NCBI GenBank assembly: GCA_964350885.1
Contig: CAYGKV010000001.1
Span: forward strand, 68,891-132,890
Reading direction: 5' to 3'
Source of the DNA: an uncultured Candidatus Saccharibacteria bacterium
GTDB taxonomy: Bacteria > Patescibacteriota > Minisyncoccia > Phycocordibacterales > UBA2100
DNA length: 64,000 bases
Shown: piece after piece, positions 1-64,000 of the stretch
Layout: the number at the start of each line of letters is the position of its first letter
Position numbering within the stretch: position 1 is the first letter of the stretch
Notes under the pieces: generated by a model
The model's input: only the letters and a program-made list of their open reading frames with translations
What the model was told of the DNA's origin: nothing
Databases searched by the model: none
Program-made: the position numbers and the translations under genes

Positions 1-145
1 GTAAAGACGAGACAATACCGCGAGCCTTCAATACCATCGTTTTTGCCCCTTCGGTTGGTGTAGAATTTGGGGCAACGCTCGACGGAGTTACGTTGCCAAT
101 TGTTGTCATTCCTCACGTGTCACGTTTTCGTGTTGCTCAATAGCT

Positions 146-1021
146 ATGGTCGCCACATCTTCACATACACACGTTCCGCCGGTACAGCGTGGTTTGGCAT
201 CACATACTCTCATTACCAAAGCCGACGGTGAACAAGAGCCATTCGATCCAGCAAAACTCGAACACTCTCTTGCGCAGGCGGGTGCATCTACGACAATGCG
301 CGCCCGCGTACTCGCGCATGTCGTGCGCGAACTTCGACCGGGAATGATGACTGAAGATATTTATCGGCATGCATTCGAGATACTGCGGAAAGAAGAATCG
401 ACTCCTGTCGCAGCGCGATACTCCATCAAACGCGCTGTTTTTGCACTTGGCCCCTCAGGGTTTCCTTTCGAACAGTTCTTGGCTGAAGTTTTGCGTGCAC
501 ACGGATGGAGTGCACAGACTGGGGTTGCGCTCACGGGCCGTTGCGCGCCGCACGAAGTTGATGTGTATGCGCATAAGGGGGGTAAACGCATTGGCATCGA
601 GGCGAAATTCCATAACGATGCGGCGGGAAAGACCGATATCAAAGATGCCCTGTATGTGAAGGCGCGTTTTGACGATCTTCGTGTTACACCGCTTCAGTCG
701 TCGCGCGTGGATGAGGGATGGCTTGTTACTAATACGCGCTTTACGAGGAATGCCATTCGTTACGCGCAGTGCTCCGGGCTCAAGCTCGTGGGTTGGGATT
801 ATCCATACAAGCACGGACTTCTCGCGCTCATCGAAGAGGCTCGCGTGCATCCTTTGACCTGCCTCACCACTCTCACCGAAACCGAGAAGCATCGACTCTT
901 GGATCAAAAGATCGTGTTATGTAAGCATGTGCAGGCTCCGCACCTACTCCAAGAATACGGCGTGAAGCCAGAACGTATTCCACTTGTCCTGGGTGAAGCG
1001 AGACAACTCTGTGGAATTTGA
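146..1021 (+). CDS. ATP-cone domain fused to Mrr-like PD-(D/E)XK restriction-endonuclease domain protein
   Basis: N-terminus LITKADGEQEPFDPAKLEHSL resembles the ATP-cone (VIKRDGxxExFdxxKI). The middle FEQFLAEVLRAHGW...HEVDVYA...IGIEAKF matches the Mrr_cat D...ExK pattern. ATG at 146. Confidence 0.55.
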   Translation: MVATSSHTHVPPVQRGLASHTLITKADGEQEPFDPAKLEHSLAQAGASTTMRARVLAHVVRELRPGMMTEDIYRHAFEILRKEESTPVAARYSIKRAVFALGPSGFPFEQFLAEVLRAHGWSAQTGVALTGRCAPHEVDVYAHKGGKRIGIEAKFHNDAAGKTDIKDALYVKARFDDLRVTPLQSSRVDEGWLVTNTRFTRNAIRYAQCSGLKLVGWDYPYKHGLLALIEEARVHPLTCLTTLTETEKHRLLDQKIVLCKHVQAPHLLQEYGVKPERIPLVLGEARQLCGI

Positions 1022-1083
1022 TTGACCACAATCACCTCATTCAGCAGGATGACCTACTGGGTACTGGGTGATATAATTCTCTT

Positions 1084-1641
1084 ATGAATACGGCGGCGCC
1101 ATTCATGGATCCTACATTCATTATGTTCGGCAAGTTATTGCTCGCCATGATCTTGGGCGGCATTATCGGAACTGAACGAGCTGTTATTGCCAAACAATTC
1201 GCGGGCACGCGCACGTTTGGACTTGTAAGTCTCGGAGCATGTCTCCTCGTCGTAACGGGGAGTTTCGTCGATACGGCATATCTCGGCGTTGTTAATTTTC
1301 AACCTATGCAAATTGCTGCAGCGGTAGTGACAGGCATTGGCTTCCTCGGCGGCGGGCTCATAATCTTTCGCAAAGACGCACTCCACGGTGCTACAACCGC
1401 CGCAGGTCTCTGGATTGCTGCTGGTGTGGGAATAACTGCAGGGTTTGGGTTGTATGCAGTCGCAATCTTTACCACCATTCTCGTGCTCATCATGTTTACC
1501 GGCATGTGGTATGTAGAAAATCGCTTCAAGCATTGGTTTGCCGAACACACTCCCGATTCACATCACGAGAGCACGAGTGATAGTGAATCGCAGTCCTTTA
1601 GGGCACCAGACATTCATGAGGATAATTCTCACAATACATAG
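1084..1641 (+). CDS. MgtC/SapB family membrane protein
   Basis: ILGGIIGTERAV motif (GxxIGxER) typical of MgtC. Multiple TM helices. Confidence 0.6.
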   Translation: MNTAAPFMDPTFIMFGKLLLAMILGGIIGTERAVIAKQFAGTRTFGLVSLGACLLVVTGSFVDTAYLGVVNFQPMQIAAAVVTGIGFLGGGLIIFRKDALHGATTAAGLWIAAGVGITAGFGLYAVAIFTTILVLIMFTGMWYVENRFKHWFAEHTPDSHHESTSDSESQSFRAPDIHEDNSHNT

Positions 1642-1662
1642 GGGGAGTGATATACTGCCGCG

Positions 1663-2475
1663 ATGAGCGGTTATTACAAGCCTGATAGAAAGTCCGACTG
1701 GAATTATGGTGGCAATAAATGGCGTCTCTCGCGTTCTAAAATCGGTCTTTTTCAAGAATGTCCGCGCTGTTTCTACATCGACAACAAGCTTGGCACCGCT
1801 CGTCCTCCAGGGTTCCCATTCAATCTCAACAGCGCCGTTGACGCGCTTCTCAAAAAAGAATTCGATATACATCGTGTGGGGAAAACAGCTCATCCTCTCA
1901 TGAGCAAGTACGGTGTCGATGCCGTTCCGTTTCAACACCCCAAAATGGATATCTGGCGCGAGAATTTCAAAGGCATTGATTACCGCCACGAGTCTACCGG
2001 TTTTACAGTTTCAGGTGCGGTAGACGACGTGTGGGTTACGCCGCAGAATGAATTGATCATCGCCGACTATAAAGCGACGAGCAAAGACGAAAAGATTGAG
2101 GTACTAGATCAAGAGTGGCACGACGGCTATAAGCATCAGATGGAAGTGTATCAATGGCTATTCCGTCGCAACGGGTTCACGGTCTCCGATATGGGGTATT
2201 TTGTGTACGCAAATGCGAGTAAAGACAAGAAAGCATTCGATGGGCAGCTCGAATTTGAGATCACGCTCGTACCACACAAAGGAGATGACTCGTGGGTGGA
2301 AAGCACTCTACAAGACATCAAGGCGACGCTCGAGAGCGAACTCTTGCCCGCACCTGCTCCCGAATGTGACTACTGCACCTACCGCGAATTCGTCGGCAAA
2401 AAATTGCAGGCATTTGCGGGAAAAGTGAAAAAAACTCCTTCAAAATCTTCAGGAACGAGCTCTTTGGGCATATGA
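1663..2475 (+). CDS. Cas4/RecB-like PD-(D/E)XK nuclease with Cys cluster
   Basis: VDDVWV...IIADYK (D...D/ExK) and QMEVYQW (QxxxY). N-terminal CPRC and C-terminal CDYC cysteines resemble the Fe-S ligands of the Cas4/AddB family. No CRISPR array or cas1/cas2 nearby. Confidence 0.5.
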   Translation: MSGYYKPDRKSDWNYGGNKWRLSRSKIGLFQECPRCFYIDNKLGTARPPGFPFNLNSAVDALLKKEFDIHRVGKTAHPLMSKYGVDAVPFQHPKMDIWRENFKGIDYRHESTGFTVSGAVDDVWVTPQNELIIADYKATSKDEKIEVLDQEWHDGYKHQMEVYQWLFRRNGFTVSDMGYFVYANASKDKKAFDGQLEFEITLVPHKGDDSWVESTLQDIKATLESELLPAPAPECDYCTYREFVGKKLQAFAGKVKKTPSKSSGTSSLGI

Positions 2476-2726
2476 AATCTTTTGCAGAGAAAGTACGCGA
2501 TGTCGTCCGTAAAATTCCAAAGGGGAAGTCGATGACGTACAAAGAGGTGGCCGCGAAAGCGGGGAACCCGAACGCCGCGCGTGCCGTAGGTGCCGTTATG
2601 CGTACGAATTTTGATCCCGACATTCCGTGCCACCGCGTCGTTCGATCAGATGGTAGTCTTGGAAATTACAATCGCGGTGGCACGGAGCGCAAGCGAGAAA
2701 TTTTGACGACAGAAGGAGCTTTGTAA
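2472..2726 (+). CDS. MGMT-family protein (methylated-DNA-protein-cysteine methyltransferase DNA-binding/active-site domain only)
   Basis: PCHRVV active-site motif, NPNAARAVG helix-turn-helix. 84 aa. Overlaps upstream stop (ATGA). Confidence 0.7.
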   Translation: MKSFAEKVRDVVRKIPKGKSMTYKEVAAKAGNPNAARAVGAVMRTNFDPDIPCHRVVRSDGSLGNYNRGGTERKREILTTEGAL

Positions 2727-2764
2727 CTCTTTATTCTTACGGTCTACCTGCTATAGTTCCTCCG

Positions 2765-3919
2765 ATGACAAAAGAGAACTCAATCCAAAATTTCGTGGAG
2801 GCGCATCCGGAGCTGCAAACTCCGTACTATCTCATCGACGAGACGCTCCTCCTCAAAAACATGAGGAAGATGCGCTATGTCCACGAAAAGAGTGGAGCGA
2901 AATCAGTACTCGCGCTCAAGTGTTTTTCCACGTGGTCGGTATTTCCTCTCATGAGTCAGTACATGGATGGCACGACATCAAGCTCGCTCTTTGAGGCGCG
3001 ACTCGGGCATGAGAAATTCGGGAAAGAAACGCATGCGTATAGTGTCGCGTGGAGTGAAAGCGAGGTGCGCGAAGTACGTTCGTTCGCCACCAAGATAATT
3101 TTCAACTCCGTATCTCAATTAAAACAATTCAACGAAATCGCACAGGGGATCCCGCTCGGACTCCGCATCAATCCCGGCGTGTCATACTCGCACCACACGC
3201 TATCGGATCCTGCACGCGCCTATTCTCGCCTCGGCGCTCTCGATGCGAATGAGATCGAAGCGGTGAGCAATCTCATAAGCGGCGTGATGTTCCACGTCAA
3301 TTGTGAGAATGACGACCTGGATGCGTTCGTGAATATTTTGGAAACTATCGGTGAGAGGTACGGCGCTCTGTTGCAAAAGCTGGAGTGGGTGACACTCGGT
3401 GGTGGAATCTATTTCACCAAAGAAGGGTACCCGATCGATGCATTTTGTGACACCATTGCAGCTTTCTCAAAAAAATATGATGTCCAAATTTACCTGGAAC
3501 CGGGAGAGAGTTCGATTACGCGCTGCGGATATCTCGTTACGTCCGTACTCGACATCGTCCACAACGACATCGATATCGCGATCGTCGACGCTGCTGCCAA
3601 CGCGCACATGCCCGATCTCCTGACGTACCAGACACCAGCAAAAATGGACGCGCCGATTGACGGTCCTCTGGCCACGCACGAGTACCAGATTGCCGGCCGC
3701 ACCTGCCTTGCCGGGGATATATTTGGCACCTACAAATTCCCTGCTAAACTGCACGTCGGAAGTCTCGTCCCGATTGCCGATGCGGCAGGGTACACGATGG
3801 TACAGAAGACATGGTTCAATGGAGTGCCCATGCCGAGTATCGTCGTCAAACGTCTGGATGGGAAGATTGATGTCGTGAGACAATTTAGTTACGATGAATA
3901 TCGTGACGGTTTATCTTAA
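2765..3919 (+). CDS. nspC: carboxynorspermidine/carboxyspermidine decarboxylase
   Basis: PYYLIDE...SGAKSVLALKCF...DGTTSSSL...ETHAYSVAW pattern of the CANSDC family. Adjacent to a CANSDH-like gene. Confidence 0.75.
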   Translation: MTKENSIQNFVEAHPELQTPYYLIDETLLLKNMRKMRYVHEKSGAKSVLALKCFSTWSVFPLMSQYMDGTTSSSLFEARLGHEKFGKETHAYSVAWSESEVREVRSFATKIIFNSVSQLKQFNEIAQGIPLGLRINPGVSYSHHTLSDPARAYSRLGALDANEIEAVSNLISGVMFHVNCENDDLDAFVNILETIGERYGALLQKLEWVTLGGGIYFTKEGYPIDAFCDTIAAFSKKYDVQIYLEPGESSITRCGYLVTSVLDIVHNDIDIAIVDAAANAHMPDLLTYQTPAKMDAPIDGPLATHEYQIAGRTCLAGDIFGTYKFPAKLHVGSLVPIADAAGYTMVQKTWFNGVPMPSIVVKRLDGKIDVVRQFSYDEYRDGLS

Positions 3920-3931
3920 AGACAAACAAAT

Positions 3932-5248
3932 ATGAAGCCGAATGTATTAATTGTCGGAGCCGGCGCGGTGGCACATGTCGCTGCGCACAAAGCTGCCCAG
4001 AACAACGATATCTTGGGAGACATTTGCATCGCGACGCGCAAAAAAGGGAAGGCGGATCAGATACTCAAGAGCATCCAGCGCAAAAAAAGCATTAAAGACA
4101 AACGCGGGAAAATATATTCTCGAGAAGTCGACGCGATGAAAATCCCCGAGATGGTGAAGCTCATCAAGGAGACCAATTCATCGATCGTTATCAATCTCGG
4201 CACCGCATACATCAACATGTCTGTCCTCGAGGCATGCATCCGCGCCAAGTCTGTTGGCGGTCGCCCGGTGACCTATATGGACACCGCCATCCATGAAGAT
4301 CCGAAGAAAGTCGCTGAAGATCCGCCATGGTACGCGAATTACGAATGGAAAAAGAAAGCGGCATGTAAAAAGGCAGGCATCAATGCAATCCTCGGGATCG
4401 GCTTCGATCCGGGGGTGGTAAATGTGTGGGCCGCGCTCGCTCAAAAAAGATATTTCGACACGATCGAGACGATCGACATTCTCGACGTAAACGCGGGAAG
4501 TCATGGCAAATACTTCGCCACCAATTTCGACCCCGAAATCAATTTCCGCGAGTTTAAAAAAGTGTGGACATGGATCAATCGCACATGGGTGGAGCGCCCG
4601 GTGCACAGCGAGCGCTGGGACTACACCTTTCCTGTCGTTGGGAAATGCCCCGTCTACCTCAATGGCCACGATGAACTGCACTCTCTTTCCAAAAACATCA
4701 AGGCGAAAAGCATCCGCTTCTGGATGGGTTTTGGCGACCATTACCTCAATGTGTTTGGTGTATTGCGCAACCTCGGCATGCTCTCTGAAAAACCGGTTAC
4801 GACCGCCGAAGGAGTGAAAGTCGTTCCTCTAAAAGTCCTGAAAGCCGTGTTGCCCGATCCCGCCTCGCTCGCAAAGACATACACGGGCTGGACGTGCATC
4901 GCTGACTTGGTGAAGGGTTGGAAAGACGGGAAGTGGCGCGAGGTCTTCATCTACAACAACTGCGATCATGCGGCGTGTTATAGGGAAGTTGAATCTCAAG
5001 CCATCTCTTACACCGCAGGCGTACCGCCAATCGCAGCTGCTATACTCGTCGCCCAGGGCGCGTGGAATCCTCGGACCATGGTCAATGCGGAAGAGCTTGA
5101 CCCTGATCCATTCATTAAGGTCTTGAACCGCATCGGACTTCCGACAGAGATAAAAGATACAACACCGAAAGACGGTAGGCCGAGCGAAGATGGGATGCCG
5201 ATCTCTGCAACAAGATCAAATAGTGTCAAAGTCGATGCCGTTTGGTAA
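3932..5248 (+). CDS. carboxynorspermidine dehydrogenase (saccharopine dehydrogenase family)
   Basis: N-terminal Rossmann motif VLIVGAGAVAHVAAHKAAQN and overall CANSDH-like architecture. Paired with nspC. Confidence 0.7.
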   Translation: MKPNVLIVGAGAVAHVAAHKAAQNNDILGDICIATRKKGKADQILKSIQRKKSIKDKRGKIYSREVDAMKIPEMVKLIKETNSSIVINLGTAYINMSVLEACIRAKSVGGRPVTYMDTAIHEDPKKVAEDPPWYANYEWKKKAACKKAGINAILGIGFDPGVVNVWAALAQKRYFDTIETIDILDVNAGSHGKYFATNFDPEINFREFKKVWTWINRTWVERPVHSERWDYTFPVVGKCPVYLNGHDELHSLSKNIKAKSIRFWMGFGDHYLNVFGVLRNLGMLSEKPVTTAEGVKVVPLKVLKAVLPDPASLAKTYTGWTCIADLVKGWKDGKWREVFIYNNCDHAACYREVESQAISYTAGVPPIAAAILVAQGAWNPRTMVNAEELDPDPFIKVLNRIGLPTEIKDTTPKDGRPSEDGMPISATRSNSVKVDAVW

Positions 5249-5251
5249 GTC

Positions 5252-5983
5252 ATGAATGAGCGCGAGGCTGAAGTTAAAATCGAGGCTTCGTGGAAAGCGG
5301 CGTTGAAAGACGAGTTCGGCAAGGAGTACTTCAAGATGCTCCGAGACTTCGTCAAAAATGAGTACCAACACGCTGTCGTTTTCCCGCCACCGAAGAACAT
5401 TTTCCGCGCATTTGAACTCTGTCCATTCGACAAGGTAGAGGTCGTAATCCTCGGACAAGATCCATATCACGGCGCCAGCCAAGCCAATGGCCTCTGCTTT
5501 GCCGTGAGTGAGGGCGTGCCTGTGCCGCCGTCGCTGCAAAATATATTCAAAGAACTTTCAGCAGATTGCTCTTTGCCCTTCGAAGCCTTGGCGAAGAAGG
5601 GCGGTAGTCTAGAACACTGGGCCAAGCAGGGGGTACTACTCTTGAACGCGACACTCACCGTTCGTGCCCGAACGCCCGGTTCGCACCAAGGAAAAGGGTG
5701 GGAAGAGTTTACCGATTCCGTCATCCGCAAGCTCTCGGAGGAGCGCGAGAATCTCGTTTTCATCCTATGGGGCAACTACGCCAAAGCCAAAGGCGCGCAC
5801 ATTGATCGCACCAAGCATCTCGTCATAGAATCCGCTCACCCATCGCCATTCTCTGCCCACAGCGGATTCTTCGGCTCCAGACCTTTCAGCAAAACCAACG
5901 AGTATCTTTCGACTCACAACAAAAAACCAATTGATTGGTTGCAGAACAATCTTATTTCAATACACACCAAACTTACGCTATAG
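5252..5983 (+). CDS. ung: uracil-DNA glycosylase (family 1)
   Basis: GQDPYH motif, HPSPFSAHSGFFG C-terminal motif. Confidence 0.85.
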   Translation: MNEREAEVKIEASWKAALKDEFGKEYFKMLRDFVKNEYQHAVVFPPPKNIFRAFELCPFDKVEVVILGQDPYHGASQANGLCFAVSEGVPVPPSLQNIFKELSADCSLPFEALAKKGGSLEHWAKQGVLLLNATLTVRARTPGSHQGKGWEEFTDSVIRKLSEERENLVFILWGNYAKAKGAHIDRTKHLVIESAHPSPFSAHSGFFGSRPFSKTNEYLSTHNKKPIDWLQNNLISIHTKLTL

Positions 5984-5999
5984 CGTAAGTTTGGTGTGT
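5963..5999. terminator. perfect 37-nt palindrome between convergent ung and M16 peptidase genes (likely bidirectional terminator)
   Basis: ACACACCAAACTTACGCTA|TAGCGTAAGTTTGGTGTGT. The ung stop TAG lies at the centre. Weak U-tracts on both sides. Confidence 0.5.
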
Positions 6000-6004
6000 G
6001 ATGA

Positions 6005-7273
6005 TTAGATTTTCAAAGATTTCAAAAATACGTCTTTGTGCAGGTGCGGGCCGATGATGGCGAGATTGAGGGCGTTGGTCTTTAGGATGTCCTCTGCGAC
6101 GCGTTGGACGTCACTCGCTGACACCTTGTCGATACCTTTGATTATTTCCTCCAGCGAGCGGATTTTGCCGATGGTGATGAGTGAGGTCGCGGCGTTCTGG
6201 GCGATTTCGTCACTCGTTTCTAGCGAGAGGGTGAGCGTGCCTTTGATGTAGGATTTGGCTTTCTCAAGCTCTGTTGCAGATACTTTCACCCGCTTTATTT
6301 TTTTGAATTCAGCGAGAATGGTTTGTATGGTTTTTTCCAATTTTCCGTGCTCTACGCCAGCTTGCACGACGAAGTAGCCTGTGTCCGGGTATTTATCTGC
6401 CCACGCATGGACGGAATAAGCGAGTCCGCGTTTCTCGCGCACTTCGAGGAAGAGGCGACTGCTCATCCCGCCGCCTAGAATAGTAGTAAGGACGGCAAGC
6501 GCGTATTCATCTTTGTGTTCGTATGGATATGCGGGTACACCGAGCATGAGCTGGGTCTGATCGGTTTTCTTTTCTTTTATAGCGACACGAGGTTCAGTTT
6601 GCAGGGCAGAGAAGGTGGCGTAGGTGGGCGCGGGAGCGGATTTGAGGCGGCCGAACTCTTTTTTCACCTTTGCGAGAATTTTTGGAGAAGAGAACGAACC
6701 AGCGATGCAGACGACGGTGTTGGCAGGTACGTAATTCCTCTTGAGATATTCTGAAAAATCTTTGCGTGAGAACGCGCGAATGTTTTCTTTGGGCCCCAGG
6801 ATGGTGCGACCGAGAGCATGATCGCCGAAGATGAGGGCATCGAAGACATTATCCACCGTGCGCATCGGCATATCCTCGTACATATCGATCTCCTGGATAA
6901 TAGCTCCGCGCTCTTTGGTGATCTCCTTTTGTGGCAAGGTCGAGTTGAGAAAGATGTCGGTGATCACATCAAGCGCCGTGTCGAGGTATCGGGCACTCAC
7001 CTTGGCGTAATAGGCAGTCCTATCTTTTGAGGTGAACGCATTGTAGACGCTACCCGTAGCATCGAGCTCTTCGCTGATTGCGCGCGCAGTCTGGCGTTTC
7101 TTGGTTCCTTTGAAAAACATGTGTTCCAAGAAGTGCGCGAGTCCATTCTCGTGCATACTTTCGTATCGCGAACCGGTGCCCGACATAACGACCACCGTCG
7201 CGGTCGTCGTGTCCGGCATGGGAGCAAGTACTACTCGCAGACCGTTCTTTAGCGTGTGAATGTCGTATCTCAT
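6005..7273 (-). CDS. M16 family zinc peptidase (insulinase-like)
   Basis: HFLEHM (HxxEH) inverted zinc-binding motif near the N-terminus. 422 aa. Confidence 0.75.
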   Translation of the reverse strand: MRYDIHTLKNGLRVVLAPMPDTTTATVVVMSGTGSRYESMHENGLAHFLEHMFFKGTKKRQTARAISEELDATGSVYNAFTSKDRTAYYAKVSARYLDTALDVITDIFLNSTLPQKEITKERGAIIQEIDMYEDMPMRTVDNVFDALIFGDHALGRTILGPKENIRAFSRKDFSEYLKRNYVPANTVVCIAGSFSSPKILAKVKKEFGRLKSAPAPTYATFSALQTEPRVAIKEKKTDQTQLMLGVPAYPYEHKDEYALAVLTTILGGGMSSRLFLEVREKRGLAYSVHAWADKYPDTGYFVVQAGVEHGKLEKTIQTILAEFKKIKRVKVSATELEKAKSYIKGTLTLSLETSDEIAQNAATSLITIGKIRSLEEIIKGIDKVSASDVQRVAEDILKTNALNLAIIGPHLHKDVFLKSLKI

Positions 7274-7584
7274 TCCTGTTCAGTTATACCGTAATATTTT
7301 TTTTCATGCTTTTCCACCTCACCAAGAAGTTCGGGGCTAATAAAGGTTTTTGCCCCGACCTTGCAGAGATTGGCGTTTTGATACGCAACATCTTTATCTT
7401 TGAGTGTTTTTTCGATAAATGATCGGAAGTGGGTATCGATTGTTCCCTGTTTCATCTTAGAGTGTTTGTTCGCTAGAAAAAAGGATACATCTCCTGTAGA
7501 AATCCATCCGTTTGCTTTGAGTTCTGATACTTTTGTCCGGTCCAGAACTCGCTGTTTGAGTATCTGATTCATTTTTTCCGACAT
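7270..7584 (-). CDS. hypothetical protein (low-GC)
   Basis: ORF with ATG at 7584 or 7572. Its stop overlaps the M16 start (ATGA). About 40% GC versus about 55% locally. No recognisable motif. Confidence 0.3.
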   Translation of the reverse strand: MSEKMNQILKQRVLDRTKVSELKANGWISTGDVSFFLANKHSKMKQGTIDTHFRSFIEKTLKDKDVAYQNANLCKVGAKTFISPELLGEVEKHEKKYYGITEQE

Positions 7585-7670
7585 GTGACGATAGTACAGC
7601 AGGCTAAGGATAATTACCAATAATCAGGTTTACAGCTTTCTTTTTTATAAAAACGCGCTATTTTGTCTGA

Positions 7671-9584
7671 ATGACGATCAATGAAATCCGTTCGAAATAT
7701 TTAAAGTTTTTTGAGGCTCGAGGACATACCGTGATCCCCTCGGCCTCACTCGTTCCTCAAAACGATCCGACGACACTCTTCACCGGGAGCGGAATGCAGC
7801 CGCTCATTACCTATCTCCTCGGTGCCCCGCACCCGAAAGGGACTCGACTCGTGGATAGTCAGAAGAGTTTCCGCGCCGATGACATCGAAGAGGTGGGGGA
7901 CAACCGCCACACGACATTTTTTGAAATGCTAGGCAACTGGTCTTTGGGGGATTATTTCAAGAAAGAGCAGCTGCCATTTTTTTTCGAGTTTCTAACAGCA
8001 GAAATTGGCCTTGACCCCAAAAATCTGTATGTGACCGCCTTTATCGGAGACAAGAAAAACAACATCCCCCAAGACACTGAGTCTGCCGCTCTTTGGGTCT
8101 CGCTTTTTGCCGAGAAGGGTATTGATGCCAAGATCGTATCAATCGGCTCTGAAGCCGATGGGTACCGCCTTGGCATGCAAGGCGGTCGCATTTTCTATTA
8201 CGAAGCGAAGAAAAATTGGTGGAGCAGGGCGGGGGTGCCCGACAACATGCCCGCGGGAGAGCCAGGAGGTCCGGATTCTGAAATGTTCTACGATTTTGGG
8301 ACACCTCACGATCCGCGATTTGGCCCAGAATGCCACCCGAATTGCGATTGTGGCCGATTCCTTGAGATAGGCAACTCGGTCTTTATGCAGTACATAAAGA
8401 AAGAAGATGGTTCGTTTGCGCTCTTACCCAAACAGAACGTCGACTTTGGCGGTGGACTCGAGCGCATTGCAGCTGCTGTTCAGAACAATGCTGACGTGTT
8501 TGCGACCGACGTGTTTGCTGATGTCATAGGCCTCCTCGTACATTTTTCTGGCAAGGAATATACGGATAGTCGATATACTCGGTCGTTCCGTATCGTTGCA
8601 GATCACATACGCGCGGCGACGTTTATTTTGGGAGATGGGATCATACCCTCCAACACCGAACGCGGGTACGTGCTGCGTCGTCTCTTACGTCGAGCTTCCC
8701 AGCATGCTCAAAAGCTTGGCATCGCAGCAGAAAAATTGGAGGACAGCATGCTTGTGCGTTGCGCCGTCGATATCATAGAAAAATACAAGCAGGCGTATCC
8801 AGAACTAGCGAGTGAGGAAGCCTACCAGCACATTACCAGCGAGATATGGAAAGAAGAGAAACAATTTGCCCACACGCTCGAATCGGGTATGAAGGAATTC
8901 GAAAAGGTGGTGGCGAAAGGGCGCATTTCAGGGGCCGACGCTTCCACGCTATTTACTACCCACGGTTTTCCATTTGAAATGACTACCGAACTGGCGAAAG
9001 AGCGTGGCATCGATGTGGACGTGGAGGGTTTCAAGAGTGAAATGAAAAAACATTCCGAACTCTCGCGCGCAGGAAGCGAACAAAAATTCAAAGGGGGACT
9101 TGCCGATACTTCTGAAAAAACCACGCGTTTACACACCGCACATCACCTACTTCTCAAGGCCCTCCAGGTGGTACTGGGGCCAACCGTTAAGCAGCGTGGC
9201 AGCAACATTACCCAGGAGCGACTTCGCATCGATTTTTCACACGGTGCGAAAATGACTCCCGAACAGATTAAAGAAGTCGAGCGTATCGTCAACGAAAAAA
9301 TAAAAGAATCATTGCCAATGATCCGCTCAACGCTCCCGAAAGCAGAGGCGGAGAAGATTGGTGCGGAACAAGAGTTTGGAGCGAAATATCCCGATACGGT
9401 TTCTGTGTATTCTCTCGGACCCAAAGACGCGACTCAATCCGACCCAAAATTCGATGAAGCATTCTCCATAGAATTCTGCGGCGGGCCCCATGTCGAGAAT
9501 ACCCGCGATCTCGGTACATTCAAAATCCTAAAAGAAGAAGCCGTCGCATCAGGAATTCGCAGGATCAAGGCGGTGCTCGAATAG
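7671..9584 (+). CDS. alaS: alanyl-tRNA synthetase, short form lacking C-Ala domain
   Basis: RSKYLKFFEARGH...FTGSGMQP class II catalytic core. Editing-domain HxxxH (HTAHHLLLKAL) and GGPHV. 637 aa, ending right after the editing domain. Confidence 0.85.
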   Translation: MTINEIRSKYLKFFEARGHTVIPSASLVPQNDPTTLFTGSGMQPLITYLLGAPHPKGTRLVDSQKSFRADDIEEVGDNRHTTFFEMLGNWSLGDYFKKEQLPFFFEFLTAEIGLDPKNLYVTAFIGDKKNNIPQDTESAALWVSLFAEKGIDAKIVSIGSEADGYRLGMQGGRIFYYEAKKNWWSRAGVPDNMPAGEPGGPDSEMFYDFGTPHDPRFGPECHPNCDCGRFLEIGNSVFMQYIKKEDGSFALLPKQNVDFGGGLERIAAAVQNNADVFATDVFADVIGLLVHFSGKEYTDSRYTRSFRIVADHIRAATFILGDGIIPSNTERGYVLRRLLRRASQHAQKLGIAAEKLEDSMLVRCAVDIIEKYKQAYPELASEEAYQHITSEIWKEEKQFAHTLESGMKEFEKVVAKGRISGADASTLFTTHGFPFEMTTELAKERGIDVDVEGFKSEMKKHSELSRAGSEQKFKGGLADTSEKTTRLHTAHHLLLKALQVVLGPTVKQRGSNITQERLRIDFSHGAKMTPEQIKEVERIVNEKIKESLPMIRSTLPKAEAEKIGAEQEFGAKYPDTVSVYSLGPKDATQSDPKFDEAFSIEFCGGPHVENTRDLGTFKILKEEAVASGIRRIKAVLE

Positions 9585-9597
9585 AGGTGCTGATTCT

Positions 9598-10782
9598 TTG
9601 TTATACTTAATCGCAATGTTTGGCATTTCTTCCGGGCACAAGCGGGTTAAAAATGTCGTGGTTGTCGATATTGGCAGCACGAGTGCAGCTGTTGCGATTA
9701 TCGCATTGCATGGAAGCGAGCCTGCGACCGTGATTGCTGCAGAGCGCTTGCAACTTCCCCTTGAAGAGCGTACGCAAGAGGCGACGATGATTGGCGTAGG
9801 CGGAGTGTTAAAAACAGCGGGCGAGAACGTTCAAAAGAAATTTGTGGCCAGCAATCAGAAAAAGAACGTCGCGATACACGGGGTGTCAGTGATCGTGCAC
9901 ACGCCGTGGTGTAATTCCAAGACGTCTCGGATGAACGCGGTGTTTGAAAAAGACACCGTGATCACTGGCAAAATAATCTCAGACCTTGCCCAAAAGGCGC
10001 TCAAGAGCCAAGGTGTGGATACGAAGAATCTTCTTGAAGCAAATGTGATTCGAGTCGAACTGAATGGATACCCTTCAGGAAAACCAATCGGGAAGCGCGC
10101 GAGAGAAGTGGTTGTACACGTGCTCTCAAGTGATTTTGCTTCCGGTATGCGCAGTACACTTGAAGAGGCGCTGCAAAGTATATTCCCACACTCAGCGCCA
10201 GTATTTCGTTCTGCGACACGAGTCGCAATTACCGTACTCAACGAGGAGGACAATCCGATTCACGACTATCTATTGGTGGATGTTGAAAGCGAAGGAACGA
10301 CGTTCACGGCTGTGCATAGTGGAGTACCTACAGGGCACGAAATTGCCCCGCTCGGAGTGCAGACTATCGTAAAAAAGATATCGGGACCCGGTTTGCCTGA
10401 AGATACATTGAGTCAATTTCGTATGCTCGCGAAAGATCAATGCTCTGACCCGGCTTGCGAAGATATCAAGGCATCGATCGCTCGCGCCGAGCCAGAGATC
10501 GTTCGCATCTTCGGTGAGGCAATGAGTAAATCTGCCACGCCTCGCCGATTACCCGATGCACTAATCCTTATGACGCATCCGGATATGTTCTCCTGGCTGT
10601 CCAATCTCTTCTCTAGAATCGATTTTGCACAATTCACCTTAACAACCCAACCGTTTATGTTGAGGAAACTGCATATGCAGGATCTTGACGCCGTATCTCA
10701 AGGAAAAATGGGTATTGTTGAAGATTCGGGGCTCGCACTGGGCATTCAATTTGCTTGCATTGAACAAACGATGTTAAAATAG
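9598..10782 (+). CDS. actin-like (ASKHA) ATPase domain protein, FtsA/PilM-like
   Basis: VVVVDIGSTSAAVAII phosphate-1 motif of the actin/Hsp70 fold. The true start is probably ATG 9616. Function uncertain. Confidence 0.4.
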   Translation: MLYLIAMFGISSGHKRVKNVVVVDIGSTSAAVAIIALHGSEPATVIAAERLQLPLEERTQEATMIGVGGVLKTAGENVQKKFVASNQKKNVAIHGVSVIVHTPWCNSKTSRMNAVFEKDTVITGKIISDLAQKALKSQGVDTKNLLEANVIRVELNGYPSGKPIGKRAREVVVHVLSSDFASGMRSTLEEALQSIFPHSAPVFRSATRVAITVLNEEDNPIHDYLLVDVESEGTTFTAVHSGVPTGHEIAPLGVQTIVKKISGPGLPEDTLSQFRMLAKDQCSDPACEDIKASIARAEPEIVRIFGEAMSKSATPRRLPDALILMTHPDMFSWLSNLFSRIDFAQFTLTTQPFMLRKLHMQDLDAVSQGKMGIVEDSGLALGIQFACIEQTMLK

Positions 10783-10783
10783 T

Positions 10784-12151
10784 TTGATATACTTATCGCG
10801 TATGGCCAAGGATTATTTTCAAGATATCGTGCCGCCCGATGGAGGAGATGTGGAACAACATATCCCGATTCATACTAACGAAGACGCTCCGCCAACCCGG
10901 AGCATACGCAATATTTCTGCGCCGCAACGTCATCGCCCCTACTCGGGTGCGCAGAATGCACGCGTTCCCGACGACATGCATGAGACTAGCCACAACTCAC
11001 CACGCCGCCGCACATCGCGCGTGTGGATATGGGTGATTGCTGCGCTGTTTCTCGTGATCCTCGGAGGACTCGCGCTTCTCGCTCTTCGTCCCACTACGGT
11101 CTCAGTGATTCCAAAGAGTCGTCCGGCTACACTTTCCGATTCTGCTTTTTTTGTTGCGCGGCCCGTAACTTCAATTTCTACTTCTTCCGGATTCCTGTCC
11201 TATACCGTGCAAACCGTCGAAATCGAAGATTCAGAGGTCGTACCTTCGGCAGGGACAGTTCGTGTGGAAACCAAAGCATCAGGCAGTATTACGGTGTACA
11301 ACAACTATTCCTCGACACCTGTTCGCTTGCTCAAAAACACTCGTTTTGAAACACCTGAAGGGTTGGTTTTCAGGACCCCTGCGGAAATCGTTATACCAGG
11401 AAAAGGTGCCCAACCAGGAGAAGTCAAGGTTACCGTGATCGCTGATAAGGCGGGGGAGGGATACAACGTCGGCCCCGTATCACGCTTCACGTTACCCGGA
11501 CTCAAATCGGGGGCTATGTACACGCAGGTCTATGCCAAATCAAGCGCCGCCATGACGGGTGGATTCATCGGAGATCAGCCTGGTACAGCGCCGGGAGCAG
11601 TAAACGCCGCCATCTCCGCCGTTCGAGCGCGATTGGAGACGAAGTCGAGAGAAGCGCCCATAAACTCTATTGATGGCACAATCATCTTCCCGAGCCTCAT
11701 TTCGATTACATTTCAATCACTCCCCAATACCGTGGAAGCGGGCGCGGGCGTACGGATCCATGAAAAAGCCATCATCAGAATTCCACTTCTCTCTCTCGAC
11801 TCTTTAGCAGACGAAGTCGCTCGATTATCTGGCGAGTCAAGCGGTACGTCGATAGTATTAGAACCCGGAAAAGACTTCTCTGCCCGATCCGCGAGTACCA
11901 GCGTGCCTAACCTTGGGGTCGATAACCTCACTTTTTCTCTTGCAGGTACAGCCAACCTCGTGTGGCAGGTAGATGCCTCGGCCATTGCTGAGGCACTAAA
12001 AGGACGCGAGAGCGCTTCTTTTCAGACCATCGTCAACACCTTCGCGGGTGTCCAAGAGGCTCGCGCTAAGATCCAACCGTTTTGGAAGAAGTCGTTTCCG
12101 GCAAATGCCTCTGACATCAAAGTCGTGATTGTCGAACCTCAGACAAAGTAA
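10784..12151 (+). CDS. single-pass membrane protein, large extracytoplasmic domain
   Basis: TM helix RVWIWVIAALFLVILGGLALLAL after an ~85-aa basic N-terminal region. No known motif. Follows the actin-like ATPase. Confidence 0.4.
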   Translation: MIYLSRMAKDYFQDIVPPDGGDVEQHIPIHTNEDAPPTRSIRNISAPQRHRPYSGAQNARVPDDMHETSHNSPRRRTSRVWIWVIAALFLVILGGLALLALRPTTVSVIPKSRPATLSDSAFFVARPVTSISTSSGFLSYTVQTVEIEDSEVVPSAGTVRVETKASGSITVYNNYSSTPVRLLKNTRFETPEGLVFRTPAEIVIPGKGAQPGEVKVTVIADKAGEGYNVGPVSRFTLPGLKSGAMYTQVYAKSSAAMTGGFIGDQPGTAPGAVNAAISAVRARLETKSREAPINSIDGTIIFPSLISITFQSLPNTVEAGAGVRIHEKAIIRIPLLSLDSLADEVARLSGESSGTSIVLEPGKDFSARSASTSVPNLGVDNLTFSLAGTANLVWQVDASAIAEALKGRESASFQTIVNTFAGVQEARAKIQPFWKKSFPANASDIKVVIVEPQTK

Positions 12152-12161
12152 AGGTTTGAAT

Positions 12162-12190
12162 TTGACTAATCAAATCCTAACTGCTATATT
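12162..12190 (+). promoter_or_regulatory. sigma70-like promoter of the infA-r-protein-rpoA operon
   Basis: TTGACT, a 17-nt spacer, then TATATT, about 12 nt upstream of the infA ATG. Confidence 0.5.
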
Positions 12191-12202
12191 TCTCTGGCAG
12201 AT

Positions 12203-12409
12203 ATGTCCGAACTAGAGGTTGTCATGGGTGTTGTCGATGAGGCACTTCCCAACACCCTTTTTCGAGTAAAGCTCGAGGATGGCGAGATGGTTCTCGCGTA
12301 CCTTGCTGGAAAGATGCGTCTGCACAGGATAAAAGTACTCGTCGGTGATCGCGTAGAAGTTCGCTTGGACCCCTACGGAGGCCGAGCGCGTATCACAAGA
12401 CGTTTATAA
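12203..12409 (+). CDS. infA: translation initiation factor IF-1
   Basis: 68 aa S1-like OB fold, GKMRLHRIKVLVGDRV. Confidence 0.9.
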   Translation: MSELEVVMGVVDEALPNTLFRVKLEDGEMVLAYLAGKMRLHRIKVLVGDRVEVRLDPYGGRARITRRL

Positions 12410-12471
12410 AACTCTTGATCCAAAAGTTTTGTCGGAGAAGTTTTTTGCGTTGCTAACTATTTCTAAATCAC

Positions 12472-12585
12472 ATGAAGGTAAAGTCTTCCGTAAAAAAGAT
12501 TTGCACGCATTGTGCCATGGTGAAGCGCCGTGGACGACTGTGGGTTATCTGTAAGAATCCAAGGCATAAACAACGACAAGGTTAA
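12472..12585 (+). CDS. rpmJ: 50S ribosomal protein L36
   Basis: Manual translation [37 protein letters not shown] (37 aa, C-x2-C...C-x-N zinc ribbon). Absent from the ORF track because it is under 60 aa. Confidence 0.85.
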
Positions 12586-12596
12586 TTACATATATC

Positions 12597-12977
12597 ATGC
12601 GTATTTCAGGCATCACCATACCAGAAGAAAAACGTCTCGAAATCGGGCTTACTTCTATTTATGGGGTTGGCCGTCCTCGTGCTGAGACGATCCTACGATC
12701 GCTCGGGATCGATGCAGGAAAACGCCCCAAGGACCTCTCTGCAAAGGAAGAGGCGACGCTTCGCGAGGCAATAGAGAAATTTCCTCTCGAAGGCGAATTG
12801 CGACGTGAGATCAGTGCAAATATCCGACGTCTCAAGGACATCAAGTCGTACCGAGGAAGTCGCCACGCCAAACACCTTCCGGCTCGAGGGCAGCACACGA
12901 AGACCAACTCTCGCACCGTGCGTGGTAACGTACGAAAGACCATGACGAGCGGTCGCCGTAAGCTTGAAAAAACATAA
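12597..12977 (+). CDS. rpsM: 30S ribosomal protein S13
   Basis: MRISGITIPEEKRLEIGLTSIYGVG signature. Confidence 0.9.
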   Translation: MRISGITIPEEKRLEIGLTSIYGVGRPRAETILRSLGIDAGKRPKDLSAKEEATLREAIEKFPLEGELRREISANIRRLKDIKSYRGSRHAKHLPARGQHTKTNSRTVRGNVRKTMTSGRRKLEKT

Positions 12978-12980
12978 TAT

Positions 12981-13415
12981 ATGGGTAAAAAACGAATCAT
13001 CAGAAAATCGGGAGGTTCAGTCGATCAGGGGCTCAAATCCCGCTCTCTTGCTCGCGTCGCGAAGAAAAATATCGTGGCTGGTACGTTGCATATTCATGCA
13101 ACCTACAACAACACCAAGGTCCTTCTTACCGACAAAGGGGGCAACGCGGTTGCATGGTCATCCTCAGGAGCGCTCGGCTTTGCAGGCGCAAAGAAGGGAA
13201 CGCCGTTTGCGGCAGCAAAAGTGGGTGAAATTGTCGGCGATAAGGCCGTTATCATCGGCGTGAAGGAGGTGGATGTGGTCATCCGCGGTGTAGGCGCCGG
13301 CCGTGAGTCCGCACTCAGAGGATTCGCTGGTAAGGGAATTGAAGTCTCACGCATTGCCGATGACACACCGATACCTCATAATGGCCCGCGACCACCAAAG
13401 CCTCGTCGTATCTAA
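12981..13415 (+). CDS. rpsK: 30S ribosomal protein S11
   Basis: GTLHIHATYNNTKVLLTD...GALGFAGAKKGTPFAA signature. Confidence 0.9.
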   Translation: MGKKRIIRKSGGSVDQGLKSRSLARVAKKNIVAGTLHIHATYNNTKVLLTDKGGNAVAWSSSGALGFAGAKKGTPFAAAKVGEIVGDKAVIIGVKEVDVVIRGVGAGRESALRGFAGKGIEVSRIADDTPIPHNGPRPPKPRRI

Positions 13416-13420
13416 ATCGT

Positions 13421-14038
13421 ATGCTTCTCATCAAATCAAAATACAAGATCGCGAAACGTCTCGGCGCTGCCGTTTTCGAAAAGACCCAGACGCAAAAATT
13501 CGCACTCTCTGAAGCGCGCACGCCTCCCAAGAAAACGCGCGGAGGACGCGGCGGCGGGAGTGATTACGGTCGTCAGCTTTTGGAAAAGCAGCGTGTTCGT
13601 TTTACATACGGTATTTCAGAAGGTCAATTGTCTCGATACGCAGAAGCCGCGTTTGCAGAGCCAGATCCATCATCGAGCCTCCATCGCGCCCTCGAAATGC
13701 GTGCTGATTCTGCACTCTATCGCGCAGGATTTGCTTCGACGCGACGCGCAGCCCGGCAGATCGTTTCTCACGGCCACATCACGATAAACGGCAAGCGCAT
13801 CACCACGCCTTCGTATCGCGTGAAGGTCGGAGATGTGATCGGCATTCGAGAGGGAAGCCGCCAAAGCTCCTTGTTCACGATTTTGAAGGAAAAAAATGAA
13901 GAGAGCGTTCGGTCGGTGCCATCGTGGCTCAAAGTAGATCGAGAGGCTCTTCAGGCGACTGTCGAGAACGAGCCTGCGTACAGCACAATCGAATCTGGGC
14001 TCGTATATTCGACGCTGTTTGAGTTCTACAGCAGATAA
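13421..14038 (+). CDS. rpsD: 30S ribosomal protein S4
   Basis: SKYKIAKRLG N-terminus and S4 RNA-binding domain (HGHITINGKRITTPSYRVKVGDVI). Confidence 0.9.
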   Translation: MLLIKSKYKIAKRLGAAVFEKTQTQKFALSEARTPPKKTRGGRGGGSDYGRQLLEKQRVRFTYGISEGQLSRYAEAAFAEPDPSSSLHRALEMRADSALYRAGFASTRRAARQIVSHGHITINGKRITTPSYRVKVGDVIGIREGSRQSSLFTILKEKNEESVRSVPSWLKVDREALQATVENEPAYSTIESGLVYSTLFEFYSR

Positions 14039-14105
14039 TGGTATACTGGTCCCCACTTTTACGTCCGAAGGTATTTTTTATTTACTAGAGCCTATTAGCT
14101 AACAT

Positions 14106-15092
14106 TTGTCTATTATGTCCGACTACCATATTGCCCTTCCCAGTAAGCCACGCGTTGTCTCTGAATCTGAGAGAAACGGCACGTACGAAATCGACGGCCT
14201 CTACCCGGGGTATGGTTTTACTTTGGGCAACTCACTTCGACGCATCATCCTCTCCTCACTCCCGGGAGCTGCTGTGACACACGTAAAGATCCCCGGTATC
14301 TCTCACGAGTTTTCTACGATTGAAGGGGTCAAAGAGGATGTCGTGATGATCCTTCTCAACATACGAAAAATTCGCTTGAAGCTTCTAACAGACGAACCGC
14401 AGACGATCACGCTCTCGATCAAGGGCCCCAAAGAAGCAACAGCCGCCGATCTCAAAATGGGAGGGCAGGTGGAAGTTCTAAATCCCGAGCAGCGCATCGC
14501 CGATGTCACGGGAAAAAAGAATTTCGAGATCGAGCTGCGCGCAGAGCGCGGGCTAGGGTACATACCAAAAGAATCTCATCAAAAAGAGCGCGTCGAGGTC
14601 GGTACGATTGCATTGGACGCGATTTTCTCTCCCATTCGACGAGTGAATTACGAAGTCGAAAACATGCGTGTCGGTGATCGTACAGATTTCAATCGCCTTC
14701 GCATCGTCATCGAGACAGACGGCACTATTGCGCCAAGAGAGGCGCTTGAACGCGCGATCGAGACGATGATCCACCAGCTTCGAGCGGTCGTGGGGTTCAA
14801 AGAAGATGAAGTGCCTGAATCCGATATGGGAACCTCTGAGGCACGCACGGGATCTCGCGATGAGAAAGCTGCGACACTCGATGCCGAGGTTCTCAAAACA
14901 CGAATCACCGAACTCAACCTCCCGGAGCGCGTCGAAGCAGCTCTCGACAATGCTTCCATCCGCACCGTCGGCGGGTTGGTACGCAAGCGAGAAGACGACC
15001 TTTTGGGAATCGAAGGTTTGGGTCAAAAAGGCCTGCAAGACATCAAACGTGCACTCTCCAACATGGGTCTCACGCTACGCACCGATAAATAA
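14106..15092 (+). CDS. rpoA: DNA-directed RNA polymerase alpha subunit
   Basis: GYGFTLGNSLRRIILSSLPGAAVT N-terminal domain and C-terminal domain (LPERVEAALDNASIRTVGGL). Confidence 0.9.
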   Translation: MSIMSDYHIALPSKPRVVSESERNGTYEIDGLYPGYGFTLGNSLRRIILSSLPGAAVTHVKIPGISHEFSTIEGVKEDVVMILLNIRKIRLKLLTDEPQTITLSIKGPKEATAADLKMGGQVEVLNPEQRIADVTGKKNFEIELRAERGLGYIPKESHQKERVEVGTIALDAIFSPIRRVNYEVENMRVGDRTDFNRLRIVIETDGTIAPREALERAIETMIHQLRAVVGFKEDEVPESDMGTSEARTGSRDEKAATLDAEVLKTRITELNLPERVEAALDNASIRTVGGLVRKREDDLLGIEGLGQKGLQDIKRALSNMGLTLRTDK

Positions 15093-15118
15093 GAATCCGA
15101 AATTGTACAAACCTTGGT

Positions 15119-15475
15119 ATGCAGCATCACAAACGCAACAGAAAATTGGGACGAGAGAAAGGGCAGCGCATGGCACTCCTTCGCTCTCTCGCTCGTTCGC
15201 TTGTTTTGAAAGATGGGATCACGACGACCGTTGCGAAGGCGAAAGAACTGCGACCGTTTATCGAACGACTCATAACGACCAGTAAGCAAAATTCACTTGC
15301 GTCCCGTCGCATCGTTACCACTCGCATGGGCGGCTCGACCGAGATCGCAAAGAAACTTCACGAAATCTCTGCAGAACGATTCGCCAAACGCGCCGGGGGA
15401 TATACGCGCATCGTCCGTCTTGGCCGTGTAGGAAAGCGAGTAGGCGAGGCCGCGCGCATAGAATTCGTTAAATAA
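15119..15475 (+). CDS. rplQ: 50S ribosomal protein L17
   Basis: HKRNRKLGREKGQRMALLRSLARSL signature. Confidence 0.9.
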   Translation: MQHHKRNRKLGREKGQRMALLRSLARSLVLKDGITTTVAKAKELRPFIERLITTSKQNSLASRRIVTTRMGGSTEIAKKLHEISAERFAKRAGGYTRIVRLGRVGKRVGEAARIEFVK

Positions 15476-15478
15476 GAT

Positions 15479-15835
15479 ATGGATACAAAACACACACATG
15501 CCATTGATGCCGCTGGGCGCACGCTCGGTCGCGTGGCTTCTGAAGCCGCGAAAGCTCTGATGGGCAAAACACAAGTGAATTACACGCCCAACAAAAATTC
15601 GGGAATAAAAGTGAATATCACCAACGCCGGAAAAATGTACATCCGTGAAGCCAAGCGCAGGCAAAAAGTGTATACCAGCTACTCGGGGTTCCCGGGCGGC
15701 CAAAAACGAGAAAGCCTCGCGTCATTGTCTGCGCGGAAGGGTAACGCCGAAGCAATCAGACGCGCCGTCGCGCGCATGCTCCCGCGCAACACGATGCACA
15801 CGCCACGAATGAAAAGCTTACTCATCAGCGAATAA
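15479..15835 (+). CDS. rplM: 50S ribosomal protein L13
   Basis: IDAAGRTLGRVASEAAKALMGK signature. Confidence 0.9.
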   Translation: MDTKHTHAIDAAGRTLGRVASEAAKALMGKTQVNYTPNKNSGIKVNITNAGKMYIREAKRRQKVYTSYSGFPGGQKRESLASLSARKGNAEAIRRAVARMLPRNTMHTPRMKSLLISE

Positions 15836-15842
15836 TTTTTAT

Positions 15843-16238
15843 ATGGTAAAAGACAAAGGATATACAGAAGGGATCGGCCGCCGCAAGACAGCGACCGCCC
15901 GCGTACGAATCACTGAGGCAAAGAGTGCCTCCATGGTCGTAAACGGCAAGACCGCCGAAGAATATTTCCCGCTCGCACAGATGGTCTCGACCGCTTTTTC
16001 TCCACTCAAAATTCTTGGCGCTTCGTATGCCGTCTCGGTAAAAGTGAACGGGGGAGGTCATAAGGCTCAGGCAGATGCCGTCCGGCACGGTCTTTCCCGC
16101 GCAATCATCGAGCTTGTGCCAGAGCAGCGCAAAGACCTCAAAGTTCGAGGATTTCTCAAGCGCGACCCGCGTGCAAAAGAACGCAAAAAGTTTGGTCTCA
16201 AAGCCGCGCGCCGCGCGCCGCAGTGGTCGAAGCGCTAG
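15843..16238 (+). CDS. rpsI: 30S ribosomal protein S9
   Basis: GRRKTATARV...GGGHKAQADAVRHGLSRAI...KKFGLKAARRAPQWSKR signature. Confidence 0.9.
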   Translation: MVKDKGYTEGIGRRKTATARVRITEAKSASMVVNGKTAEEYFPLAQMVSTAFSPLKILGASYAVSVKVNGGGHKAQADAVRHGLSRAIIELVPEQRKDLKVRGFLKRDPRAKERKKFGLKAARRAPQWSKR

Positions 16239-16270
16239 AAAAAGCAAACTGCTTTGCTTTTTCTAGCGCT
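16231..16270 (+). terminator. palindromic hairpin/terminator after rpsI
   Basis: AGCGCTAGAAAAAGCAAA-CTG-CTTTGCTTTTTCTAGCGCT perfect 40-nt palindrome. The inner hairpin is followed by T5. Overlaps the rpsI stop. Confidence 0.55.
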
Positions 16271-16396
16271 TCGACGGTCGGAGCGATGTTTCGCCAGTAG
16301 GCGAAACCGCGAGGCGGGGTCGCGACCGAGCCGTGCTGGCACGGCGAGAGTTGTGACGGAAACGCTAGGGTTGTTTTAAAAACTTTAAAATTTAAA

Positions 16397-16422
16397 GGGT
16401 CAGCGGTACGTGTCGCTGACCC
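16397..16422 (-). terminator. rho-independent terminator for the minus-strand secreted-protein gene
   Basis: GGGTCAGCG-gtacgtgt-CGCTGACCC hairpin. On the minus strand it is followed by TTTAAATTTTAAAGTTTTT. Confidence 0.55.
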
Positions 16423-16447
16423 TTCCTTCGCTAACCATGCGAGATGG

Positions 16448-16945
16448 TTAACGCTTGCCCCCCTCCTCCTTTCCCCTTTTCCTGTAGTCGCCGACTAGCC
16501 TACTCAGGTTGGGAAATCCCGGGGAACGGATATCTGCGATCTCGCACCCCTTCCCCGACATTATGATGGTGACATTTCTTGTCGTCCCATCCTTAAGCGT
16601 TACGAACGCGTGGATTCCGTCATCCTTCCACTTGAAGGTCGCCCCCGCGTAGGTGGCCAGCTCTCTTGAGAGAGCAATGACGACTTCCCGGGTATGCTTG
16701 ATCTGCTTTTTCTGCTCCTCCTTGTTCATTTTCCCCCACTTATTGCCTCCCACGCCAAGCTTCGCCAATTCTTCGCCGAAGTAGGTCCTAGAAAGTTTGC
16801 GTAACTCGGACCAGTCCAGGGGATCAAGTGCGGCCGCGGCCGCGTTTGCCCCATCAACAATGCACTGATTCCCGGCATACGCCGGGATCGGCGCAAGAAT
16901 CAGCACTAGCACTAGAGAAAATATCAAGGCGCGAATCAGTGTCAT
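16448..16945 (-). CDS. hypothetical secreted protein
   Basis: Signal peptide MTLIRALIFSLVLVLILAPIPAYA (start taken at ATG 16945). No recognisable domain. Confidence 0.45.
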   Translation of the reverse strand: MTLIRALIFSLVLVLILAPIPAYAGNQCIVDGANAAAAALDPLDWSELRKLSRTYFGEELAKLGVGGNKWGKMNKEEQKKQIKHTREVVIALSRELATYAGATFKWKDDGIHAFVTLKDGTTRNVTIIMSGKGCEIADIRSPGFPNLSRLVGDYRKRGKEEGGKR

Positions 16946-17019
16946 CGGGGTTCCTCCCACTAAGTTGTCTGGACAAACGATACGATAGTTAAGACAAAAA
17001 GTCAAAACAGCCCGAGAAG

Positions 17020-17048
17020 CTCTGCCGAAAAGACAGTTATGCTATAAT
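17020..17048 (+). promoter_or_regulatory. candidate extended -10 promoter upstream of grpE
   Basis: TGCTATAAT (TGnTATAAT) ending 10 nt before the grpE ATG. Weak -35. No CIRCE element seen. Confidence 0.35.
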
Positions 17049-17057
17049 ACTCGTCGC

Positions 17058-17630
17058 ATGAAAAGTGAGGACGAAAAAGAATATAGCGCGCATGATGTTG
17101 ATTTTGAACCCATGACTGCGCAGACAGGAGAGGAGGAGCTTGGGGACCTTGGCGCTGCACAAGCAAAAATAAAAAAATTGAAAGAAGAACTTGCGAAAAT
17201 CAAGCAGGAACGGCAAGAATATCTCGATGGCTGGCAGCGATGTAAGGCTGATTCGGTGAATGCTCGCAAAGAAATGATGGCAAACGCCGATCGGATGGCC
17301 GCACGGGGTAAAGAATCTATTATTGAAGATCTGATACCCTCTCTGGATGGTTTCGATCTGGCAGCAGGGTCTACTGCATGGGAGAAAGTAGATGTCCAAT
17401 GGCGCAGCGGGATCGATCAGATTCGCAATCAAATTATCGATGTATTGTCGCGTAACGGAGTGGAGCGCTTTGGGAAGGTTGGCGATTCATTTGATCACGC
17501 GCTCCATGATCTCGTCGAGGAGCGTGATGATGGAGGAGGAGAATCGGGGACTATTGCACGAATCATACGTTACGGTTATAAATTTGGTGAGAGAGTTATC
17601 CGTCCCGCACAAGTAATAACAAAAAAATAA
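17058..17630 (+). CDS. grpE: nucleotide exchange factor GrpE
   Basis: Coiled-coil N-terminus, RLQAEFENYRKR-like region ([14 protein letters not shown]) and C-terminal beta domain. Precedes dnaK. Confidence 0.85.
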
Positions 17631-17631
17631 T

Positions 17632-19509
17632 ATGTCAAAAATACTCGGAATTGATCTCGGTACTACGAATTCGGCAATGTCGATCGTGCGTGGTGGCGAG
17701 CCTGAGATCATTGAGAATGCTGAGGGCGCGCGCACCACGCCTTCGGCAGTGGCTATTTCAAAAACAGGAGAGCGCTTGGTGGGTTTACTCGCCAAACGAC
17801 AGGCAGTCACGAATCCAAAAAACACGGTGTATCAAATAAAGCGCTTTATCGGACATTCATTTGACGAGGCGGCAGTACAAAAAGATCGCGCTGCCGTGCC
17901 CTTTGAGACACAAAAATCAGTAAATGGCGGCATCGAGGTGAAGATGGCCGACAAGTGGTACCGACCGGAGGAAATTTCGGCCATGATCCTCCAAAAGTTG
18001 AAGCAGGACGCGGAGGCGCGATTGGGAGAGACGATTACTGAGGCGGTCATTACCGTGCCGGCGTATTTCAACGACGCTCAGCGACAAGCCACGAAAGACG
18101 CGGGCAAGATCGCGGGACTCGATGTAAAGCGCATCATCAACGAGCCGACCGCGGCGGCGCTCGCCTATGGATTTAATAAAAAGAAAAACGAAAAAATTGT
18201 TGTATTCGACTTTGGAGGCGGCACGTTTGATATCTCTGTGCTCGAAGTGGGGGGCGACGTGATCGAGGTGCGCGCGACGGATGGAGATGCGCACTTGGGC
18301 GGTAAGGATATCGACCAAAAGATAATGAGCTGGATCGCCGACGAATTCAAAAAAGAATCGGGTATTGATGTACGCAACGACTCATTGGCGCGACAACGGC
18401 TCGATGAAGCTGCGGAGAAAGCAAAGATCGAACTCTCGACGGCGCTTGAATCAGAAATCAACATCCCCTTCATTACATCAACTGACGCGGGGCCGCAACA
18501 CCTCCTCGTCAAGATGACCCGCGCAAAACTCGAAGAACTCTCTCGAGAATTCCTGGATCGCGCCATGAGCATCACCAAACGGGCGATGGAAGCCTCGCCC
18601 TTCAAGGTGGGGGACATCCACGAAGTCGTTCTCGTAGGAGGTCAGACGCGCATGCCAACTATGCAAAAAGCGGTAGAAGAATTTTTCGGTAAGAAGCCAA
18701 ACTTAAGCGTAAACCCCGATGAGGTCGTTGCGATCGGCGCTGCGATCCAGGGCGGAATCCTCCAAGGCGATGTGAAAGACGTACTTCTGCTCGACGTAAT
18801 CCCTCTTTCACTCGGCATTGAAACTATGGGGGGAGTCGCCACAAAACTCATCGAGCGCAATACGACTATCCCTACGTCACGTTCACAGACATTCTCTACC
18901 GCTTCCGACAACCAACCTTCGGTCGAGATCCACGTCGTGCAAGGAGAGCGCCCGATGGCAGGCGACAACAAATCTCTTGGGCGATTCAATCTCGACGGTA
19001 TTCCGCCGGCACCACGCGGAATGCCGCAAGTCGAAGTCTCTTTCGATATCGATGCAAACGGCATCCTTTCGGTGAAAGCAAAAGATAAGTCATCCGGTAA
19101 AGAGCAGTCCATTCGCATCGAAGCTTCTTCCGGTCTCTCAGATGCGGAGGTAGAGAAAATGCGAAAAGACGCAGAAATGAACGCCGAAGCCGATAAGAAA
19201 AAGCAAGAGCTCGTGGAGACGCAAAACGGAGCAGACCAGACCGTCTATGCAGCCGAAAAAGCTCTCAAAGAGCACGGCGATAAGGTGAGTGAGGAGATAC
19301 GGAAAAACGTGCAAGAAAAGATCGACGCACTCAAATCAGCTCGTGCAGGGACCGATACGGCCGCTATCAAATCCTCAGCTGACGCTCTTTCCACCGCGAT
19401 GAGCTCGATTGGCGAAGCGATGTCCAAGAATCAACAAACCCCACCTCCAAGCGATCAGAAACCACCAGAAGAGCCACCACAGGAGGGAGGAGGGACTTCG
19501 AAAGAATAA
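17632..19509 (+). CDS. dnaK: molecular chaperone DnaK (Hsp70)
   Basis: [30 protein letters not shown] signatures. 625 aa. Confidence 0.95.
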
Positions 19510-19573
19510 GCAGGAGAGTGGGCGACATGTGCGCAAACTTGCGTCTCATCAGGCGCGCTCTATAATCAACACT

Positions 19574-20650
19574 ATGAAAAACTACTACGATATTTTGGGT
19601 GTGGCAAAATCGGCGACCGAAGAAGACATTAAAAAAGCATTCAGGAAACTTGCACACAAGTATCATCCTGATAAAAAGGGTGGGGATGAAAAAAAGTTCA
19701 AAGAGGTGAGCGAGGCGTATTCGGTACTCTCCGACAAAAAGAAGCGCGCGGAATTCGATACCTACGGCAAGACGTTTGCCGGCGGCGCGGCGGGAGGACA
19801 ACAGGCAGGGGGCTTCGGTGGTTTCGACTTTTCGAATTTCCAAGGATTCGGCGGACAAGGAGGGAGTGTGGAGTTTGACCTTGGGGATATCTTTGGCGAT
19901 GTGTTTGGTGGAGGACAGAGTCGCGCGCGCCGCGGGAGAGATATTTCAATCGATCTTGAGCTTTCCTTTCGCGAATCCATCTTTGGTGCCGAGCGACGCA
20001 TCCTTCTCGCAAAAATAAGTGCCTGTGATACCTGTAGTGGGACGGGCGCAAAGGCGGGTACCAAAACGATATCGTGCACAACCTGTAATGGAAAAGGGGA
20101 GATCCGAGAGTCGCGCAATTCTTTTTTTGGGACGTTCGCTACTTCGCGTTCGTGTCCACGCTGTCACGGCCGGGGCGAAATGCCCGAGAGCGCATGCGAA
20201 TCATGCCGAGGCGAAGGAGTGCGGAAACGCGAAGAAGAAATTCACGTCGTTGTACCCGCGGGCGTGGAAGATGGGGAAATGATACGCATGCCAAGTCGCG
20301 GCGAAGCTACTCCGGGAGGAGGGGCGGGAGATTTGTATGTCAAACTCCACGTCAAGGCAGATAGTAAATTTTCACGCGATGGACACAATCTCATTACGTC
20401 GCTTCCCATCAAACTAACCGACGCGCTCTTGGGTCGAGAATATTCTGTGCCTACGCTCGATGGCGAGGAGATGCTCACCGTGCCGGGAGGGGTCGCGCAC
20501 GGCGAGATCATGCGAATACGCGGCAAAGGAGTGCCTCATGGACGAGGAGCTCGCGGTGACCTATTGGTGCGCATTGATATCGAATTTCCCAAGAAGCTTT
20601 CAAAAAGCGCTCGCGAATTGATCGAGAAACTTCGTACGGAAGGAATGTAG
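19574..20650 (+). CDS. dnaJ: molecular chaperone DnaJ
   Basis: J-domain YYDILGV...KYHPDK, G/F-rich region, four CxxCxGxG zinc-finger repeats. Start at ATG 19574 inside the longer track ORF. Confidence 0.9.
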
Positions 20651-20701
20651 TCGCGTGGGATAACTCACAACCACTGTGTTGCGATGTAGTAAAATACGCC
20701 G

Positions 20702-21190
20702 ATGGATATACAAGCTTGGGAAACGCTCATAACCGGATGGCCAACCGACTGGATAATCATTGGCGCCCTCGCCATATTCGTGGCGCTCGACGCGCTCCGC
20801 TCCGGCACTGCCCGCGCCGCGGCTCTCATGCTCTCGCTCCCTGTAGCGCTGTTTGTGACAAACGCACTTCCGCAAGCTATGTTCCTCGGGCCTCTCTCGG
20901 CACAAATTACCGCGCCGCTTGCCCAGGTCGGTATATTTATCGTGATTGCAGTACTCCTGTATTTCGTCGCCCACAGAGCCATTTTTGCGTTCTCGGAGGG
21001 GGGAGGGGTCGTCCAAGCGCTTATTGCCGGCGGCGCGACTGTCGTTGTCTTGCTTATCATCTGGCTCCAAGTGCCCGCCTTGCAATCCATTTGGAATTTC
21101 GGCCCATCGGTACAGATGATTTTCGGTGAAGCCTACCGCTTCTGGTGGCTCGCAATCTCGTACGCAGCTCTCGGGTTTGTCCGGAGCTAA
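20702..21190 (+). CDS. CvpA-like 4-TM membrane protein
   Basis: DWIIIGALAIFVALDALRSG...LSLPVALFV pattern resembles the colicin V production protein CvpA. 162 aa. Confidence 0.4.
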   Translation: MDIQAWETLITGWPTDWIIIGALAIFVALDALRSGTARAAALMLSLPVALFVTNALPQAMFLGPLSAQITAPLAQVGIFIVIAVLLYFVAHRAIFAFSEGGGVVQALIAGGATVVVLLIIWLQVPALQSIWNFGPSVQMIFGEAYRFWWLAISYAALGFVRS

Positions 21191-21328
21191 AAAGGCGGCG
21201 GTTTCCGCAAGCTATCGAACTATTACGGCTGGTTTGTATCAGTGTTGAATTCGTGGTGTAATGGCGGGAGTGGCGGATAAACCGTCCGGGATATCTCACC
21301 TCGAAAGCTGAGATTGGAGGGCTGAAAG

Positions 21329-22012
21329 ATGCCGAATATTTCTTTGGAGCAGTGGATCCTGCTCTTCGGTATAATCTCGGGCTTTCTTCAGGTCCTCGGA
21401 TATACTGTTTACATTCGGGAAAGTTTCCGGAAGGAGATAGATCCGAATCCGGCGACATGGTTGATGTTCAGTTATGGGACCTCGTTACTCGCGATCCTTG
21501 AATGGGATCGCGATGCGTCGCTTGCTCTACTTGCGCTCCCCGTAGCATGCGCAGGGATGAGCATCATTGTCGCCATTCTCTGTTGGTTGCGCGGCACATT
21601 ACGGTGGCCGCGTGATTGGGAAAGTCAATGGGCAATACGAGCTTTCATCGCTGACGTGGGGCTCACCACAGCTTACTTTGTGGCGTGGGTACTCAACATG
21701 TCAGAGATTCTCGCAGAAGAAGGGCGCTCAATAGCCGCCCTCGTGTTCCTTATTGGGTCGAATGTGACAACGTTTACCGCATTTACCCCGATACTGCAAG
21801 AGGTCTATGAGAGCCCACAAAAAGAACGCGCGTTGCCCTGGATCGTGTGGACCCTGGCGTACACGACGCTGGGCGTTGCCACCATCCTCGAGAGCGGTTT
21901 CTGGACTGAATTGCTCATCTATCCCGTATGCTGCACGTTTCTCCATGGTGCTATTGCCTGGTTGGCGCGGCCAGAACGCCGACTTCTTCGATTGAGCAGG
22001 GCAGCGAAATAA
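21329..22012 (+). CDS. 7-TM membrane protein, paralog A (unknown family)
   Basis: About 7 predicted TM helices. Motifs NPATWLMFSYGT, ILEWDRDAS, PILQEVYESP and ALPW are shared with the downstream paralog. Confidence 0.5.
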   Translation: MPNISLEQWILLFGIISGFLQVLGYTVYIRESFRKEIDPNPATWLMFSYGTSLLAILEWDRDASLALLALPVACAGMSIIVAILCWLRGTLRWPRDWESQWAIRAFIADVGLTTAYFVAWVLNMSEILAEEGRSIAALVFLIGSNVTTFTAFTPILQEVYESPQKERALPWIVWTLAYTTLGVATILESGFWTELLIYPVCCTFLHGAIAWLARPERRLLRLSRAAK

Positions 22013-22017
22013 ATTTG

Positions 22018-22049
22018 GGGCCACGTCTCGCGACGTGGTCCTCTTCTTG
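22018..22049 (+). terminator. hairpin after paralog A
   Basis: GGGCCACGTC-tcgc-GACGTGGTCC 10-bp stem (one GU pair) followed by TCTTCTTGT. Confidence 0.45.
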
Positions 22050-22213
22050 TAGCACTCTCCGTTGCAAAAACACTATCCAGCGCCTTCATTCTTGGGCTAC
22101 TCTCGCAGCAGTCCAAGCACTCATCACTGGCTCTGTAGTAGTTCAGTAAACGATATTTATTTTTTACACAGGGGAGCCTTGTGTATTGGGGTGGAATGCT
22201 TAGAGTTCACTCC

Positions 22214-22864
22214 ATGGAAACACTTGCGCTTGGGCTATTGGCTGCGATTTTGCAAGCATTGGGATACCTTGCCTATGGATTCAAGGTGTTGAAACGAGAC
22301 ATCACCCCCAACGCCACTTCGTGGTTAATGTTTGCGTACGGCACGACATTTCTATTGATTCTTGAGTGGGATCGAGATGCAAGTATTGCCCTCCTCGCTC
22401 TCCCCGCAATCTGCGCGCTCTCCAGTATTGGCATTGCGGTGTACTGTGTGCGACGCACCAAACGTGCGTGGTGGCCAGAGCATCCGCTCGAGCGTTTTTC
22501 ATTTGCTCTCGATATTGCACTTACGGTTTCCTACATCTTCGTATGGATATTGCTGTTACGCGGAATTGTCGTTGAATCTAACAAAGATGTTGCCGATATT
22601 CTCATCCTCGCATGCTGGAATTTCGGTGTGTTCACGGCATTCTTCCCAATTTTGCGTCAGGTATATCATCATCCCGCATCAGAAAAAGCCCTGCCTTGGG
22701 CAATCTGGACCTACGCGTATGCAACGCTCTTGTTCATAACAATACTCGAGCAGGGCAACCTCAGCGAACTCACGCTCTACCCAGCGATTAACGCAGTCGT
22801 ACACGGAGCTATCGCACTCCGGGTCGGATATTGGCATTGGAGACACCGTTTTTCTGTGGTATAA
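22214..22864 (+). CDS. 7-TM membrane protein, paralog B (unknown family)
   Basis: About 45% identical to paralog A (NATSWLMFAYGT, ILEWDRDAS, PILRQVYHHP, ALPW). Start taken at ATG 22214. Confidence 0.5.
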   Translation: METLALGLLAAILQALGYLAYGFKVLKRDITPNATSWLMFAYGTTFLLILEWDRDASIALLALPAICALSSIGIAVYCVRRTKRAWWPEHPLERFSFALDIALTVSYIFVWILLLRGIVVESNKDVADILILACWNFGVFTAFFPILRQVYHHPASEKALPWAIWTYAYATLLFITILEQGNLSELTLYPAINAVVHGAIALRVGYWHWRHRFSVV

Positions 22865-22926
22865 TCCCGCGCATAATAAACAGAAACGCCAACCTGTACG
22901 CTGTTCATCACAATCAAACATTACCC

Positions 22927-23406
22927 ATGAAAAAGGTTTACATCGGAAAAAGCAAAATCGCAGGGAGAGGGCTTTTTGCTGGTGAAAACATACGGAAAGG
23001 TGATTTTATTCTTCCACTAAGGGGTACACTGATCCATAAAGAGTACCGTCGCGTTGGTAAATATCGAAACGAACAAACATGGATACCTGTTTCTTTGCAT
23101 AGATGGATACGCCCGATATCTCCAATTCGATTTTTGAATCACTCATGTGAACCGAATGCGGGCTTCAAAACGCCGACACGTCTCTACGCATCGCGTGATA
23201 TAGCACAAGACCAAGAGATTGTTGTTGACTATTCAACTATAGAATACTTGGAATTTTGGCAATCACCTTGCAATTGTGGCTCAAAACATTGTCGTCGAAT
23301 AATTCGTGCAATTCAGTTTCTTAAGCCGAAAACATATAAATCATACCTCCCCTACATCCCCAAGTTCCTACGCGACGTTTATGAAGACCGCCATCAAGCT
23401 GTATAA
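22927..23406 (+). CDS. SET-domain protein (putative protein lysine methyltransferase)
   Basis: GRGLFA (GxG), RFLNHSCEPN (NHSCxPN) and post-SET CNCGSKHC motifs. About 42% GC versus about 55% flanks. Confidence 0.7.
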   Translation: MKKVYIGKSKIAGRGLFAGENIRKGDFILPLRGTLIHKEYRRVGKYRNEQTWIPVSLHRWIRPISPIRFLNHSCEPNAGFKTPTRLYASRDIAQDQEIVVDYSTIEYLEFWQSPCNCGSKHCRRIIRAIQFLKPKTYKSYLPYIPKFLRDVYEDRHQAV

Positions 23407-23584
23407 TGGGGGGGTGAATCATGTCTTCAGTCCTGTCATTTTCACTGTTTTTGCAACCGCAATAATTGTCTCGATTTTCATTTGCTTTAAAGAACTGCTC
23501 ATCGAGCGCAATTATTCGATATTCACGACTGAGGAGCAAGTCGAAGCAGCGCAAACAGATTTAATAGCTCTACTCGGAGGCTGA
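23381..23584 (+). CDS. small single-TM protein
   Basis: ORF with TM helix VFSPVIFTVFATAIIVSIFICF. Possible alternative GTG start at 23414 just after the SET stop and a G-run. Immediately precedes the histidine kinase. Confidence 0.3.
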   Translation: MKTAIKLYNGGVNHVFSPVIFTVFATAIIVSIFICFKELLIERNYSIFTTEEQVEAAQTDLIALLGG

Positions 23585-23590
23585 TACGTT

Positions 23591-25258
23591 ATGGCACCTC
23601 TCATTGATCCATCGTCATGCGGGTGGGATTCGGCACGATTCCTCATTTTTTCAGACAACGTTTTTGCGAATTACATTTATTATTCCCACATTTTTCCAGC
23701 AGCTTCTGCTCTTGTATTGGGTTTTTTTATCTGGTTCAAATCACCGCGCTCCGCGGTTAACATCGCCCTCTTTTCTATTGCAATATTTTTTAGCATCTGG
23801 AGTTTTTTCGATTTGATTTTATGGGCAACTGATAAAACTCAGTACACGATGTTCTTTTGGTCAATTCAAATCTATTTCGATCTTTTACTCTATGTCGGGG
23901 CACTCTACTTCATCTATCTTTTTATCGATAAACGCGATGTCTCTCTTACTACGAAGATCATAATGATAGTTCCATTCATCCCACTCTTTTTCTTCGCACA
24001 TACGAATTACAATCTCATCGGGTTCGATTTCTCAAACTGCGATAGAGAGGCTCTTGAAGGGCTTTTGTGGCAATACGTCTACCTTGTGGAGATAGGGATC
24101 GTGACGTGGATAACGATTCTGGGTGCCCGGCGTTTTAGACGAGCACAAAACAAAGATACTCGAAAAGAAATTCTTTTAGTTACTGCCGGTATTCTTATTT
24201 TCCTCCTCTCCTTTTCGTGGGCAAACATTACAGGTAGTTTTGCAATTGATTGGGATCTCAGTCAGTATGGTTTATTCGGCATGCCAGTATTTTTAGCTTT
24301 CCTTTCGTATCTAATCGTGAGATATCGTGAGTTTGGTGTAAAGGTTCTCGCAGCACAAATCTTGGTTGCAATACTAACGCTTTTGATTCTTGCGATTCTT
24401 CTCATCCGAGACATTGAAGATGTCCGAATCATCGCAACCATTACAGCGTTGCTCACGGTGATGCTCGGTTACATATTGGTCAAAAGCGTGAAGCGCGAAG
24501 TTGAGCAACGTGAACTCATCGAGGTTCAGGAGAAAGAACTGGAGAGGGTAAATAAGCAGCAAGAAAACCTCTTGCACGTCATCAGTCATGAGATCAAGGG
24601 GTATCTCACCAAAAGCGAAGCGGGGTTTTCGGCGATTACGGAAGGGGATTACGGCGCGGTGCCGGAAAGATTGAGCGCAATGGCGACTTCCGCGCTTGCC
24701 GACGTACGCAAAGGGGTAGACATGGTGATGCAAATTCTTGATTCATCGAATCTCAAGAAAGGTACCGTTACGTTCAAAAAAGCGACGTTTGACTTCCAAG
24801 TCGCCGTCATGAATGTCATCCAGGAGCTTACCCCTGCGGCACAAGAGAAAAATCTGACGATTGATACCGGAATCGCGTGGGAGGGGAATTTCATGATCGA
24901 TGGAGATGAAAACAAACTTCGCCAACATGTAATAAGAAATCTTATTGACAACGCGATTCGATACACGCCATCAGGGAGTATTCGCGTCGAACTCGTAAGA
25001 AAAGACGGAAAAATCCGCTTCACGGTAGCAGATAACGGCGTAGGCATTACCCCAGAAGACATGGCGCATCTCTTCACCGAGGGCGGCCACGGCAAGGATT
25101 CCATCAAGGTCAACGTCCACTCCACCGGCTACGGTCTCTTCATCGCCAAGCAGGTCGTGGATACCCATAGTGGCAAAATCTGGGCCGAATCCGATGGTGC
25201 TGGCAAGGGCGCCACGTTCGTTGTTGAGTTGCCAGCGACGTACCGCCCCCTCAGATAG
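23591..25258 (+). CDS. sensor histidine kinase with N-terminal multi-TM (7TM-type) sensor region; no adjacent response regulator
   Basis: About 9 TM helices in the first ~300 aa. HisKA H-box HVISHEIKG. HATPase_c N, G1 and G2 boxes (NLIDNAIRYT, DNGVGI, GYGLFIAKQ). Confidence 0.8.
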   Translation: MAPLIDPSSCGWDSARFLIFSDNVFANYIYYSHIFPAASALVLGFFIWFKSPRSAVNIALFSIAIFFSIWSFFDLILWATDKTQYTMFFWSIQIYFDLLLYVGALYFIYLFIDKRDVSLTTKIIMIVPFIPLFFFAHTNYNLIGFDFSNCDREALEGLLWQYVYLVEIGIVTWITILGARRFRRAQNKDTRKEILLVTAGILIFLLSFSWANITGSFAIDWDLSQYGLFGMPVFLAFLSYLIVRYREFGVKVLAAQILVAILTLLILAILLIRDIEDVRIIATITALLTVMLGYILVKSVKREVEQRELIEVQEKELERVNKQQENLLHVISHEIKGYLTKSEAGFSAITEGDYGAVPERLSAMATSALADVRKGVDMVMQILDSSNLKKGTVTFKKATFDFQVAVMNVIQELTPAAQEKNLTIDTGIAWEGNFMIDGDENKLRQHVIRNLIDNAIRYTPSGSIRVELVRKDGKIRFTVADNGVGITPEDMAHLFTEGGHGKDSIKVNVHSTGYGLFIAKQVVDTHSGKIWAESDGAGKGATFVVELPATYRPLR

Positions 25259-25459
25259 TATCTATCTCGAAGGGTTACCCTTGGGATGCTGAGAGAGTTG
25301 CCAACGATCTCTTAAAATTGTAGAGTCTTGAAAGCCTGTCGCCTTGGCAGGAAAAAGAGTAGGTGAAAAACTGCTTCGGACCGGAAGTCTGGAGGCAGGG
25401 GCCGGAAGCCCTCATCGCTTTGGCCACGGAAGGCCACAATACAGGGTTGGAGTAAGAAG

Positions 25460-26032
25460 ATGGGAAAGCTCCGCATTAACGCAAACACAGTTGTTTGCAT
25501 GAACGGGCTCGGGATGTTGCCTGGACCAGCAGAGGCGAGACACGTGGAGTCCGCCTACAGCTGCTTGAAAAGGCAGAGGATATGGGGGTTTTTGCGTTGG
25601 GTATTTCTATTTCTCGGTTTCTACCTACTCAGCGATGCCCCTGCCTTCCCCCTTGGAGGCGAGGAAGAAATTGCCCTCGAAACTTTAGGCGGTATTTTGT
25701 GCTTTCCGATCGCCCTTTTCTTTTTTTTCATGAAGGAAACGGCGGATGATCGTTTCGAAAACATGGAAGGAAGGCTGGGCCGAGACTTGGCCGACCTATA
25801 CGTGATTCTTGGGGTTGGACCCTTGGAACTACCCAAGACCCCGCTGAAAAAACAGCGGTCGAAAGCGGATGACGTTTTGCGCGAGGAGGCAGAGAGACTC
25901 TCAGTCCCTCAAGCGAACAGTCATGAGAACCAGGCGGCACGAAAAAGGTTCGGGAGGATTTTCGACCTGTTCAAAAGATTCGGACTTGTCGACGGCGACG
26001 AAGGCTGGGGTCCTTACTTCGTCAAGAGATGA
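25460..26032 (+). CDS. hypothetical 2-TM protein
   Basis: ATG ORF with two hydrophobic helices and a charged C-terminal half. Followed by a strong hairpin. Could alternatively overlap an ncRNA. Confidence 0.3.
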   Translation: MGKLRINANTVVCMNGLGMLPGPAEARHVESAYSCLKRQRIWGFLRWVFLFLGFYLLSDAPAFPLGGEEEIALETLGGILCFPIALFFFFMKETADDRFENMEGRLGRDLADLYVILGVGPLELPKTPLKKQRSKADDVLREEAERLSVPQANSHENQAARKRFGRIFDLFKRFGLVDGDEGWGPYFVKR

Positions 26033-26038
26033 TCTCGC

Positions 26039-26071
26039 GGCACCTCGGGGGTTAGAGCCCTCCGAGGTGCC
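26039..26071 (+). terminator. rho-independent terminator-like hairpin
   Basis: GGCACCTCGGGGG-ttagag-CCCTCCGAGGTGCC followed by GAAGTGTTTATAT. Confidence 0.5.
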
Positions 26072-26118
26072 GAAGTGTTTATATCCATACGAGCATTTTT
26101 CTGTTAAAATCTAGTGAC

Positions 26119-27054
26119 ATGCAGAAATTGTTGACGGGTCTTCAACCCTCCGGAAGCCTCCATATCGGGAACTATTTTGGCGTCTTGAGGCCTTTTGTAA
26201 ACATGTACCAAGAGTACGCGAGTCACCTCATGGTCGCCGATTATCATGCGCTTACCACGCTCAAAGACCCTGCACTTCTGCGGCAAAACATCCTCGACGT
26301 CGTGCGAGATTATGTGGCGGTGGGAGTAGATCCGAAAAAAGCGATTATCTTCCAACAATCCGACGTGCCCGCACATACGGAAATGACGTGGATTTTTAAT
26401 ACACTCATTACCATACCTTTTCTTGAGCTCGGCCACGCTTTCAAGGACAAAGAAGCGCGTGGGCTGGTAGCCAACGTCGGACTCTTCGACTATCCGGTAC
26501 TCATGGCGGCTGACATACTGCTCTATGACACCGATGTCGTACCCGTGGGCCAAGATCAGAAGCAGCACATCGAATACGCCCGTGAAATCGCCGAAAAATT
26601 CAACGCCGCGTATGGAGAGACGTTTGTCTTGCCGAAAGAGCAGATAAGCAAGGACATCGCCGTAGTGCCAGGTACGGATGGCAAGAAGATGAGCAAGAGC
26701 TACGGTAACACAATCCCGCTCTTCGGAATGAAAGATGAAATTCAAAAGGCCGTCATGAGTATCGTTACCGATTCGAAAGCTGAGAGCCCGGAAAATGTCT
26801 ACAATATCCACAAATTTTTCCGCTCCGGAGATTCGCTCGCAAATCTCTACAAAGAGAATAAGGGGAAGTATAAAGCGCTCAAAGATGCCTTGGTAGAAGA
26901 TATCGATGCCGTGGTCACACCTATGCGCGAGAAACGTGCAAATATTTCCGACGCTGATGTAAAGAGTATCCTGAAAGATGGGGGGGAGCGGGCACGCGCA
27001 GAAGCAGACGCAAAGATTACAATTGTCCGAGCGAAAATCGGTGTAACAATCTGA
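26119..27054 (+). CDS. trpS: tryptophanyl-tRNA synthetase
   Basis: LTGLQPSGSLHIGNY (HIGH-like) and KMSKS motifs. 311 aa. Confidence 0.9.
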   Translation: MQKLLTGLQPSGSLHIGNYFGVLRPFVNMYQEYASHLMVADYHALTTLKDPALLRQNILDVVRDYVAVGVDPKKAIIFQQSDVPAHTEMTWIFNTLITIPFLELGHAFKDKEARGLVANVGLFDYPVLMAADILLYDTDVVPVGQDQKQHIEYAREIAEKFNAAYGETFVLPKEQISKDIAVVPGTDGKKMSKSYGNTIPLFGMKDEIQKAVMSIVTDSKAESPENVYNIHKFFRSGDSLANLYKENKGKYKALKDALVEDIDAVVTPMREKRANISDADVKSILKDGGERARAEADAKITIVRAKIGVTI

Positions 27055-27056
27055 AT

Positions 27057-28388
27057 ATGGAACGCACCTTCATTCGAGATTTGAACAGCCGCATCGGAGA
27101 ATCTGTCCTCATCAAGGGTTGGGTCTCCGTACGACGTGATCAAGGCAAGATGGTCTTTTTTGATTTCCGTGACATGACAGGCACGGTACAGGGTGTCGTC
27201 CTTCCCAAAAGTGCCGCGATCGATAGTGCGAAAGAGGCGACACGAGAGAGTGCAATTTCGGCCACGGGCATTATCAACAAGCGACCAGACAAAAATATTG
27301 TTTCCGATAAACAAAACGGGGATATCGAACTCCAAGTAGAAATCATGGAAATCCTAAGCCAGGCGCAAGCTCTTCCTTTTGATCTCGACGCGGAATTGCA
27401 TCTAGAAACTCATCTCGATAATTTGCCGCTCACGCTCCGCACCGAGCGCAGCCGCGATATATTTACCATGCAAGCGAGCATTCTAGAGGCGTACCGCGCA
27501 TCATTAAAATCCCAAGGTTTTACAGAATTTGAGGCACCTGCCCTTGTAGGAGGAGATGCAGAAGGTGGCGCTGCTGCATTCAAAGTCGAATACTTCAAAG
27601 ACACCGTCGCGTATCTCGCGACGAGCCCGCAATTCTACAAACAGATCATGGTAGGCCCATTTGAACGCGCATTCACCGTTGCAAAAATATTTCGCGCCGA
27701 AAAAAGCGCTACGACGCGACACTTGAGCGAGGCGACGTGCCTGGATTTCGAGATGGGATTTATCGAGAACGAACGCGAGCCGATGAAAGTACTGGAGCAA
27801 GCGGTTCGCGACACCCTAAGTGCGGTTTCAGAAATGCACCCCGACATCTTTGGGCGCTTCAATACATCCGTGCCACTCATACCCGCAGAAATACCCATTC
27901 TCACCTTGGCAGAAGCGCACCAGACGTTGGGCGTACCATCGGAGCCCGATATGACGCCCGAACACGAGCGAAATATCTGCGAGTGGGCGAAGAAAGAGAA
28001 GGGATCGGATTTTGTGTTCATCACGCGCTTTCCCACTTCCAAGCGCGCATTTTACACATATGAAGATCCTGCTGAAGCTCCTTTTTCTCGTGGATTTGAC
28101 CTTCTGTTCCGCGGCCTCGAAATCAACAGCGGCGCACAACGCATACACGATTACGATACACTGGTCGCGCGAATACGAGAGCGCGGACTGGACCCGGAGA
28201 AATTCTCCTTCTACCTACAAGCATTCAAATACGGTATGCCGCCGCACGGAGGATCTTCAACCGGCCTCGAACGCTTCACCGCTCGCATGTTGGAAATTCC
28301 AAACGTAAAAGAAGCGACATCCTTCCCGCGCGACATGACCCGGATCGACAACCGCCTTTCCGATATGGCAGAACCAGAACAAGCATGA
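27057..28388 (+). CDS. class IIb aminoacyl-tRNA synthetase, archaeal/eukaryotic-type AspRS (AsnRS not excluded)
   Basis: N-terminal OB anticodon-binding domain, FRAE motif 2 region, GGSSTGLERF motif 3. 443 aa. Confidence 0.8.
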   Translation: MERTFIRDLNSRIGESVLIKGWVSVRRDQGKMVFFDFRDMTGTVQGVVLPKSAAIDSAKEATRESAISATGIINKRPDKNIVSDKQNGDIELQVEIMEILSQAQALPFDLDAELHLETHLDNLPLTLRTERSRDIFTMQASILEAYRASLKSQGFTEFEAPALVGGDAEGGAAAFKVEYFKDTVAYLATSPQFYKQIMVGPFERAFTVAKIFRAEKSATTRHLSEATCLDFEMGFIENEREPMKVLEQAVRDTLSAVSEMHPDIFGRFNTSVPLIPAEIPILTLAEAHQTLGVPSEPDMTPEHERNICEWAKKEKGSDFVFITRFPTSKRAFYTYEDPAEAPFSRGFDLLFRGLEINSGAQRIHDYDTLVARIRERGLDPEKFSFYLQAFKYGMPPHGGSSTGLERFTARMLEIPNVKEATSFPRDMTRIDNRLSDMAEPEQA

Positions 28389-29113
28389 GTGAAAAATTCG
28401 AAGTGGCAACACCGGCATTTGAGGGCCCCTTGGAGGCGCTCCTCAACATGATCGAGGCGCGGAAGATGTCTGTCTCGGATATTTCTCTCGTGGAAGTCAC
28501 CGATGCGTATCTCGCGTACGTAGAGAAATTGCCCGAACTCCCGCTCGGCGAGACTGCGCAGTTCATCCTGGTCGCTTCAACACTTCTCCTCATTAAATCT
28601 CGTGCGCTGCTTCCGACTCTGGAATTATCTGAAGACGAGCGCGAGAGCGTGGAAGAGCTTGAACGCCGCCTTGCGCGCTACGCGCTCTACCGCAAAGCTG
28701 CAAAGCTCTTGCGCGGGCGATGGGACAAAGCGCCGCTCTTTCTTGCGCGTCGCGCGCCGCTCCGCGCCTCTGTGTTCAGCCCCGCAGACGCGAGTGTCAC
28801 TCTCATAGCGGAAGCGGCAGCACGACTCGTACGCATCCTACCCAAACCAGAAGCGCTCGCGAAAGCTGCCGTTGCCCCAGTCTTGGCACTCGAAGATGTG
28901 ATCTCACTGTTGAAGACGCGTCTCACAACGGCATTTAAAGCTCGGTTCAGCGAACTTACCAAATCCCGAGGTCGCCACGAAGTGATCGTCTACTTTCTCG
29001 CAATGCTCGAGCTCGTCCGCTCCGGCTCGGCAAGCGTATCGCAGGAAAAATTGTTTGAAGACATCACGATCGAGGTAGAAAATATCGGGGGCGCTCCTCG
29101 CTATGGCACGTAA
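28385..29113 (+). CDS. scpA: segregation and condensation protein A
   Basis: FEGPLEALLNMIEARKMSVSDISLVEVTDAYLAY N-terminal signature. Confidence 0.8.
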   Translation: MSEKFEVATPAFEGPLEALLNMIEARKMSVSDISLVEVTDAYLAYVEKLPELPLGETAQFILVASTLLLIKSRALLPTLELSEDERESVEELERRLARYALYRKAAKLLRGRWDKAPLFLARRAPLRASVFSPADASVTLIAEAAARLVRILPKPEALAKAAVAPVLALEDVISLLKTRLTTAFKARFSELTKSRGRHEVIVYFLAMLELVRSGSASVSQEKLFEDITIEVENIGGAPRYGT

Positions 29114-29121
29114 GTAACCAT

Positions 29122-29691
29122 ATGACTACCGACCTCTCATCAAAAGCAGAAGCATTCCTTTTTAGCGAAGGAGGTTCGCTCACGCTTCGCAAACTCGCGC
29201 AACTTCTCGAAACCAACGAGGCCGAATTGCGTCAAGCACTCAAAGAGCTTTCGGATCGACGCGCAAACAGTGGACTTGCGGTTATCGTATCGGACACCGA
29301 GGTATCTCTCGCCGTCGCCCCCATGATCTCGCCCGCAATCAAGACCGCGTATGCGCGAGAGCTGGGGAATTCTATTGGGGATGCGGGGCTCGAGGTTCTC
29401 GCGATAATTTTGTATCACGGACCATCGACCCGCTCGAAGATCGATTACATTCGCGGCGTAAATACCAGCTCTACGATCCGGACGCTCCTCAGTCGCGGAC
29501 TTTTGGAACGCACGGGAAATCCTGATGATGGCCGCGAATACATCTACCGCGCGACCGTCGAATTACTCTCGCACCTCGGTATACGAAATTCCGATGAGCT
29601 TCCCGATCGAGAATCGATTGCAGCAGAGTTGGCTGCATTCGAAGCAACAGAACAGACTCCCGGCAATACATATGGAAATGAAGCTGCCTGA
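29122..29691 (+). CDS. scpB: segregation and condensation protein B
   Basis: Tandem winged-helix ScpB pattern (EAFLFSEGGSLTL...LEVLAIILYHGPSTRSKIDYIRGV). Confidence 0.8.
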   Translation: MTTDLSSKAEAFLFSEGGSLTLRKLAQLLETNEAELRQALKELSDRRANSGLAVIVSDTEVSLAVAPMISPAIKTAYARELGNSIGDAGLEVLAIILYHGPSTRSKIDYIRGVNTSSTIRTLLSRGLLERTGNPDDGREYIYRATVELLSHLGIRNSDELPDRESIAAELAAFEATEQTPGNTYGNEAA

Positions 29692-30658
29692 AAATTCGCC
29701 TTCATACAGGGTGGAAAAACCGCAGGTATCGGAGCGGTTTTGGGGTATCCTCAGTCTTGCTCTTATTTTCTTTGCGGGTGCTGTCTTTTCAATCTCGTAT
29801 TTTACTGGCACTATTCGCTATCCTATCCCACACGTAGCGGCAGCGGCGGCAATCGCGGATCCGTTTCTCGACATCTCGCTCACTGCGAAAAGTGTCTTGG
29901 TGTTGGACCTCGCGACGAATCAAGTACTATATGCTCGACATCCCGACGTGCAGCTTCCCCTTGCCTCGCTCACTAAAGTACCCCTCGCGCTCGTCGTTTC
30001 AGAAGCCTTAGCACCCAATTCGATCATCACGATCGAACCTCACGACACGCCTGACGGCGCTCCCATTCGCCTCCCCGCAGGGACTCAAGTGCGCGCGCAG
30101 GATCTTCTTGATTTCATGCTTGTCGCATCTTCCAACGAGGGCTCCGAGCTCTTGGCCGACGCAGCAGAGATTGGCCTACGCCGCGCGTACCCAGAAGCTG
30201 ACCAAGATAATGCAACGCTCTGGCGTATGAACAACCTCGCAACACACCTAGGGTTAAAGCACACCTACTTCCGGAATATCCACGGGCTCGATATGAGCGC
30301 TACGCAGGCAGGCGCATATGGATCCGCGCGCGATGTGGCTCGCTTGTTTGCGTATGTGACAACGAACGCCCCACACATCTTCGAGAGAACCTCGAGAGAA
30401 ACGATCTCGATCAACACGCTGGATGGAAAAAATATCACCGCCACAAATACCGATCAAGCGCTCTCCGCAATCCCCGGCCTTATTTTGGGCAAGACCGGAT
30501 TCACTGACTTGGCAGGAGGCAATCTCGCAATCGTTTTTGAGGTTGGGCCACTCCACCCAATCGTCGCCGTCGTCCTTCAATCGACGCAGGAAGGTCGTTT
30601 CGAGGACATGAAAAAACTTGTTGATGCGACCCTCTCCTCCATGGCGGAGGACAGGTGA
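29672..30658 (+). CDS. D-alanyl-D-alanine carboxypeptidase (serine peptidase S11, PBP5-like)
   Basis: N-terminal TM anchor, SLTK (SxxK) active-site motif, SNE-like (SSNEGSE) motif. Start taken at ATG 29672, overlapping the scpB end. Confidence 0.7.
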   Translation: MEMKLPENSPSYRVEKPQVSERFWGILSLALIFFAGAVFSISYFTGTIRYPIPHVAAAAAIADPFLDISLTAKSVLVLDLATNQVLYARHPDVQLPLASLTKVPLALVVSEALAPNSIITIEPHDTPDGAPIRLPAGTQVRAQDLLDFMLVASSNEGSELLADAAEIGLRRAYPEADQDNATLWRMNNLATHLGLKHTYFRNIHGLDMSATQAGAYGSARDVARLFAYVTTNAPHIFERTSRETISINTLDGKNITATNTDQALSAIPGLILGKTGFTDLAGGNLAIVFEVGPLHPIVAVVLQSTQEGRFEDMKKLVDATLSSMAEDR

Positions 30659-30683
30659 ACACGCCGTAGTAGAATAGAATCGT

Positions 30684-31760
30684 ATGCTTTCATCGATCGT
30701 TCGTATCCTCATCCCGGCGGGCGTTGCTTTTTTGATAGGCATTGCGAGCACTCCAATGCTCACGCATTACCTCTATAAATACAAAGCGTGGAAAAAGCGC
30801 CCAGGGAAGCTCACGTTCGATGGCAACACTGCTCACGAATTCAATCGCCTCCACAGCCTGAATGAAGTGCGCGTCCCGCGTATGGGCGGCATCGTCATCT
30901 GGGGAAGCGTGGTCCTGACGATCCTGGGCATAGCACTCGCTGCTGCGGTATACCCAAATACCACCATGACCAGCTTGGATTTCTTGAGTCGAAACCAAAC
31001 GTGGTTGCCGCTTGCGGCGCTCTTGGTCGGAGCTCTCGTCGGGTTCATCGACGACATCATGGTCATTCGCCCGGAGGCCGTGGGATTACAATTGCGATAC
31101 CGGCTGTATATCGTCATTACACTTTCCTCTTTCATTGGCTGGTGGTTCTGGGCGAAATTGGACGTAACAACTGTCAATATTCCATTTCTCTATCCGTTGG
31201 AAATCGGATGGCTCATCGTCCCGCTTTTTGTCCTTGTCTCACTCGCACTCTATGCCTCAGGAGTGATCGACGGTATTGATGGACTTTCCGGCGGTGTCTT
31301 TGCTTCGATTTTCGCCTCGTACACAATCATCGCATTCGCACAAAATCAGGTTGATTTGGCGGCATTTACCGCGTGCGTGGTTGGTGGCATCCTCGCGTTT
31401 CTATGGTTCAACATTCCCCCGGCGCGTTTCTACATGAGCGACACCGGCACCATGGGTCTCACGTTGGCCGTGGGTACCGTCGCTTTTATGACCGACAGCC
31501 TGGGCGGGGGAGTCGGGATCAGTGTGCTCCCTGTGATTGGCGCACTTCTCGTCATAACGGTACTCTCCGACATCGCGCAAGTCCTATCGAAGAGATTCTT
31601 GAAACGAAAACTCCTCCGAATTGCACCTCTCCACCACCATTTTGAGGCTATAGGTTGGCCGGGATACAAGATCGTCATGCGCTATTGGGTGCTTTCAATC
31701 GTCTTTGCATTCGCGGGAGTTATCATCGCGTTATCTGCGACGGGGACAGGCCTGGAGTAG
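30684..31760 (+). CDS. mraY: phospho-N-acetylmuramoyl-pentapeptide transferase
   Basis: IDDIMVI, DGIDGL and APLHHHFE signatures. 10 TM. Confidence 0.9.
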   Translation: MLSSIVRILIPAGVAFLIGIASTPMLTHYLYKYKAWKKRPGKLTFDGNTAHEFNRLHSLNEVRVPRMGGIVIWGSVVLTILGIALAAAVYPNTTMTSLDFLSRNQTWLPLAALLVGALVGFIDDIMVIRPEAVGLQLRYRLYIVITLSSFIGWWFWAKLDVTTVNIPFLYPLEIGWLIVPLFVLVSLALYASGVIDGIDGLSGGVFASIFASYTIIAFAQNQVDLAAFTACVVGGILAFLWFNIPPARFYMSDTGTMGLTLAVGTVAFMTDSLGGGVGISVLPVIGALLVITVLSDIAQVLSKRFLKRKLLRIAPLHHHFEAIGWPGYKIVMRYWVLSIVFAFAGVIIALSATGTGLE

Positions 31761-31786
31761 TTTTTCAGGTGTTACTATAAGCACCC

Positions 31787-32887
31787 ATGCGTCACAGCAA
31801 AATCGACAAACCTCTGTTGTTTCTTTTGGTGGTTCTCATATTCGGAGGGTTTTTGATTTTTTCTTCCGCGGCATTTGGATTGCTCGCACGCGGACAAAAC
31901 GGCATGTTGTCAGTCGCTTTCAATCACCTGGTGCTTGGGATCGGGCTTGGCGTGCTATGTCTCACCGTACTTGCGATGATAGATTACCGGCAATGGCGAT
32001 ATTTTGCACCGTATTTGTTTGCGGCGACACTGGTAGCGACCGCCCTTGTGTTTGTCCCGCAGATAGGTTTTTCGCACGGTGGCGGCACTCGATGGCTCGA
32101 TATATTTGGCCTGTCTGTCCAGCCATCCGAAGCGGTGAAAATAACATCCATTATGTTTGCATCCGCATTCTTTGGGGCAGTTCGCGGGCGTGCAGAATCA
32201 ATCATGTGGGGTCTTGGAGGATTTTTTGCCATTATCGCGATTCCTGCGATTCTTCTTTTTCTCCAACCCGACATCGGGACATTGAGCATTATCGCTCTCT
32301 CCACATTCGTCGTGTATGTTGCGGCTGGGGCACGGTGGCGGGACATAGGGATAGCAATCGTGATCGCGCTCATTTGTTTTGCGAACATTCTCTATCTCAA
32401 GCCACACGCTCGAGATCGTGTCGTTACGTTTATCAACCCTTCAGCAAATAGCCAGGCCTCTGGGTATCAAATTCGGCAATCGTTGATCGCGATCGGTTCG
32501 GGCGAATTCTTGGGTCGAGGCTTTGGACAAGGGATACAGAAGTTCACCTATCTGCCTGAGCCGATGGGGGATTCCATATTCGCCGTTGCAGCAGAAGAGC
32601 TTGGGTTTGTGGGGTCCGTCATTATCATCGCGGTATTTCTAGGGCTCGCACTTCGTGGATTCGGCATTGCGACCCAAGCGCCAGATCTTTTTGGTGGCTT
32701 ACTTGCTGTCGGAATATCAACGTATCTTGTAGGCGAGGCATTTATCAACATTGCCGCCATGCTCGGCGTGGCACCCCTCACAGGAGTGCCGCTCACCTTT
32801 ATGAGTCAAGGAGGGAGTGCGATGCTCGTTTCCTTAGCGAGCGCCGGCATACTCCTCAACATCTCCCGCCACCGCCGTGCGTCCTGA
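31787..32887 (+). CDS. ftsW: SEDS-family peptidoglycan glycosyltransferase FtsW/RodA
   Basis: Polytopic SEDS protein between mraY and murG. GGSAMLVSLASAGILLNIS C-terminal signature. Confidence 0.8.
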   Translation: MRHSKIDKPLLFLLVVLIFGGFLIFSSAAFGLLARGQNGMLSVAFNHLVLGIGLGVLCLTVLAMIDYRQWRYFAPYLFAATLVATALVFVPQIGFSHGGGTRWLDIFGLSVQPSEAVKITSIMFASAFFGAVRGRAESIMWGLGGFFAIIAIPAILLFLQPDIGTLSIIALSTFVVYVAAGARWRDIGIAIVIALICFANILYLKPHARDRVVTFINPSANSQASGYQIRQSLIAIGSGEFLGRGFGQGIQKFTYLPEPMGDSIFAVAAEELGFVGSVIIIAVFLGLALRGFGIATQAPDLFGGLLAVGISTYLVGEAFINIAAMLGVAPLTGVPLTFMSQGGSAMLVSLASAGILLNISRHRRAS

Positions 32888-32943
32888 AGGCAGGGGAGTC
32901 AACTTCGTGAAGCATTGAAGTGATGTTGTGATAAAATGCCCGA

Positions 32944-34086
32944 ATGCGTATAGTACTCGTTGGAGGGGGGAGTGGAGGACATTTTTATCCTCTTATCGCT
33001 GTTGTAGAAGCAATTGAAGATATCTGCAAAGAGCGAACTTTGGTAGAGCCTGAATTCCTCTATATTGGCCCACTCGCGTTTGATCCAGAAGCTCTTATTG
33101 TCCACAATATTGACTATATTCCAAGCAACGCAGGTCGTATACGACGATACCCCAGCATCCTCAACGTCCTCAGTGTTTTCGCGAATGGCATTGGTGTCAT
33201 ACGCTCAACACTCCAGCTTTTCAATATTTACCCAGATGTGGTTTTTTCAACGGGAGGGTTTGCTGCTTTCCCAACCCTTTTTGCCGCTCGGATCCTTCGC
33301 ATACCGGTCGTCATTTACGATGCAGACGCAGAGCCCGGGCGCGTATCCCTGTGGTCATCCAAATTTGCACGCTGGATCGCCCTCGCCCATCCGTTTGCCG
33401 CAGAGAAATTCCCGGAAAAAACGCGCGACAGAATTGCACGCGTGGGACATCCCATACGCAGAGAGATTATCGACCCCGCAAAAGAAGGGGGTATCGAATT
33501 TCTCAAACTCGATCCTGCAGTCCCGACAATTTTCATTATGGGCGGCTCTCAGGGCGCGCGCGCGATCAACGAGGTTGTCTTAGACGCACTTACTGAGCTC
33601 GTATCCGAATTCAACATCGTCCATCAGGTCGGCTCTGCAAACGTAAAGGAGGTGAGCGATATCGCTTCCGTTATTCTAAAAGACTCTCGTTTCGCGTCGC
33701 GATACAAGATTTTCAGCCTCTTGAACGCGCTTGCGCTGCGTATGACGGCAGGAATTAGCTCTCTTGTCGTAGCCCGGGCGGGATCGGGGACGATTTTTGA
33801 GGTCGCGAGCTGGGGCATTCCCGCCATTTTTATTCCCATTCCCAAAGACATCTCTCACGATCAGACAGAAAATGCATTCTCGTATGCGCGTAAAGACGCG
33901 GCAGTCGTCATCGAGCAACACAACCTTACTCCACATTTGCTGGTGGCAGAGATTCGACGCCTCATGGGCGACCAAAATGAGCGTGAAAAAATGGCGAACG
34001 CGGCTCGAGCATTTGCACAACCGGAAGCTGCGCGTAAAATCGCCACGGTCCTCCTCGAAATAGCCATATCTCACGAACCTGTCTAA
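32944..34086 (+). CDS. murG: UDP-N-acetylglucosamine--LipidI N-acetylglucosaminyltransferase
   Basis: LVGGGSGGHFYPLIAV N-terminal G-loop, GT-B fold. Confidence 0.85.
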   Translation: MRIVLVGGGSGGHFYPLIAVVEAIEDICKERTLVEPEFLYIGPLAFDPEALIVHNIDYIPSNAGRIRRYPSILNVLSVFANGIGVIRSTLQLFNIYPDVVFSTGGFAAFPTLFAARILRIPVVIYDADAEPGRVSLWSSKFARWIALAHPFAAEKFPEKTRDRIARVGHPIRREIIDPAKEGGIEFLKLDPAVPTIFIMGGSQGARAINEVVLDALTELVSEFNIVHQVGSANVKEVSDIASVILKDSRFASRYKIFSLLNALALRMTAGISSLVVARAGSGTIFEVASWGIPAIFIPIPKDISHDQTENAFSYARKDAAVVIEQHNLTPHLLVAEIRRLMGDQNEREKMANAARAFAQPEAARKIATVLLEIAISHEPV

Positions 34087-34088
34087 AT

Positions 34089-35420
34089 ATGAACATCCGC
34101 GTACGATTTCCCCCGAGCCCCACCGGATACTGCCATGTGGGTACCGCGCGCATGGCGCTCATCAACTACATGTTTGCGCGCCGAAATAGCGGTTCCATTG
34201 TATTTCGTATCGAAGACACCGACAAAGAACGCAGCACCAAAGAATTCGAAGAAGATATCGTCGCGAGTGTCAAATGGCTAGGGCTCGATTGGGACGAATT
34301 CTACCGACAATCAGAACGAACCCAAGTGTATGTGCAAGCGCTTCAAACTCTGATCAACAAAGGCGCGGCATATATTTCCGAAGAAGAGAGTAGGAAGGAG
34401 CCGGGCAAGGTGGCCAAGGTCGTGCGACTCAAGAATCCAAACAAAATTGTCATGTTTCAAGACATCATCCGCGGTCCGATCACGTTTGATACGACCGAAC
34501 TCAAAGATTTTGTCATCGCCCGTGCGATTGACGATCCGCTCTACCATTTGTCAGTCGTTGTCGACGACGCCGAAATGGGCATCAGTCATGTGATTCGCGG
34601 TGAGGAGCACATATCGAATACTCCGCGACAAATCCTTGTCCAAGAAGCACTCGGGTATGCGCGCCCCCAATACGCGCACTATCCACTCTTCCTCGGCGCG
34701 GATAAATCCAAACTCTCGAAGAGAAAAGGCGATGTATCGATCCGTGACTACCGAGAAGATGGGTACTTGCCAGAAGCGATGGTGAATTTTATTGGCGTTT
34801 TGGGGTGGACCCCGCCGTCTGAAAGAGAAATATTGTCACTCGACGAAATGGTCGCGGAGTTTGACCTCAAAGATCTACATAAAAGTGGGGCTGTATTTGA
34901 TGTCGAGAAGCTCAATTGGTTCAACCACTCGTACCTCACGAGCTTCACTATAGAGGAGTACGAGCAGAAGCTCATGGATTTTGCAAAAACAAAAAAGATT
35001 ACCGAGATTCCTACACTTTCTCACATCTCTCGTGACCTCCAGCAACGCGCGCAAACACTAGAGGAAGCGCTCCAACTCTACGAAGGGGAATACAAAAACC
35101 TCGAAAACGAGCCTTCCTACGACAACGCTTTACTTCTGAAGGGGGCAAAAGTGGACGCAGAGACTGCGAGAAAACACCTCGTGTATACGTCTTCCCGATT
35201 GGGGGCGATACCCAATGACGCCATATTCGACGCTGAACGTGTAAAAAAAGAAATTTTCGATTACGCCACCGAGCAGGGGAGAGGTTCGGTGCTTTGGCCG
35301 CTGCGTGTTGCGCTGACCGGCAAAGAAAAATCTCCCGACCCTTTCACCGTTGCAGGATACCTCGGCAAAGAGCGGACCGTGCGACGCATACAAACCGCCA
35401 TTGAAAAGCTCGAGGTATGA
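34089..35420 (+). CDS. gltX: glutamyl-tRNA synthetase
   Basis: RFPPSPTGYCHVG (HIGH) and KLSKR (KMSKS) motifs. Confidence 0.85.
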   Translation: MNIRVRFPPSPTGYCHVGTARMALINYMFARRNSGSIVFRIEDTDKERSTKEFEEDIVASVKWLGLDWDEFYRQSERTQVYVQALQTLINKGAAYISEEESRKEPGKVAKVVRLKNPNKIVMFQDIIRGPITFDTTELKDFVIARAIDDPLYHLSVVVDDAEMGISHVIRGEEHISNTPRQILVQEALGYARPQYAHYPLFLGADKSKLSKRKGDVSIRDYREDGYLPEAMVNFIGVLGWTPPSEREILSLDEMVAEFDLKDLHKSGAVFDVEKLNWFNHSYLTSFTIEEYEQKLMDFAKTKKITEIPTLSHISRDLQQRAQTLEEALQLYEGEYKNLENEPSYDNALLLKGAKVDAETARKHLVYTSSRLGAIPNDAIFDAERVKKEIFDYATEQGRGSVLWPLRVALTGKEKSPDPFTVAGYLGKERTVRRIQTAIEKLEV

Positions 35421-36706
35421 GCGTTCGCTTTCCTTGGTTTCTTGTCCTCGCGGTCTCTCTATTTTTCGCATTTTCAGTACAGGGTGTTTTCGCCCAAGGA
35501 TCCAGCGCGGCGAGCTTACAAAAACAGATCGATGATCACAATGCGCAGATTGCGACTATCGACAAAGAGATCGCGCAATTTCAAGCCCAACTCGATACGA
35601 TAGGGACAAAAAAGAAAACGCTCCAAAATACTCTGTCGCAACTTGACGTTTCGATCAAAAAAACCACCGCCTCAATAAACGCAACGAAAAAAAAGATCAG
35701 CGCGACGCAATTGGAAATCCAACGGCTTGCCCTCGGGATCGCGAACAAACAGTTATCTATTGAAACCGGAGAAGCTGGTCTCGGCGAATCAATCCGCACG
35801 CTTCATGAGAAAGAAACACAACCGCTGGTGATCCGCTTACTCGGCGTTGAGGATATTTCTGATGCGTGGGTAGACATCGACAGCACTCAAACGCTCCAGA
35901 AAGCGATCGGGGAGCAAATTGATAGACTCTACGCCGAAAAACAATCTCTCACGGATACCAAAACAGCGACTGAAGAGAAGAAGGCGCAACTCGTGAAGCA
36001 GCAGGATACGCTCTTGGCACAGCAAGGCTCACTAAACGCCCAAAAAAAGGCCCAAAGCGAGCTTTTGACGCAGACGAAGTCACAAGAATCCACCTACCAA
36101 TCCATCCTTGCTCAGAAGCAGGCAGCAAAAGAGAGCTTTGAAGCCGTGCTCACGGACCTCAAATCGCAGTTCCAACGAGCCGTCAATCCGTCGGACATAC
36201 TTACCGCCGGCAAGGGGATACTGCGCTGGCCTGTCGACAAGGTCCGCGTTACGCAACCATTCGGCAACACCGCCTTCGCAGCCTCAGGCGCATACAACGG
36301 TAAGGGACACAACGGCATAGACATCGCCGCCCCCATCGGAACACCCCTCAAAGCCGCGCTCACGGGGACCGTCATCGGGACCGGCAACACCGACAACGTA
36401 CGCGGCTGCTACTCCTATGGAAAATGGGTGATGATAAAGCACGGCAATGGGCTCAACACTATGTACTCGCACCTCTCACAGATCAACGTCTCGACGGGAC
36501 AATCGGTGGCGACGGGACAGATAATCGGATACAGCGGGGAAACGGGCTACGCAACGGGCCCACACCTGCACTTTGGCGTCTATGTATCTTCTGCCACACA
36601 GATCGTAACGCTCGGCTCTGCCACCAACTCCAAAACGCCGTGCGCGAACGCCGTCATGCCCGTCGCTCCACTTCCGGCATATTTGAACCCGATGAATTAT
36701 TTGTAG
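35417..36706 (+). CDS. M23 family metallopeptidase with N-terminal coiled-coil (EnvC-like)
   Basis: Signal peptide, long coiled-coil, then LytM domain (HNGIDIAAP...HLHFGVY). Confidence 0.75.
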   Translation: MSVRFPWFLVLAVSLFFAFSVQGVFAQGSSAASLQKQIDDHNAQIATIDKEIAQFQAQLDTIGTKKKTLQNTLSQLDVSIKKTTASINATKKKISATQLEIQRLALGIANKQLSIETGEAGLGESIRTLHEKETQPLVIRLLGVEDISDAWVDIDSTQTLQKAIGEQIDRLYAEKQSLTDTKTATEEKKAQLVKQQDTLLAQQGSLNAQKKAQSELLTQTKSQESTYQSILAQKQAAKESFEAVLTDLKSQFQRAVNPSDILTAGKGILRWPVDKVRVTQPFGNTAFAASGAYNGKGHNGIDIAAPIGTPLKAALTGTVIGTGNTDNVRGCYSYGKWVMIKHGNGLNTMYSHLSQINVSTGQSVATGQIIGYSGETGYATGPHLHFGVYVSSATQIVTLGSATNSKTPCANAVMPVAPLPAYLNPMNYL

Positions 36707-37353
36707 CGCTTGCCGCTGCGATTCCATTCTGTCGTTTTCATCGCGCGTAATTCTACTTTTGCGCCACGTCGCAAAAGTTTCAGATTTTTCTGTGGAGCGA
36801 TAGGGAAGTGGGGAGACTCGTCGAGTGCGTCTACGAGCCACACGAGGTCTTCCCCTTCCGTAACCCATTTTTGAGGAGCGGATTGCGATAGATCATACGG
36901 CTTGGAATAAGCGCGAAGCGACTTTTTGCCATTCCATTCCAAGTATTCGTGAAAATACGACATCGCGAGCTCGCGCGGTGATTCGTATACCGGATCACGG
37001 TATCGCAATATCGAATGATTCGTTTTACTTATCGCACCCCAGCGTCCGAATTGTTTGAAAAGGGTAATGACATGATCTTCGTCGGTCGGCACCGTCTGGA
37101 AATCCATAAGAAGAGGCGGCTGACCATAATACGCCAAGGCTGCCGCCGCCAATAAGGCCCCCTCAAAGCAATGGGCGCTCTTTTCCTCGATAACTCGTCT
37201 CGGCGACATATATGTCTCCCCCTGGAGCTCAAAATTTATAGGTAGAGTATCGAGGTAATCCTGAATCTTTTGCGGGGTCGAAAGTTTTCGGAGAAGATCT
37301 CGTTCAAGGGGACGGAGGAGCGCCTTTAGAGCAGAAGGGTAGCTTTGACGCAT
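36697..37353 (-). CDS. hypothetical protein with transglutaminase-like Cys motif
   Basis: KSAHCFEGALLAAAALAYYGQP resembles the transglutaminase/papain-like core (C...H...D). Start uncertain: the ORF extends to 37458 (GTG/ATG); ATG at 37353 chosen. Convergently overlaps the M23 gene by 10 nt. Confidence 0.35.
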   Translation of the reverse strand: MRQSYPSALKALLRPLERDLLRKLSTPQKIQDYLDTLPINFELQGETYMSPRRVIEEKSAHCFEGALLAAAALAYYGQPPLLMDFQTVPTDEDHVITLFKQFGRWGAISKTNHSILRYRDPVYESPRELAMSYFHEYLEWNGKKSLRAYSKPYDLSQSAPQKWVTEGEDLVWLVDALDESPHFPIAPQKNLKLLRRGAKVELRAMKTTEWNRSGKRYK

Positions 37354-37676
37354 ATAGGTGGATTGTAGCGTGTCTGAGAGGCTCTCACAGCCCCTCCTGT
37401 GAGGCACCTGCTGCTGAGCTCGATTGATTGGGTTGCTAAATGTACCTATGCGTCGCAAAAGATATATTGTGCGACGTGCAGTATCTCGTCCCCTCGAGGT
37501 GCTGCAAGTATTACAACACGATCAGGTCAAGTGTCGATACTGCTCTATTTTTGCATGTGATGAATTTTTTCTCGATTCTTTTGAGAATACTTCTGGAAAA
37601 TATTTCCGAAGAATTAAATCTCCTGGAAACTGGAAAGTGGAATAGGGGTATCTCCCCTTCCGTCTTGGGGGTAAGA

Positions 37677-38273
37677 CTAAACGACCTTCCAAGGAATTTC
37701 GAATTGTGAAAATTCCGGCAATAATTTTCTTCCGTACAATAATCGTGAGATGACTTCTGCATGGCAGAGTGCGCCAGTAAGCGCATTGTGAGGCGAGGGT
37801 TCTTCCGGAATGCCGCAGTAGTTGAGTACGGCGTCAAGATTCAGCGCAGATCGACGATGCTTCACGGGCGGCTGCAAACCTCTGTTTACCATATGCATGT
37901 AGCACATCGTGTGCGTATCAAGTGTGCGATGCGCAAACGGCCAGTCAGTGTGTCCTGCTCTTTCGGCCGCCTCTTTGAGGAAATCACGATCAAACGAGAC
38001 ATTCTGCCCGGCAAACGTCCGCTCTTCCACACCCTCACTCCACGCTAAGAATGCATGCGTGAGATCAGCCTCGCTCGACTTCGATGCGTCGGTGACCTGC
38101 TCGCGCGTAAAACCATTCACGGCGAGCGCCTCATCCATGATATGTGCGCCATCCCAAGCGCGACATTCCATATAAAACCGATTGGTCGGTTTCGCTATGT
38201 CGAGTGCCCCAATACTTACAATAGAATGCTTCTTGGGTTCCGTTCCCGAAGCTTCGACATCAACAACAAGCAT
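37677..38273 (-). CDS. DnaQ-like 3'-5' exonuclease (DEDD family)
   Basis: MLVVDVEASG Exo I motif, NVSFDRDFL Exo II-like motif. Start at ATG 38273 avoids overlap with the upstream gene. Confidence 0.6.
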   Translation of the reverse strand: MLVVDVEASGTEPKKHSIVSIGALDIAKPTNRFYMECRAWDGAHIMDEALAVNGFTREQVTDASKSSEADLTHAFLAWSEGVEERTFAGQNVSFDRDFLKEAAERAGHTDWPFAHRTLDTHTMCYMHMVNRGLQPPVKHRRSALNLDAVLNYCGIPEEPSPHNALTGALCHAEVISRLLYGRKLLPEFSQFEIPWKVV

Positions 38274-38292
38274 ACAATGCAAGTATAGCGCA

Positions 38293-38652
38293 TCATTGCA
38301 GTCCCTTACAGTTTTTTGCAGGCGCATACCCTGCTTTCTGTGCCTCTTTCTCACTTTGAAACCATATCTGATTTCGTGCTGCGATTTGAGCGGCTCCGGC
38401 GCACCACGGGTAGTGGTAGGTGTTGCCGGTTCTCGAGGCAACGAAGAAGCCCCCGGCCACTAAGGGTCGTGGCTGCGCCTCGGGTGCCTGAATCACGGCG
38501 ACAAGCGGTCGAGTCTCTTCTAAGGTGGAAAGACGCCCTAATCCAAAGGATGCGAGAGCTACGAGGAATACCACGCACAGGAGGCCCCATTCCCCTATCC
38601 CATCCGAGAAAGCAGACTTGATTTTCTGCCGCGATTCATGTATATTCTGCAT
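38293..38652 (-). CDS. small membrane-anchored protein with Ada-like Zn-binding motif
   Basis: One TM helix ([18 protein letters not shown]). C-terminal [37 protein letters not shown] resembles the Ada N-terminal metal-binding domain (FCRPSC...F..A.EA.AAGFRPCKRC). Divergent from rpmA with only a 25-nt spacer. Confidence 0.45.
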
Positions 38653-38677
38653 GTTAGGAAATTATACATCGCATACT

Positions 38678-38950
38678 ATGGCACATACAAAAGCAGGCGG
38701 CACAGCGCATAACCTTACAGATTCAAATCCAAAATACCTCGGCGTCAAACGCGCCGACGGTCAGAAAGTCGGCATAGGAGAAATAATCGTTCGCCAGCGC
38801 GGCACCGCCATCATGGCTGGCAAAAACATCGGGATTGGCGTAGACCATACCCTTTTCGCCCAGACGAACGGCACCGTCCATTTTCGCACAAAGAGAAAGA
38901 CAAATTTCGACGGTCGCACTGTCACAAGACGCATCGTCGATGTGATTTAA
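38678..38950 (+). CDS. rpmA: 50S ribosomal protein L27
   Basis: MAHTKAGG...[18 protein letters not shown] signature. ATG at 38678 inside the longer GTG track ORF. Confidence 0.9.
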
Positions 38951-38991
38951 CAAAATCACAGTCTGCGACTATCTTCGACCTACTGGGTAAT

Positions 38992-39423
38992 CTAAAGGCT
39001 CACAACAACGAGCGTGATAGTTGCTTTTCCACCCCCTGCGGAGATCTTTATCGGATGCTCCCCTACCTGCTTGATCGGCTTCTCGAGCTGGATGGCAGCT
39101 TCTGGAATATTCACTTTCAAAAGTTTTGCGATGTCCGCAGTCGTTATTGATTTAAACAATCCGCCTTTTTCCGTAGCACGCACTTTTGTCTCAACACGCA
39201 AACCTTCGATGCTCTGTATCGCTGAGATCAGCGCCGCGTTCGCCCGTGCCTGCGCCTCCCCTTCCCTTTTGATGTTCGCCTCATGGGCAGCCACCTTTTC
39301 GGGTGTCGCCTGCACCGCGAGTCCGCGCGCGATCAAAAAATTGAGCGCATACCCATCTGCCACCTCTTTCATCGTGCCACGCTGCCCCACCTTCGCCACG
39401 TCTTTGAGTAAGATGACTCTCAT
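38992..39423 (-). CDS. rplI: 50S ribosomal protein L9
   Basis: MRVILLKDVAKVGQRG N-terminal signature. Confidence 0.85.
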   Translation of the reverse strand: MRVILLKDVAKVGQRGTMKEVADGYALNFLIARGLAVQATPEKVAAHEANIKREGEAQARANAALISAIQSIEGLRVETKVRATEKGGLFKSITTADIAKLLKVNIPEAAIQLEKPIKQVGEHPIKISAGGGKATITLVVVSL

Positions 39424-39433
39424 ACAGGCTACG

Positions 39434-40687
39434 CTACATGTTTTTCAAGACTTCGACAGCTTTGTCGAGTTGCACGTCTTTGTTTGCCTTCCGGTCGTCT
39501 TCGGTCGGCTCCACAAGCACGTCGGGGACAATCCCCTCTCGTGGAATTTGCATGCCATCAGGCCCGAGCCAGCGCGCGACGGTAATCTTGAGTGCCGTCT
39601 CCGGCGTTATCTCCACCAGCTCTTGCACCGAACCTTTGCCAAATGTATTCGCGCCAATGAGTTTCGCGCCCATGTGGTACCGGAGTGCGGCGGCAAGGAT
39701 TTCTGAGGCAGATGCCGAGCCGCGATCTACAAGAATGACGAGTTTGAGATTCTCGTTGAAAACATCATATCCGAGAGATCGATGTACGACGTTGCCGGTG
39801 TGACCCGCGTAGTCTTCCGTAACGATAATTTTCCCAGAAGGCAAAAACCAGCTCGCCATATTCACTGCCGCTTCCAAATATCCGCCAGGGTTCCCCCGCA
39901 TATCCAATATGAGTTTTGAGCTCCCTGATTCGACGAACTCTCGTAATGCCGATCGGAAGAGGTCAGGCGCATTTGCGGTAAAGGTGAGGAGTTCGACCAC
40001 AAAGATCCCGTCCGGGCGAAGTGTCGTTGAGATAGCTGGAACGTTAATGACATCGCGCGTAACCTTGATCTCTTTTGGCGATGACCAACCGGAGCGACTG
40101 ATAGTCAAAGTGACCTCACTCCCTTTTGGTCCACGAATCTTCTTCACTGCAGAACTCACGTCCATCCCCATTGTCGAGACTCCGTCAATTTTCAACACCA
40201 AATCTTGCGCTTGTAACCCCGCCCGTTCGGCTGGCGTCCCCTTGAGAGGCGAAACGACGGTGAGTACCATATCTCGCACCGCGATCTCCATACCAATACC
40301 CTCGAAGCTCCCGCTCATCTCCGTCACAAATTCTTCATTTTCGGCAGGCGGAAGAAAGTAGGTGTAGGGATCGTCGAGCGAAGACGCCAAGCCTCCGATC
40401 ATGCCCCATACGCGTTTCTCATTAATTTCTTCGGTGGATGTTGCAATGGGAGTGGAGGTCGCGACTGAGGCGGGAACAAACTTCTCATCCATAACGCTCC
40501 ACGCTTTCCACACCGCAGAGAAATCCACATCTGGCGGCGCATCAGGGCCAAGCGCGAGAGCGTCTGTACCAACCAACTGTGAATTGCCGACCAGAAAACC
40601 ACCCCCGAAAGCAACCGTGGTAAGTAAAAGACCTCCGGTCACGAGCGCGCGCGGGCGGAGCGATTCTTTCCAATCAATTGTAAGCAT
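39434..40687 (-). CDS. C-terminal processing (tail-specific) peptidase, S41 family, with PDZ domain
   Basis: PDZ region, S41 catalytic GNPGGYL...LVDRGSASASEI with Ser/Lys dyad context. Confidence 0.85.
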   Translation of the reverse strand: MLTIDWKESLRPRALVTGGLLLTTVAFGGGFLVGNSQLVGTDALALGPDAPPDVDFSAVWKAWSVMDEKFVPASVATSTPIATSTEEINEKRVWGMIGGLASSLDDPYTYFLPPAENEEFVTEMSGSFEGIGMEIAVRDMVLTVVSPLKGTPAERAGLQAQDLVLKIDGVSTMGMDVSSAVKKIRGPKGSEVTLTISRSGWSSPKEIKVTRDVINVPAISTTLRPDGIFVVELLTFTANAPDLFRSALREFVESGSSKLILDMRGNPGGYLEAAVNMASWFLPSGKIIVTEDYAGHTGNVVHRSLGYDVFNENLKLVILVDRGSASASEILAAALRYHMGAKLIGANTFGKGSVQELVEITPETALKITVARWLGPDGMQIPREGIVPDVLVEPTEDDRKANKDVQLDKAVEVLKNM

Positions 40688-40696
40688 GCGGGCAAT

Positions 40697-40886
40697 TATA
40701 GCCTAGCGAAGCGAGAGACGCGAGAGAAACACCAGTTTATTTCGTGTCCGAGCGAGCGACGGTTAAACGAGAGCAGCGAGTATAGCCTAGCGAAGAGAGA
40801 GAAGCGAGAATACATTCTCGCTTCCGAACGAGCGACGGATACACGAACGAAGTGAGTATTGCCTAGAGAAGCGAAGGAAGGAGTGG
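40697..40886. repeat. three imperfect ~76-84-nt tandem direct repeats in the ctp/antiporter intergenic region
   Basis: Units start at 40697, 40781 and 40857, each beginning TAT(A/T)GCCTAG(C/A)GAAG... and rich in GAGCGA/GAAGCGA. No identical repeat/spacer periodicity, so not a CRISPR array. Confidence 0.6.
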
Positions 40887-42596
40887 CTAGAGGACTTTAA
40901 GCGAAGGCTGCGGGTGTTCGTGGCCAATCGCGATACGTAGCTGTAAATGTTCGATGTGTTTTCCTCGCAAGGCATCATACTTGGTTTTGTCTTTTTTGAA
41001 TTTTACGATCAGCTCAGCCGCATGTTGCCCGCCGAGAAAATGCGGCAATATTACATAATCTATCCCCTCTGCATAGTGTGCGAGGGCATCAGCAACACGG
41101 TGGGCCACAACAACGACGATGACATTCGGGTTTGCTGCCTTTGCGGTTTTATAAATGAGGAGATTTGTCTCGTTGTCGGGTATGGTCGAGACCACAAGCT
41201 CGGTTTTCGAGAGATTAATCGTCTCAAGAAAACCCAAATCTGTTGCATCACCAAATTCAGCGGCCACTCCCCCTTCTGTAAGTGCTCGAGTAGTCTCTGG
41301 ATCATGATCTACAACGAGGAATTTCTCTCCCAAGTTCACGAATGACTCAAGAAAATCATAACCAACGCGATTGCAGCCGAAAAGAACGATTGCATACCCT
41401 TCGCGCCTCGTGCGCGGTTCGTGTGCGTCTGAACGTTCGAAGATTTTGAGCGCCGGCGCAAGCATCTTGTAAATCTGTTCGGAATACATGACGAGGTATG
41501 TAGAGCCGAAAATAGTGATAAGACCGACGAGCGTAACAAGTGAAAGTACTGATTGTTCGACATGCCCGAGCGAGAGAGCAAGTGCGACGAGGATAAGTGA
41601 AAACTCGCTAATCTGCGCGACGGTAACACCAGTCTGGAAACTTGTCTTTCTACGATAACCGAGAAGACCCATGATCGTCATAAGGATGATGGGGTTCCCG
41701 ATAAGCACGAGAGCAGAAAGCGCAACTGCCGCAGGAATGAGATTCGAGATGTCGCTGAATTGCATCTGCGAACCCAAGAATATGAAAAACATCACAATAA
41801 AGAAGTCGCGAAGCGGCACGAGTCGTGCACTTATCTCTAGTCGTGCCGGAAGCGAAGCGAGGGCGATACCGGCTATCAAAGCACCGCTTTCGAGCGAAAA
41901 TCCAAGAAATTGAAAGAGGGCCGCGATACCGACTCCCCACGCTATTGCAAAGAGGAGAAGAAATTCGTGAGATTCAGCTATGAACGTATTGGCGCGTGAA
42001 ATGAAAAAACGCGATGCGAGTATTACAAATGCAATAAGTACTGCACCGGAGAGAATAAATACTCCTACGGTGAGAATTGAGAGATCTCCCGAGGAAAACA
42101 ACGGTACACCCAAAAGCAGCATCACGGCGATAATATCTTGAACGAGAAGAAATCCGATAGCGATTTTCGCGTAGAGTACGTCGAGATCTCCCTTATCGGC
42201 TATGAGCTTCATTATTATTATGGTGCTTGAGAATGAGAGCGCGACAGCCATGTAGAAGGAGGCGAGCGGATCAAAACCAAGCGCGATGCACACGACATAC
42301 CCGACAAATGACGTGAACACTACTTGCCCGACTCCTGCGATGAGTGATACGCGCCCAAATTTTTGGATAATTTGCGGATTGAGATGAAGTCCGACTGTAA
42401 AGAGAAGGATCGCGATGCCTATTTCTCCGAGGAGCGCGAGTGTTTCCGCAGACTGTACAAGATTAAATGCGATGGGGCCTACGATGAGCCCTGTGAGGAT
42501 GTGCCCGATGATGAGAGGCTGACGCAAAAGGCGCATTATGACCGCGACGACGGCCGCTATCACGATGAGTATGCTGAGTTCGGCGAAGAGTTCCAT
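40887..42596 (-). CDS. monovalent cation:proton antiporter-2 (CPA2, KefB-like) with C-terminal RCK/TrkA-N domain
   Basis: 12-13 TM Na_H_exchanger-type domain plus Rossmann GxGxxG (VLFGCNRVGYDF). Confidence 0.8.
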   Translation of the reverse strand: MELFAELSILIVIAAVVAVIMRLLRQPLIIGHILTGLIVGPIAFNLVQSAETLALLGEIGIAILLFTVGLHLNPQIIQKFGRVSLIAGVGQVVFTSFVGYVVCIALGFDPLASFYMAVALSFSSTIIIMKLIADKGDLDVLYAKIAIGFLLVQDIIAVMLLLGVPLFSSGDLSILTVGVFILSGAVLIAFVILASRFFISRANTFIAESHEFLLLFAIAWGVGIAALFQFLGFSLESGALIAGIALASLPARLEISARLVPLRDFFIVMFFIFLGSQMQFSDISNLIPAAVALSALVLIGNPIILMTIMGLLGYRRKTSFQTGVTVAQISEFSLILVALALSLGHVEQSVLSLVTLVGLITIFGSTYLVMYSEQIYKMLAPALKIFERSDAHEPRTRREGYAIVLFGCNRVGYDFLESFVNLGEKFLVVDHDPETTRALTEGGVAAEFGDATDLGFLETINLSKTELVVSTIPDNETNLLIYKTAKAANPNVIVVVVAHRVADALAHYAEGIDYVILPHFLGGQHAAELIVKFKKDKTKYDALRGKHIEHLQLRIAIGHEHPQPSLKVL

Positions 42597-42689
42597 GCGC
42601 TGTGTCGTGTATCTTTATAATAATACCATAATAGTTTTCCTCTCTTTCCGCACTTGTAGTCTGCGATAATTGCGGTCATACTTGTCCGC

Positions 42690-44162
42690 ATGTGGTTCAG
42701 GCGATCAAAGGAATCTGCGCGAAAGAACTCCCCTCTCTTTTTTTCCAACACGCTCGGCGGTGCCAAAGAAGAGTTTCTACCGCCGATACATTGGAAAGAG
42801 GTGCGAATGTACAATTGCGGCCCGACGGTCTACGGTCGCCAACACATCGGTAATCTTTCCATGTTTGTCTTCACCGACGTTTTGCGTCGCACGCTTGAAT
42901 ACAACAACTTTTCGGTCAAGCAGGTCATAAATTTTACTGACTTCGGCCATCTCGTTTCGGACGGCGACGAGGGAGAGGATAAGATGACCAAAGGCCTCAA
43001 GCGCGACGGCCTTGCGCCCTCACTTGAAAACATGCGTGTCTTGGGTGAGAAGTACGCAAATATTTTTCTCGAAGACATCCGCGCCCTCAACGTACAGGTC
43101 GATCCGATCACCTTCCCTCGCGCGAGTGATTTTATCCCCCAGCAAATCGCGATGATTCAAACGCTCGGAGAAAAAGGATATACGTACACCACAAAATCCG
43201 GCGTATATTTTGACAGCACGCGATTCGCGAATTACGGCAAGCTCGGCAACATCAATCTCGAAGGACTGAAAGAAGGGGCCCGGGTCAAGGCAGAAGACAA
43301 ACGTACCCCAACCGACTTTTTGCTCTGGAAAACAAGCAAGAAAATCGGATGGGACAGCCCATGGGGCAAGGGCTTCCCTGGCTGGCATATAGAATGCTCC
43401 GCCATGATACGTGCGACACTCGGTATCCAAATCGACATCCACACCGGCGGAATCGAACACATTCCCATCCACCACAACAACGAAATAGCACAATCAGAGT
43501 GTGCGACCGGTAAACATCCATTTTCGCGATTCTGGCTTCACCGCGCGCACATCCAACTCGAGGGGGCGAAAATTGCAAAATCCGGCGGCAACGTTGTCTA
43601 TTTGTCAGATATTATCGAGCGTGGATTCCATCCTCTTTCATTACGCTACCTCTTATTGGGAGCCCACTATCGCACTCCCTCGAATTTCACGTGGGAAGCG
43701 CTCGGTGCCGCCCAGACAGCATACGCAAAACTTCTAGCTCTGCGCCTCTCCATGAAAGACGTTACACCTGGAGCACTGCCTGCGGCGTGGAAGACAAAGT
43801 TCGTGGAGAAAATCAACGACGACTTAGACACGCCAGGCGCACTTGCGGTCATATGGAGCATGACGCGCGACGAGACAATCCCCCCAGAAGAACTCCTCGC
43901 GATGCTCCTTGATGTGGACAGAGTGCTCGGTCTTAATATAAACGAGCCTGATGAGACTGCGCTCGCGCTTGCAGCGCGCGAGATCAAAAGCGAAGTAGCT
44001 ATCGAAGAAGTGCCCGAAAACATTCGGGCCTTACTCCAAGAACGCGAAGAAGCGCGGGCATCAAAAAACTGGCAGCGTGCAGATGAGATACGCGAAAAGA
44101 TCGCAAGCGAGGGATATTCGCTTGAAGATTCAGAAGGTATTTCGCGCGTCTATAAACTCTAA
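42690..44162 (+). CDS. cysS: cysteinyl-tRNA synthetase
   Basis: MYNCGPTVYGRQHIGN (HIGH), WHIECS zinc site, KIAKSGGN (KMSKS variant). True start may be an alternative codon slightly downstream of 42690. Confidence 0.9.
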   Translation: MWFRRSKESARKNSPLFFSNTLGGAKEEFLPPIHWKEVRMYNCGPTVYGRQHIGNLSMFVFTDVLRRTLEYNNFSVKQVINFTDFGHLVSDGDEGEDKMTKGLKRDGLAPSLENMRVLGEKYANIFLEDIRALNVQVDPITFPRASDFIPQQIAMIQTLGEKGYTYTTKSGVYFDSTRFANYGKLGNINLEGLKEGARVKAEDKRTPTDFLLWKTSKKIGWDSPWGKGFPGWHIECSAMIRATLGIQIDIHTGGIEHIPIHHNNEIAQSECATGKHPFSRFWLHRAHIQLEGAKIAKSGGNVVYLSDIIERGFHPLSLRYLLLGAHYRTPSNFTWEALGAAQTAYAKLLALRLSMKDVTPGALPAAWKTKFVEKINDDLDTPGALAVIWSMTRDETIPPEELLAMLLDVDRVLGLNINEPDETALALAAREIKSEVAIEEVPENIRALLQEREEARASKNWQRADEIREKIASEGYSLEDSEGISRVYKL

Positions 44163-44164
44163 CC

Positions 44165-47053
44165 TCACTCTTCTACAACGAAATTGACGAGTCGTCCCGG
44201 TACAACAATAGTACGGAGAATTTTTTTGTCTTCTAAACGTGCTTTAACCGCCTCTTTCGCAGCTCTTTCTACCGCTACCTTATCTGCGTTCGCCGCAACG
44301 CTTGTTTCTCCTCTTGTCTTGCCATTGATTTGTATTGCAATCGTGACAATCGACTCCTTGAGAAGCGCCTGGTCAAACGTCGGCCACAGCTCTTTGTGAA
44401 TTGATTTTTTCTTCCCGCTCGCTGCCCACAAGTCTTCTGCCATATGCGGCGCAAAAGGAGCCAAGATTTTCAGAAATGTTTCCCACTGATTTTTTCCGAT
44501 GTTCTTCTCTTTTTCGATTGCATTTAAGAGGATCATGAGCTGACTGATTGCCGTATTGAATTTCAGGGCGGCAATGTCTTCACCTACTTTTTTGATGGTT
44601 TTATGCAAGAGTCTTTCCATGTCGGGATTTCGTAAATCCCGAATATCGGGATTTACGAAATCCCGACATCTCCACAGCCGCTCCAAAAAACGCCGCACCC
44701 CCACTACCCCATCCGGATTCCATGGATAGCTCGATACTTCATTGTAGGGCCCAATAAATGCCAAATACATGCGCACGGTATCCGAGCCAAGCTTCGCAAC
44801 GACCTCATCTGGATCAATCACGTTGCCCTTAGATTTCGACATCTTCTGCCCATCCGGCCCCATGATGAGAGAACGATTCATTCTCCGGGTATAGGGCTCT
44901 TTGTCTTTCAAAAATCCAAGATCCGACATCGCTTTCTGCCAAAAGCGACTGTACAAGACGTGCATGGTTGTGTGTTCCGCTCCTCCTGAATACAAATCCA
45001 CTGGCATCCATGCGGCAAGTTTCTTTGCGTCTGCAAATTTCTTTTTATTTTTTGGATCCGTATATCGCATGAAATACCACGAAGAATCGACAAAAGTATC
45101 GAGAGTGTCAGTTTCTCTTTCTGCTTTTCCGCCACACGACGGACACTTCACATTCACCCACTTCGTAGCTTTCGCAAGCGGAGATTTGCCGCTTCCTTCA
45201 GGTAGGTAATCTTTTACCTCGGGAAGTTTGACTGGCAAGTCTTTGTCTTGTACCGCAACGGGCCCACACGTGGGGCAGTGGACAATCGGTATGGGCACAC
45301 CCCAGTAGCGTTGACGCGAGACGATCCAATCGCGAAGTTTGTATGTTGTTTTGCGGCGACCAAAACGTTCGATGATTTTCGGTAACGCTTCGTCACTCAT
45401 AAGACCAGAAAACTCTCCGGAATTCACGAGTATCCCCTCCCCCGTGTACGTCGTGGAAATGTGGTGTATTCGCTTCCATCCGATGCGGATGTCATCTCGA
45501 TTGATGAAGCGGTCCATTGCGTCTTTCGAAAGCCAGCTCACATCGTGACGAGAGCGCTCGTGCTCTGCCACTTCTTCTTGAGAATCATCTTCAAGTTGGA
45601 AAAGAAGCGGTGTAAAATGGACAGATCGATTCTGCTTCCCCTCAACGCTAAAATATTTGCCGTGTATCGCTCCTCCAAGCTCGCGCACAAATCGCGCGTT
45701 ACGGTAGCCAGTTTCCTCGCGTATCTCTCGTTTTCCCGCAGCTATCGCATCTTCCCCTTCTTCTATTCCTCCTGACACGCACTCGTTCACGTTTGAGGGC
45801 TTGTAGGTCACCGCGAGGTACTTGTCCTCAGACCAATGCTTCACGTAGGCGAGAACCGAATTGCGCTCTGTATATGACTTATCAGTATGAACAGCATCGA
45901 GCCCCGTCTCCTTGATAATTAACGGTTCAATGACTTCAGTAATCGTGATGCCGTATTTTTTTGCAAACACCCCATCACGATCATCGTGTGCAGGCACACC
46001 CATTACAGCTCCCGTGCCGTAGTGGCCAAGTACATAATCCGCAACATAGACCGGTATTTCCTTGCCAGTTGCCGGGTTAATAGCTTTCACCCCCTTCAAT
46101 TCAATACCCGTCTTGTCCTTCTGGTCTGTCTGACGCTCAAGATCCGTCTTCTTTTTCGCCCCTTCTATATACTTCTCAACTTCTTCCCAATTTTGAATTA
46201 CACTTTTGCCTTTTGCCTTTTGCCTTTTGACTTCTTGTATCCATGGGTGCTCAGGGGCGAGCACGAGGTACGTGGCACCGTATAGCGTGTCGGCGCGGGT
46301 AGTAAAAACCGTAACAATATCGTTCGAAACGCCCCCTTTCTCGGATTTCATTACAAAATCAATCTCCGCACCTTCGGAGCGGCCGATCCAATTGCGTTGC
46401 GATTCTTTTATTTGCTCAGGCCAATCGAGGGCGTCCAAATCGTCGATGAGTCTGTCCGCATAATCGGTAATTTTGATATTCCATTGGAGCATTTGCCTTT
46501 GCACAACCTCAGTGCCACAACGTTCGCATTTCCCAAGAACGACCTGCTCATTCGCCAATACTGTCTTACAGGAAGGGCACCAATTGACTGCTGTTTCTTT
46601 GCGATATACCAGACCTTTTTTAAAAAACTGGAGGAAGAGCCACTGCGTCCATTTATAGTACGCGGGATCACAGGTAACGACTTCTCGCGACCAGTCGAAA
46701 GAAGTGCCCATCGAGCGTATCTGCTTCTTCATGAACTCAATATTCTTGAGCGTCCACACACGTGGATTGATCTTATTTTTTATGGCCGCATTTTCGGCCG
46801 GTAGTCCAAATGCATCAAATCCTATGGGATACAAGACATTTTTCCCTTGCATGCGCATTGCGCGAGCGAGGATGTCGGGCACTGCGAAGGCATACCAGTG
46901 CCCCACGTGCAAATTACCTGATGGATACGGGAACTCCACGAGGAGATACAAGTTTTCTTTGCCTTTTACGAAATCCCGAGTCTTGTAGAGATGATTTTTG
47001 TCCCAAACCTTCTGCCACTTTTTCTCTATTTTCCTATGGTCATATCCACGCAT
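44165..47053 (-). CDS. leuS: leucyl-tRNA synthetase carrying an internal Nudix-hydrolase domain
   Basis: PYPSGNLHVGH, editing-domain TTRADTLYGAT and VPAHDDRD, KMSKS. A Nudix domain with a perfect Nudix box (GGIEEGEDAIAAGKREIREETGY) lies at aa ~395-525, between the editing domain and the LVNSGEF segment. Confidence 0.9.
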   Translation of the reverse strand: MRGYDHRKIEKKWQKVWDKNHLYKTRDFVKGKENLYLLVEFPYPSGNLHVGHWYAFAVPDILARAMRMQGKNVLYPIGFDAFGLPAENAAIKNKINPRVWTLKNIEFMKKQIRSMGTSFDWSREVVTCDPAYYKWTQWLFLQFFKKGLVYRKETAVNWCPSCKTVLANEQVVLGKCERCGTEVVQRQMLQWNIKITDYADRLIDDLDALDWPEQIKESQRNWIGRSEGAEIDFVMKSEKGGVSNDIVTVFTTRADTLYGATYLVLAPEHPWIQEVKRQKAKGKSVIQNWEEVEKYIEGAKKKTDLERQTDQKDKTGIELKGVKAINPATGKEIPVYVADYVLGHYGTGAVMGVPAHDDRDGVFAKKYGITITEVIEPLIIKETGLDAVHTDKSYTERNSVLAYVKHWSEDKYLAVTYKPSNVNECVSGGIEEGEDAIAAGKREIREETGYRNARFVRELGGAIHGKYFSVEGKQNRSVHFTPLLFQLEDDSQEEVAEHERSRHDVSWLSKDAMDRFINRDDIRIGWKRIHHISTTYTGEGILVNSGEFSGLMSDEALPKIIERFGRRKTTYKLRDWIVSRQRYWGVPIPIVHCPTCGPVAVQDKDLPVKLPEVKDYLPEGSGKSPLAKATKWVNVKCPSCGGKAERETDTLDTFVDSSWYFMRYTDPKNKKKFADAKKLAAWMPVDLYSGGAEHTTMHVLYSRFWQKAMSDLGFLKDKEPYTRRMNRSLIMGPDGQKMSKSKGNVIDPDEVVAKLGSDTVRMYLAFIGPYNEVSSYPWNPDGVVGVRRFLERLWRCRDFVNPDIRDLRNPDMERLLHKTIKKVGEDIAALKFNTAISQLMILLNAIEKEKNIGKNQWETFLKILAPFAPHMAEDLWAASGKKKSIHKELWPTFDQALLKESIVTIAIQINGKTRGETSVAANADKVAVERAAKEAVKARLEDKKILRTIVVPGRLVNFVVEE
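44619..44669. repeat. inverted pair of the 24-nt palindromic repeat (ATGTCGGGATTTCGTAAATCCCGA-ata-reverse complement) inside leuS coding sequence
   Basis: 51-nt near-perfect palindrome. In frame it encodes DFVNPDIRDLRNPDM in LeuRS. Same unit at 52503-52528 and 60762-60789. Confidence 0.7.
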
Positions 47054-47096
47054 GGAGACAGCCTAACATAAGGCCGCAAACCTCGAAAACTCCCTA

Positions 47097-48080
47097 TTAG
47101 AAGTTTTTTTGCTTGGAGAATGGAGGGTATCGTTCTGGATCTATAGTGCGTTCAAAGCAAGTCTCGCCAGCGCCATGCTGCCATGTGGATTGTTCGAGGA
47201 TCATCCCCTTCTCGGATGTCATACCAATAGGTTCTGCAGGCATAGGCGCGATCACCGGACGCGAAACGCCCATTGAACTTGGTCGCGTCTCTGCATTGAA
47301 TGTCGCGCAGAGCTTGAAGGAGAGGCTGCCAGTTGTCTGGTACGTGTACATTTCACCAGTTTGTGGGTCGAGAGGAATAATGACACCGCTGATCGGATCC
47401 TGAAGTTCCCCCAGTGTCGCAGGTAACACCTCTTTCTGCTGCCAGTAATTGACGATCTGATACTGAATGTTCGTGAGATCGTTGACTTTCTGATCGTCGA
47501 AACGGTACAAGCGAATCTGATTGGGTGAACCCATAATGAAGAACCCCGTCGCGATAGACGCGAAGACGACAAGTCCTGCACCCCACCCGATCATGCGTGC
47601 TCGCTCTGGGTACTGAATCCAGTAACCCCAGATGTCCGCAAGAAAGTGGAGAAGGCCGGCTCCCGCGACAAGCACAACGACGAGAACTTTCAGAATGAAG
47701 CGCATCGTAATCTCACCACCCAAGAAGAAATTGATGAGCGTGATGAGGGCCCCAGCGACTGCCGCGCCGGCAATGAATACGGTGAGATACAGCACCCATC
47801 GGCGAATCCAGAGATCGCGTTTCTCCGGTGTCCGGACGATGTCTTTGCGGACAAGACGAATCAAAAGGAGGAATAACGGAAAAAGCACGATGAGCGCCGC
47901 CATTTCGTATCGAATACTCGAAGAGTACGGATCCACGTAATAGTTCAACACGTCGGGAAACGCGTAGTTAATGTACTCGAAAAGTAGGTTGATAAGAGCG
48001 AATATGCTGATATAGAGCGCAACCATCGCCCCTGCCCAGAGGAAAAAATCCTTTGGTGTTACTTTTAGTTTAGTATCCAT
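47097..48080 (-). CDS. hypothetical polytopic membrane protein
   Basis: About 6 TM helices in the N-terminal 200 aa, soluble C-terminal domain. No recognisable motif. Confidence 0.45.
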   Translation of the reverse strand: MDTKLKVTPKDFFLWAGAMVALYISIFALINLLFEYINYAFPDVLNYYVDPYSSSIRYEMAALIVLFPLFLLLIRLVRKDIVRTPEKRDLWIRRWVLYLTVFIAGAAVAGALITLINFFLGGEITMRFILKVLVVVLVAGAGLLHFLADIWGYWIQYPERARMIGWGAGLVVFASIATGFFIMGSPNQIRLYRFDDQKVNDLTNIQYQIVNYWQQKEVLPATLGELQDPISGVIIPLDPQTGEMYTYQTTGSLSFKLCATFNAETRPSSMGVSRPVIAPMPAEPIGMTSEKGMILEQSTWQHGAGETCFERTIDPERYPPFSKQKNF

Positions 48081-48113
48081 ATCCCCGAAGTATACAACGT
48101 CGCCAAATCTGCG

Positions 48114-49214
48114 CTAGCTGTGTCTAAATTCCATTACGTCCCCATCCTCTACCACATACTCCTTGCCTTCGCTGCGCACAAGGCCCTTTTCGCGGGCTTT
48201 GGCCCACGATCCTGTCTCAAATAGAATGTCCCAGCGAATGACATCAGCGCGGATGAATTTGTCGCGGAAATCACTGTGTATGGCAGCACCCGCTTCGGGA
48301 GCGGTTGACCCCCGGCGAATGGTCCACGCGCGAGATTCCTTCTCGCCTGTCGTGAGGAAAGAAATGAGATCGAGGAGTTTGTACCCCGCCTTAATGAGGT
48401 CATCGAGTCCGTCGCTCGCGACTCCAAGCTCGCGACGAAAATCCGCGCGCTCGTCGTCGTGGACATCAGAAAGATCACTCTCTACTCCAGCGTCAACAAT
48501 CACATACTGCGCTTTTTCGGATTCAAGAAATTCCTTGAGCATGCGCCATCGCTCTCCCCCCTCAGCATCCACATTGACCGCACCACTTTTCCTATTGAGG
48601 ACATACAGTATCGGCTTCATCGTGAGCAATTGCAGACTCTTCGCGATTACTTGCTCGTGTTCGTCAAACACCACCACGCGCGCTGCTTTCCCCGCCTGAA
48701 GCACCGGCACGATTTTGCGCAAAACATCCCGCTCGGCAATAAGCTCTTTATCACCACCCTTTGCATCGCGTTCCACCCGCTCAAGCCGCTTCTCTGCCGT
48801 TTGCATGTCTGCAAGCACAAGCTCCATATCAATGATCTCGATGTCATGCCGCGGATCCGTCTCTCCATGCACATGATGCACATCCTCGTCGTCAAACATC
48901 CGCACCACTTCCGCAATGGCATCCACTTCACGAATATGAGTGAGAAATTGATTGCCGAGTCCCTCCCCTTGCGAGGCACCCTTTACCAAGCCGGCGATGT
49001 CGACAAATTCCACTGCCGCAGGCACTTTCTTCTCCGATTTCGACATTTCTGCAAGCTTGTCGAGCCGAAAATCCGGCACCGCGACCACGCCTACGGATGG
49101 GTCAATGGTGCAAAATGGATAATTTTCTGCCGGCACACCCTTCTTGGTGAGCGCATTAAAAAGCGTCGATTTACCGACGTTGGGGAGCCCTACAATTCCG
49201 ATACTCAAAGACAT
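48114..49214 (-). CDS. ychF: ribosome-binding ATPase YchF
   Basis: GIVGLPNVGKSTLFNAL P-loop, TGS C-terminal domain (YVVEDGDVMEFR). Confidence 0.9.
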   Translation of the reverse strand: MSLSIGIVGLPNVGKSTLFNALTKKGVPAENYPFCTIDPSVGVVAVPDFRLDKLAEMSKSEKKVPAAVEFVDIAGLVKGASQGEGLGNQFLTHIREVDAIAEVVRMFDDEDVHHVHGETDPRHDIEIIDMELVLADMQTAEKRLERVERDAKGGDKELIAERDVLRKIVPVLQAGKAARVVVFDEHEQVIAKSLQLLTMKPILYVLNRKSGAVNVDAEGGERWRMLKEFLESEKAQYVIVDAGVESDLSDVHDDERADFRRELGVASDGLDDLIKAGYKLLDLISFLTTGEKESRAWTIRRGSTAPEAGAAIHSDFRDKFIRADVIRWDILFETGSWAKAREKGLVRSEGKEYVVEDGDVMEFRHS

Positions 49215-49337
49215 TCACGCCATCGTATAGCAAAAAACACTATTCACATAATTGCAATTTAACACGCGCCGTTTTTGGTGTAGTCTTGGCGAAGCAAGCG
49301 GCAATTAGGCCGCCTTGCTCTTTAAGGGAGAAAAAAC

Positions 49338-49496
49338 ATGACCCATAAAGTCCGTCAAGTCGACGAGTTCGGAGTCGTCAAACCGACGAAAGTGCCGGTG
49401 GCCGACGACGGACGAAATCTCATGCGCGGCCTGTATGCGCTCCTGGGAATCGTTATCCTGGCAGCGGCCGGATTGGGCATTACGACTCCATCGTAA
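49338..49496 (+). CDS. small (52 aa) C-terminally membrane-anchored protein
   Basis: ATG preceded by AGGGAGAAAAAAC (good SD). Translation MTHKVRQVDEFGVVKPTKVPVADDGRNLMRGLYALLGIVILAAAGLGITTPS. Followed directly by a strong intrinsic terminator. Missing from the ORF track (under 60 aa). Confidence 0.4.
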   Translation: MTHKVRQVDEFGVVKPTKVPVADDGRNLMRGLYALLGIVILAAAGLGITTPS

Positions 49497-49505
49497 CAAT
49501 CGCAG

Positions 49506-49543
49506 CGGGCACCTTCGGGTGCCCGCAATTTTTTTGATTTTTT
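49506..49543 (+). terminator. rho-independent terminator
   Basis: GCGGGCACC-ttcg-GGTGCCCGC followed by AATTTTTTTGATTTTTT. Confidence 0.8.
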
Positions 49544-50135
49544 ATACTCCCTTGCGGCCGAGCTCGCGCACCTTTTTGAGCCAACGCGCTTTGCGCGCTT
49601 CGGGTATGTTTTCTGATGGACCGAACCATGTGGAGCGCACAGAAAATCCCGCAAACCACAGTATTCCCCACCTGAGCTGCGCGTTTACGTTGCCGGGTAA
49701 GAATCGCACAAGCCACGGAGCCGTGCCGCTCGCGAGAATCGTGCGCGCGGTCTTGCCGCGGAAAAGCCGATGCCAAAAGATCGTACGTTTCCCTTCTGGC
49801 GTTTTGATGTACCGAAATGCAGATCCCGGTAACCACGCGCGATCAAAGAGCCCCTTTAAAAGCGCGGGCATTCCCACCCACCACACTGGATAGATAACGA
49901 CGAAATGATCCGCGGCCATTAGAAGGTCTTGAAATTTGCACAAATCGGGCTCGCAAGTTTGTCTCTCTCGATATCCTTTCCACAAAGTCGGATCAAATTG
50001 CATTTCACCGATATTCATCCGATCCACCGTGTGTCCGGCCGCGCGAGCGGCATCGCAGTAGGCATCGGCCATCTCTCCGCAAAAACCACTTTTGTCGGGG
50101 TGCCCCAAAAGCACCAGGATCTTTTTTGTATTCAT
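49542..50135 (-). CDS. flavodoxin-like NAD(P)H-dependent oxidoreductase (NQO1/KefF/MdaB-like)
   Basis: KILVLLGHPDKSGFCGEMADAY N-terminus typical of the Flavodoxin_2 / general stress protein 14 family. Confidence 0.65.
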   Translation of the reverse strand: MNTKKILVLLGHPDKSGFCGEMADAYCDAARAAGHTVDRMNIGEMQFDPTLWKGYRERQTCEPDLCKFQDLLMAADHFVVIYPVWWVGMPALLKGLFDRAWLPGSAFRYIKTPEGKRTIFWHRLFRGKTARTILASGTAPWLVRFLPGNVNAQLRWGILWFAGFSVRSTWFGPSENIPEARKARWLKKVRELGRKGV

Positions 50136-50141
50136 GTCTGT

Positions 50142-50687
50142 TTATCGACGATTGTCAGGCCGTTCGCGCATGGCTTCCGATTCAAACTTGTCAGTACGCG
50201 CCTTATCCTCATCACTCTCAAATTCGTCCACCGAACCGCGCTTTCCGATTTGATGCAACATAAAAGCGCGCACGGTCTTCAGGCTAAAGTAGAAGCTAAA
50301 TAGCAATATAACCGCAATCGCGAGTCGTAAGACAAACGCTACCGGACTGATCGCATCGTACTCAAAAAGACCCCACATCGCGTACGCCCCAACGCCAACA
50401 CCCGAAACCAAAGCCGTTACCACCGATACCCACTTACTATGCGGGTTGAGCAGCGCTGCACACGCGACGATTACGACGACGCCGATAACGATGTAGAGGA
50501 ATTCTGTACGAAGGTCGGTGGTGTAGAAAGGAGAAGCAACGAGCATGAGCGCGGCGGCGCCAAGGAGGAGCTGTCGGGTAGTTGTGCCGTAATAGTGAGG
50601 GACTTCCGACATTCCACGCTGAACAGACGATACATTCCAGATGGAATCCATATGTCCCCCACCTCCTTCTCCGCCTCCGTCTGACAT
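50142..50687 (-). CDS. hypothetical membrane protein
   Basis: 4-5 TM helices. Start taken at the internal ATG 50687 to avoid overlap with the upstream RNHCP gene. Confidence 0.4.
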   Translation of the reverse strand: MSDGGGEGGGGHMDSIWNVSSVQRGMSEVPHYYGTTTRQLLLGAAALMLVASPFYTTDLRTEFLYIVIGVVVIVACAALLNPHSKWVSVVTALVSGVGVGAYAMWGLFEYDAISPVAFVLRLAIAVILLFSFYFSLKTVRAFMLHQIGKRGSVDEFESDEDKARTDKFESEAMRERPDNRR

Positions 50688-50704
50688 ACCGCTATGATGA
50701 CATG

Positions 50705-51001
50705 TTAATGTTTTCCCGCAATAGCGAGAACGGTTTGGATGTTGTCGTGCGCATGCACCACATTCGGATGTGCAAAACCACACCGCTCACACACGTGAAT
50801 AATCCGATAATCTGGAGACGCGCCCTCGATTATTTCCGGCTTCATCATCCCGCCACACTCCGCGGCGCGATCCCCGGGATTCACATCCACATGCTTGCTC
50901 CAAAGACACTGAGGACAGTGATTTGTGTATCCGTCTCCCTGTACCCTCTCGCCGCAGTGCTCGCACACAAAATCTTCTATGCGGCGTTGGAATTTTTTCA
51001 T
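50705..51001 (-). CDS. RNHCP-domain zinc-ribbon protein
   Basis: CEHCG...YTNHCPQC...CERCG motifs matching the RNHCP domain signature (TNHCP). Confidence 0.55.
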   Translation of the reverse strand: MKKFQRRIEDFVCEHCGERVQGDGYTNHCPQCLWSKHVDVNPGDRAAECGGMMKPEIIEGASPDYRIIHVCERCGFAHPNVVHAHDNIQTVLAIAGKH

Positions 51002-51023
51002 GTCCGTATACCAGTGTGAGACA

Positions 51024-52133
51024 TTATGGTTGTATGACGATATCTACACTTTTCCTAATAGTCGTTCCAGAAAAAGGTGCGCACTCCAAGATGAGCGTGA
51101 TCGTCCCCTCTTCCATCAATCCTGGGGTGAGTATTTTGCTACCCTCATTCCCGTTGGCAAATTGATAACCACTCTGACTTACGGAACAAGAGTCAAGCTT
51201 CATACCGACAGACACCCATGAGATGAGTGTCGTCTTTCCTCGTAAAATTTGTGTGGACTGCGCGATGATGAGGGATGCGAGTGGCGTACTCGAAGAAGTG
51301 ACTTGAGTTCGAGGACCCGAAGATCCTTGAGGAACATTCGTGCTGTTCGCAGGAGGCGGGGTGCCCTCCACGAAATCTGCAGGTGTCGTCTGGAACGTTC
51401 GCGTCGGGTCAGGAGGAGGAGGAGGACCCCGATATGGATTCATGAGGATCTGCTGACTCGATGCGTTGAGAATGCGAGAATCGGCGATATTGCCGTCGAA
51501 TGTACCTGCGTTTGCGACGGACGTGATCCCTGATTGGTTCATCTTCTGTGCAAAATAATTATAGACCTCCGAAAGAGAGCGTGACGCAAAAACCTCCCTA
51601 TTCGACGCTGCTTCTCGCGGAAATGTTTGCGCCGCACTTGCCCCTGGATTGCTTGCGAGCGCCTGAAAGAATCGTGTGGCACCACCAACTCCCAAAAAAT
51701 GCCCCATGTACAAACCAACGGATAGATCGGCTCCGGCTGCCTGTATCAATCCGCCAACCTTGCTTTTGGTGACACCAAGAGAATACGCCGTGACTTCAGA
51801 CGCAATGAAAGGGTCGAATCGTGCGTCTGGTGGATGCGGATTTCCGTTATTTACCTTGAGAGACGTAAAATACCAAGAGCTCTTCAGCCACTGAAATAAC
51901 CCGGCGGCAGTGGAGTACGGGTTCGTCGCACGAGCGTTCCCCCCGCTTTCTATTCTCGCTATTTTTGCCATTACTCCCGTTGGTAGTCCGTACTGCTGTT
52001 CTAGTTGGGCGAATTTCGCAAGAACCGCCTGCGACATTGTTGTCTCAGCACTCACCGCTGTCCCTATGGACAAAACTCCGGCCAGAACCACGACCGTGAC
52101 AACAAGAGAACGCACACGTACCATATCCTCCAT
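51024..52133 (-). CDS. secreted lytic transglycosylase (SLT domain) protein with Pro-rich linker and C-terminal domain
   Basis: Signal peptide MVRVRSLVVTVVVLAGVLSIGTAVSA. SLT motif IARIESGGNARATNPYSTAAGLFQWL (ES...AxGLxQ). Confidence 0.6.
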   Translation of the reverse strand: MEDMVRVRSLVVTVVVLAGVLSIGTAVSAETTMSQAVLAKFAQLEQQYGLPTGVMAKIARIESGGNARATNPYSTAAGLFQWLKSSWYFTSLKVNNGNPHPPDARFDPFIASEVTAYSLGVTKSKVGGLIQAAGADLSVGLYMGHFLGVGGATRFFQALASNPGASAAQTFPREAASNREVFASRSLSEVYNYFAQKMNQSGITSVANAGTFDGNIADSRILNASSQQILMNPYRGPPPPPDPTRTFQTTPADFVEGTPPPANSTNVPQGSSGPRTQVTSSSTPLASLIIAQSTQILRGKTTLISWVSVGMKLDSCSVSQSGYQFANGNEGSKILTPGLMEEGTITLILECAPFSGTTIRKSVDIVIQP

Positions 52134-52248
52134 AGTACTATTTAGCGGAGAAAGCTCGACATCAACCGTGTTGAAAACTACCGATGCGATACAGCCACGC
52201 ACTCTTCGTACTCGCACAATGGGTCAGGAGGTTATCGAGCGGCGACGC

Positions 52249-52500
52249 CTAGAGAAGTACAACGACACGATTGTGAGCGCACTCGAGAACCCCCGATTCG
52301 ATAGGAAACTCATGAGCGTCTTCTGCCGTACGGACAGTGATCTTCCCCGGTTTGAGAGTGGTAACAATCGGTTCGTGATGTGGCAGGATAGTGAGTTCTC
52401 CCGCTGCGCCCGGCAAGGTCGCGGAAATCGCCTCTCCGTCAAATCGCGTCTCTCCGACGCTCGCGATCGTGAGGCGAAAAGTGTTTTGTTGCGCTGCCAT
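52249..52500 (-). CDS. atpC: F-type ATP synthase epsilon subunit, beta-sandwich domain only
   Basis: 83 aa matching the epsilon N-terminal domain (LTILPHHEPIVTTLKPG). Lacks the C-terminal helical hairpin. Confidence 0.75.
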   Translation of the reverse strand: MAAQQNTFRLTIASVGETRFDGEAISATLPGAAGELTILPHHEPIVTTLKPGKITVRTAEDAHEFPIESGVLECAHNRVVVLL

Positions 52501-52502
52501 AC

Positions 52503-52528
52503 GAATGTCGGGATTTCGTAAATCCCGA
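52503..52528. repeat. palindromic repeat unit filling the atpD-atpC intergenic spacer
   Basis: GAATGTCGGGATTTCGTAAATCCCGA: 9-bp stem, 3-nt loop hairpin. Same unit inside leuS and ahcY. Confidence 0.7.
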
Positions 52529-52530
52529 TA

Positions 52531-54299
<1,769 letters not shown>

Positions 54300-54320
54300 A
54301 TTTTTTGTTTATTATCTGTT

Positions 54321-55232
54321 TTACTTCATCGCCTCGATGCCGCTCGTAATCTCCGAGACCTCGCGTGTGATAGCAGCTTGGCGCACCTTATTGAAGGTGC
54401 GCGTAAGACCTTTGGCCATATCGCGCGCTTTGTCGGTAGCGCTCTTCATCGCAACCATGCGTGCGGAGTGTTCTGAGGCCTTTGATTCGAGCAGCGCGTG
54501 GAATATTGCGATGGTAAGAAGTTTCGGCAAGAGCACCGAGAGCACCGCATCGGCATCTGGCTCTATCGTGTATGCCGCAATCCGATGAGATACTGCCTCA
54601 TCTGCTTGAGGGGCGTACTTGCCTTTTGCGGGGCGAATACCAGCCACGATCTCTCTCATGGTGAGTGGCTGTATGGGTACGATCTGCCTCACCGTCGGAT
54701 GCTGCTCGAAAGTGGAAATAAAATTCTGATAGGCAACAATGATCGAGCCAATATCCGGACGGTCGAGTACTGCCCTGGTCATTGCGGACATTTCGCCTTC
54801 AGAGATCGCGTCGCTTACGTTTGTGTGGACGCTCTCCACCGTGTAGCCGCGTGAAGTGAAATATTCTCCACCACGGCGTCCAAACGCGTAGACGATGACA
54901 TCCTGTAAAGCGAGATTCCTTTCGCGTAAATCATTCTCGAGCTTGCGGACAACGCCACTATTGAGTGCGCCGGCAAGACCTTTGTCGCTCGTTACCACAA
55001 TCACAGCCGTCTTCCCTTCCCTCTGTTGCATGAGCGGGTGACGTGCGATGTCGGTCGTACTCGAGAGTCGCTCCAATACCGAAAGTGCTGCGGCCGCATA
55101 CGCACGGCCGGAGAGCGCGCGTTCCTGGCCCTTGCGCATCTTGACCGCTGAGACCGCTTCCATGGCGTGTGTTACGGTACCAGTCTTCTTATACGAGAGT
55201 ATTTTCGATTTTATGCTTTTCAGGTTTGCCAT
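54321..55232 (-). CDS. atpG: F-type ATP synthase gamma subunit
   Basis: MANLKSIKSKI N-terminus, C-terminal ITREVSEITSGIEAM. Confidence 0.9.
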   Translation of the reverse strand: MANLKSIKSKILSYKKTGTVTHAMEAVSAVKMRKGQERALSGRAYAAAALSVLERLSSTTDIARHPLMQQREGKTAVIVVTSDKGLAGALNSGVVRKLENDLRERNLALQDVIVYAFGRRGGEYFTSRGYTVESVHTNVSDAISEGEMSAMTRAVLDRPDIGSIIVAYQNFISTFEQHPTVRQIVPIQPLTMREIVAGIRPAKGKYAPQADEAVSHRIAAYTIEPDADAVLSVLLPKLLTIAIFHALLESKASEHSARMVAMKSATDKARDMAKGLTRTFNKVRQAAITREVSEITSGIEAMK

Positions 55233-55286
55233 ACTTGAGATTGTTGTGAGCTTGCCTGCGGTGCGCTTGTCGAACCTGTCGAGGGC

Positions 55287-56858
55287 TTATTTCGCAGCCG
55301 AAAAGAGCTCCGCATGCCCGAGACGGAATTCCTCCATCGCCTTGTTCAATTCTTTCTTAAGTTCGTCGGAAAGCTGCCCCGTCTTTTTGATTTCTGCGAG
55401 CGTCTTCGAATATTGTCCGTCGAGGAAATCAACGTATTGCTCTTCGACTGCGGTGACTTTATTGACCGGCACGTCAATGAAGAATGCGTGTCCCGCGGCA
55501 TAGAGCGCAGCGACTTGCTTCTCCATCGGAATTGGGTGACCGTTCTTCTGTTTCAAGACTTCCACCATGCGCCGGCCTGATTCGATGCGATCTGCCGTTG
55601 CCTTATCGAGATCGGATGCGAATTGCATGAATGCCTCGAGCTCGCGGAATTGTGCGAGTTCGAGCTTGATACCACCAGCGACACCTTTCATCGCTTTCGT
55701 TTGCGCTGCTGAGCCGACGCGTGAGACGGAAATACCTACATCGATCGCCGGCTTGATTCCTTTGTTGAAGAGATCGGTTACGAGGAACATCTGACCGTCG
55801 GTAATCGAAATCACGTTGGTCGGGATGTAGCCCGAGACATCCCCTTCCTGTGTCTCGATAATCGGCAACGCGGTAATCGAGCCACCCCCCTTCTCTTCGC
55901 TCAGGCGGCATGCACGCTCAAGGAGTCGGGAGTGTAAATAAAACACGTCGCCGGGATACGCTTCGCGGCCTGGTGGTCGGCGTAGGAGGAGTGAAAGCTG
56001 ACGATACGCTACCGCTTGTTTCGAAAGATCGTCGTAAATGATAAGTACATCACGCCCCTTATCCATGAAGTACTCCCCAATGGCAACGCCCGCGAATGGT
56101 GCGAGATACTGGAGCGCGGCAGGAGCCGAGGCAGGAGCGTCGACAATAATCGTGTATTCCATTGCACCTTGCTCGCGAAGCTGCTGGGAGATGCGTGCGG
56201 TCTTGGATTCCTTCTGACCGATGGCAACGTAAATGCAGATCGGACGCGTCGCTTCCGGTTCGTATTTTTGGTTGATGATAGCGTCGATCGCCACGGTGGT
56301 CTTCCCCGTACCACGATCGCCGATGATGAGCTCGCGCTGACCGCGGCCAATCGGAATCATCGCATCGATTGCCTTGGTGCCTGTTGCGAGTGGTACCGAA
56401 ACCGACTTTCGATCGATGACACCGGCTGCTTGCCGCTCGATCGGCATGAGGGTGGTCTTCTTAAACGGCCCCTTGCCATCGATCGGCTCACCGAGCGCAT
56501 TTACCACGCGACCCAAGAGCTCTTCGCTCGACGGGACGGAGAGAATCTTGCCCGTTGACTTGACCATCATTCCTTCACTCACGCGTGCTGTATCTCCGAG
56601 AATGGTAGCGCGAACACCGTCTTCTTCGAGGTTCAAAATGAGACCGTAGAGTTCGCCCTGTGCTTCGAGAGCACCCGCAAGGTTCTTTCCCTTACCTTCT
56701 TCAAACACCAAGACCTCACTCATCACCGCCTTGGAGAGGCCGTCGATAGCCACCACACCATCGCCGACCGCGACCACGCGCCCCACATGTTCAGCTTCGT
56801 GAGCCGGAGCAATACCCTCAATCTCTTTGATGATCTTCTGTATCGTTGATGAATCCAT
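55287..56858 (-). CDS. atpA: F-type ATP synthase alpha subunit
   Basis: GDRGTGKT P-loop. 523 aa. Confidence 0.95.
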
Positions 56859-56861
56859 ATA

Positions 56862-57248
56862 CTATGCGGTCGCGCGGTTAAATAACTCCAATAATTGATT
56901 TTTGTAACTTGCATCTACCAACTGCTCCTTGCCCTCGAGACGCCAACCGCCGATGAGCGTATCGTCGATTTGCGTCTTGAGGTCTTTTGCTTCGACTCCC
57001 ATGGATGAGAGCATTTCCTTCACCTCTTTGTGTGCATGCTTTGTATCTGCCTCTCGCGCGACGGTCAGAATGACGTCACTCTTCTTTGCTTCGCGCTCTG
57101 CGATACGAGCGAATGCGCGCGCAATGCGCGGCAAGAGCGCCTCACGACCGTGTGCCTTAAGGACATCGCGAATCGCATGAACGGCTTTTACAGGCGGCAT
57201 ACCCCCCTCCACCATCTTCCATAATGCCTGTGCGTAGGTGTTTTCCAT
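56862..57248 (-). CDS. atpH: F-type ATP synthase delta subunit
   Basis: OSCP-like small protein. Start at ATG 57248 inside the longer track ORF. Sits between atpF and atpA. Confidence 0.7.
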   Translation of the reverse strand: MENTYAQALWKMVEGGMPPVKAVHAIRDVLKAHGREALLPRIARAFARIAEREAKKSDVILTVAREADTKHAHKEVKEMLSSMGVEAKDLKTQIDDTLIGGWRLEGKEQLVDASYKNQLLELFNRATA

Positions 57249-57252
57249 ACGG

Positions 57253-57702
57253 TTATGCTGATTTTTCGCGAAGGATTTTCTCCGCGGCGAGCATCGCGGC
57301 TCGCGCGATTTCCTTTGAACTTTCCGAGAGTGCCATACGCTTCGCCTCTTCAGCACGCGCCTGCGCTTCCTTGATCACACTATCTGCGCGCGCTTCTGCT
57401 GCTTTCAGCAGCTCATTCCCCTTCTCATCTGCGCGATTACGAGCTGTCGCAACAAGTACTTCAGCTTCGCGAGCCGCCCCCCCAATCATCTGATCACCTT
57501 CTGCTTTTGCATCCGCAAGCTTCCTCTCAGCAGCTTCAGCAGTGCGTACTCCCTCAGCGATCTTTTTTTGCCTGTCGTCTATCAGTTTGAGTATCGGCGT
57601 GTAGAGAAAATACCAAAGGACGAGCAACAAAAATCCGAAATTAAAAGCCTGCACAAGAAGCAGTTGCCAATTAATTCCAAACGCTGCGAAAAGCTCGCTC
57701 AT
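57253..57702 (-). CDS. atpF: F-type ATP synthase subunit b
   Basis: Single N-terminal TM helix followed by long Ala/Glu/Lys-rich helix. Confidence 0.75.
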   Translation of the reverse strand: MSELFAAFGINWQLLLVQAFNFGFLLLVLWYFLYTPILKLIDDRQKKIAEGVRTAEAAERKLADAKAEGDQMIGGAAREAEVLVATARNRADEKGNELLKAAEARADSVIKEAQARAEEAKRMALSESSKEIARAAMLAAEKILREKSA

Positions 57703-57724
57703 GGTGAAAGTCGAAACTCAACGA

Positions 57725-57979
<255 letters not shown>

Positions 57980-58023
57980 TTAATACCTATTGTGGGGCCA
58001 TTCTAGCATGGGTTTCCGGCGTT

Positions 58024-58818
58024 TCAATGTGCCTCGCCGTGCGGCTCTGCGATGGCAAGCTTGATGAAAAAGAGCGTGAGGAGGGCGAATATGGCGGCCT
58101 GCAAGAAGCCGATGAATACTTCGAAGAGCATGAGCGGCACGGGGAGGAAGTACGGCACGAAAAATATGGCAACTGCGATGATGATCTCCCCTGCAAGAAT
58201 GTTGCCGAAGAGTCGAAATGAGAGCGAAATGACGCGCACCAATTCCCCGATGAGCTCGATCAGCCCCACGGCAAATCCTATCGGATTGGTGAAAGGATTC
58301 TGCAGGAACTTGCTGCTGTATTTCCAAAACCCGATCGCAAGTATGCCGGTCACCTCGATAACGAGGAACGATATGATGGCGAGTACGAGCGGCATCGTGA
58401 GGTCAGTATTCGGCGCGCGCAGGAGTGGGTACTCGTTGTACTGAATGGAGCCAATGCCCGGCAAGAAGTGGAGCATATTGCCGATAAAGATGAAAAGAAA
58501 CAACGTAAGCAGCAACGGGAGGAAGCGGCGAGCCATATCTCTACTTTCGAGAGTTTCCGCCACATAGTCGTATACAAACCCGACCATCGTCTCTATGAGA
58601 GTCTGGAACTTGCCGGGAATCATCGCGAGTCTCCCACGAACGAGAAAGGCGACAGCAACGAGTATCGCGATAACCACCCAGCTGGTAACGAGCGTGTTGG
58701 TGATGGGAATACCGAGAAATTCACCGAGTTTCTCGGCCGAGATTGCGACGTGAATGCCGGGAGCCGCCTGTTCTACTGCACCCAAAACTCCACTGTGCAC
58801 AACTTCTTCAACTGCCAT
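58024..58818 (-). CDS. atpB: F-type ATP synthase subunit a
   Basis: 5-6 TM; conserved Arg helix (SLSFRLFGNILAGE). Confidence 0.85.
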   Translation of the reverse strand: MAVEEVVHSGVLGAVEQAAPGIHVAISAEKLGEFLGIPITNTLVTSWVVIAILVAVAFLVRGRLAMIPGKFQTLIETMVGFVYDYVAETLESRDMARRFLPLLLTLFLFIFIGNMLHFLPGIGSIQYNEYPLLRAPNTDLTMPLVLAIISFLVIEVTGILAIGFWKYSSKFLQNPFTNPIGFAVGLIELIGELVRVISLSFRLFGNILAGEIIIAVAIFFVPYFLPVPLMLFEVFIGFLQAAIFALLTLFFIKLAIAEPHGEAH

Positions 58819-58855
58819 AGGTGCCGATATCGTAGCACAATTTAGGTCTTAATAA

Positions 58856-58870
58856 AGGGTTTTCAACCCT
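58856..58870 (-). terminator. hairpin terminator after the alpha/beta-hydrolase gene
   Basis: Minus strand AGGGTT-gaaa-ACCCT followed by TTTATTAAG. Confidence 0.45.
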
Positions 58871-58914
58871 GTGTTACGTCTTCGCTCGGAGAAAATGATA
58901 GCAAGCTCTCATTT

Positions 58915-59793
58915 TCAATCCTCACTAGCCGCAATAAAGCGCCGGATATGCGCCGCGACTCCCCTTTCCGCACCTTTAAAACCGTGCCCAGCTTTTGGCA
59001 CGATGACCGATTTGAATTTCCGACTCCGTGTGTGCTTCCCAAACCACGCGGCTATTTCCGTTGCTGGCCTGTCTGCAAACTCATCTTCTCCTGCAAACAT
59101 TGCAAGCATCGGCAATGTTACGGACTTAAATATTGTGGGCGTTCTGTTGGGTTGGGCATACAAAAACATCTCTTCGACGCTGTCCGGTGTATAGAGAGAA
59201 AGAAATCGCTGCGCGTCATCGATTGCAGGCCAAATGGACTGTGGAAGAAGTTCGTGTGGTTTACCCGCTCGCACGAGGGCGCGCGCGACGCGTGTCGCGC
59301 GCGCAAGCATCCCATTCTTATCATCACGCAGCGCAACGGAGTAATCGCTCAACGGCACCATGAGGATGAGACCCTTTACGAGCGACGAACCTTTCTTACG
59401 TGCATAGTAAACGGCCTTCTGACTGCCCGTCGAATGCCCTGCGAGAAATATCCGCCTTGCTCCCTGCTTCCGAGCGAAACGCACCGCACCCTCGAGATCG
59501 TCAACGCAGTCTGTAAATACCTCGCATGCTCCCCCAGCCCAAGAAGTCTTGCCAATTTTTCTCTCGCCCGTATGCACCAAACGGCTGATACGGTCATGCC
59601 CCCGATTATTAAACGCGAGCACAGCAGCGTTTGAATTCGCCAGTGATTCAATGAGACCTATCCTCCTCCAAAACGTCCCACCCAATCCGTGAATAAGAAT
59701 CACAACGGTTCGTGCTTTTTTGGGGCCTAACCACACACCGTCCAACAAAATATGTTTTGGCGTCTCTATTTGGACGACATGGCACGGGCGCAT
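58915..59793 (-). CDS. alpha/beta-hydrolase fold protein
   Basis: HGLGG oxyanion-like motif and GHSTGS nucleophile elbow (GxSxG). Confidence 0.65.
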   Translation of the reverse strand: MRPCHVVQIETPKHILLDGVWLGPKKARTVVILIHGLGGTFWRRIGLIESLANSNAAVLAFNNRGHDRISRLVHTGERKIGKTSWAGGACEVFTDCVDDLEGAVRFARKQGARRIFLAGHSTGSQKAVYYARKKGSSLVKGLILMVPLSDYSVALRDDKNGMLARATRVARALVRAGKPHELLPQSIWPAIDDAQRFLSLYTPDSVEEMFLYAQPNRTPTIFKSVTLPMLAMFAGEDEFADRPATEIAAWFGKHTRSRKFKSVIVPKAGHGFKGAERGVAAHIRRFIAASED

Positions 59794-59795
59794 AC

Positions 59796-61052
<1,257 letters not shown>

Positions 61053-61070
61053 TCAGGATAGTATACAAGA

Positions 61071-62009
61071 CTAGAGCGAAAGTGTCTCGCCATACGCTTT
61101 CTTATAACGCTCCTTCACATCATCGGGGGTGAAATGATGGGTTTGGGTGCCGTATGTTTCGACGACAAACGCTGCGGCAACACTCGCGAGCCGCGCGCAA
61201 GAAGTCGGAGGCAAGCCTATGATCAATCCCTTGATGTATCCTGCGCGATACGCATCACCCGCACCTGTGGGATCAACTACCTCGTGTATAGGACACGCAC
61301 CCACTTCTATTGATCCTTGTGCACTCATAACGACCGAACCCTTAGCTCCACGAGTCACGGCGACGGTCGGCACGTGTCGCAAGACCTCCTCATCTGACCA
61401 TCCGGTTTTCTGTTTTATCAATGCATATTCATAATCACTCCCGAAAAGTACTTGTGCCCCATTGATACCATCGCGAAGTGTCTCCGGACTTAAGACGGGT
61501 ATTTGCTGCGCCGGGTCGTATAGATAACGCATATTGCGTTGTTTGTAATATCCAGGCAGCGCCTGCATATCCGGGACACATCCGGGAGCTATGATGGCAA
61601 ACCCCTTTCCTTCTGTTTCGACGGGGGTGTCGTACGGCGATCCTCCTGCGCCATAATGGAAAGCGGCAATTTGATTATTGCCTTTATCGGTAAGGATATA
61701 CGCGGAGGCAGTGAGCTGGTCCGCAAGAACCCTGATGGATGTGGATTCAACACCAGAGAGAAGGAGGTGAGCGCGATACGAATCGAAATCGCCACCAACA
61801 GAAGCGATGATCTCCGCCTGCTCTCCGAGAAGAGCGAGGTTGTAGGCAATGTTTCCTGCAGTTCCACCAAACTGCACCGACAGTGCCTCGACTTGGAAAC
61901 TCAAGTTAATGCTGTGGAGCATCTCTGGTATGAAATGCTCCGCAAAAAGCCCGTCAAAATCCATTATGCGATCATACGCAAGAGAACCTGATACAAGTAC
62001 GCGCGACAT
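61071..62009 (-). CDS. PfkB-family carbohydrate/nucleoside kinase (probable adenosine kinase)
   Basis: DPTGAGDAY motif, GG N-terminal motif. Adjacent to ahcY. Confidence 0.75.
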   Translation of the reverse strand: MSRVLVSGSLAYDRIMDFDGLFAEHFIPEMLHSINLSFQVEALSVQFGGTAGNIAYNLALLGEQAEIIASVGGDFDSYRAHLLLSGVESTSIRVLADQLTASAYILTDKGNNQIAAFHYGAGGSPYDTPVETEGKGFAIIAPGCVPDMQALPGYYKQRNMRYLYDPAQQIPVLSPETLRDGINGAQVLFGSDYEYALIKQKTGWSDEEVLRHVPTVAVTRGAKGSVVMSAQGSIEVGACPIHEVVDPTGAGDAYRAGYIKGLIIGLPPTSCARLASVAAAFVVETYGTQTHHFTPDDVKERYKKAYGETLSL

Positions 62010-62033
62010 GCACGAGATTATACACCCTTCGAC

Positions 62034-62705
62034 CTAACTCCGCGCAAACGGATTGAAGTTGGTATTTCGGTCATAGTAGTCTTCGCCTTCAGACCGTTTG
62101 AGGAAACGGATAATGCCATACGTCGCGGGGGTGAACAAAATCTCAATGGCTGTTTTGAACAGATAATTTGAGACGATGAGCGTAACGAGGAGAGAAGTCG
62201 GCAATATTCCCGCAAACGCTATCACGATAAAGAGCGAGCTATCCACCAATTCGCCCACGACGGTAGAGCCGATAGTGCGTGACCAAAGCCACTTCCCTGC
62301 CGTCCACACTTTCATCTTCGCGAGAATGAAAGAATTGACGAATTCTCCACAGAGGTACGCAATGAGGCTGGCAGCGACAATGCGCGGCGCTTGACCGAGA
62401 ATCGCGTCGTACGCCGATTGATTCCCCCAATCTGCCGCCGAAGGAAGCATGCCGACGATGTACAGAATGAGCGACATGGTGAAGGCGCAGAAAAAACCGA
62501 GCCATATCACTCGCCGCGATCTTTGAAATCCGTACACTTCCGTCAAAATATCCGCAAAAATATAGGAGAGTGGAAACAAAAGCGTGCCACCGTCGAAGGT
62601 CAGCCACCCAAGCTGCACTATCTTGGTAGACGCAATATTCGAGATGAGCAGCACCGCCACAAAAAAGACACTGATAGTTCCGAGGTATCGATACGTGCGT
62701 TCCAT
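62034..62705 (-). CDS. yhhQ: queuosine-precursor transporter, YhhQ/VUT family
   Basis: LLISNIASTKIVQLGWLTFDGGTLLFPLSYIFADILTEVYG aligns closely with the E. coli YhhQ core. ATG at 62705 (the track ORF starts at an upstream TTG). Confidence 0.75.
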   Translation of the reverse strand: MERTYRYLGTISVFFVAVLLISNIASTKIVQLGWLTFDGGTLLFPLSYIFADILTEVYGFQRSRRVIWLGFFCAFTMSLILYIVGMLPSAADWGNQSAYDAILGQAPRIVAASLIAYLCGEFVNSFILAKMKVWTAGKWLWSRTIGSTVVGELVDSSLFIVIAFAGILPTSLLVTLIVSNYLFKTAIEILFTPATYGIIRFLKRSEGEDYYDRNTNFNPFARS

Positions 62706-62805
62706 AAACAATGAGATGTTTAAGCGTCTGCTAAGGGATCGCCCACAATAACATGACTGCTATTTGTGGGCGACCACTTAGTGCCACGTCCATATTCTGT
62801 AGACT

Positions 62806-63387
62806 TTATTTATGGACGAGGCCTAAAAGTATGCCGCGGAGAACATCGATTCCTTCACCAGCCTCGGTGGATGTCTGGATTACTGCTGCACCCCCGACCA
62901 CTTTTTTTATTTTCTCAATCTGGAGCAAGCGTTCCTTTTGCGAAAGCTTGTCTATTTTGTTCAAAACTATGACAAACTCATATGCGAGATCATTCAGAAT
63001 CTTGATCATCTCTTCATCAAAACGTGTGAGACCTGCCTTTGCTTCGAGTATCAAGACGATCCTTTGCGGCCGCACTTCACCCGAAGTGAAATACCAGAGT
63101 ATCATCTTGCGCAGTTTTTCACGATCGGTCGGCGTGGGCGCTGCGTATCCATAGCCAGGGAGGTCGACAAAATAGTGAGTTTTGTTTATGAGGAAAAAAT
63201 TGATTTCTGTCGTCTTCCCTGGTTTTCTACCCACGCGCGCCAAATCCTTCACCCCCGTGAGCGCATTCAAGATGCTCGATTTACCGACATTCGAGCGACC
63301 GATAAATGCGACGTGCGGGATCTTCTCCGCAAGTATCGAGTCGGTACCCTTGATACCCTTTACAAATTCGGCTGATGTAATCCTCAT
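62806..63387 (-). CDS. engB: ribosome biogenesis GTP-binding protein EngB/YsxC
   Basis: GRSNVGKSS G1 motif, DLPGYG G3 motif, NKIDK G4 motif. Start at ATG 63387. Confidence 0.8.
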   Translation of the reverse strand: MRITSAEFVKGIKGTDSILAEKIPHVAFIGRSNVGKSSILNALTGVKDLARVGRKPGKTTEINFFLINKTHYFVDLPGYGYAAPTPTDREKLRKMILWYFTSGEVRPQRIVLILEAKAGLTRFDEEMIKILNDLAYEFVIVLNKIDKLSQKERLLQIEKIKKVVGGAAVIQTSTEAGEGIDVLRGILLGLVHK

Positions 63388-64000
63388 ACGAGAACCGTCC
63401 TGCATTCTTCGCTGCAGTACACAGTACCCTCCGTATCCCTACACTTCTCACATGCAATGAAGTGGAGGTGGCAAGATTGCTCAGCGCAATCGGCATACGC
63501 TTCCGACAGCGCGCCACAGAGATGACAGGTGCCGATGACTTCCCGTTCGCCGCCAAAATCCATCGTGACGCGCTGGTCGAATGTGTAGAGTGTGCCGAGA
63601 AAATCCTTGCCCGGATATTTCTCCATATACGAGTGAATACCGCCATCGAGCTGTCGTACATTTTTGAAACCCTTGTGTTGCAGGTATGCCGCCATCTTCT
63701 CGCAACGCACTCCTCCGGTACACACGGTGACTACCGTTTTTTCCTTGAGCGGCGAGAGCTTGTCTACGACGAGCGGCAAGTGACGCGAGGCAGAAATATC
63801 TGGCTGAACCGCATTCTTGAAATGTCCTGAAGCGAATTCGTAGTTATTTCGCATATCTACCACAACAAAATCTCGTTGCTCTTCATACCACGCGCGCAAC
63901 TCTTCGGGAGATATGCGCGGTGCGGTGCGAATGCGCGGATCCGCCTCTTCTTCGCTAAATCCTGTGCCCACGATCTCCTTGCGGACTTTCACCGAAAGTC
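63384..64000 (-). CDS. trhO: tRNA uridine(34) hydroxylase TrhO (rhodanese-like, YceA family), 5' end beyond window
   Basis: VCTGGVRCEK active-site loop and C-terminal Cys-rich region align with E. coli YceA from about residue 130 onward. The reading frame is open to the window edge. Confidence 0.6.
   Translation of the reverse strand, partial: LSVKVRKEIVGTGFSEEEADPRIRTAPRISPEELRAWYEEQRDFVVVDMRNNYEFASGHFKNAVQPDISASRHLPLVVDKLSPLKEKTVVTVCTGGVRCEKMAAYLQHKGFKNVRQLDGGIHSYMEKYPGKDFLGTLYTFDQRVTMDFGGEREVIGTCHLCGALSEAYADCAEQSCHLHFIACEKCRDTEGTVYCSEECRTVLV

Follow-up and report, generated by a model that had tools for sequence, protein, structure and literature searches.

Within the window—the whole stretch of 64,000 nucleotides—two neighbouring genes for 7-TM membrane proteins, hereafter A and B, are followed on the same strand by a gene for a SET-domain methyltransferase and by a gene for a membrane sensor histidine kinase (Table 1). 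The start of gene B is ambiguous: a GTG at 22181 gives a protein of 227 aa, an ATG at 22196 one of 222 aa and an ATG at 22214 one of 216 aa; NCBI retains the ATG at 22196, and the public gene calls are of 216 and 222 aa. If B starts at 22214, the non-coding stretch ahead of it covers 22013-22213, i.e. 201 nt instead of the 200 nt given by the first-pass annotation, whose length for the leader of A is exact.

Table 1. Features of the locus, positions counted from the first nucleotide of the window.
Feature	Position	Strand	Remarks
5' leader of gene A	21191..21328	+	non-coding, 138 nt
46-nt element in leader A	21269-21313	+	two small hairpins, just ahead of the GGAGG ribosome-binding site
Gene A, 7-TM protein, 227 aa	21329-22012	+	ORF; ATG start, GGAGG ribosome-binding site
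Terminator-like hairpin between A and B	22017..22042	+	11 pairs, 7 G-C, loop of 4, followed by a T-rich tail
Gene B, 7-TM protein	22181-22864	+	ORF; start uncertain
Promoter-like site	22838..22865	+	TGGAGA, 16-nt spacer, TG-TATAAT; consensus match; 3' end of B, ahead of SET
SET-domain SAM-dependent methyltransferase, 159 aa	22927-23406	+	Pfam SET (PF00856) E 1.4e-13, passing the curated cut-off
Membrane sensor histidine kinase, 555 aa	23591-25258	+	HATPase_c E 1.4e-26; multi-TM N-terminal region; H-box

A and B had been taken from the outset for paralogous 7-TM proteins, and they are. Both are encoded on the plus strand, seven TM helices are confirmed by the AlphaFold2 model, and A and B share 47% identity over 189 aa (BLASTP, E 2e-54). 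The motifs ILEWDRDAS(L/I)ALLALP, FTAF(T/F)PIL(Q/R)(E/Q)VY..P and ALPW(I/A)(V/I)WT had been listed exactly; only the first block of that list was slightly out of register, and it reads PN(P/A)(A/T)(T/S)WLMF(S/A)YGT. In a tree of the family members, A belongs to a type-A clade and B to a type-B clade, together with L006_1, L015-L018, L021, L024 and L039. The two types are old paralogue types, and a recent duplication is not the origin of the pair.

The first-pass annotation could not place A and B in any recognised family, which remains true of their sequence, while their fold can be assigned. The Pfam and NCBIfam models gave no match among A, B and all 37 members of the family; in these 37 members MtN3_slv (PF03083) failed to match even at E <= 1, and PQ-loop (PF04193) had no match either. 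The family has no true PQ dipeptide: where it would be expected stand LQxxGY (TM1) and PxxR/Q, in the form P(I/L)(L/V)(R/Q) in TM5. Searched against the sequences of the PDB, the family profile retrieved nothing at E <= 10, SWEET included. The weak matches to TauE, YrhK, YwiC and EamA lie far under the cut-offs and differ from one member to another, and were discarded. PnuC, ECF S-components and CAAX/PAP2, three of the candidates formerly considered, find support neither in sequence nor in structure; PnuC (PF04973) in particular had no Pfam match in the family.

The AlphaFold2 model of gene A (pLDDT 92.3, pTM 0.87) has seven helices. Its best 12 Foldseek matches in the PDB all belong to SWEET, cystinosin or the KDEL receptor; the alignments are full-length, at TM-scores of about 0.42-0.58 and with probabilities of 0.75-1.0, and the best 50 include no PnuC structure. 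The predicted arrangement is 3+1+3, i.e. two three-helix bundles joined by a linker helix, which places the protein in the SWEET/PQ-loop/KDEL-receptor superfamily, a fold that the first-pass annotation had considered without being able to confirm it. An internal repeat of the N- and C-terminal halves is weakly detectable (hhalign E 0.0015), and symmetric motifs, PN..W / PW..W and LxLPxxC / LxYPxxN, are seen in the alignment.

The likeness to SWEET extends to the topology and to the conserved prolines and aromatics found in equivalent helices of both repeats, AtSWEET13 being the best structural match (5xpd: E 0.013, TM-score 0.55, 217 aligned columns) followed by OsSWEET2b. However, no sequence similarity to SWEET is detected by Pfam or by PDB profile search, and the acidic residues that line the helices of the present family do not suggest a sugar as substrate. 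This bacterial family is full-length 7-TM and not a 3-TM half-size protein, and it has a SET partner in most loci. Among PQ-loop proteins, the cystinosin structures 7zkz, 8dke and 8dyp reach TM-scores of 0.53-0.58. The KDEL receptor (PF00810; 7rxc, 6i6j and others, TM-score about 0.5) has the same 7-TM fold, and shows that this fold can serve a ligand-binding receptor signalling to cytoplasmic partners, and not necessarily a transporter; on the other hand this eukaryotic receptor, whose ligand is a peptide C-terminus, lacks an enzyme partner and shares no sequence similarity with the present family.

The N-terminus of the 7-TM protein lies outside and its C-terminus inside the cell: K+R are enriched in loops 1, 3 and 5 and in the C-terminus (73 sequences), and every fusion joins SET, an enzyme dependent on cytoplasmic SAM, to the C-terminus. 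The invariant polar, acidic and aromatic residues span the whole depth of the membrane, with E58, T113 and Y198 in the outer part, Y49, D109, N145 and Y178 at middle depth, and Y25, N40, W44, W171, W174, H206 and E166 in the inner part. Taking CPR and Alphaproteobacteria together, 8 intramembrane residues are invariant and about 10 near-invariant. Three acidic and many aromatic residues within the membrane would suit a cationic ligand.

The SET-domain gene reported at first sight is indeed present; it had been listed as a mere neighbour, and its link with the 7-TM proteins is the main clue to function. The NHSCxPN motif, the tyrosine of DY and the post-SET cysteines CxCx4C are all there, and N71, H72, C74, D101 and Y102 are invariant in 23/23 SETs that accompany a 7-TM protein. 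These partner SETs also carry elements specific to their subfamily, namely an insert, NW(I/V)G..W(I/L)DP, and a tail, IQxLP..YLPYIPxYFQxVY. Compared with the PDB, their profile is closest to the KMT2/SET1 histone methyltransferases (E about 1e-23; KMT2A 4e-23), the best non-histone match being BurB (9l4t, E 5.6e-17), a ranking by which sequence cannot tell protein from small-molecule substrates.

In the kinase, H333 (SHEIKGYL) is invariant in 18 homologues, and NCBIfam yielded generic kinase models only, all under their equivalog cut-offs. Its N-terminal membrane region is not a diverged copy of the 7-TM protein (hhalign probability 1.6%). A cognate Response_reg domain was found neither among its neighbours here nor in L004, L162, L163, L164 and L166. 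The first-pass annotation rightly saw a histidine kinase but called it an orphan: full-length homologues, 34-58% identical, lie directly 3' of SET in 20/20 CPR loci, and homologues also follow SET in L162, L163, L164 and L166. As 7TM, SET and kinase form one conserved module, the kinase of the window is not an unrelated orphan. In Alphaproteobacteria the sensor is a CHASE4 histidine kinase or a CHASE4-GGDEF-EAL protein; it adjoins the 7-TM domain or is fused to it in 12/15 loci, through three separate architectures, and the fusion with a CHASE4 histidine kinase is direct in L020, P0052 and P0053.

The module consists of one or two 7-TM genes, then the SET methyltransferase, then the membrane sensor. 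SET is directly 3' of the 7-TM gene, or fused to it, in 31/33 informative genome loci. The fusions amount to 31 proteins, invariably with the 7-TM domain ahead of the SET domain and a linker of roughly 10-30 aa between them; in a fusion model of moderate confidence (pLDDT 74.6, pTM 0.63) the helix 180-212 passes over to the first strand of SET at residue 216. The three components occur together in each of the 20 CPR loci examined, and fused or side by side in Alphaproteobacteria, so that A and B do not open a small accessory block, contrary to the first proposal. The CPR flanks, DnaK, DnaJ and TrpRS, are fairly conserved (9-13 loci, vs 20/20 for the kinase), and the pairing of 7TM with SET persists in two distant phyla, also where the flanks are different (L163, Alphaproteobacteria). 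All three pairwise links within the module also occur separately. In L164 the SET-kinase pair has no adjacent 7-TM gene. P0196, a distant member of the 7-TM family, has no SET neighbour, and at the single locus L012 the SET slot is occupied by an enzyme of the saccharopine-dehydrogenase family, a family that acts on free amines. At least one cultured strain, Caulobacter segnis CC215, carries the module, as do MAGs assigned to Sphingomonadales, many members of which can be cultivated; no match to the 7TM-SET fusion protein was found in the plasmid collection. In the literature searched the association of 7TM, SET and sensor is described nowhere; where SET comes up in two candidate comparative-genomics papers, the context is unrelated. 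Altogether, we consider it very probable (about 0.9) that A and B are anciently diverged paralogues in an undescribed 7-TM family of SWEET fold, and the first genes of a conserved 7TM-SET-sensor module.

Concerning expression, the hairpin formerly noticed between A and B is real: it folds at -19.8 kcal/mol (z = -4.63), and 0/200 shuffled sequences fold as well, which makes a separate regulation of A and B plausible. The leaders themselves fold no better than shuffled sequences (z = -0.73 for A and -1.97 for the second leader), and a permissive Rfam scan of 20500-23700 returned only two chance-level microRNA matches (E 1.6 and 1.9), so that the riboswitch once envisaged for these leaders finds no support. 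The 46-nt element of leader A aligns over 46 nt, at 82.6% identity, with the type-A leader of L006 (blastn E 2e-5), the single related genome to share it among the loci examined. When its motif was loosened, a metagenome scan gave 120 matches, approximately the chance number by a rough estimate; none was beside a family gene and none had the full motif. As for the promoter-like site ahead of SET, it fits 10/12 consensus positions plus the TG of an extended -10, at a frequency of such sites in the region that equals the shuffle expectation.

What the module does can be approached from its three components. A SWEET-fold 7-TM protein, a SET enzyme and a sensor may constitute a bacterial signalling device of a new kind, in which methylation by SET—of a small amine signal, either produced for export or trapped on import, or of the sensor—would be part of perception; we would give this general scheme slightly less than even odds. 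More precisely, the reading that we prefer, though tentatively and as less likely than not, is that the 7-TM protein conducts a small cationic amine-like solute, that SET methylates this solute, and that the sensor reads either the solute or the state of the transporter. The 7-TM protein would be a transporter-like conduit, for which the SWEET/PQ-loop fold and the transporter-like conservation through the membrane depth speak, and its candidate solute a basic amino acid or a polyamine-like compound. SET would dock at the cytoplasmic mouth of the 7-TM protein, TM7 being almost directly continuous with the first SET strand in the modelled fusion, and would methylate the solute entering or leaving the pore; methylation might retain what has been imported, or yield a methylated compound to be exported. 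The sensor could then respond to that solute or to the operating state of the transporter, like the known co-sensors of "trigger transporters".

Known systems offer partial parallels. In PnuC/NadR a SWEET-like uniporter works with an enzyme that traps its substrate, and CbrA, LysP-CadC and DctA-DcuS link a transporter with a sensor. By analogy, the substrate of a facilitator may be modified here by an enzyme, or the state of a transporter be read by a sensor kinase; however, none of these systems has a SET methyltransferase, and PnuC, as said, is absent from the best 50 structural matches. CheR modifies the chemoreceptor and PhcB makes a methyl-ester quorum signal that is sensed by the kinase PhcS: each of these SAM-dependent methyltransferases has a genetic link to a membrane sensor. 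They are nevertheless class I (Rossmann-fold) enzymes catalysing O-methylation, have no 7-TM partner, and are unrelated to the partner SETs in sequence and fold. The PQ-loop proteins PQLC2 and Ypq1-3 are described as basic amino-acid carriers (PMC4649669), and LAAT-1 is a further carrier of this group; lysine or arginine, if also the substrates here, would suit a lysine-type methyltransferase partner, which is a lead by analogy.

Protein lysines are the substrates of nearly all characterised SET domains. The precedent for a small molecule is BurB of Burkholderia, a 172-aa SET methionine S-methyltransferase that methylates free methionine, gripped mostly by main-chain contacts (PMC12542666). 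This small bacterial enzyme is proof that a free amino acid can be the substrate of a SET domain, and as the best non-histone match of the profile it argues for a small-molecule reading of the partner SETs. It differs from them in being soluble and tetrameric, with no membrane partner mentioned in the paper (PMC12542666), whereas the partner SETs are nearer to the KMT2 type and have their own insert and C-terminal tail. The enzyme that occupies the SET slot in L012 would agree with a free amine as substrate. The 7-TM protein itself is unlikely to be the target of SET, as none of its cytoplasmic loops has a conserved lysine. Against methylation of a small solute stand the usual protein-lysine activity of SET domains and the profile, nearer to KMT2/SET1 than to BurB, and the fusion model gives the placing of SET at the pore with moderate confidence only. 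The fusions of 7TM with CHASE4 kinases suit a sensory or scaffold role at least equally, the KDEL receptor has the same fold and does not transport, P0196 lacks a SET neighbour, and the L012 replacement concerns one locus only.

The same observations lead to a different proposal, that of a membrane-tethered protein lysine methyltransferase, the main rival, which we find only slightly less likely than the solute reading. The 7-TM protein would be a ligand-binding scaffold like the KDEL receptor, docked to the membrane helices of the sensor, and would position or gate SET, which would methylate lysines of the histidine kinase, of the CHASE4 protein or of another membrane-proximal protein; lysine methylation would tune signalling, loosely as CheR does. 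The profile nearest to KMT2/SET1 and the intact lysine-methyltransferase catalytic motifs agree with this proposal, the 7-TM-CHASE4 kinase fusions (L020, P0052, P0053) argue for a physical association with the sensor, and the survival of the SET-kinase pair without adjacent 7-TM gene in L164, like the separate occurrence of each pairwise link, fits as well. However, the module contains no demethylase or other reversal enzyme, so that nothing points to an adaptation-type cycle; the polar and acidic residues kept invariant at every depth of the membrane exceed the needs of a scaffold; a small-molecule amine enzyme in the SET slot of L012 is hard to explain; and the literature searched gives no precedent for lysine methylation of a bacterial sensor kinase.

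It is quite improbable that the 7-TM protein is a passive anchor with no ligand of its own, holding SET at the membrane for the modification of an unrelated envelope or secreted protein. Fusion and adjacency do show co-localisation, and many bacterial lysine methyltransferases reportedly target surface proteins; but an anchor would need neither a conserved transporter fold nor so many conserved residues within the membrane (8 invariant, about 10 near-invariant), and the two old types of tandem paralogues, like the recurrent sensor partner, would be left unexplained. Finally, the view of A and B as ordinary sugar or vitamin uniporters with their own regulation, next to SET and kinase by mere inherited synteny, agrees with the transporter fold, the terminator-like hairpin 3' of A and the rather conserved CPR flanks, but is largely refuted by the 31 covalent fusions, and opposed by a pairing that persists in two distant phyla and amid different flanks, and by a kinase retained more constantly (20/20 loci) than the flanking housekeeping genes (9-13), and can hardly be right.

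Returning to the conserved module, its first bearing is on SET proteins. Those of bacteria are mostly discussed as host-chromatin effectors of pathogens or as genes acquired from eukaryotes. The obligate tie of a SET subfamily to a membrane protein and a sensor kinase, in CPR as in free-living Alphaproteobacteria, points to a role of SET methylation at the membrane that is native to bacteria; if the module is truly a signalling device, SET domains would gain a native function, neither chromatin-related nor effector, in free-living and CPR bacteria. Likewise, full-length 7-TM proteins of SWEET fold are a eukaryotic hallmark, and the present family would be a bacterial 7-TM branch of this fold, with a different logic of partners. 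As this family has no Pfam model and its gene is sometimes skipped by public gene callers, e.g. in L166, it is invisible to routine annotation.

CPR genomes are small and contain few regulatory systems; the presence of the module in 20/20 CPR loci examined suggests that it likely matters for the biology of these bacteria. Its presence in the cultured Caulobacter segnis CC215 makes the question accessible to direct experiment.

The first-pass annotation had placed here, on sequence grounds, a tandem pair of 7-TM membrane proteins of no recognised family, each perhaps with its own regulation. The pair exists: A and B are same-strand ORFs with 47% identity across 189 residues (E 2e-54). The expected non-coding stretches precede them, 138 nt long before A and about 200 nt before B, and a strong terminator-like hairpin separates the two. 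Three of the four motif blocks quoted for them are exact, the first being slightly out of register. The two genes said to share their block, which are a true SET-domain protein and a true histidine kinase, are both found downstream of B. The hairpin supports a transcript end after A, and B, SET and kinase may form the next transcription unit, as far as sequence features tell.

Coordinates of the features discussed (window positions)
Feature	Position	Placement	Basis or detail
162-aa hydrophobic protein	20702-21190	directly upstream of A	
46-nt leader element	21269-21313	leader of A, just upstream of ribosome-binding site	two small hairpins
Gene A	21329-22012	same strand as B	ORF, 227 aa
Terminator-like hairpin	22017-22042	between A and B	-19.8 kcal/mol, z -4.6, T-rich tail
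Gene B	ends 22864; candidate starts 22181 (GTG), 22196 (ATG), 22214 (ATG)		ORF
Promoter-like site	22838-22865	precedes SET	predicted
SET-domain gene	22927-23406	downstream of B	
Histidine kinase gene	23591-25258	downstream of SET	
190-aa ORF	25460-26032	after kinase	

The 162-aa protein, without match in Pfam and NCBIfam, is kept between DnaJ and the module in three relatives' loci (L016, L017, L018; 56-65% identity). The 190-aa ORF has no family match, and the gene in its place in L017 is no more than weakly related to it (23% identity). At 23001-25000, over SET and the beginning of the kinase gene, G+C (0.41-0.46) falls clearly below the roughly 0.52 of the rest of the window. A riboswitch search of the two 5' leaders had been proposed; it gave no supporting signal in either. 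The 46-nt element of leader A is 83% identical to the type-A leader of L006 (1419-1463, Parcubacteria), while the proteins are only 56% identical. Its hairpins are GGCGG-ATAAA-CCGYC and TCTYA-...-TGAGA; pairing survives where the copies differ, these being the only two related sequences in support of the element. A metagenome scan for the element returned chance matches only.

Neither Pfam nor NCBIfam models match A, B or any of 37 aligned family members, and the family profile finds nothing among PDB sequences, as the first reading of the pair would have it. A confident AlphaFold2 model of A (pLDDT 92.3, pTM 0.87), computed from the family alignment, has seven long helices. Its 12 best Foldseek matches in the PDB are structures of AtSWEET13, cystinosin (three), OsSWEET2b and the KDEL receptor (several); the alignments cover the whole length, at TM-scores of about 0.42-0.58 and probabilities between 0.75 and 1.0. 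All share its 3+1+3 MtN3/PQ-loop fold, with which two sequence features agree: an internal N/C repeat, weakly detected (hhalign E 0.0015), and motifs that recur symmetrically (PN..W / PW..W; LxLPxxC / LxYPxxN). PnuC, once considered for the pair, is without support and was rejected. Having no model in these databases yet an MtN3/PQ-loop fold, the family is thus new by sequence inside a known structural superfamily: it resembles SWEET and PQ-loop proteins in fold and in its proposed way of working, but fails both sequence-membership tests. Lysine and arginine are enriched in loops 1, 3, 5 and the C-terminus (73 sequences), hence an N-out, C-in topology. Conserved polar, acidic and aromatic residues, three acidic ones included, occur at every membrane depth; no conserved lysine was found. 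For want of a Pfam model the family is easily overlooked: at L166 3108-3869 public gene calls list small minus-strand ORFs in place of a 7-TM gene that the family HMM detects (E 3e-53).

The association with SET goes beyond the shared accessory block described initially. In a first homologue search about 15 of 38 relatives were proteins of 384-398 aa also bearing a Pfam SET domain; an exhaustive profile search raised the family to well over 100 cluster representatives (50% identity), further fusions among them. The order is 7TM then SET in all 31 fusions, with linkers of roughly 10-30 residues, and the predicted structure of a fusion shows TM7 continuing into the first strand of SET. Scanning species-representative genomes turned up 34 loci in CPR/Patescibacteria and Alphaproteobacteria (including Caulobacter segnis CC215). 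Of the 33 that are informative, 31 have SET either fused or as the next gene downstream on that strand; ten of these are fusions, all alphaproteobacterial. The partner SETs have intact catalytic motifs and retain NHSCxPN, DY and the post-SET cysteines. They have in common an NW(I/V)G(I/V)G..W(I/L)DP insert as well as a tail of the form IQxLP..YLPYIPxYFQxVY, and so stand out as a dedicated subfamily.

Some variants deserve mention. One CPR subclade (L009, L010, L011, L013, L014, L038, second SET of L019) lacks the zinc-binding post-SET CxCx4C cysteines and has DPDYCFE...RRF instead, NHSC and DY being kept. Two SET genes follow one 7-TM gene in L004 (6651-7531), L019 and L025, and P0050 (530 aa) joins one 7-TM domain to two SET domains, so that the copy number of both partners varies. 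A membrane protein and SET may be paired once more in Opitutae (L165 3654-4507): there the end of a four-helix membrane protein of 116 aa, weakly EamA-like and no relative of the 7-TM family, shares 4 nt with the gene of a SET homologue that is more distant (33% identity).

The kinase, initially taken for an orphan, belongs with the pair: full-length homologues (34-58% identity) directly follow SET in 20 of 20 CPR loci, and likewise in the independently found L162, L163 and L166. It is commoner than the DnaJ, TrpRS and AspRS flanks (9-13 loci), and since the upstream flanks of L163 differ, the trio outlasts local synteny. The alphaproteobacterial partner is a CHASE4 sensor, divergently upstream as CHASE4-GGDEF-EAL in nine sphingomonad-type loci and as CHASE4-HisKA-HATPase in L030 and L036. 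In L020 a single protein reads 7TM, TM, CHASE4, TM, HisKA, HATPase, of which P0052 and P0053 are N-terminal pieces; its ORF (4956-7300) loses frame ahead of HATPase and resumes in another (tblastn 6826-7299), either by assembly error or as a pseudogene. Any two partners may occur alone: 7TM-SET in L022, L025 and L027, 7TM-sensor in L012 and L020, SET-kinase in L164. In L012 (5753-7186, Kaiserbacteria) a saccharopine-dehydrogenase-family gene (477 aa) lies between 7-TM gene and kinase, replacing SET. No adjacent response regulator was found at the window locus or the relatives' loci inspected.

We tentatively favour, at a probability of about 0.35, a solute conduit coupled to a solute-methylating SET and a sensor. 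The 7-TM protein would conduct a small cationic solute of amine type; SET, positioned at its cytoplasmic mouth, would methylate this solute, and the sensor would read the solute or the transporter state. Most members of the SWEET/PQ-loop fold are transporters, which together with the full-depth conservation and its three acidic residues argues for this model. So do the lack of a conserved lysine in the 7-TM protein and the occupant of the SET slot in L012; saccharopine-dehydrogenase-family enzymes target the primary amines of small molecules in free form. By analogy, BurB, a SET enzyme whose substrate is a free amino acid, offers a precedent (PMC12542666). The main rival, in which SET methylates the sensor protein and the 7-TM protein is a ligand-binding scaffold, draws on the KMT2-like sequence of the partner SETs, the 7TM-kinase fusions and the SET-kinase pair of L164; we give it only a slightly lower chance than the favoured model. 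A 7-TM protein serving as passive anchor fits the data poorly and is improbable; A and B as independent transporters fit them poorly too, and are very improbable indeed.

In a neighbour-joining tree A and B belong to separate CPR clades, both old, called type A and type B, and either type may adjoin SET; where both occur the order is A-B-SET in the window and B-A-SET in L006. By these sequences it is an ancient paralogy retained by some genomes, perhaps because the two form a heteromer or differ in specificity.

No description of a 7TM-SET-sensor module was found in the literature searched. Its parts are familiar and their combination appears new; it is quite conceivable, if a little short of an even chance, that the module is a new type of membrane signalling linked to methylation.

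Follow-up and report, generated by a model that had tools for sequence, protein, structure and literature searches.

Within the window (the whole stretch of 64,000 nucleotides analysed here), a gene for a SET-domain protein of 159 residues is located at 22927..23406 on the plus strand, where it stands in a group of plus-strand genes for membrane proteins between dnaJ and trpS. The longest form of its reading frame extends to a TTG at 22831, but the ATG was taken as the start by the gene callers on three metagenome contigs carrying the identical gene, and the starts of the orthologues are all equivalent in the alignment, MKK(V/F/I)(Y/H)IGKS. A promoter-like site (TGGAGA, 16 nt, TG-n-TATAAT; 22838..22865, plus strand) lies 62 nt upstream of the start codon and is the best consensus match within 20600-26200 (10/12 with extended -10); such sites are no more numerous in this region than in shuffled sequences, and this one is thus a candidate only. 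Upstream of the SET gene are two genes for paralogous seven-transmembrane (7-TM) proteins, MP1 (227 aa; 21329..22012, plus strand) and MP2 (216 aa; 22214..22864, plus strand), with 43-47% identity and with the repeated motifs GYxxY ... IxPNxxSW and FxPIL ... PWxxWTxAY in common, MP1 being followed by a terminator-like hairpin (22017-22042). Between dnaJ and these genes a multi-TM protein of 162 aa is encoded (20702..21190, plus strand), for which no Pfam or NCBIfam match was obtained. It recurs in the closer relatives, with homologues at the same position in L006, L017 and about a dozen kinase-anchored loci (tblastn), together with a 161-aa reading frame at the corresponding position in L170 that is likened to it by position alone; its membership in the module described below is uncertain.

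Downstream of the SET gene, the small overlapping TM reading frame and the orphan sensor kinase pointed out in the first-pass annotation are both present. The former encodes a microprotein of 67 aa (23381..23584, plus strand), which overlaps the 3' end of the SET gene by 26 nt; in the protein a short N-terminal stretch, basic in most relatives, is followed by a single TM helix and, at the C-terminus, by an acidic tail. The same reading frame is called on metagenome contigs carrying the identical gene, and 78 distinct orthologues (about 36-75 aa, one TM helix) were found between SET and kinase genes, sharing the motif Y-R-Y-V-V-x-K-D-F-x-x-F-T-D-E-E; no Pfam family, AgrD included, matched the microprotein. 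Only 6 nt further on starts the gene for a histidine kinase of 555 aa (23591..25258, plus strand), in which an N-terminal sensor of about nine TM helices (seven hydropathy peaks and two weaker segments assigned from the alignment) with two invariant Cys (C10 and C150) is followed by a DHp domain (H333) and a HATPase_c domain (Pfam, 1.4e-26). The H-box histidine and the N, G1, F and G2 boxes of two-component kinases are all recognizable, and H333, N450/N454, D481-x-G483-x-G485, F495 and G513-x-G515 are kept across 63 orthologues; Pfam HisKA was detected in the L004 copy and undetected in the kinase of the window. The word orphan is correct at the scale of the window, in which tblastn with CheY and PhoB detected no receiver domain (best E 1.6), and among the related loci a receiver adjoins the module only in L018 and L027. 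The small reading frame and the kinase, taken as incidental neighbours in the first-pass annotation, turned out to be the most informative part of the finding. A poorly conserved 190-aa reading frame between the kinase gene and trpS (25460..26032, plus strand), with no Pfam or NCBIfam match and a single weak homologue in L017, probably lies outside the module, and is followed by a strong 14-bp hairpin (26038-26072). No riboswitch or other known RNA of Rfam was matched near the cassette at E<=1. The spacing and overlap of the genes suggest that the cassette may be co-transcribed.

The SET protein gave a match with Pfam SET (PF00856) far beyond chance (E=1.4e-13; 51.6 bits against the curated cut-off of 22.4 bits), residues 13-102 being aligned with positions 1-104 of the 105-position profile. 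The hallmark motifs on which the first-pass annotation relied (GRGLFA, NHSCEPN and the post-SET Cys cluster) are intact: the protein carries the SAM-binding GxG motif AGRGLFA (residues 12-18), the pseudoknot motif RFLNHSCEPN (68-77), an ExxxDY motif of which the catalytic D101-Y102 aligns with the DY of KMT2 enzymes, and the post-SET cluster C115-x-C117-x4-C122, with C74 as the fourth zinc ligand. In the alignment of 41 family members G15, N71, H72 and C74 are invariant, as are D101 and Y102, and C115, C117 and C122 are kept in at least 90% of the family. The AlphaFold model (pLDDT 93.8, pTM 0.88) gave 362 Foldseek matches in PDB at E<=0.001, among which the best 50 were all SET-domain methyltransferases, including MLL1 (3.5e-10), and ASH1L and NSD were also matched; the family profile likewise detected in PDB KMT2A (1.9e-22), followed by SET1, ASH1L and NSD, all of them protein-lysine methyltransferases. 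A conserved and family-specific tail of two helices (residues 128-159), for which the search against PDB gave no match, follows the zinc cluster. The protein contains no TM segment of its own, and inspection of its N-terminus, which leads directly into the first SET strand, revealed no hydrophobic signal segment. The residue at the Phe/Tyr-switch position is V, I, F or L in the family and Val100 in this protein, which would, by analogy with DIM-5 and MLL1, allow di- or trimethylation. Judged from the sequence, the reading frame is a minimal SET plus post-SET SAM-dependent methyltransferase with all cofactor and catalytic motifs intact, and apparently an active one. No NCBIfam model matched this protein, the 7-TM protein or the microprotein. 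The statement that SET enzymes are sporadic in bacteria is outdated, since the family profile collects 19,574 clusters (50% identity) at E<=1e-3, and one SET motif pattern matched relatives on at least 591 stretches of GTDB species-representative genomes.

KMT2/SET1-MLL enzymes, the eukaryotic H3K4 methyltransferases, are thus the closest solved relatives (26-29% identity), with near-identical core motifs, GRGLF, RF(L/I)NHSCEPN, DY and PCNCG(S/A)K(H/K)CR. The likeness is limited to the catalytic core: members of that subfamily are large multidomain proteins activated by WDR5-RbBP5-ASH2L and directed to H3K4, whereas the SET protein stands alone with 159 aa, without N-flanking region or WRAD-type partners, and differs in a very short SET-I insert, in the extra two-helix tail and in Val at the position of Tyr3942 of MLL1. 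The SET protein has membrane proteins for partners instead of chromatin.

The order of genes around SET was found to be maintained over a wide range of Patescibacteria. In related genomes (Kaiserbacteria-like) the cassette occupies the same position between dnaJ and trpS, in the order 7-TM protein, SET, microprotein and polytopic histidine kinase (about 550 aa), with one or two 7-TM proteins and one or two SET genes; the relatives carrying it at this position show 53-60% SET identity, and gene order matching that of the window was observed in L004-L027, L087 and L170. Overall the order is kept from 31% to 60% SET identity and at genomic GC contents of 30-61%. When loci were sampled by means of the kinase sensor domain, SET was located by HMM just upstream of the kinase in 57/59 non-redundant loci; with tblastn it was upstream in 66 of the 69 kinase-anchored metagenome loci, and full-length kinase orthologues (36-54% identity) directly follow SET. 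The 7-TM protein was upstream of SET in 36/43 kinase-anchored loci. Pairwise distances are correlated between SET and kinase (Mantel r=0.58) and between SET and trpS (r=0.71; p<0.001 for both), and also between kinase and MP (r=0.75), the correlation between SET and MP being weak (r=0.27). The SET gene is therefore part of an old, vertically inherited four-gene membrane module of many CPR bacteria, and not a recent import. In the full-text literature searched we found neither a description of this module nor a relevant paper pairing the SET domain with Patescibacteria/CPR, with a histidine kinase or with such a gene neighbourhood.

The 7-TM protein is the predicted membrane partner of SET. The AlphaFold model of MP2 (pLDDT 91.8) shows seven helices, and its top 11 Foldseek hits in PDB were the KDEL receptor, cystinosin and SWEET, with TM-scores of 0.48-0.57 and E-values of 0.06-0.35. 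The arrangement of the helices as 3+1+3 and the internal repeat motifs agree with a SWEET/PQ-loop/KDEL-receptor-like fold, but the low TM-scores, the weak E-values and the lack of any Pfam match, PQ-loop and MtN3 models included, make the assignment of MP2 to that superfamily tentative. Conserved intramembrane aromatic and polar residues are Y24, Y27, N39, W43, C73, D106, E163, W168, W171 and H203, of which Cys73 is invariant and His203 near-invariant; no invariant lysine was found in the alignment. By inspection, the loops fit the positive-inside rule for an N-out, C-in topology. Full-length fusions of the 7-TM protein with SET were identified in 11 of the best 149 family representatives, with linkers down to about 5 residues, and also in P0145 and L033; we know of no described fusion of a SWEET/PQ-loop/KDEL-receptor fold with a SET domain. 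In the fusions of other bacteria SET forms the C-terminus, and the positive-inside rule would place this end of the 7-TM protein, hence SET, in the cytoplasm. The proteobacterial fusion P0145 adjoins a CHASE4-GGDEF-EAL protein, and that of L033, also proteobacterial, lies beside a histidine kinase and a protein that, from its translation, we read as receiver-GGDEF-EAL. At three loci outside CPR neither kinase nor microprotein was found near the 7-TM+SET fusion; the core unit can thus do without the kinase, and the kinase link is specific to CPR.

The first-pass annotation had taken the composition of the SET gene as compatible with horizontal acquisition. That the gene is AT-rich holds true (GC 0.418, GC3 0.348-0.375), but the context is 0.513 for the whole window and not about 0.55, values of 0.53-0.57 being confined to the 2 kb upstream. 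Measured against the window, the composition is indeed deviant: the gene is at z -3.1 (GC) and -3.2 (GC3) relative to 64 window ORFs, with the second-lowest GC among them, and at z -5.1 for GC3 given its amino acids and the codon usage of the window, below all 56 reference genes; the tetranucleotide distance reaches its maximum at 23001-24500 (z=4.0). Amino-acid composition as the sole cause was rejected, the GC expected from it being 0.488 versus the observed 0.418, and the deficit is carried by GC3 (0.348 versus 0.547 expected from the amino acids). SET is, however, about 7 GC points under its flanks in 46/46 orthologous loci, in host genomes of 30-61% GC, and its GC follows that of the host (r=0.86). 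The sensor half of the kinase gene is also AT-dipped, and the dip ends in the middle of that gene, unlike an inserted island. AT-richness therefore is a trait of the cassette, shared by SET and the sensor half of the kinase throughout the lineages examined. Deviant composition is thus the one feature of a genomic island present here: relatives carry the orthologous cassette in the same place, SET distances follow those of kinase and trpS, and mobility hallmarks were missing, with no tRNA near the cassette (the only tRNA call in the window is at 40876), no convincing flanking repeats and no integrase among the window ORFs scanned with Pfam (a minority of the total). A recently acquired foreign gene, perhaps for an effector methylating host proteins, would account for the compositional peaks, and bacteria do have SET effectors that are secreted (PMC3980110, PMC2904774); synteny, co-divergence, the lineage-wide dip and the lack of mobility hallmarks speak against recent transfer, no signal peptide was seen by inspection, and the 7-TM partner would keep SET on the cytoplasmic side. 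This view is largely refuted, and we consider it highly improbable. The SET protein shares with the nucleomodulins (NUE of Chlamydia, RomA/LegAS4 of Legionella, and the SETs of Bacillus and Burkholderia) a SET domain in a host-associated bacterium, but differs from these secreted effectors in the lack of a secretion signal by inspection of the N-terminus, in vertical inheritance and in the pairing or fusion with a 7-TM protein on the cytoplasmic side. The known hosts of CPR bacteria are mostly prokaryotes without histones.

Taking gene order and fusions together, our best reading, to which we assign a probability of about 0.45, is a membrane-tethered SET methyltransferase wired to the adjacent sensor kinase. 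The 7-TM protein would hold SET at the cytoplasmic face of the membrane, where SET would methylate one or more lysines of a membrane-proximal substrate, and in the Patescibacteria lineage this activity would be tied to the adjacent kinase, with either the kinase itself being modified or kinase and methyltransferase acting on the same signal. Within the kinase, the Lys-specific positions K251 and K122 in cytoplasmic loops would be candidate methyl acceptors; K251 is Lys in 58/63 orthologues and Arg in 5/63 (8%), and in the high-GC orthologues it is Lys in 16/18, where the background K/(K+R) is 0.57. The N-terminal lysines of the microprotein are unlikely as an obligatory methyl acceptor, being replaced by Arg in some high-GC relatives (RRSR in L156; Arg only in L006 and L013). 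Lysine methylation would then tune or record signalling in the manner of CheR, though by an unrelated enzyme. Several observations count against this reading: K251 tolerates Arg, the 7-TM protein has no invariant lysine, the three fusions outside CPR stand without kinase or microprotein nearby, and in BurB there is a SET enzyme that has a free amino acid as its substrate. The broader view, in which the 7-TM protein and SET make up a previously unrecognised membrane-embedded methyltransferase unit, of separate proteins in CPR and of a single polypeptide elsewhere, linked to kinase and microprotein in Patescibacteria and placing a lysine mark on the sensor or methylating the cargo of a carrier, is held tentatively and at lower confidence. 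The analogy with CheR is functional only: in both cases a SAM-dependent methyltransferase is encoded together with a signalling protein of the membrane, whose output it tunes (in the module, by proposal). CheR has a class I Rossmann fold and transfers methyl groups to the carboxyls of glutamate, a reaction reversed by CheB, whereas the enzyme of the module is a SET domain, presumably acting on lysine, with no demethylase evident and with its link to the sensor taken from gene order only.

The main competitor, which we regard as somewhat unlikely, is methylation coupled to transport, with a small molecule or the head group of a lipid as substrate: the 7-TM protein would act as a facilitator or binding module of SWEET/PnuC type, cargo such as free lysine, some other amine or an amino-lipid would be methylated by SET at the cytoplasmic mouth of this protein and so be trapped or activated, as the NadR kinase traps the cargo of PnuC, and the kinase would only regulate the system or sense the same compound. 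The conserved intramembrane polar and aromatic residues are not needed by a passive anchor and fit a ligand-binding or transport role; the likeness of the fold to transporters (cystinosin, SWEET) and the KDEL receptor, the recurrent fusions with very short linkers, the stand-alone fusions in varied contexts outside CPR and the absence of an invariant lysine from the co-encoded proteins all point in the same direction. That the substrates of SET enzymes extend beyond protein lysines is shown by BurB, a methionine S-methyltransferase with a SET domain from Burkholderia; as BurB binds Met via main-chain atoms, it offers no side-chain signature for comparison (PMC12542666). This small bacterial enzyme (PDB 9l4t, 9l4v) is detected by the family profile (E=5.9e-13) and by fold (5.4e-08), but far more weakly than KMT2, and the context of the SET gene is not a bur or DMSP cluster. 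The nearest relatives by a wide margin (1.9e-22 vs 5.9e-13) thus remain protein-lysine methyltransferases; moreover, the Foldseek E-values of the 7-TM protein are weak and lack a PQ-loop/MtN3 Pfam match to accompany them, PnuC is absent from the structural hits of MP2, and cargo methylation leaves unexplained why, in CPR, one particular kinase and microprotein adjoin SET in 96% of cases.

Less probable still is that SET methylates a soluble protein whose gene lies elsewhere (nucleoid-associated and ribosomal proteins, translation factors and pilins are examples) and shares with its neighbours no more than an operon or regulon. We know of no conserved linkage to a 7-TM protein, microprotein or histidine kinase described for Go1-SET of Methanosarcina or for the chlamydial SET protein. 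These are small prokaryotic SET proteins working inside the producing cell, Go1-SET on MC1-alpha and the chlamydial SET also on its own chromatin proteins (PMC3980110), and such precedents, the lack of a TM segment in the SET protein and the weak SET-MP distance correlation would all suit a soluble target; gene order kept throughout the range of SET identity and genome GC given above, and the repeated 7-TM fusion, point instead to physical coupling with the membrane rather than a free cytosolic enzyme. An Agr-like peptide-signal circuit, in which the microprotein precursor would be modified by SET, processed or exported by the 7-TM protein and sensed by the kinase, appears very unlikely. The layout of polytopic membrane protein, small peptide and polytopic kinase resembles, as we see it, agrB-agrD-agrC, the microprotein is hydrophobic in its N-terminal part and has an acidic tail of the form (D/E)E(V/I)P(E), and Cys73 and His203 of the 7-TM protein are conserved. 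Homology with Agr was rejected, since even at lenient thresholds Pfam gave no AgrD hit among 26 microproteins (E<=5) and no AgrB hit among 15 MP members (E<=1); in addition the HATPase_c domain of the kinase is ordinary, the acidic tail is predicted by the positive-inside rule to be outside the cell, beyond the reach of a cytoplasmic SET, and the stand-alone fusions are without microprotein.

To our knowledge, nearly all discussion of bacterial SET enzymes has concerned histone-mimicking effectors or modifiers of the nucleoid; the near-obligate gene order and the recurrent 7-TM fusion point to a membrane-proximal role for prokaryotic SET methylation. The case is also a warning for composition-based calls of horizontal transfer, as the AT-rich patch has been passed on together with the cassette over a genomic GC range of 30-61%. 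If the wiring of SET to the sensor kinase is correct, lysine methylation would mark a two-component sensor for adaptation or memory, with a SET enzyme in a role like that of CheR; if the alternative of cargo methylation is true, SET would act on the cargo of a SWEET-like carrier. The four-gene system is small enough for heterologous expression and could probe the role of SET where histones are absent. As CPR bacteria are for the most part uncultured and very poor in signalling systems, a conserved kinase module with an unusual enzyme offers a handle on how they sense their environment or host.

The 159-aa ORF at 22927-23406 on the forward strand was read in the first-pass annotation as a SET-domain protein with hallmark motifs, and this reading holds: Pfam SET matched it at E=1.4e-13 and 51.6 bits (cut-off 22.4) over 104 of 105 profile positions, the motifs are intact and the fold is that of SET methyltransferases; an NCBIfam search gave no model for it. 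The ORF listing permits an upstream extension to a TTG at 22831; the ATG was chosen by gene callers on three short metagenome contigs that carry an identical SET gene with unchanged neighbours, and its equivalent in the alignment, MKK(V/F/I)(Y/H)IGKS, opens all orthologues. Among solved structures, a single-sequence search ranked the KMT2D and KMT2A SET domains on top (~1e-10), with GRGLF, RF(L/I)NHSCEPN, DY and PCNCG(S/A)K(H/K)CR in alignment, and the KMT2A match rose to 1.9e-22 with a 41-member family profile. The AlphaFold model (pLDDT 93.8) retrieved MLL1, MLL4, ASH1L, NSD and SETD2 by Foldseek at 1e-10 to 1e-8. Since G15, N71, H72, C74, D101 and Y102 are invariant in the family alignment and conservation of the three post-SET cysteines (C115, C117, C122) is 90% or more, the enzyme looks catalytically competent, as judged from motif conservation. 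Past the post-SET cluster the family shares a tail, IRSIQFLPxxxYKxYLPYIPxYFQxxY, which is modelled as two well-ordered helices and found no match in a PDB search. The subfamily also includes tandem SET-SET proteins of 316-404 aa, tail included, and giant ones, roughly 1,400 aa long, in which SET-like stretches number up to eight (both among P0148, P0149, P0151, P0157 and P0159).

Scanning GTDB genomes, one for each species, found SET relatives on at least 591 stretches, the best among the matches listed being Candidatus Kaiserbacteria RIFCSPLOWO2_01_FULL_54_20 (54%); other matches are in Paceibacterota, Nomurabacteria, Moraniibacteria, DPANN archaea, Nitrososphaerales, Bdellovibrio and others. 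On these hits the window belongs to a Kaiserbacteria-like lineage within the candidate phyla radiation (CPR). Long contigs carrying relatives at 53-60% identity share the local order of the window: dnaK and dnaJ are followed by a TM protein of 162 aa, a membrane protein of 216 aa, a SET gene in one or two copies, an ORF of 63-67 aa, the kinase (about 550 aa), and then trpS and aspS. A full-length orthologue of the window's kinase (36-54% identity, ~550 aa) lies directly downstream of SET in 21 distinct SET-fetched loci, all of them Patescibacteria-type MAGs or contigs with the same synteny, and in none of the SET-fetched loci of other phyla. In the reverse test, metagenome contigs were searched with the kinase sensor domain only, a query without SET sequence; by tblastn SET was present within 1.5 kb upstream in 66 of the 69 kinase-anchored loci with at least 750 bp upstream, and profile HMMs on the non-redundant kinase-anchored set detected SET in 57/59 and the membrane protein in 36/43. 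The linkage of SET to the microprotein and the kinase is shown to be near-obligate in CPR. Pairwise SET distances correlate with kinase distances (r=0.58) and with trpS distances (r=0.71; Mantel p<0.001). An exception is locus L017, the nearest relative by dnaJ (83%) and trpS (74%): its SET shows only 39% identity and precedes a degenerate second SET-like ORF of 129 aa with NHDDNSN replacing NHSCEPN, which suggests paralogue turnover. Copy number also varies: a single SET accompanies two 7-TM genes in tandem in the window and in L170, and a single 7-TM gene accompanies two SET genes in tandem in several relatives among the loci compared (L004, L006, L010, L019, L017).

Upstream of SET lie two paralogous membrane proteins, MP1 (21329-22012, forward) and the 216-aa MP2 (22214-22864, forward); Pfam matched none of 15 members of this membrane-protein family. 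MP2 is modelled with seven helices (pLDDT 91.8), and its top 11 Foldseek hits in the PDB are all to the KDEL receptor, to cystinosin or to a SWEET transporter, with TM-score 0.48-0.57, probability 0.89-1.0 and E 0.06-0.35, the scores collapsing at lower ranks; with moderate confidence, we take it to belong, distantly, to the SWEET/PQ-loop/KDEL-receptor fold. It carries two internal repeats (GYxxY ... IxPNxxSW and FxPIL ... PWxxWTxAY), conserved intramembrane residues C73, D106, E163 and H203, and loop charges consistent with an N-out, C-in topology. Outside CPR the 7-TM protein and SET occur as one polypeptide, in P0145 from an Allosphingosinicella MAG and in a 380-aa ORF of a Sphingomonadales MAG (L033), and a full-length MP profile match lies N-terminal to SET in 11 of the 149 top-ranked family representatives that a search of 1.84 billion clusters gave. 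Recurrent pairing or fusion of SET with the 7-TM protein is thus shown. SET is C-terminal of the 7-TM protein in these fusions, with linkers among the 11 down to about 5 residues, and this places the SET domain at the cytoplasmic surface of the bundle. Three fusions outside CPR are stand-alone, in varied contexts with no kinase nearby; two proteobacterial fusions (P0145 and L033) adjoin other membrane signalling proteins. One fusion gene (L171, 6001-7221) stands amid genes of mobile-element type, namely a serine recombinase, a PemK toxin, HTH proteins and a TraG/TrwB-like ATPase, and for this reason the fused form may move horizontally, unlike the CPR cassette, which does not appear to move.

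The small TM ORF noted earlier as overlapping SET (23381-23584, forward, 67 aa) does so by 26 nt and is conserved in relatives as a microprotein, encoded in a SET-kinase gap of 100-250 bp from which 78 distinct sequences were recovered. In each of them a short N-terminus, mostly basic across the set, leads into a single TM helix and then an acidic tail; the shared motif is Y-R-Y-V-V-x-K-D-F-x-x-F-T-D-E-E-(A/V)-(F/P)-x-E, often with LLEE at the end, and Pfam matched no family. MP2 and SET are 62 nt apart, microprotein and kinase 6 nt. The region's best promoter-like site (22838-22865, forward; TGGAGA, 16 nt, TG-n-TATAAT) and the hairpins after MP1 (22017-22042) and after the ORF downstream of the kinase (26038-26072) are consensus matches only; no hairpin was found within SET, microprotein and kinase, and Rfam gave no known RNA family around the cassette.

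The 555-aa kinase (23591-25258, forward) matched HATPase_c in Pfam at 1.4e-26, and across 63 orthologues H333, the histidine of the H-box, is conserved together with the N, G1, F and G2 boxes; its description as an orphan was borne out, no receiver domain being present in the 64-kb window. The H-box occurs among orthologues in two forms, HVISHE(I/V)KGYLTK and SIASHQLRSPLTSI, each accompanied by a corresponding change close to the F and G2 boxes, and among the look-ups made Pfam HisKA was listed only for SIASHQLRSPLTSI-type kinases (L004, L170). About nine TM helices make up the first 300 residues (seven hydropathy peaks and two weaker segments assigned by alignment). With the catalytic domain cytoplasmic, the predicted topology places C10 (CxWD) and C150 (NCDR) outside and K122 and K251 in cytoplasmic loops. 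As C10 (23618-23620) and C150 (24038-24040) are invariant in 63 orthologues and both predicted outside, they suggest a disulfide bond, or else a site that senses redox state or a metal. Of the 63 orthologues, 58 have Lys at position 251 and 5 have Arg; Lys is retained in 16 of 18 high-GC orthologues (background K/(K+R) 0.57) while other basic positions switch freely, which makes K251 a candidate methyl acceptor.

The GC content of SET, put at about 42% in a context of about 55%, is indeed 0.418; the context was overstated, the window standing at 0.513 and 0.53-0.57 being reached only in the 2 kb upstream of the cassette. Against 64 window ORFs SET has z-scores of -3.1 (GC) and -3.2 (GC3). When the codon usage of the window is applied to its amino acids, GC 0.488 and GC3 0.547 are expected and 0.418 and 0.348 observed, a GC3 z of -5.1 that lies below all 56 reference genes; on the same expectation the first 300 kinase codons give z=-4.8 and the last 255 z=+1.6. 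Tetranucleotide distance to the window profile is maximal at 23001-24500 (z=4.0). The compositional deviation is real as measured against the window; it spans SET, the small ORF and the kinase sensor half, and stops inside a gene. The AT shift, which affects synonymous sites too, is limited to 22927-24490 (SET and the kinase sensor half), and recurs in 46 non-redundant loci (L004-L161; flank GC 0.30-0.61). There SET is lower than its flanks in 46/46 (mean 7.0 points) and the sensor half in 45/46 (mean 6.7 points), the catalytic half equals the flanks (+0.6 points), and SET GC follows flank GC with r=0.86. No tRNA or flanking repeat borders the cassette, and no integrase is there among the Pfam-scanned ORFs. 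Because the dip is in all 46 loci, SET GC tracks the flanks and mobility hallmarks are absent at the borders, the AT-rich patch is an inherited property of these coding regions and no mark of recent import, which was rejected; the horizontal acquisition proposed in the first-pass annotation likewise finds no support, given this dip, the shared local order and the co-variation with the kinase and trpS. A plausible candidate cause of the shift is AT-biased mutation in regions that evolve faster because they are less constrained.

Elsewhere in the window, a 118-aa ORF (53943-54299, reverse) of the '23S rRNA-intervening sequence protein' family (Pfam PF05635, E=1.3e-17; GC 0.451, z=-2.0) is flanked by ORFs reading as ATP synthase beta and gamma subunits. 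The lowest GC of the window (0.396, z=-3.8) belongs to a 116-aa ORF at 7270-7620 (reverse) with no Pfam match, overlapping the start of its same-strand neighbour by 4 nt. At 146-1021 and 1663-2475 (both forward) were found an ATP-cone fused to an Mrr-type restriction endonuclease domain and, nearby, a PD-(D/E)XK / Cas4-like nuclease, with an MgtC-family protein (1084-1641) between them. ARAGORN called a 94-nt tRNA-Arg (gcg) at 40876-40969 (forward), overlapping the 3' end of ORF 40887-42596 (reverse); Rfam at gathering threshold reported no tRNA there or elsewhere in the window, and the call may be false or an unusual, intron-bearing tRNA.

As the likeliest, though tentative, whole reading, to which we assign a probability of about 0.45, the 7-TM protein would tether SET at the inner face of the membrane, where it would methylate one or more lysines of a membrane-proximal protein, and this methylation would be linked to the signalling of the neighbouring kinase. 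The chief alternative, rather doubtful in our view, is that SET methylates a small molecule or lipid head group bound or carried by the 7-TM protein: the SET enzyme BurB has free methionine as substrate (PMC12542666), the 7-TM fusions can stand alone and the co-encoded proteins hold no invariant lysine, but the present SET is much closer to protein-lysine methyltransferases and its specific kinase linkage favours the protein-lysine reading.

Reviews describe bacterial SET proteins as effectors on host histones or modifiers of prokaryotic chromatin proteins (PMC3980110); action on a soluble nucleoid or ribosomal target appears unlikely here, and a recently acquired effector, with the AT dip in every locus compared, scarcely credible. 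An Agr-like peptide circuit is very improbable, Pfam homology being absent from the membrane proteins and microproteins.

Taken alone, the SET domain adds one more ordinary member to a known family, and that SET genes are native to bacteria has already been argued in reviews (PMC3980110). A full-text literature search found no account that ties SET domains to CPR, histidine kinases or membrane partners. What is new is how the SET enzyme is deployed, in the module of 7-TM protein, SET, microprotein and kinase and in the 7-TM fusions.

Follow-up and report, generated by a model that had tools for sequence, protein, structure and literature searches.

Few enzymes have been studied as intensively as the aminoacyl-tRNA synthetases, one of which, leucyl-tRNA synthetase (LeuRS), is a drug target in bacteria. 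Synthetases are also established producers of ApnN, and the Nudix proteins RppH/NudH, MutT1 and NUDT2 are established degraders of these compounds (PMC7705103). The presence of a Nudix hydrolase and a nucleotide-handling enzyme in a single protein is known from the NadM-Nudix type, which comprises NMN adenylyltransferase-Nudix fusions (PMC7824862). The 2017 survey of the Nudix clan does not mention tRNA synthetases (PMC5389931), and in a 2026 survey of domain insertions, covering 213 events, the LeuRS editing domain PF13603 occurs only as an inserted domain and never as a host (PMC13114784). Literature searches combining LeuRS or aminoacyl-tRNA synthetases with Nudix, CPR bacteria or domain insertion and fusion retrieved no paper describing the architecture reported here, in which a Nudix domain lies inside the editing domain of LeuRS. 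The architecture is already present in public databases as precomputed Pfam matches, in proteins named 'class I tRNA ligase family protein', 'alpha/beta fold hydrolase' or 'hypothetical protein', and in one case a free Nudix protein of 162 aa is annotated 'leuS'. Recognizing it has value for annotation, since many Nudix-containing LeuRS are currently mislabelled with the second or third of these names.

The window, that is the whole 64-kb stretch of DNA analysed, encodes a LeuRS of 962 aa whose closest named relatives are from Candidatus Kaiserbacteria (Patescibacteria, CPR) and which is 100% identical to a database protein (P0001). Its product scores 979.7 bits against the bacterial LeuRS equivalog model TIGR00396 of NCBIfam (cut-off 548.4), in a match broken into two parts by the insert, and aligns with T. 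thermophilus LeuRS (PDB 1h3n) with an E-value of 1.9e-223. No second leuS is present in the ORF list of the window. The features of the locus are the following:

44165..47053, minus strand: leuS, leucine--tRNA ligase, the host protein of 962 aa (ORF list, TIGR00396 and 1h3n alignment)
46898..46909, minus strand: HIGH signature of the synthetic site, here HVGH, aa 49-52 (alignment to T. thermophilus)
45326..46384, minus strand: CP1 editing domain, host of the Nudix insert, about aa 224-576 (PF13603 and correspondence with T. thermophilus)
46286..46303, minus strand: TTRADT, threonine-rich motif of the editing site, aa 251-256 (aligned with TTRPDT of T. thermophilus)
45974..45991, minus strand: AHDDRD, editing site with two conserved Asp, aa 355-360 (aligned with AHDQRD of T. 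thermophilus)
45458..45925, minus strand: inserted Nudix domain of 156 aa, aa 377-532 (alignment to T. thermophilus LeuRS)
45515..45784, minus strand: match to Pfam NUDIX PF00293, aa 424-513 (34.5 bits, E 2.3e-8)
45704..45772, minus strand: Nudix box GX5EX7REUXEEXGU, GGIEEGEDAIAAGKREIREETGY, aa 428-450 (direct sequence reading)
44831..44845, minus strand: KMSKS signature of the synthetic site, aa 737-741 (alignment to T. thermophilus)

Both the synthetic and the editing active sites of the host are intact. The HVGH, KMSKS, TTRADT and AHDDRD motifs all match their T. thermophilus counterparts and are invariant in 63 sequences, including T252, R253, D255 and T256 of the threonine-rich motif and A355, H356, D357, R359 and D360 of AHDDRD. 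A role of the insert as a replacement for a decayed editing site can be ruled out because the editing residues are invariant.

The alignment to T. thermophilus LeuRS pairs residues 2-376 of the query with residues 2-363, and residues 533-732 with residues 374-579, and because of these breakpoints the true insert is placed at aa 377-532. The original prediction had located it at 45479-45871, an interval that does translate to aa 395-525 on the minus strand but is not the true extent of the insert. Two further details of that prediction, namely that the insert follows the end of the editing domain and that other LeuRS have about 40 residues at this point, have to be revised. Pfam model PF13603 matches before the insert (model positions 1-158) and resumes after it, and because these matches flank the insert on both sides the Nudix domain is nested within the CP1 editing domain, to which the LVNSGEF segment following the insert still belongs. 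The alignments give 10 to 20 residues at the insertion point, with about 10 in T. thermophilus LeuRS in place of the 156-aa insert and about 20 in an insert-less CPR LeuRS of 807 aa, and the insert is missing from both T. thermophilus and E. coli LeuRS. It begins in a surface loop of CP1, 16 residues past the catalytic Asp pair of AHDDRD. The limits of CP1 were mapped through the 1h3n alignment from T. thermophilus residues 224-417, the domain boundaries in that structure. The protein thus has three nested levels, with Nudix inside CP1 and CP1 inside the Rossmann-fold catalytic domain.

That the insert is a complete Nudix domain is borne out by several lines of evidence. PF00293 matches the whole protein with 34.5 bits (gathering score 21.1, E 2.3e-8) and the insert by itself with 37.8 bits. 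The predicted Nudix box falls exactly on aa 428-450 and reads G428-x5-E434-x7-R442-E443-I-R-E446-E447-T-G449-Y450, with no canonical position missing, and it is the single occurrence of a strict box across the six frames of the window. In the AlphaFold (AF2) model, the insert adopts with high confidence (pLDDT 94.6) the alpha/beta/alpha sandwich of the Nudix fold, and it is predicted to be an autonomously folding Nudix domain of about 156 aa. A chance motif is ruled out by the PF00293 score, the predicted fold, the structural neighbours and the uniqueness of the box in the window.

Among the 120 nearest homologues, the domain is kept in 119 and the strict box in 114. Within the box, G428, E443, E447 and G449 never vary, conservation is at least 93% at E434, R442 and E446, and the x positions vary. 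Across the insert as a whole, G428, G429, E443, E447, G449, Y450, N475, E499 and W507 show little or no variation, and mean pairwise identity is 42.7% in the insert versus 71.6% in the core. Purifying selection keeps the metal-binding and catalytic residues of the Nudix domain, and the other parts of the insert evolve more quickly than the host. The catalytic plausibility claimed by the original prediction fits a complete box whose residues are invariant or nearly so across 62 homologues, and the insert is probably an active, Mg2+-dependent pyrophosphohydrolase. The identical 962-aa gene has been assembled in three independent assemblies from different samples, and in a survey with a 6-sequence alignment as query and one genome per species, Nudix lies inside a LeuRS ORF at about 75 of the 80 top-ranking loci. 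The Nudix-in-LeuRS layout is common to hundreds of ultra-small, uncultured CPR species. A recent horizontal insertion can be ruled out because the insert does not differ from the remainder of leuS in GC or GC3.

The relatives of the insert give some indication of what it may act on. Among proteins of solved structure, those closest to it in sequence are lupin Ap4A hydrolase (E 2.2e-7) and AvrM14, and its top structural match, with 17% identity, is the E. faecalis Nudix protein 2AZW, a structural-genomics entry without known substrate (PMC5389931). Structural and sequence neighbours include, in addition to AvrM14, oomycete and Magnaporthe Nudix effectors with decapping activity, DDP1/DIPP1 and E. 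coli RppH, and the structural neighbours of the predicted model lean, weakly, to ApnA/DIPP enzymes over MutT-type NTPases. The best NCBIfam Nudix match is an RNA pyrophosphohydrolase, below threshold: against the RppH equivalogs (PRK00714) the score is 23.4 bits with a cut-off of 116, and scores against the equivalog models of other named Nudix enzymes are far under their cut-offs. Several Nudix specificity motifs have been named, including a tyrosine that ApnA hydrolases conserve in the X-loop following the box (the Dunn et al. motif), a downstream proline in ADP-ribose diphosphatases and the string SQPWPFPQS in NADH diphosphatases (PMC5389931). The insert has a conserved aromatic pair, Y/F467 and F/Y468, located 17-18 residues past the box but in a predicted beta-strand, so that it is at most a tentative candidate for the equivalent of Tyr87 in human NUDT2. 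The ADP-ribose proline, reportedly placed about 15-16 residues after the box by Dunn et al. in 1999, is absent from the insert, which has G465 and K466 at +15 and +16, and no SQPWPFPQS-like string occurs within it. The conserved residues specific to the family of the insert (R397, H406-W407, Y412, N475, E499, H503 and W507) match no known Nudix specificity motif.

Our leading guess, which we put forward tentatively and as a possible rather than a probable answer, is that the insert removes adenylate-derived dinucleoside polyphosphates. In this model, the Nudix domain would be attached to the synthetase but function on its own, with dinucleoside or nucleoside polyphosphates such as Ap4A, Ap3A, Ap4N and p4A as preferred substrates. 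Synthetases form such compounds when ATP or another nucleotide, and not tRNA, attacks the enzyme-bound aminoacyl-adenylate, and the fused hydrolase would cut them at their source into AMP and NTP. Such cleavage would save adenylate and prevent the formation of stray alarmone or Np4 caps in a bacterium whose genome is tiny and lacks de novo nucleotide synthesis. The identity of the best solved sequence relatives and the absence of the ADP-ribose and NADH motifs speak for the ApnN model; the lack of a known substrate for 2azw, the low RppH and other Nudix equivalog scores and the strand position of the aromatic pair speak against it. LeuRS is, moreover, not known as one of the synthetases that make the most ApnA. 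The aminoacyl-adenylate itself is an unlikely direct substrate on chemical grounds, since it is an acyl-phosphate mixed anhydride and lacks the pyrophosphate linkage that Nudix enzymes, by their established chemistry, act on.

The distribution of the family bears on whether the Nudix activity would be connected to the synthetase at all. The family, of about 160 aa, occupies at least three LeuRS sites, namely site A (after aa ~210-245), site B (that of the window) and site C (after aa ~636). Two or three Nudix copies per LeuRS are found in some relatives, and in one case a member lies inside a class II ProRS. Members also occur as free-standing genes, one of which lies upstream of a leuS that lacks the insert, at a distance of 579 nt and on the same strand. 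The sites, the multiple copies, the ProRS case and this free gene speak for a link to the synthetase, and aminoacyl-tRNA synthetases have captured the family repeatedly. Against the ApnN model, only one of the seven free-standing genes examined lies next to leuS, too few for gene neighbourhood to count as a link, and the model leaves unexplained why related LeuRS have further domains besides Nudix, often a YdeN-like alpha/beta-hydrolase (serine hydrolase) and HAD_2, and also a PD-(D/E)XK domain.

These companions are accommodated by a different reading, somewhat unlikely in our judgement, in which the insert would be a general nucleotide house-cleaning or salvage enzyme 'parked' in LeuRS that breaks down NDP-X compounds or (d)NTPs that are damaged or in excess and is unrelated to leucylation. 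The alpha/beta-hydrolase and HAD phosphatase modules of relatives would act alongside Nudix, and the surface loops of LeuRS would simply tolerate insertions, in a gene that is both essential and constitutively expressed, within a streamlined genome. Such a role is suggested by the free-standing homologue P0288, whose position in a general nucleotide house-cleaning cluster also speaks against the ApnN model: besides three other Nudix genes and a Ham1p-like ITPase, the cluster contains a 2H phosphoesterase, a LOG-like gene, a free Ser_hydrolase (PF06821), HAD_2 and His_Phos_1, and thus holds the same Pfam families seen as LeuRS inserts. A Taylorbacteria LeuRS ORF of 1735 aa combines three Nudix domains, one alpha/beta hydrolase and one HAD_2. 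The location of most free-standing copies away from leuS points in the same direction, as does the gain and loss of the alpha/beta-hydrolase insert among close relatives (with 97, without 23, among the 120 nearest homologues). However, chance poorly explains why one family should be found at at least three sites of one host, in multiple copies, and in ProRS as well. Moreover, no host protein other than LeuRS or ProRS was found among the matches classified by Pfam, BLAST or N-terminal motif, a classification drawn from 150 listed matches of which many are fragments left unclassified, and the structural neighbours, although weakly, favour ApnA/DIPP enzymes over MutT-type NTPases.

A broader version of a synthetase-linked function would view Patescibacteria LeuRS as a scaffold on which a YdeN-like serine hydrolase, a HAD phosphatase and between one and three Nudix domains make up a synthetase-bound clean-up machine, which we regard as improbable. 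The proposal, equally doubtful, that its targets would be by-products or mis-made intermediates of aminoacylation could cover, with no better prospects, ApnN, mis-acylated esters, and aminoacyl-adenylates that are non-cognate or have been released, along with what they break down to. That the Nudix domain of the window would be the most widely retained core module of such a machine is likewise improbable. If true, this scaffold would constitute a new layer of translational quality control or nucleotide economy atop the classical CP1 editing site.

Two further possibilities concern a Nudix domain that acts on RNA or does not act as an enzyme. An RNA 5'-end pyrophosphohydrolase or decapping module (RppH-, AvrM14- or DIPP-like) would work on RNA held by the synthetase, for example stripping tRNA-Leu precursors or other RNAs of their 5'-triphosphate, NAD or Np4 caps. 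The CP1 domain of LeuRS contacts the tRNA acceptor end, which adjoins the tRNA 5' end, and this placement agrees with such a role, as do the presence of AvrM14, the oomycete and Magnaporthe effectors, DDP1/DIPP1 and RppH among the neighbours and the sub-threshold top match to an RNA pyrophosphohydrolase. We consider it very unlikely, since mature tRNA 5' ends are generated by RNase P and bear a monophosphate, the insertions at site C and in ProRS lie away from the acceptor-binding CP1, and the RppH equivalog score is far under its cut-off. The chances are just as slim that the insert is a catalytically dead or structural/regulatory Nudix fold that would modulate editing or aminoacylation by nucleotide sensing or by protein or RNA binding. 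Non-enzymatic Nudix domains do exist (PMC5389931), and CFIm25 binds Ap4A without cleaving it (PMC7705103). A sister subclade of the family has the altered box GGxxxGQ-x7-AE-x2-EETG; its members are often the second of a tandem pair and are present at site C and in ProRS too. The copy in the window, however, has a complete canonical box, and the box positions are the most conserved of a fast-evolving insert, which is the pattern expected of retained catalysis. Finally, an artefact in the form of a frameshift, a mis-assembly, a mis-called ORF or an ordinary editing-domain extension with a chance motif has practically no chance of being correct given the continuous reading frame, the recovery of the same gene from three assemblies of different samples, the presence of the architecture in all but one of 120 homologues and at about 75 of the 80 top-ranking loci, the GC and GC3 shared with the rest of the gene, and the confidently predicted Nudix fold with its structural neighbours.

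A second catalytic domain in the editing domain of LeuRS would make this protein an unrecognized bifunctional synthetase. Were the Nudix domain to break down ApnN where it is made, this would be a natural, genetically fused alarmone control coupled to translation. To our knowledge, CPR bacteria have no de novo nucleotide synthesis, and ApnN degradation would then also provide a handle on their nucleotide economy. Moreover, one Nudix family has been inserted at three or more sites and in synthetases of both classes, and a recurrence of insertion as unusually clear as this calls for a functional explanation.

Compared with known systems, the host shares its domain order, its intact HIGH, KMSKS and editing motifs and full-length homology with the bacterial LeuRS 1h3n and 4aq7; however, these solved proteins have about 10 residues where that of the window has a 156-aa Nudix domain. 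Lupin Ap4A hydrolase (1f3y), Rv2985/MutT1 of M. tuberculosis and Ndx1 of T. thermophilus are 14-19% identical to the insert, the same range as found for DDP1/DIPP1, AvrM14 and RppH, and all of them are stand-alone proteins, as is 2AZW, whereas the Nudix domain of the window is embedded in LeuRS. Another class Ia synthetase with an extra enzymatic domain is the IleRS with N-acetyltransferase (NCBIfam NF040702, ileS_w_GNAT), which differs in the synthetase and in having GNAT instead of Nudix; the leuS product scores 78 bits against this model (cut-off 1999), and NCBIfam has no comparable curated model for LeuRS with Nudix. NadM-Nudix proteins resemble the architecture in joining, in one polypeptide, an adenylate-forming HIGH-motif enzyme and a Nudix domain that degrades a related nucleotide, but their fusion is end-to-end, their NMNAT is small and their Nudix acts on NAD or ADP-ribose, whereas the domain described here is an internal insert in the LeuRS editing domain. 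PF13603 is thus the host here, unlike in the survey of domain insertions, and the Nudix domain in CP1 contradicts the generalization that the LeuRS editing domain never hosts inserts (PMC13114784).

Judged from its sequence, the leuS product of the window rates as a bifunctional leucyl-tRNA synthetase (LeuRS) carrying a nested, putative Nudix hydrolase. The host protein matches NCBIfam TIGR00396 in two pieces (979.7 bits, cut-off 548.4) and Thermus thermophilus LeuRS (Tth; PDB 1h3n) with an E-value of 1.9e-223. Its synthetic and editing motifs align to those of Tth, and HVGH, KMSKS, TTRADT and AHDDRD are invariant in an alignment of 63 sequences, so that the host LeuRS looks fully functional.

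Features of leuS and its product (window coordinates; aa, residues of the window LeuRS)
44165-47053, minus strand: leuS, bacterial-type leucine--tRNA ligase, 962 aa (ORF list, TIGR00396 and 1h3n match)
aa 49-52, minus strand: HVGH, aligned to the Tth motif
aa 251-256, minus strand: TTRADT, aligned to the Tth motif
aa 355-360, minus strand: AHDDRD, catalytic motif of the editing site, aligned to the Tth motif
aa 737-741, minus strand: KMSKS, aligned to the Tth motif
45458-45925 (aa 377-532), minus strand: Nudix insert, 156 aa (alignment to 1h3n)
45704-45772 (aa 428-450), minus strand: Nudix box GGIEEGEDAIAAGKREIREETGY (translated sequence)
aa 424-513, minus strand: Pfam NUDIX (PF00293) match, 34.5 bits, gathering score 21.1

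The cysS gene (42690-44162, plus strand) and leuS converge with 2 nt between their stop codons, which leaves no space for separate terminators. Upstream of leuS lie genes for a DUF5671 membrane protein (47097-48080, minus strand) and ychF (48114-49214, minus strand), an order also found at locus L001. ARAGORN predicts a 94-nt tRNA-Arg(GCG) at 40876-40969 (plus strand), where it overlaps an ORF of 569 aa (40887-42596, minus strand) at its 3' end; Rfam gave no tRNA at this place with the threshold relaxed to E <= 1, and the prediction is probably spurious. Across the 64 kb, neither a tRNA nor any other Rfam family with good support turned up.

The interval originally proposed for the Nudix domain, nt 45479-45871, translates on the minus strand into aa 395-525 of the leuS product, and the box lies exactly where it had been placed. 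The PF00293 match is significant and rises to 37.8 bits when the insert is searched alone; in the six frames of the 64 kb, neither the strict box nor a match to the profile of the family turns up anywhere but at this place in leuS. In the alignment to 1h3n, query residues 2-376 correspond to Tth 2-363 and residues 533-732 to Tth 374-579, and the gap between these blocks defines the insert as aa 377-532, replacing about 10 Tth residues. At the equivalent point, the insert-less LeuRS (807 aa, 48% identity) of another Patescibacteria (CPR) genome has some 20 residues. The original prediction was right that the domain lies within LeuRS, and its placement after the end of the editing domain did not hold: PF13603, the Pfam model of the editing domain, has matches flanking the insert on either side, and the insert starts 16 residues past the end of AHDDRD; these two features place the predicted Nudix domain within the editing domain, CP1. 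The observation is confirmed and its interpretation, with the insertion point corrected, is supported.

AlphaFold2 modelling of the insert from a 31-sequence alignment (pLDDT 94.6, pTM 0.88) gives the strand and helix order of a Nudix protein, Foldseek results are consistent with this fold, and the insert is the most confident region (94-97) of a model of the whole protein (pLDDT 82.4). The insert is accordingly modelled as a real and complete Nudix fold, as had been claimed. Nor is the architecture an artefact of assembly: the identical 962-aa gene occurs in three independently assembled samples (ERZ27247817, ERR3094294 and ERR3094293). The GC and GC3 contents of the insert equal those of the rest of leuS, which argues that the insertion is old.

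A survey of related genomes, proposed as a check on the prediction, bears it out. Among the 120 closest homologues in the database (BLASTP identity 56-100%; one, P0118, is odd in matching at 76% across 45% of the query), which include proteins from Candidatus Kaiserbacteria, the Parcubacteria group and the Patescibacteria group, 119 have a Nudix domain and 114 the strict GX5EX7REX2EEXG box with variable x positions. Mean pairwise identity over 63 aligned sequences is 42.7% for the insert versus 71.6% for the LeuRS core, yet box residues G428, G429, E434, R442, E443, E446, E447, G449 and Y450 are invariant or nearly so, as are R397, H406, Y412, N475, L487, E499, H503 and W507 outside the box. 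Such rapid divergence around frozen catalytic positions is the mark of an enzyme that has been retained.

With the insert as query, an exhaustive HMMER search over 1.84 billion cluster representatives returned 293 proteins at E <= 1e-3 (148 at E <= 1e-10), the majority being LeuRS by their N-terminal YDHKKIEKKWQ motif and HIGH/KMSKS signatures. Scanning a single genome for each GTDB species yielded at least 156 relatives, and in about 75 of the best 80 of these the match lies inside a LeuRS ORF; their labels include Kaiser-, Vogel-, Taylor-, Nomura-, Adler-, Moran-, Uhr- and Gracilibacteria, Paceibacterota and Saccharibacteria. MAGs recorded as Gammaproteobacteria, Clostridia, Bacillota, Bacilli and Woesearchaeota also carry LeuRS-Nudix or the Nudix family (loci with non-CPR labels: L016, L061, L064, L066, L067, L070, L078, L079, L083-L085 and L087-L089), which could reflect mislabelled bins, contamination or horizontal transfer.

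This one family occupies at least three places in LeuRS, with up to three copies per protein:

Nudix insertion sites in LeuRS (window LeuRS numbering)
Site A: after aa ~210-245, N-terminal edge of CP1
Site B: position of the window's insert
Site C: after aa ~636, Zn-ribbon region

The same family is found at aa ~382-539 of a 643-aa class II prolyl-tRNA synthetase (ProRS; P0260), between the anticodon-binding and C-terminal domains, and its capture is therefore not limited to LeuRS or to class I. Free-standing members of about 160 aa are 32-37% identical to the window's insert. At locus L005, one of them (6001-6492) precedes an insert-less leuS (7071-9494, 807 aa) on the same strand by 579 nt; none of six further free-standing genes examined is near leuS. 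In a subclade the box reads GGxxxGQ-x7-AE-x2-EETG, the first Glu being replaced by Gln and the Arg by Ala (P0121 aa 379-543, P0122 aa 405-569, P0123 aa 381-541, P0150 aa 662-823, P0274, P0288 and P0305). The altered box typically marks the second of two tandem copies at site A, the first being canonical; such a pair might form a pseudo-dimer in which one subunit is inactive or regulatory. The variant also occurs at site C, in ProRS and in some free proteins. The window's copy falls in the canonical-box clade.

Nudix is not the only module found in these synthetases. Site A holds an alpha/beta serine hydrolase of about 170 aa in 97 of the 120 nearest homologues (aa ~245-420 in P0011). This hydrolase hits PF06821, PF12697 and PF00561 in Pfam, most resembles Bacillus subtilis YdeN (1uxo, E 7e-11) and conserves the G-H-S-x-G nucleophile elbow. 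The window LeuRS is one of the 23 without it (equivalent stretch aa 233-249, nt ~46307-46357); among close relatives this insert comes and goes, and Nudix is almost always kept. Other CPR LeuRS carry a HAD_2 phosphatase, as in the C-terminal half of a fragment at L007:6955-8838, a locus where leuS is in pieces, probably through long-read frameshift errors. The 703-aa LeuRS fragment P0162 combines a PD-(D/E)XK nuclease domain (PF13366, aa 25-138) at site A with Nudix at site B. A 1735-aa LeuRS ORF of Taylorbacteria (L048:2196-7400, plus strand) has three Nudix domains, one alpha/beta hydrolase and one HAD_2; other giant ORFs encode 1559 aa (L029:3639-8315, plus strand) and 1390 aa (L044:588-4757, plus strand). 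The loading of hydrolase modules into LeuRS rates as a lineage-wide habit.

Because every box residue is present and conserved, the insert is likely to be catalytically active. An aminoacyl-adenylate, originally suggested as a direct substrate, is unlikely for a Nudix enzyme on chemical grounds, since its bond is an acyl-phosphate anhydride and contains no pyrophosphate. In a profile search of PDB sequences, lupin Ap4A hydrolase ranked first (E 2.2e-7), followed by the decapping effector AvrM14. Neither the proline motif for ADP-ribose nor the SQPWPFPQS motif for NADH (PMC5389931) is present in the insert, and a conserved aromatic pair 17-18 residues past the box is at most a candidate for the ApnA-type tyrosine. 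Structural matches are shallow, with Z declining steadily from 16 to 12 over enzymes of many different specificities, and the NCBIfam equivalogs for named Nudix enzymes score below cut-off against the window protein (23 bits versus 116).

Synthetases of both classes produce Ap4A, Ap3A, Ap4N and p4A from enzyme-bound adenylate, these products are degraded by the Nudix enzymes RppH/NudH, MutT1 and NUDT2 (PMC7705103), and one Nudix family is fused to a class I and to a class II synthetase. On these grounds hydrolysis of dinucleoside polyphosphates (ApnN) is the leading model, held tentatively and at somewhat less than an even chance: the tethered Nudix would act as a (di)nucleoside polyphosphate hydrolase, removing adenylate-derived by-products at source. 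The model is weakened by the shallow structural signal and the low equivalog scores, and it leaves the alpha/beta-hydrolase, HAD and PD-(D/E)XK companions without explanation. Somewhat less likely, and next in rank, is a general nucleotide house-cleaning enzyme "parked" in a permissive, essential host. Two observations favour this reading: the same three hydrolase families occur together, and in a cluster at L008:545-10375 a free-standing Nudix-family gene is two genes away from free genes for Ser_hydrolase and HAD_2, in the company of a further three Nudix genes, a Ham1p-like ITPase, a 2H phosphoesterase, a LOG-like gene and His_Phos_1. That the Nudix chemistry is unrelated to leucylation is a real possibility. 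An RNA 5'-end decapping role, as the second-ranked AvrM14 has, and a non-catalytic role, set against the conserved box, are each improbable.

Every sequence and fold criterion tested assigns the protein to the bacterial LeuRS family as well as to the Nudix superfamily; membership in any characterised Nudix subfamily is not demonstrable. The architecture is already visible as precomputed Pfam annotation, under database names such as 'class I tRNA ligase family protein', 'alpha/beta fold hydrolase' and 'hypothetical protein'. Misannotation has spread in public records: P0305, a free 162-aa Nudix protein, is called 'leuS', and P0014, P0064 and P0068, all full LeuRS, go under the last two of the names above. 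The open-access literature yielded no account of a Nudix domain within LeuRS or another synthetase, an earlier description elsewhere being possible; tRNA synthetases go unmentioned in a Nudix clan survey of 2017 (PMC5389931), and in a 2026 survey of domain insertions the LeuRS editing domain is always insert and never host (213 events; PMC13114784). The architecture is surprising for so well-studied an enzyme, it is widespread, and its function is directly testable. One precedent is the IleRS with a GNAT domain (NCBIfam NF040702), a class Ia synthetase with an extra enzymatic domain; another is the joining of a HIGH-type nucleotidyltransferase and Nudix in terminal fusions (PMC7824862), unlike the window's Nudix, which is nested inside CP1.

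Follow-up and report, generated by a model that had tools for sequence, protein, structure and literature searches.

A perfect palindrome in leuS as a probable local doublet of a REP/RAYT-type repeat unit in Candidatus Kaiserbacteria

The 51-nt palindrome carried within the leuS gene is probably a local doublet of a REP/RAYT ("REPtron")-type unit, part of a system that is inherited vertically in Ca. Kaiserbacteria (Parcubacteria, CPR). The assignment to a REP/RAYT-type system is made because the hairpin stems differ between lineages with compensatory changes, keep a CGT loop and recur at each lineage's own transposase gene. Such a system is new for this phylum, and a literature search found no paper linking RAYT or REPIN with Patescibacteria. 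Unusually for a REP-type system, most copies of the unit are found in frame in genes, where they take the place of codons and do not lengthen the protein.

The leuS doublet and other copies in the window

The doublet is located at positions 44619..44669 of the window, the whole 64-kb stretch of DNA that was analyzed, and has no strand of its own. It spans codons 795-812 of leuS (44165..47053, minus strand), identified through Pfam and encoding a LeuRS of 962 aa. Its sequence is ATGTCGGGATTTCGTAAATCCCGA-ATA-TCGGGATTTACGAAATCCCGACAT, the two 24-nt arms being 100% complementary and 3 nt apart. A preliminary description had reported a near-perfect palindrome here; the palindrome exists, but it is in fact perfect (24+3+24) and is composed of two inverted 27-nt units. 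The left unit occupies 44619-44645 with its loop, CGT, at 44631-44633, and the right unit occupies 44643-44669 with its loop, ACG, at 44655-44657, so that the central ATA is common to both. As single-stranded DNA the doublet folds into a 24-bp hairpin of -28.7 kcal/mol (z = -12). It is translated in frame as C796-812 of LeuRS, within a variable linker that runs from the RFLERLW helix to HKTIKKV, where the anticodon-binding domain begins.

Chimeric reads can yield perfect long palindromes, and a fold-back chimera arising during assembly or amplification would be one origin for this sequence. The assemblies of two independent read sets, ERR3094293 and ERR3094294, agree exactly on these 51 nt, however, and because of this agreement the palindrome is taken to be real. 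The reading frame is also intact and similar doublets are found in other genomes and genes, leaving an artefact exceedingly improbable.

Two further copies of a unit of about 28 nt had been noted earlier near 52503-52528 and 60762-60789. The recurrence was confirmed, while the true unit measures 27 nt: the 21-mer TCGGGATTTCGTAAATCCCGA is found exactly at 52508-52528 and 60767-60787 as well, with 0 matches expected from shuffled sequence, which bears out both the intergenic copy and the in-frame copy in ahcY. The intergenic unit, ATG-TCGGGATTT-CGT-AAATCCCGA-TAT (52505..52531, plus strand), overlaps by 1 nt with an ATP synthase beta-like gene (52531..53904, minus strand; identified through Pfam), the shared base being the last of the unit and also the last of the TAA stop codon. 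The hairpin of this copy has a folding energy of -9.8 kcal/mol. A role as an intrinsic terminator was considered for it and rejected, as it lacks a T-run and the terminator search called no site there. The second unit lies at 60764..60790 (plus strand), in frame over codons 88-97 of ahcY (59796..61052, minus strand; adenosylhomocysteinase, 418 aa, identified through Pfam), and is length-neutral with respect to orthologs.

A partial copy is present at 46959..46979 (minus strand) in the leuS codons for TRDFVKG, with 4 mismatches over 21 nt. The half-copy reported earlier near the leuS 5' end corresponds to a 15-nt exact match at 46965-46979 within it. This segment has the same length in 101 of 120 LeuRS homologs, being those in which it could be located, and reads T(P/R)D(K/S)(A/V)KG. 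The partial copy may be a native proto-site, or else a site that has undergone partial conversion. Besides the 27-nt unit no further families of hairpins with CGT/ACG loops were found in the window, nor were there Rfam matches at gathering thresholds. No transposase homolog was found within the 64-kb window either, and the transposase link described below therefore rests on related genomes.

The 27-nt unit and its transposase gene

The unit has the form ATR-TCGGGATTT-CGT-AAATCCCGA-YAT, in which the 21-mer is bounded by ATR and YAT, and folds into a 12-bp stem with a 3-nt loop. Among 85 unique exact copies conservation ends exactly at 27 nt. The logo of these copies indicates that the ATR and YAT feet are complementary to each other, that positions beyond -3/+23 are unconserved, and that a GTAG or CGTC tetranucleotide tag is absent; the sole asymmetric conserved part of the unit is the CGT loop.

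Exact matches to the 21-mer core number 37, on 26 stretches from 14 species-representative genomes, nearly all of them Ca. Kaiserbacteria/Parcubacteria, and 51 metagenome contigs contain it as well. Viral contigs contained no exact match, and a phage origin of the unit was excluded. Copy number is low, with 1-8 exact copies per representative genome and a single one in a complete 859-kb chromosome. Taking as intragenic any copy that lies at least 30 nt inside a stop-free frame of at least 200 aa, 54 of 95 unique copies (~57%) are intragenic, against 72% of random positions. Five of the six reading frames of the unit are open, and the one frame that contains TAA is used 0 times. The earlier proposal of a dispersed family of small palindromes tolerated in frame within ORFs is upheld by this frame usage. 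The recurring 9- or 17-residue motifs RDFVNPD, RDLRNPD, SGF[RT]KSR and GIYEIP in unrelated Kaiserbacteria proteins are explained by the unit.

An RNA hairpin with a regulatory role had been offered as an alternative; in mRNA it might affect stability, processing or the control of translation. The stem-loop is stable, a stop codon adjoins one of the copies, and at the stem foot G.T wobble is commoner than A.C (10 vs 2), as might be expected of an element working at the RNA level. Nevertheless, the orientation of copies is independent of the transcription of the host gene (25:29), and a regulatory RNA hairpin is disfavoured because of this. Loop orientation moreover flips between orthologous sites, the searches for Rfam matches and terminator-like T-runs were negative, and it is a DNA transposase gene that the copies flank. 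We regard an RNA-level element as improbable.

The partner gene in related genomes encodes a homolog of HUH/Tyr single-strand-DNA transposases, 216-225 aa in length and distantly RAYT/IS200-like. Four such ORFs (L018:4950-5600, L007:2835-3482, L004:2294-2941 and L023:6799-7458) match Pfam Y1_Tnp with scores of 23-24 bits against a cut-off of 23, and their only NCBIfam match is REP_Tyr_transpos (E 1e-8 to 4e-9). This model for curated RAYTs, NCBIfam NF047646, gives 32-37 bits, far under its cut-off of 80, placing the proteins outside the curated family; judged by sequence, the partner protein appears to be a distant relative of it. The HUH motif NHYHLL and the motif Y-x-H-x-NP are invariant in an alignment of 53 sequences. 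When an AlphaFold model (mean pLDDT 63) was compared with the PDB using Foldseek, the best matches were ISHp608 TnpA (2a6m), the E. coli RAYT with its REP hairpin (4er8) and ISDra2 TnpA, the entries 2xo6, 2xm3 and 2vju being among the top matches; probability was 1.0 and target TM 0.5-0.63, with E only ~1e-3. A phmmer search of the transposase sequence against the PDB returned no match, the correspondence being with the predicted fold only.

Hairpins are arranged around and within this gene in a regular manner. One is located upstream of the ATG in 15 of 15 transposase loci, its 3' end lying 3-22 nt (typically ~10) before the start codon and its loop being CGT in 12 of them. Another is found inside the ORF at nt ~131-186 in 13 of 15 loci, and in relatives with the exact core this internal unit lies at nt 132-158 of the gene. 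At the point of the internal copy the loop signature [DE][FLI][VR] is present in nearly all of the 114 homologs that were readable there among the 120 best. The stop codon is followed by one or two hairpins in 13 of 15 loci, and the first of these has an ACG loop in nine. In 13 loci, taken from different species, the gene has gap as its divergently oriented neighbour, whereas L018 is an exception, in which a gap homolog was not found in the 8-kb locus; two loci contain a distant paralog of the transposase. From this synteny the transposase gene appears to be vertically inherited at one locus beside gap.

Six stem variants were identified: TCGGGATTT, TCGGGAGAT, GTTCGACCT, GAACGACTT, GATGGAGAT and GATTGACAT. 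At most loci a single variant is repeated upstream of, inside and downstream of the lineage's own transposase gene, with L056 as an exception in having a different variant downstream. The loop is always CGT/ACG, and TCGTA is invariant across all six. Two-sided compensatory changes are seen in 9 of 12 stem pairs, with a covariation score that 0 of 500 shuffles reached; because these hairpins were picked by a palindrome search, the percentage of paired positions is partly due to construction. As determinants of recognition the variants point to TCGTA at the loop and to the GA..TC positions.

As a palindromic, lineage-wide motif that lies in coding regions and sometimes forms inverted pairs after genes, the unit could also be read as a signal sequence for DNA uptake, or as a segregation site of the parS kind. 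Uptake sequences (DUS/USS) occur about once per kb as one fixed motif across a clade. The unit, at no more than 8 exact copies per representative genome, falls 100-1000 times below known uptake sequences in density, and its stems differ even among close lineages and track the transposase gene. A conserved asymmetric loop would also be unexpected in a site bound symmetrically as duplex. An uptake or segregation role is thus very unlikely.

Coding copies and protein length

The ahcY copy has been accommodated with 0 extra residues: none of the 120 closest homologs differs in the length of this segment, nor does an AhcY of solved structure. Seven of its nine codons match the commonest REP-less sequence, which reads LVKEYEIPTF at this segment, and a REP-less ahcY ortholog already contains TACGAAATCCCGAC. 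The unit is found at the orthologous ahcY codons in L017 and L025. In leuS, relative L039 contains a single unit at the site and has the same length as the REP-less closest homolog, and the doublet in the window, a palindrome of 17 codons, lengthens LeuRS by only 4 codons. Single copies at the tsaD C-terminus and in a gene of L043 likewise add 0 residues, while some doublets in variable linkers add 4-13.

The preliminary description had likened the copies to Rickettsia palindromic elements (RPEs), that is to simple in-frame insertions. Simple insertion was rejected using the solved AhcY structure, 120 AhcY and 120 LeuRS homologs and codon-level DNA comparison: the ahcY unit and the single leuS unit are length-neutral and the doublet accounts for 4 codons. 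Half of what was said in advance to tell against an inserted element was found, as copy number is low (1-8 exact copies per representative genome) and the peptide encoded in ahcY belongs for the most part to a conserved stretch of the protein.

An orphan selfish element of the RPE kind, inserting in frame to add a peptide module and having no dedicated enzyme, would share with the unit the presence of palindromic repeats in frame in essential genes that still function, and the doublets do encode 17 aa. RPEs are, however, ~100-150 bp in length and add tens of residues, whereas the unit is 27 nt and mostly replaces codons. We know of no enzyme for RPEs, in contrast to the cognate transposase-like gene to which the unit is tightly linked, both physically and through co-evolution. 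The length tests have already largely refuted this explanation, and we consider it very improbable. Some RPEs have been described as longer palindromic insertions in frame in ORFs (PMC3733652).

A different explanation is that the units are protein-binding sites selected by the host, serving in cis for the domesticated transposase or another factor at fixed positions, with new sites arising from similar sequences. RAYTs have been described as domesticated (PMC5581495). At orthologous codons 26-27 nt are identical even though the flanks of the species are only ~70-77% identical, and the exact cross-species conservation at ahcY, tsaD, pheT and purL fits a selected site as well as it fits a mobile repeat. 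The low copy number, the length-neutral origin of copies at pre-similar sites, the retention of a copy inside the ORF nearly throughout the transposase family and the vertical inheritance of the gene in one locus would all agree with binding sites. On the other hand, presence is patchy: the nearest neighbours of REP+ AhcY sequences are REP-less, and L089 lacks the copy downstream of atpD and has a decaying copy in ahcY. Local tandem and inverted duplications, together with several variants per genome, also resemble the dynamics of repeats. Selected binding sites are a possibility that we hold tentatively, and it is with similar reserve that roles in DNA topology, replication or repair, or regulation might be proposed for them. 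This explanation and that of a REP/RAYT-type repeat are compatible and not exclusive. The GIYDIP form of AhcY had been thought to represent a different compensated stem variant, which proved wrong, as the L089 DNA shows a copy in decay, with three positions altered in the loop and at the top of the stem.

Relation to known repeats and possible mode of spread

With REP/RAYT systems such as E. coli TnpA_REP in complex with a REP hairpin (PDB 4er8), the Kaiserbacteria system shares short dispersed stem-loop repeats, a Y1 HUH transposase homolog at a single, vertically inherited locus flanked by repeats in inverted orientation, hairpins that co-vary with the enzyme, and common doublets. RAYT genes are known to be single-locus and vertically inherited (PMC5581495), and intragenic REP copies, often dimers and including copies in tRNA-synthetase genes, have been noted in other phyla (PMC3733652). 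In REPs one end of the palindrome bears a conserved tetranucleotide, which is GTAG or CGTC (PMC8266576, PMC3733652); the Kaiserbacteria unit lacks this tag and has the CGT triloop (TCGTA) as its asymmetric conserved part. The enzyme is longer (216-225 aa vs 165), copies number ~1-10 rather than hundreds and are ~57% intragenic rather than mainly extragenic, single coding copies are length-neutral, a copy lies inside the transposase ORF nearly throughout the family, and the host is a CPR bacterium.

REPINs, described as pairs of inverted REPs that enclose a spacer and move together (Bertels and Rainey, PMC3116915), resemble the doublet in being RAYT-associated and in folding into one long hairpin (-28.7 kcal/mol in the case of leuS). 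The Kaiserbacteria units, however, abut or overlap, with spacing that varies by site: 2 nt in valS (L016), 3 nt in leuS of the window and 4 nt in L049 and L075. Because the spacing varies, direct tandems occur (as in tsaD of L009) and L039 has a single unit in leuS, the doublets appear to be generated locally rather than to be REPINs.

IS200/IS605 elements and their non-autonomous derivatives are similar in enzyme fold (2a6m, 2xm3, 2vju) and in having subterminal hairpins recognized on single-stranded DNA. The Kaiserbacteria system, by contrast, lacks distinct left and right ends, tnpB and multiple identical gene copies, and its gene is fixed beside gap across species. Nostoc and its relatives contain small dispersed repeats (SDR, 21-27 nt), reportedly the subject of Elhai et al. 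2008. Compared by description, these are similar in that they are dispersed, form hairpins, measure ~24-27 nt, show compensatory changes and have copies that are nested or lie next to one another. Nostoc SDRs sit in heptamer repeats or HIP1 sites, and to our knowledge no enzyme has been identified for them.

Catalysis by the enzyme, the route of copying and any benefit to the host we infer from the patterns above. Once the hairpin is extruded in single-stranded DNA, the enzyme would recognize it by its invariant T-CGT-A loop region together with the GA..TC positions of the stem. Units may then be copied and homogenized by its cleavage and strand transfer, or by repair thereby provoked. Coding units would not insert cleanly but overwrite stretches that already resemble them, the likeliest routes being short-patch ectopic conversion and template switching on the hairpin; local duplication, inverted or tandem, could follow later. 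In leuS, a single unit like that of L039 would in this manner have become the 51-nt palindrome of the window. Intragenic copies would survive because 27 nt equal nine codons, because only one of six frames contains a stop, and because the sites either form surface linkers or can accept the encoded peptide. No clean +27-nt presence/absence polymorphism was found, and mobility of the unit is therefore putative.

It is conceivable, although we are doubtful, that the unit spreads by homology-seeded, length-neutral conversion of ~27 nt of partly similar DNA and not by cut- or copy-and-paste transposition, recurring at the same codons across lineages (ahcY, leuS, tsaD, purL), with the copy in the transposase ORF being part of the mechanism, for instance as an autoregulatory site or a donor template.

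The mechanisms by which REPs are disseminated have been called 'poorly understood' (PMC8266576), and the present system touches on the open questions of how they disseminate and why RAYTs are kept. With it, REP/RAYT biology reaches into the Candidate Phyla Radiation, a group of tiny genomes with hardly any intergenic space. Gapless REP+/REP- orthologs of essential genes, stem variants that track the enzyme and a family-wide copy internal to the ORF are natural experiments, and as such they constrain the copying mechanism towards in-place conversion. If true, in-place conversion would be a new dissemination route for REP-type repeats, by which a domesticated HUH enzyme could imprint its site into essential genes.

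A palindrome in leuS and its 27-nt family

The sequence at 44619-44669 of the window reads ATGTCGGGATTTCGTAAATCCCGA ATA TCGGGATTTACGAAATCCCGACAT, with 24-nt arms that are 100% complementary across a gap of 3 nt. It lies in a 962-aa minus-strand ORF (44165..47053) identified through Pfam as leucyl-tRNA synthetase, is read in frame from C796 to residue 812, and is the same in two independently assembled read sets. The 21-mer core, TCGGGATTTCGTAAATCCCGA, has further exact copies at 52508-52528, abutting the TAA that ends an ATP-synthase beta-like gene, and at 60767-60787, in frame in adenosylhomocysteinase (ahcY, codons 88-97). Near the leuS 5' end a partial copy (46959-46979) has 15 nt exact and 4 mismatches over 21. 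With exact matches where shuffles gave an expectation of 0, the palindromic repeat that the preliminary description had noted in leuS, with recurrences at about 52.5 kb and in ahcY and a half-copy, is real and non-random. Within the window no hairpin family with a CGT/ACG loop was found beyond that of the 27-nt unit, nothing in the window matched Rfam at gathering thresholds, and no terminator-like site was called after the ATP-synthase gene.

Two other long palindromes between convergent ORFs, at 16226-16275 (23-nt arms, 100%) and 5957-6004 (24-nt arms, 92%), are unrelated in sequence to the 27-nt repeat and are probably bidirectional terminators. At about 26000-37000 the GC skew switches sign (near 26-30 kb) and genes converge near 36.7 kb, with plus-strand genes to the left and minus-strand genes to the right; this region may be a replication terminus. 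Adjoining leuS is a DUF5671 protein (47097-48080, minus strand), a neighbour also found in the related loci L083 and L088; the domain is widespread among CPR members. In the LeuRS a NUDIX domain is inserted after the editing domain (residues 424-513, Pfam E 2.3e-8), as listed for 119 of the 120 best homologs; the window's protein is without the extra alpha/beta-hydrolase domain present in most of those homologs (1120-1150 aa).

Exact matches to the 21-mer number 37, spread over 26 stretches from 14 species-representative genomes; almost all carry the label Ca. Kaiserbacteria, Parcubacteria or Patescibacteria. No genome has more than 8, and a complete 859-kb chromosome has a single copy. The 21-mer was also found in 51 metagenome contigs, and viral contigs gave 0 matches. 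When 85 unique exact copies are oriented by their loop, conservation covers precisely 27 nt, AT(A/G)-TCGGGATTT-CGT-AAATCCCGA-(T/C)AT, and extends no further. At the outer variable pair 29 copies have A-T, 14 G-C, 10 G.T and 2 A.C. Assemblies labelled 'Candidatus Saccharibacteria' that carry the repeat (L083, CAYIJV010000005.1; L011; L026; L021) may be misclassified; the closest homolog of the window's Kaiserbacteria-like LeuRS, at 73% identity, is in one of them (L083).

A transposase partner gene and lineage-specific stems

Several related loci hold two to four copies around a single ORF of 216-225 aa that matches Pfam Y1_Tnp (IS200-like). Its only NCBIfam match is 'REP-associated tyrosine transposase' (E 4e-9 to 7e-8, far under the curated cut-off). 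The HUH (NHYHLL) and tyrosine (Y-x-H-x-NP) motifs are both invariant in a 53-sequence alignment, and the best solved matches of the AlphaFold model (mean pLDDT 63, core 80-90) are ISHp608 TnpA, the E. coli RAYT bound to its REP hairpin (4er8) and ISDra2 TnpA. The family comprises 2675 homologs at E<=1e-5, the named ones from Kaiserbacteria/Parcubacteria. The gene lies beside gap (GAPDH), transcribed divergently from it, in 13 loci of different species, which indicates vertical inheritance at one locus. The 64-kb window contains no partner-type gene. Some of the same contigs carry a second, distant transposase paralog of 31-33% identity (L033:1567-2190, L034:7720-8277).

Hairpins occupy three fixed positions at these loci: upstream of the partner ATG (15/15 loci), with the 3' end 3-22 nt and typically about 10 nt before it; within the ORF at nt ~131-186, codons ~44-62 (13/15); and, singly or in pairs and mostly with inverted loop, after the stop codon (13/15). 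The ORF-internal hairpin, seen at L023:7304-7324, L004:2428-2448, L018:5084-5104, L078:10132-10158, L079:10164-10186, L085 and L086, is the lineage's own, lies in either loop orientation between the N-terminal strand and the HUH motif, and has a stem that co-varies with the flanking copies.

Lineage stems include TCGGGATTT (the window's type), TCGGGAGAT, GTTCGACCT, GAACGACTT, GATGGAGAT and GATTGACAT, and at most loci one stem is repeated upstream of, inside and downstream of the lineage's own partner gene. Two variants can occur within one genome (L056:3596-4341; L010:1629-2228; L032); in L056 the transposase has GTTCGACCT upstream and inside and the window's TCGGGATTT directly downstream. Across variants the loop is always CGT/ACG, and T-CGT-A and the GA..TC pair of positions are invariant. 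In an 11-sequence alignment, two-sided changes were found at 9/12 stem pairs and 97.7% of cells pair, though partly by construction because the hairpins came from a palindrome search; slid registers pair at 28-42%, and 0/500 shuffles reached the covariation score. Evidence independent of that search is the way one lineage-specific stem returns, within a locus, at three fixed positions. A loop signature, [DE][FLI][VR], is found in nearly all of the 114 readable proteins among the 120 best partner homologs and, at the protein level, is further independent evidence that points to co-evolution. An uptake sequence or parS-like site was considered and is contradicted by the density of copies and by the lineage-specific stems.

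Coding copies: frame, orientation and length

Five of the element's six frames are open, encoding RDFVNPD, SGFRKSR, RDLRNPD, SGFTKSR and GIYEIP, and the sixth contains TAA. Of 95 unique copies, 54 fall within stop-free frames of 200 aa or more, 30 nt or more from the ends of the frame; random positions in the same loci do so in 72% of cases. Genes with copies include ahcY, tsaD, pheT, purL, valS/ileS-like genes, leuS, a beta-lactamase-fold gene and a nuclease. Relative to the host gene, 25 copies have the loop on the sense strand and 29 on the antisense strand, and the TAA-containing frame is used 0 times among coding copies. This is the behaviour of a DNA feature constrained to leave host ORFs open, not that of an oriented RNA signal, and the orientation relative to host genes speaks strongly against an RNA-level element.

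Copies recur at orthologous codons in ahcY (window, L017, L025), at the tsaD C-terminus (L003, L009, L024, L026, L077), in pheT (L014, L019, L027) and in purL of different species, with the loop flipped in some ortholog pairs. The purL site (L020:4519-4569, L037:10754-10804, L028:3835-3890) is occupied in one species by a doublet of window-type units, in another by a doublet of an imperfect TCGGGAG(T/C)T...ATCTCCCGA variant, and in a third by one unit of each.

Simple insertion is ruled out in ahcY, where the segment aligns without gaps to a solved AhcY and does not vary in length among the 120 closest homologs; the commonest REP-less version there reads LVKEYEIPTF. One REP-less ortholog has GTG AAA GAA TAC GAA ATC CCG ACG where the window has GTC GGG ATT TAC GAA ATC CCG ACA, so the codons of the loop and 3' arm are native and the difference is confined to the 5' arm. 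Synonymous differences start right at the element's edges, one relative has a decaying copy, and the AhcY sequences with the element are scattered, their nearest neighbours being REP-less. Gapless alignment was also seen at the tsaD C-terminus and in a further gene (L043). A valS doublet changes the length by no more than one residue, and the segment with the leuS N-terminal half-copy, T(P/R)D(K/S)(A/V)KG, is of conserved length across the 101 homologs that allowed it to be located. At length-neutral sites the 27 nt of REP-less orthologs share 41-67% identity with the element, with chance taken as ~25%, and the flanks are 59-86% identical.

Where doublets fall in variable linkers, they lengthen the protein by 4-13 residues. 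From RFLERVW through HKTIKKVGED, LeuRS has 39 aa in the window and 35 aa in most Kaiserbacteria homologs where the segment could be located. Counted to ..HKTIKK, the length is 31 aa in both the closest REP-less homolog (L083) and a single-unit relative (L039) and 35 in the window, which indicates that the first unit took the place of 27 nt and that the second brought a net gain of 12 nt.

Relation to REP/RAYT systems and a proposed mechanism

REPs are 20-50-nt palindromes following a conserved tetranucleotide, usually GTAG. They number in the hundreds, mostly between genes, and TnpA_REP recognises them in single-stranded form (PMC8266576). RAYTs are vertically inherited and single-copy (PMC5581495), and intragenic REPs, often dimers and some in tRNA-synthetase genes, are known in other phyla (PMC3733652). 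The present system shares with these the hairpin unit, the flanked Y1 enzyme gene with its motifs and fold, the vertical single locus and the doublets. It differs in that the 27-nt element is without a GTAG/CGTC tag, high copy number or extragenic bias, and the partner protein scores under the NCBIfam cut-off of the curated RAYT family. The element is best classed as a hairpin repeat of REP type whose partner is a RAYT-like Y1/HUH enzyme, and the two together as a REPtron-type system of a CPR lineage. To our knowledge it is new that the whole family has a copy within the transposase ORF, that coding copies are length-neutral and that the host belongs to this phylum; a literature search found no paper combining RAYT or REPIN with Patescibacteria terms.

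The proposal of a mobile palindromic element tolerated in frame thus holds in spirit. Its being 'inserted' and resembling Rickettsia palindromic elements is countered by the length-neutral copies, and the latter analogy also fails on size, added residues and the presence of a cognate enzyme.

As a mechanism we propose, from sequence comparison, recognition, copying, overwriting and local duplication. The enzyme would recognise the hairpin in its single-stranded form, and either its own activity or the repair that follows would copy and homogenise units. Coding copies would arise by overwriting of proto-sites, as the length-neutral, similarity-dependent pattern suggests, the simplest routes being short-patch ectopic conversion or hairpin-templated template switching. 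Spacings of 2, 3 or 4 nt, the tandem and inverted forms and the single unit at the leuS site in a relative suggest that doublets originate locally. The main rival, or complement, is that the sites are under a selected host function and the enzyme is a domesticated binding or nicking protein, which is compatible with the same data as the REPtron-type reading. If confirmed, the in-place conversion route would raise the interest of the system.
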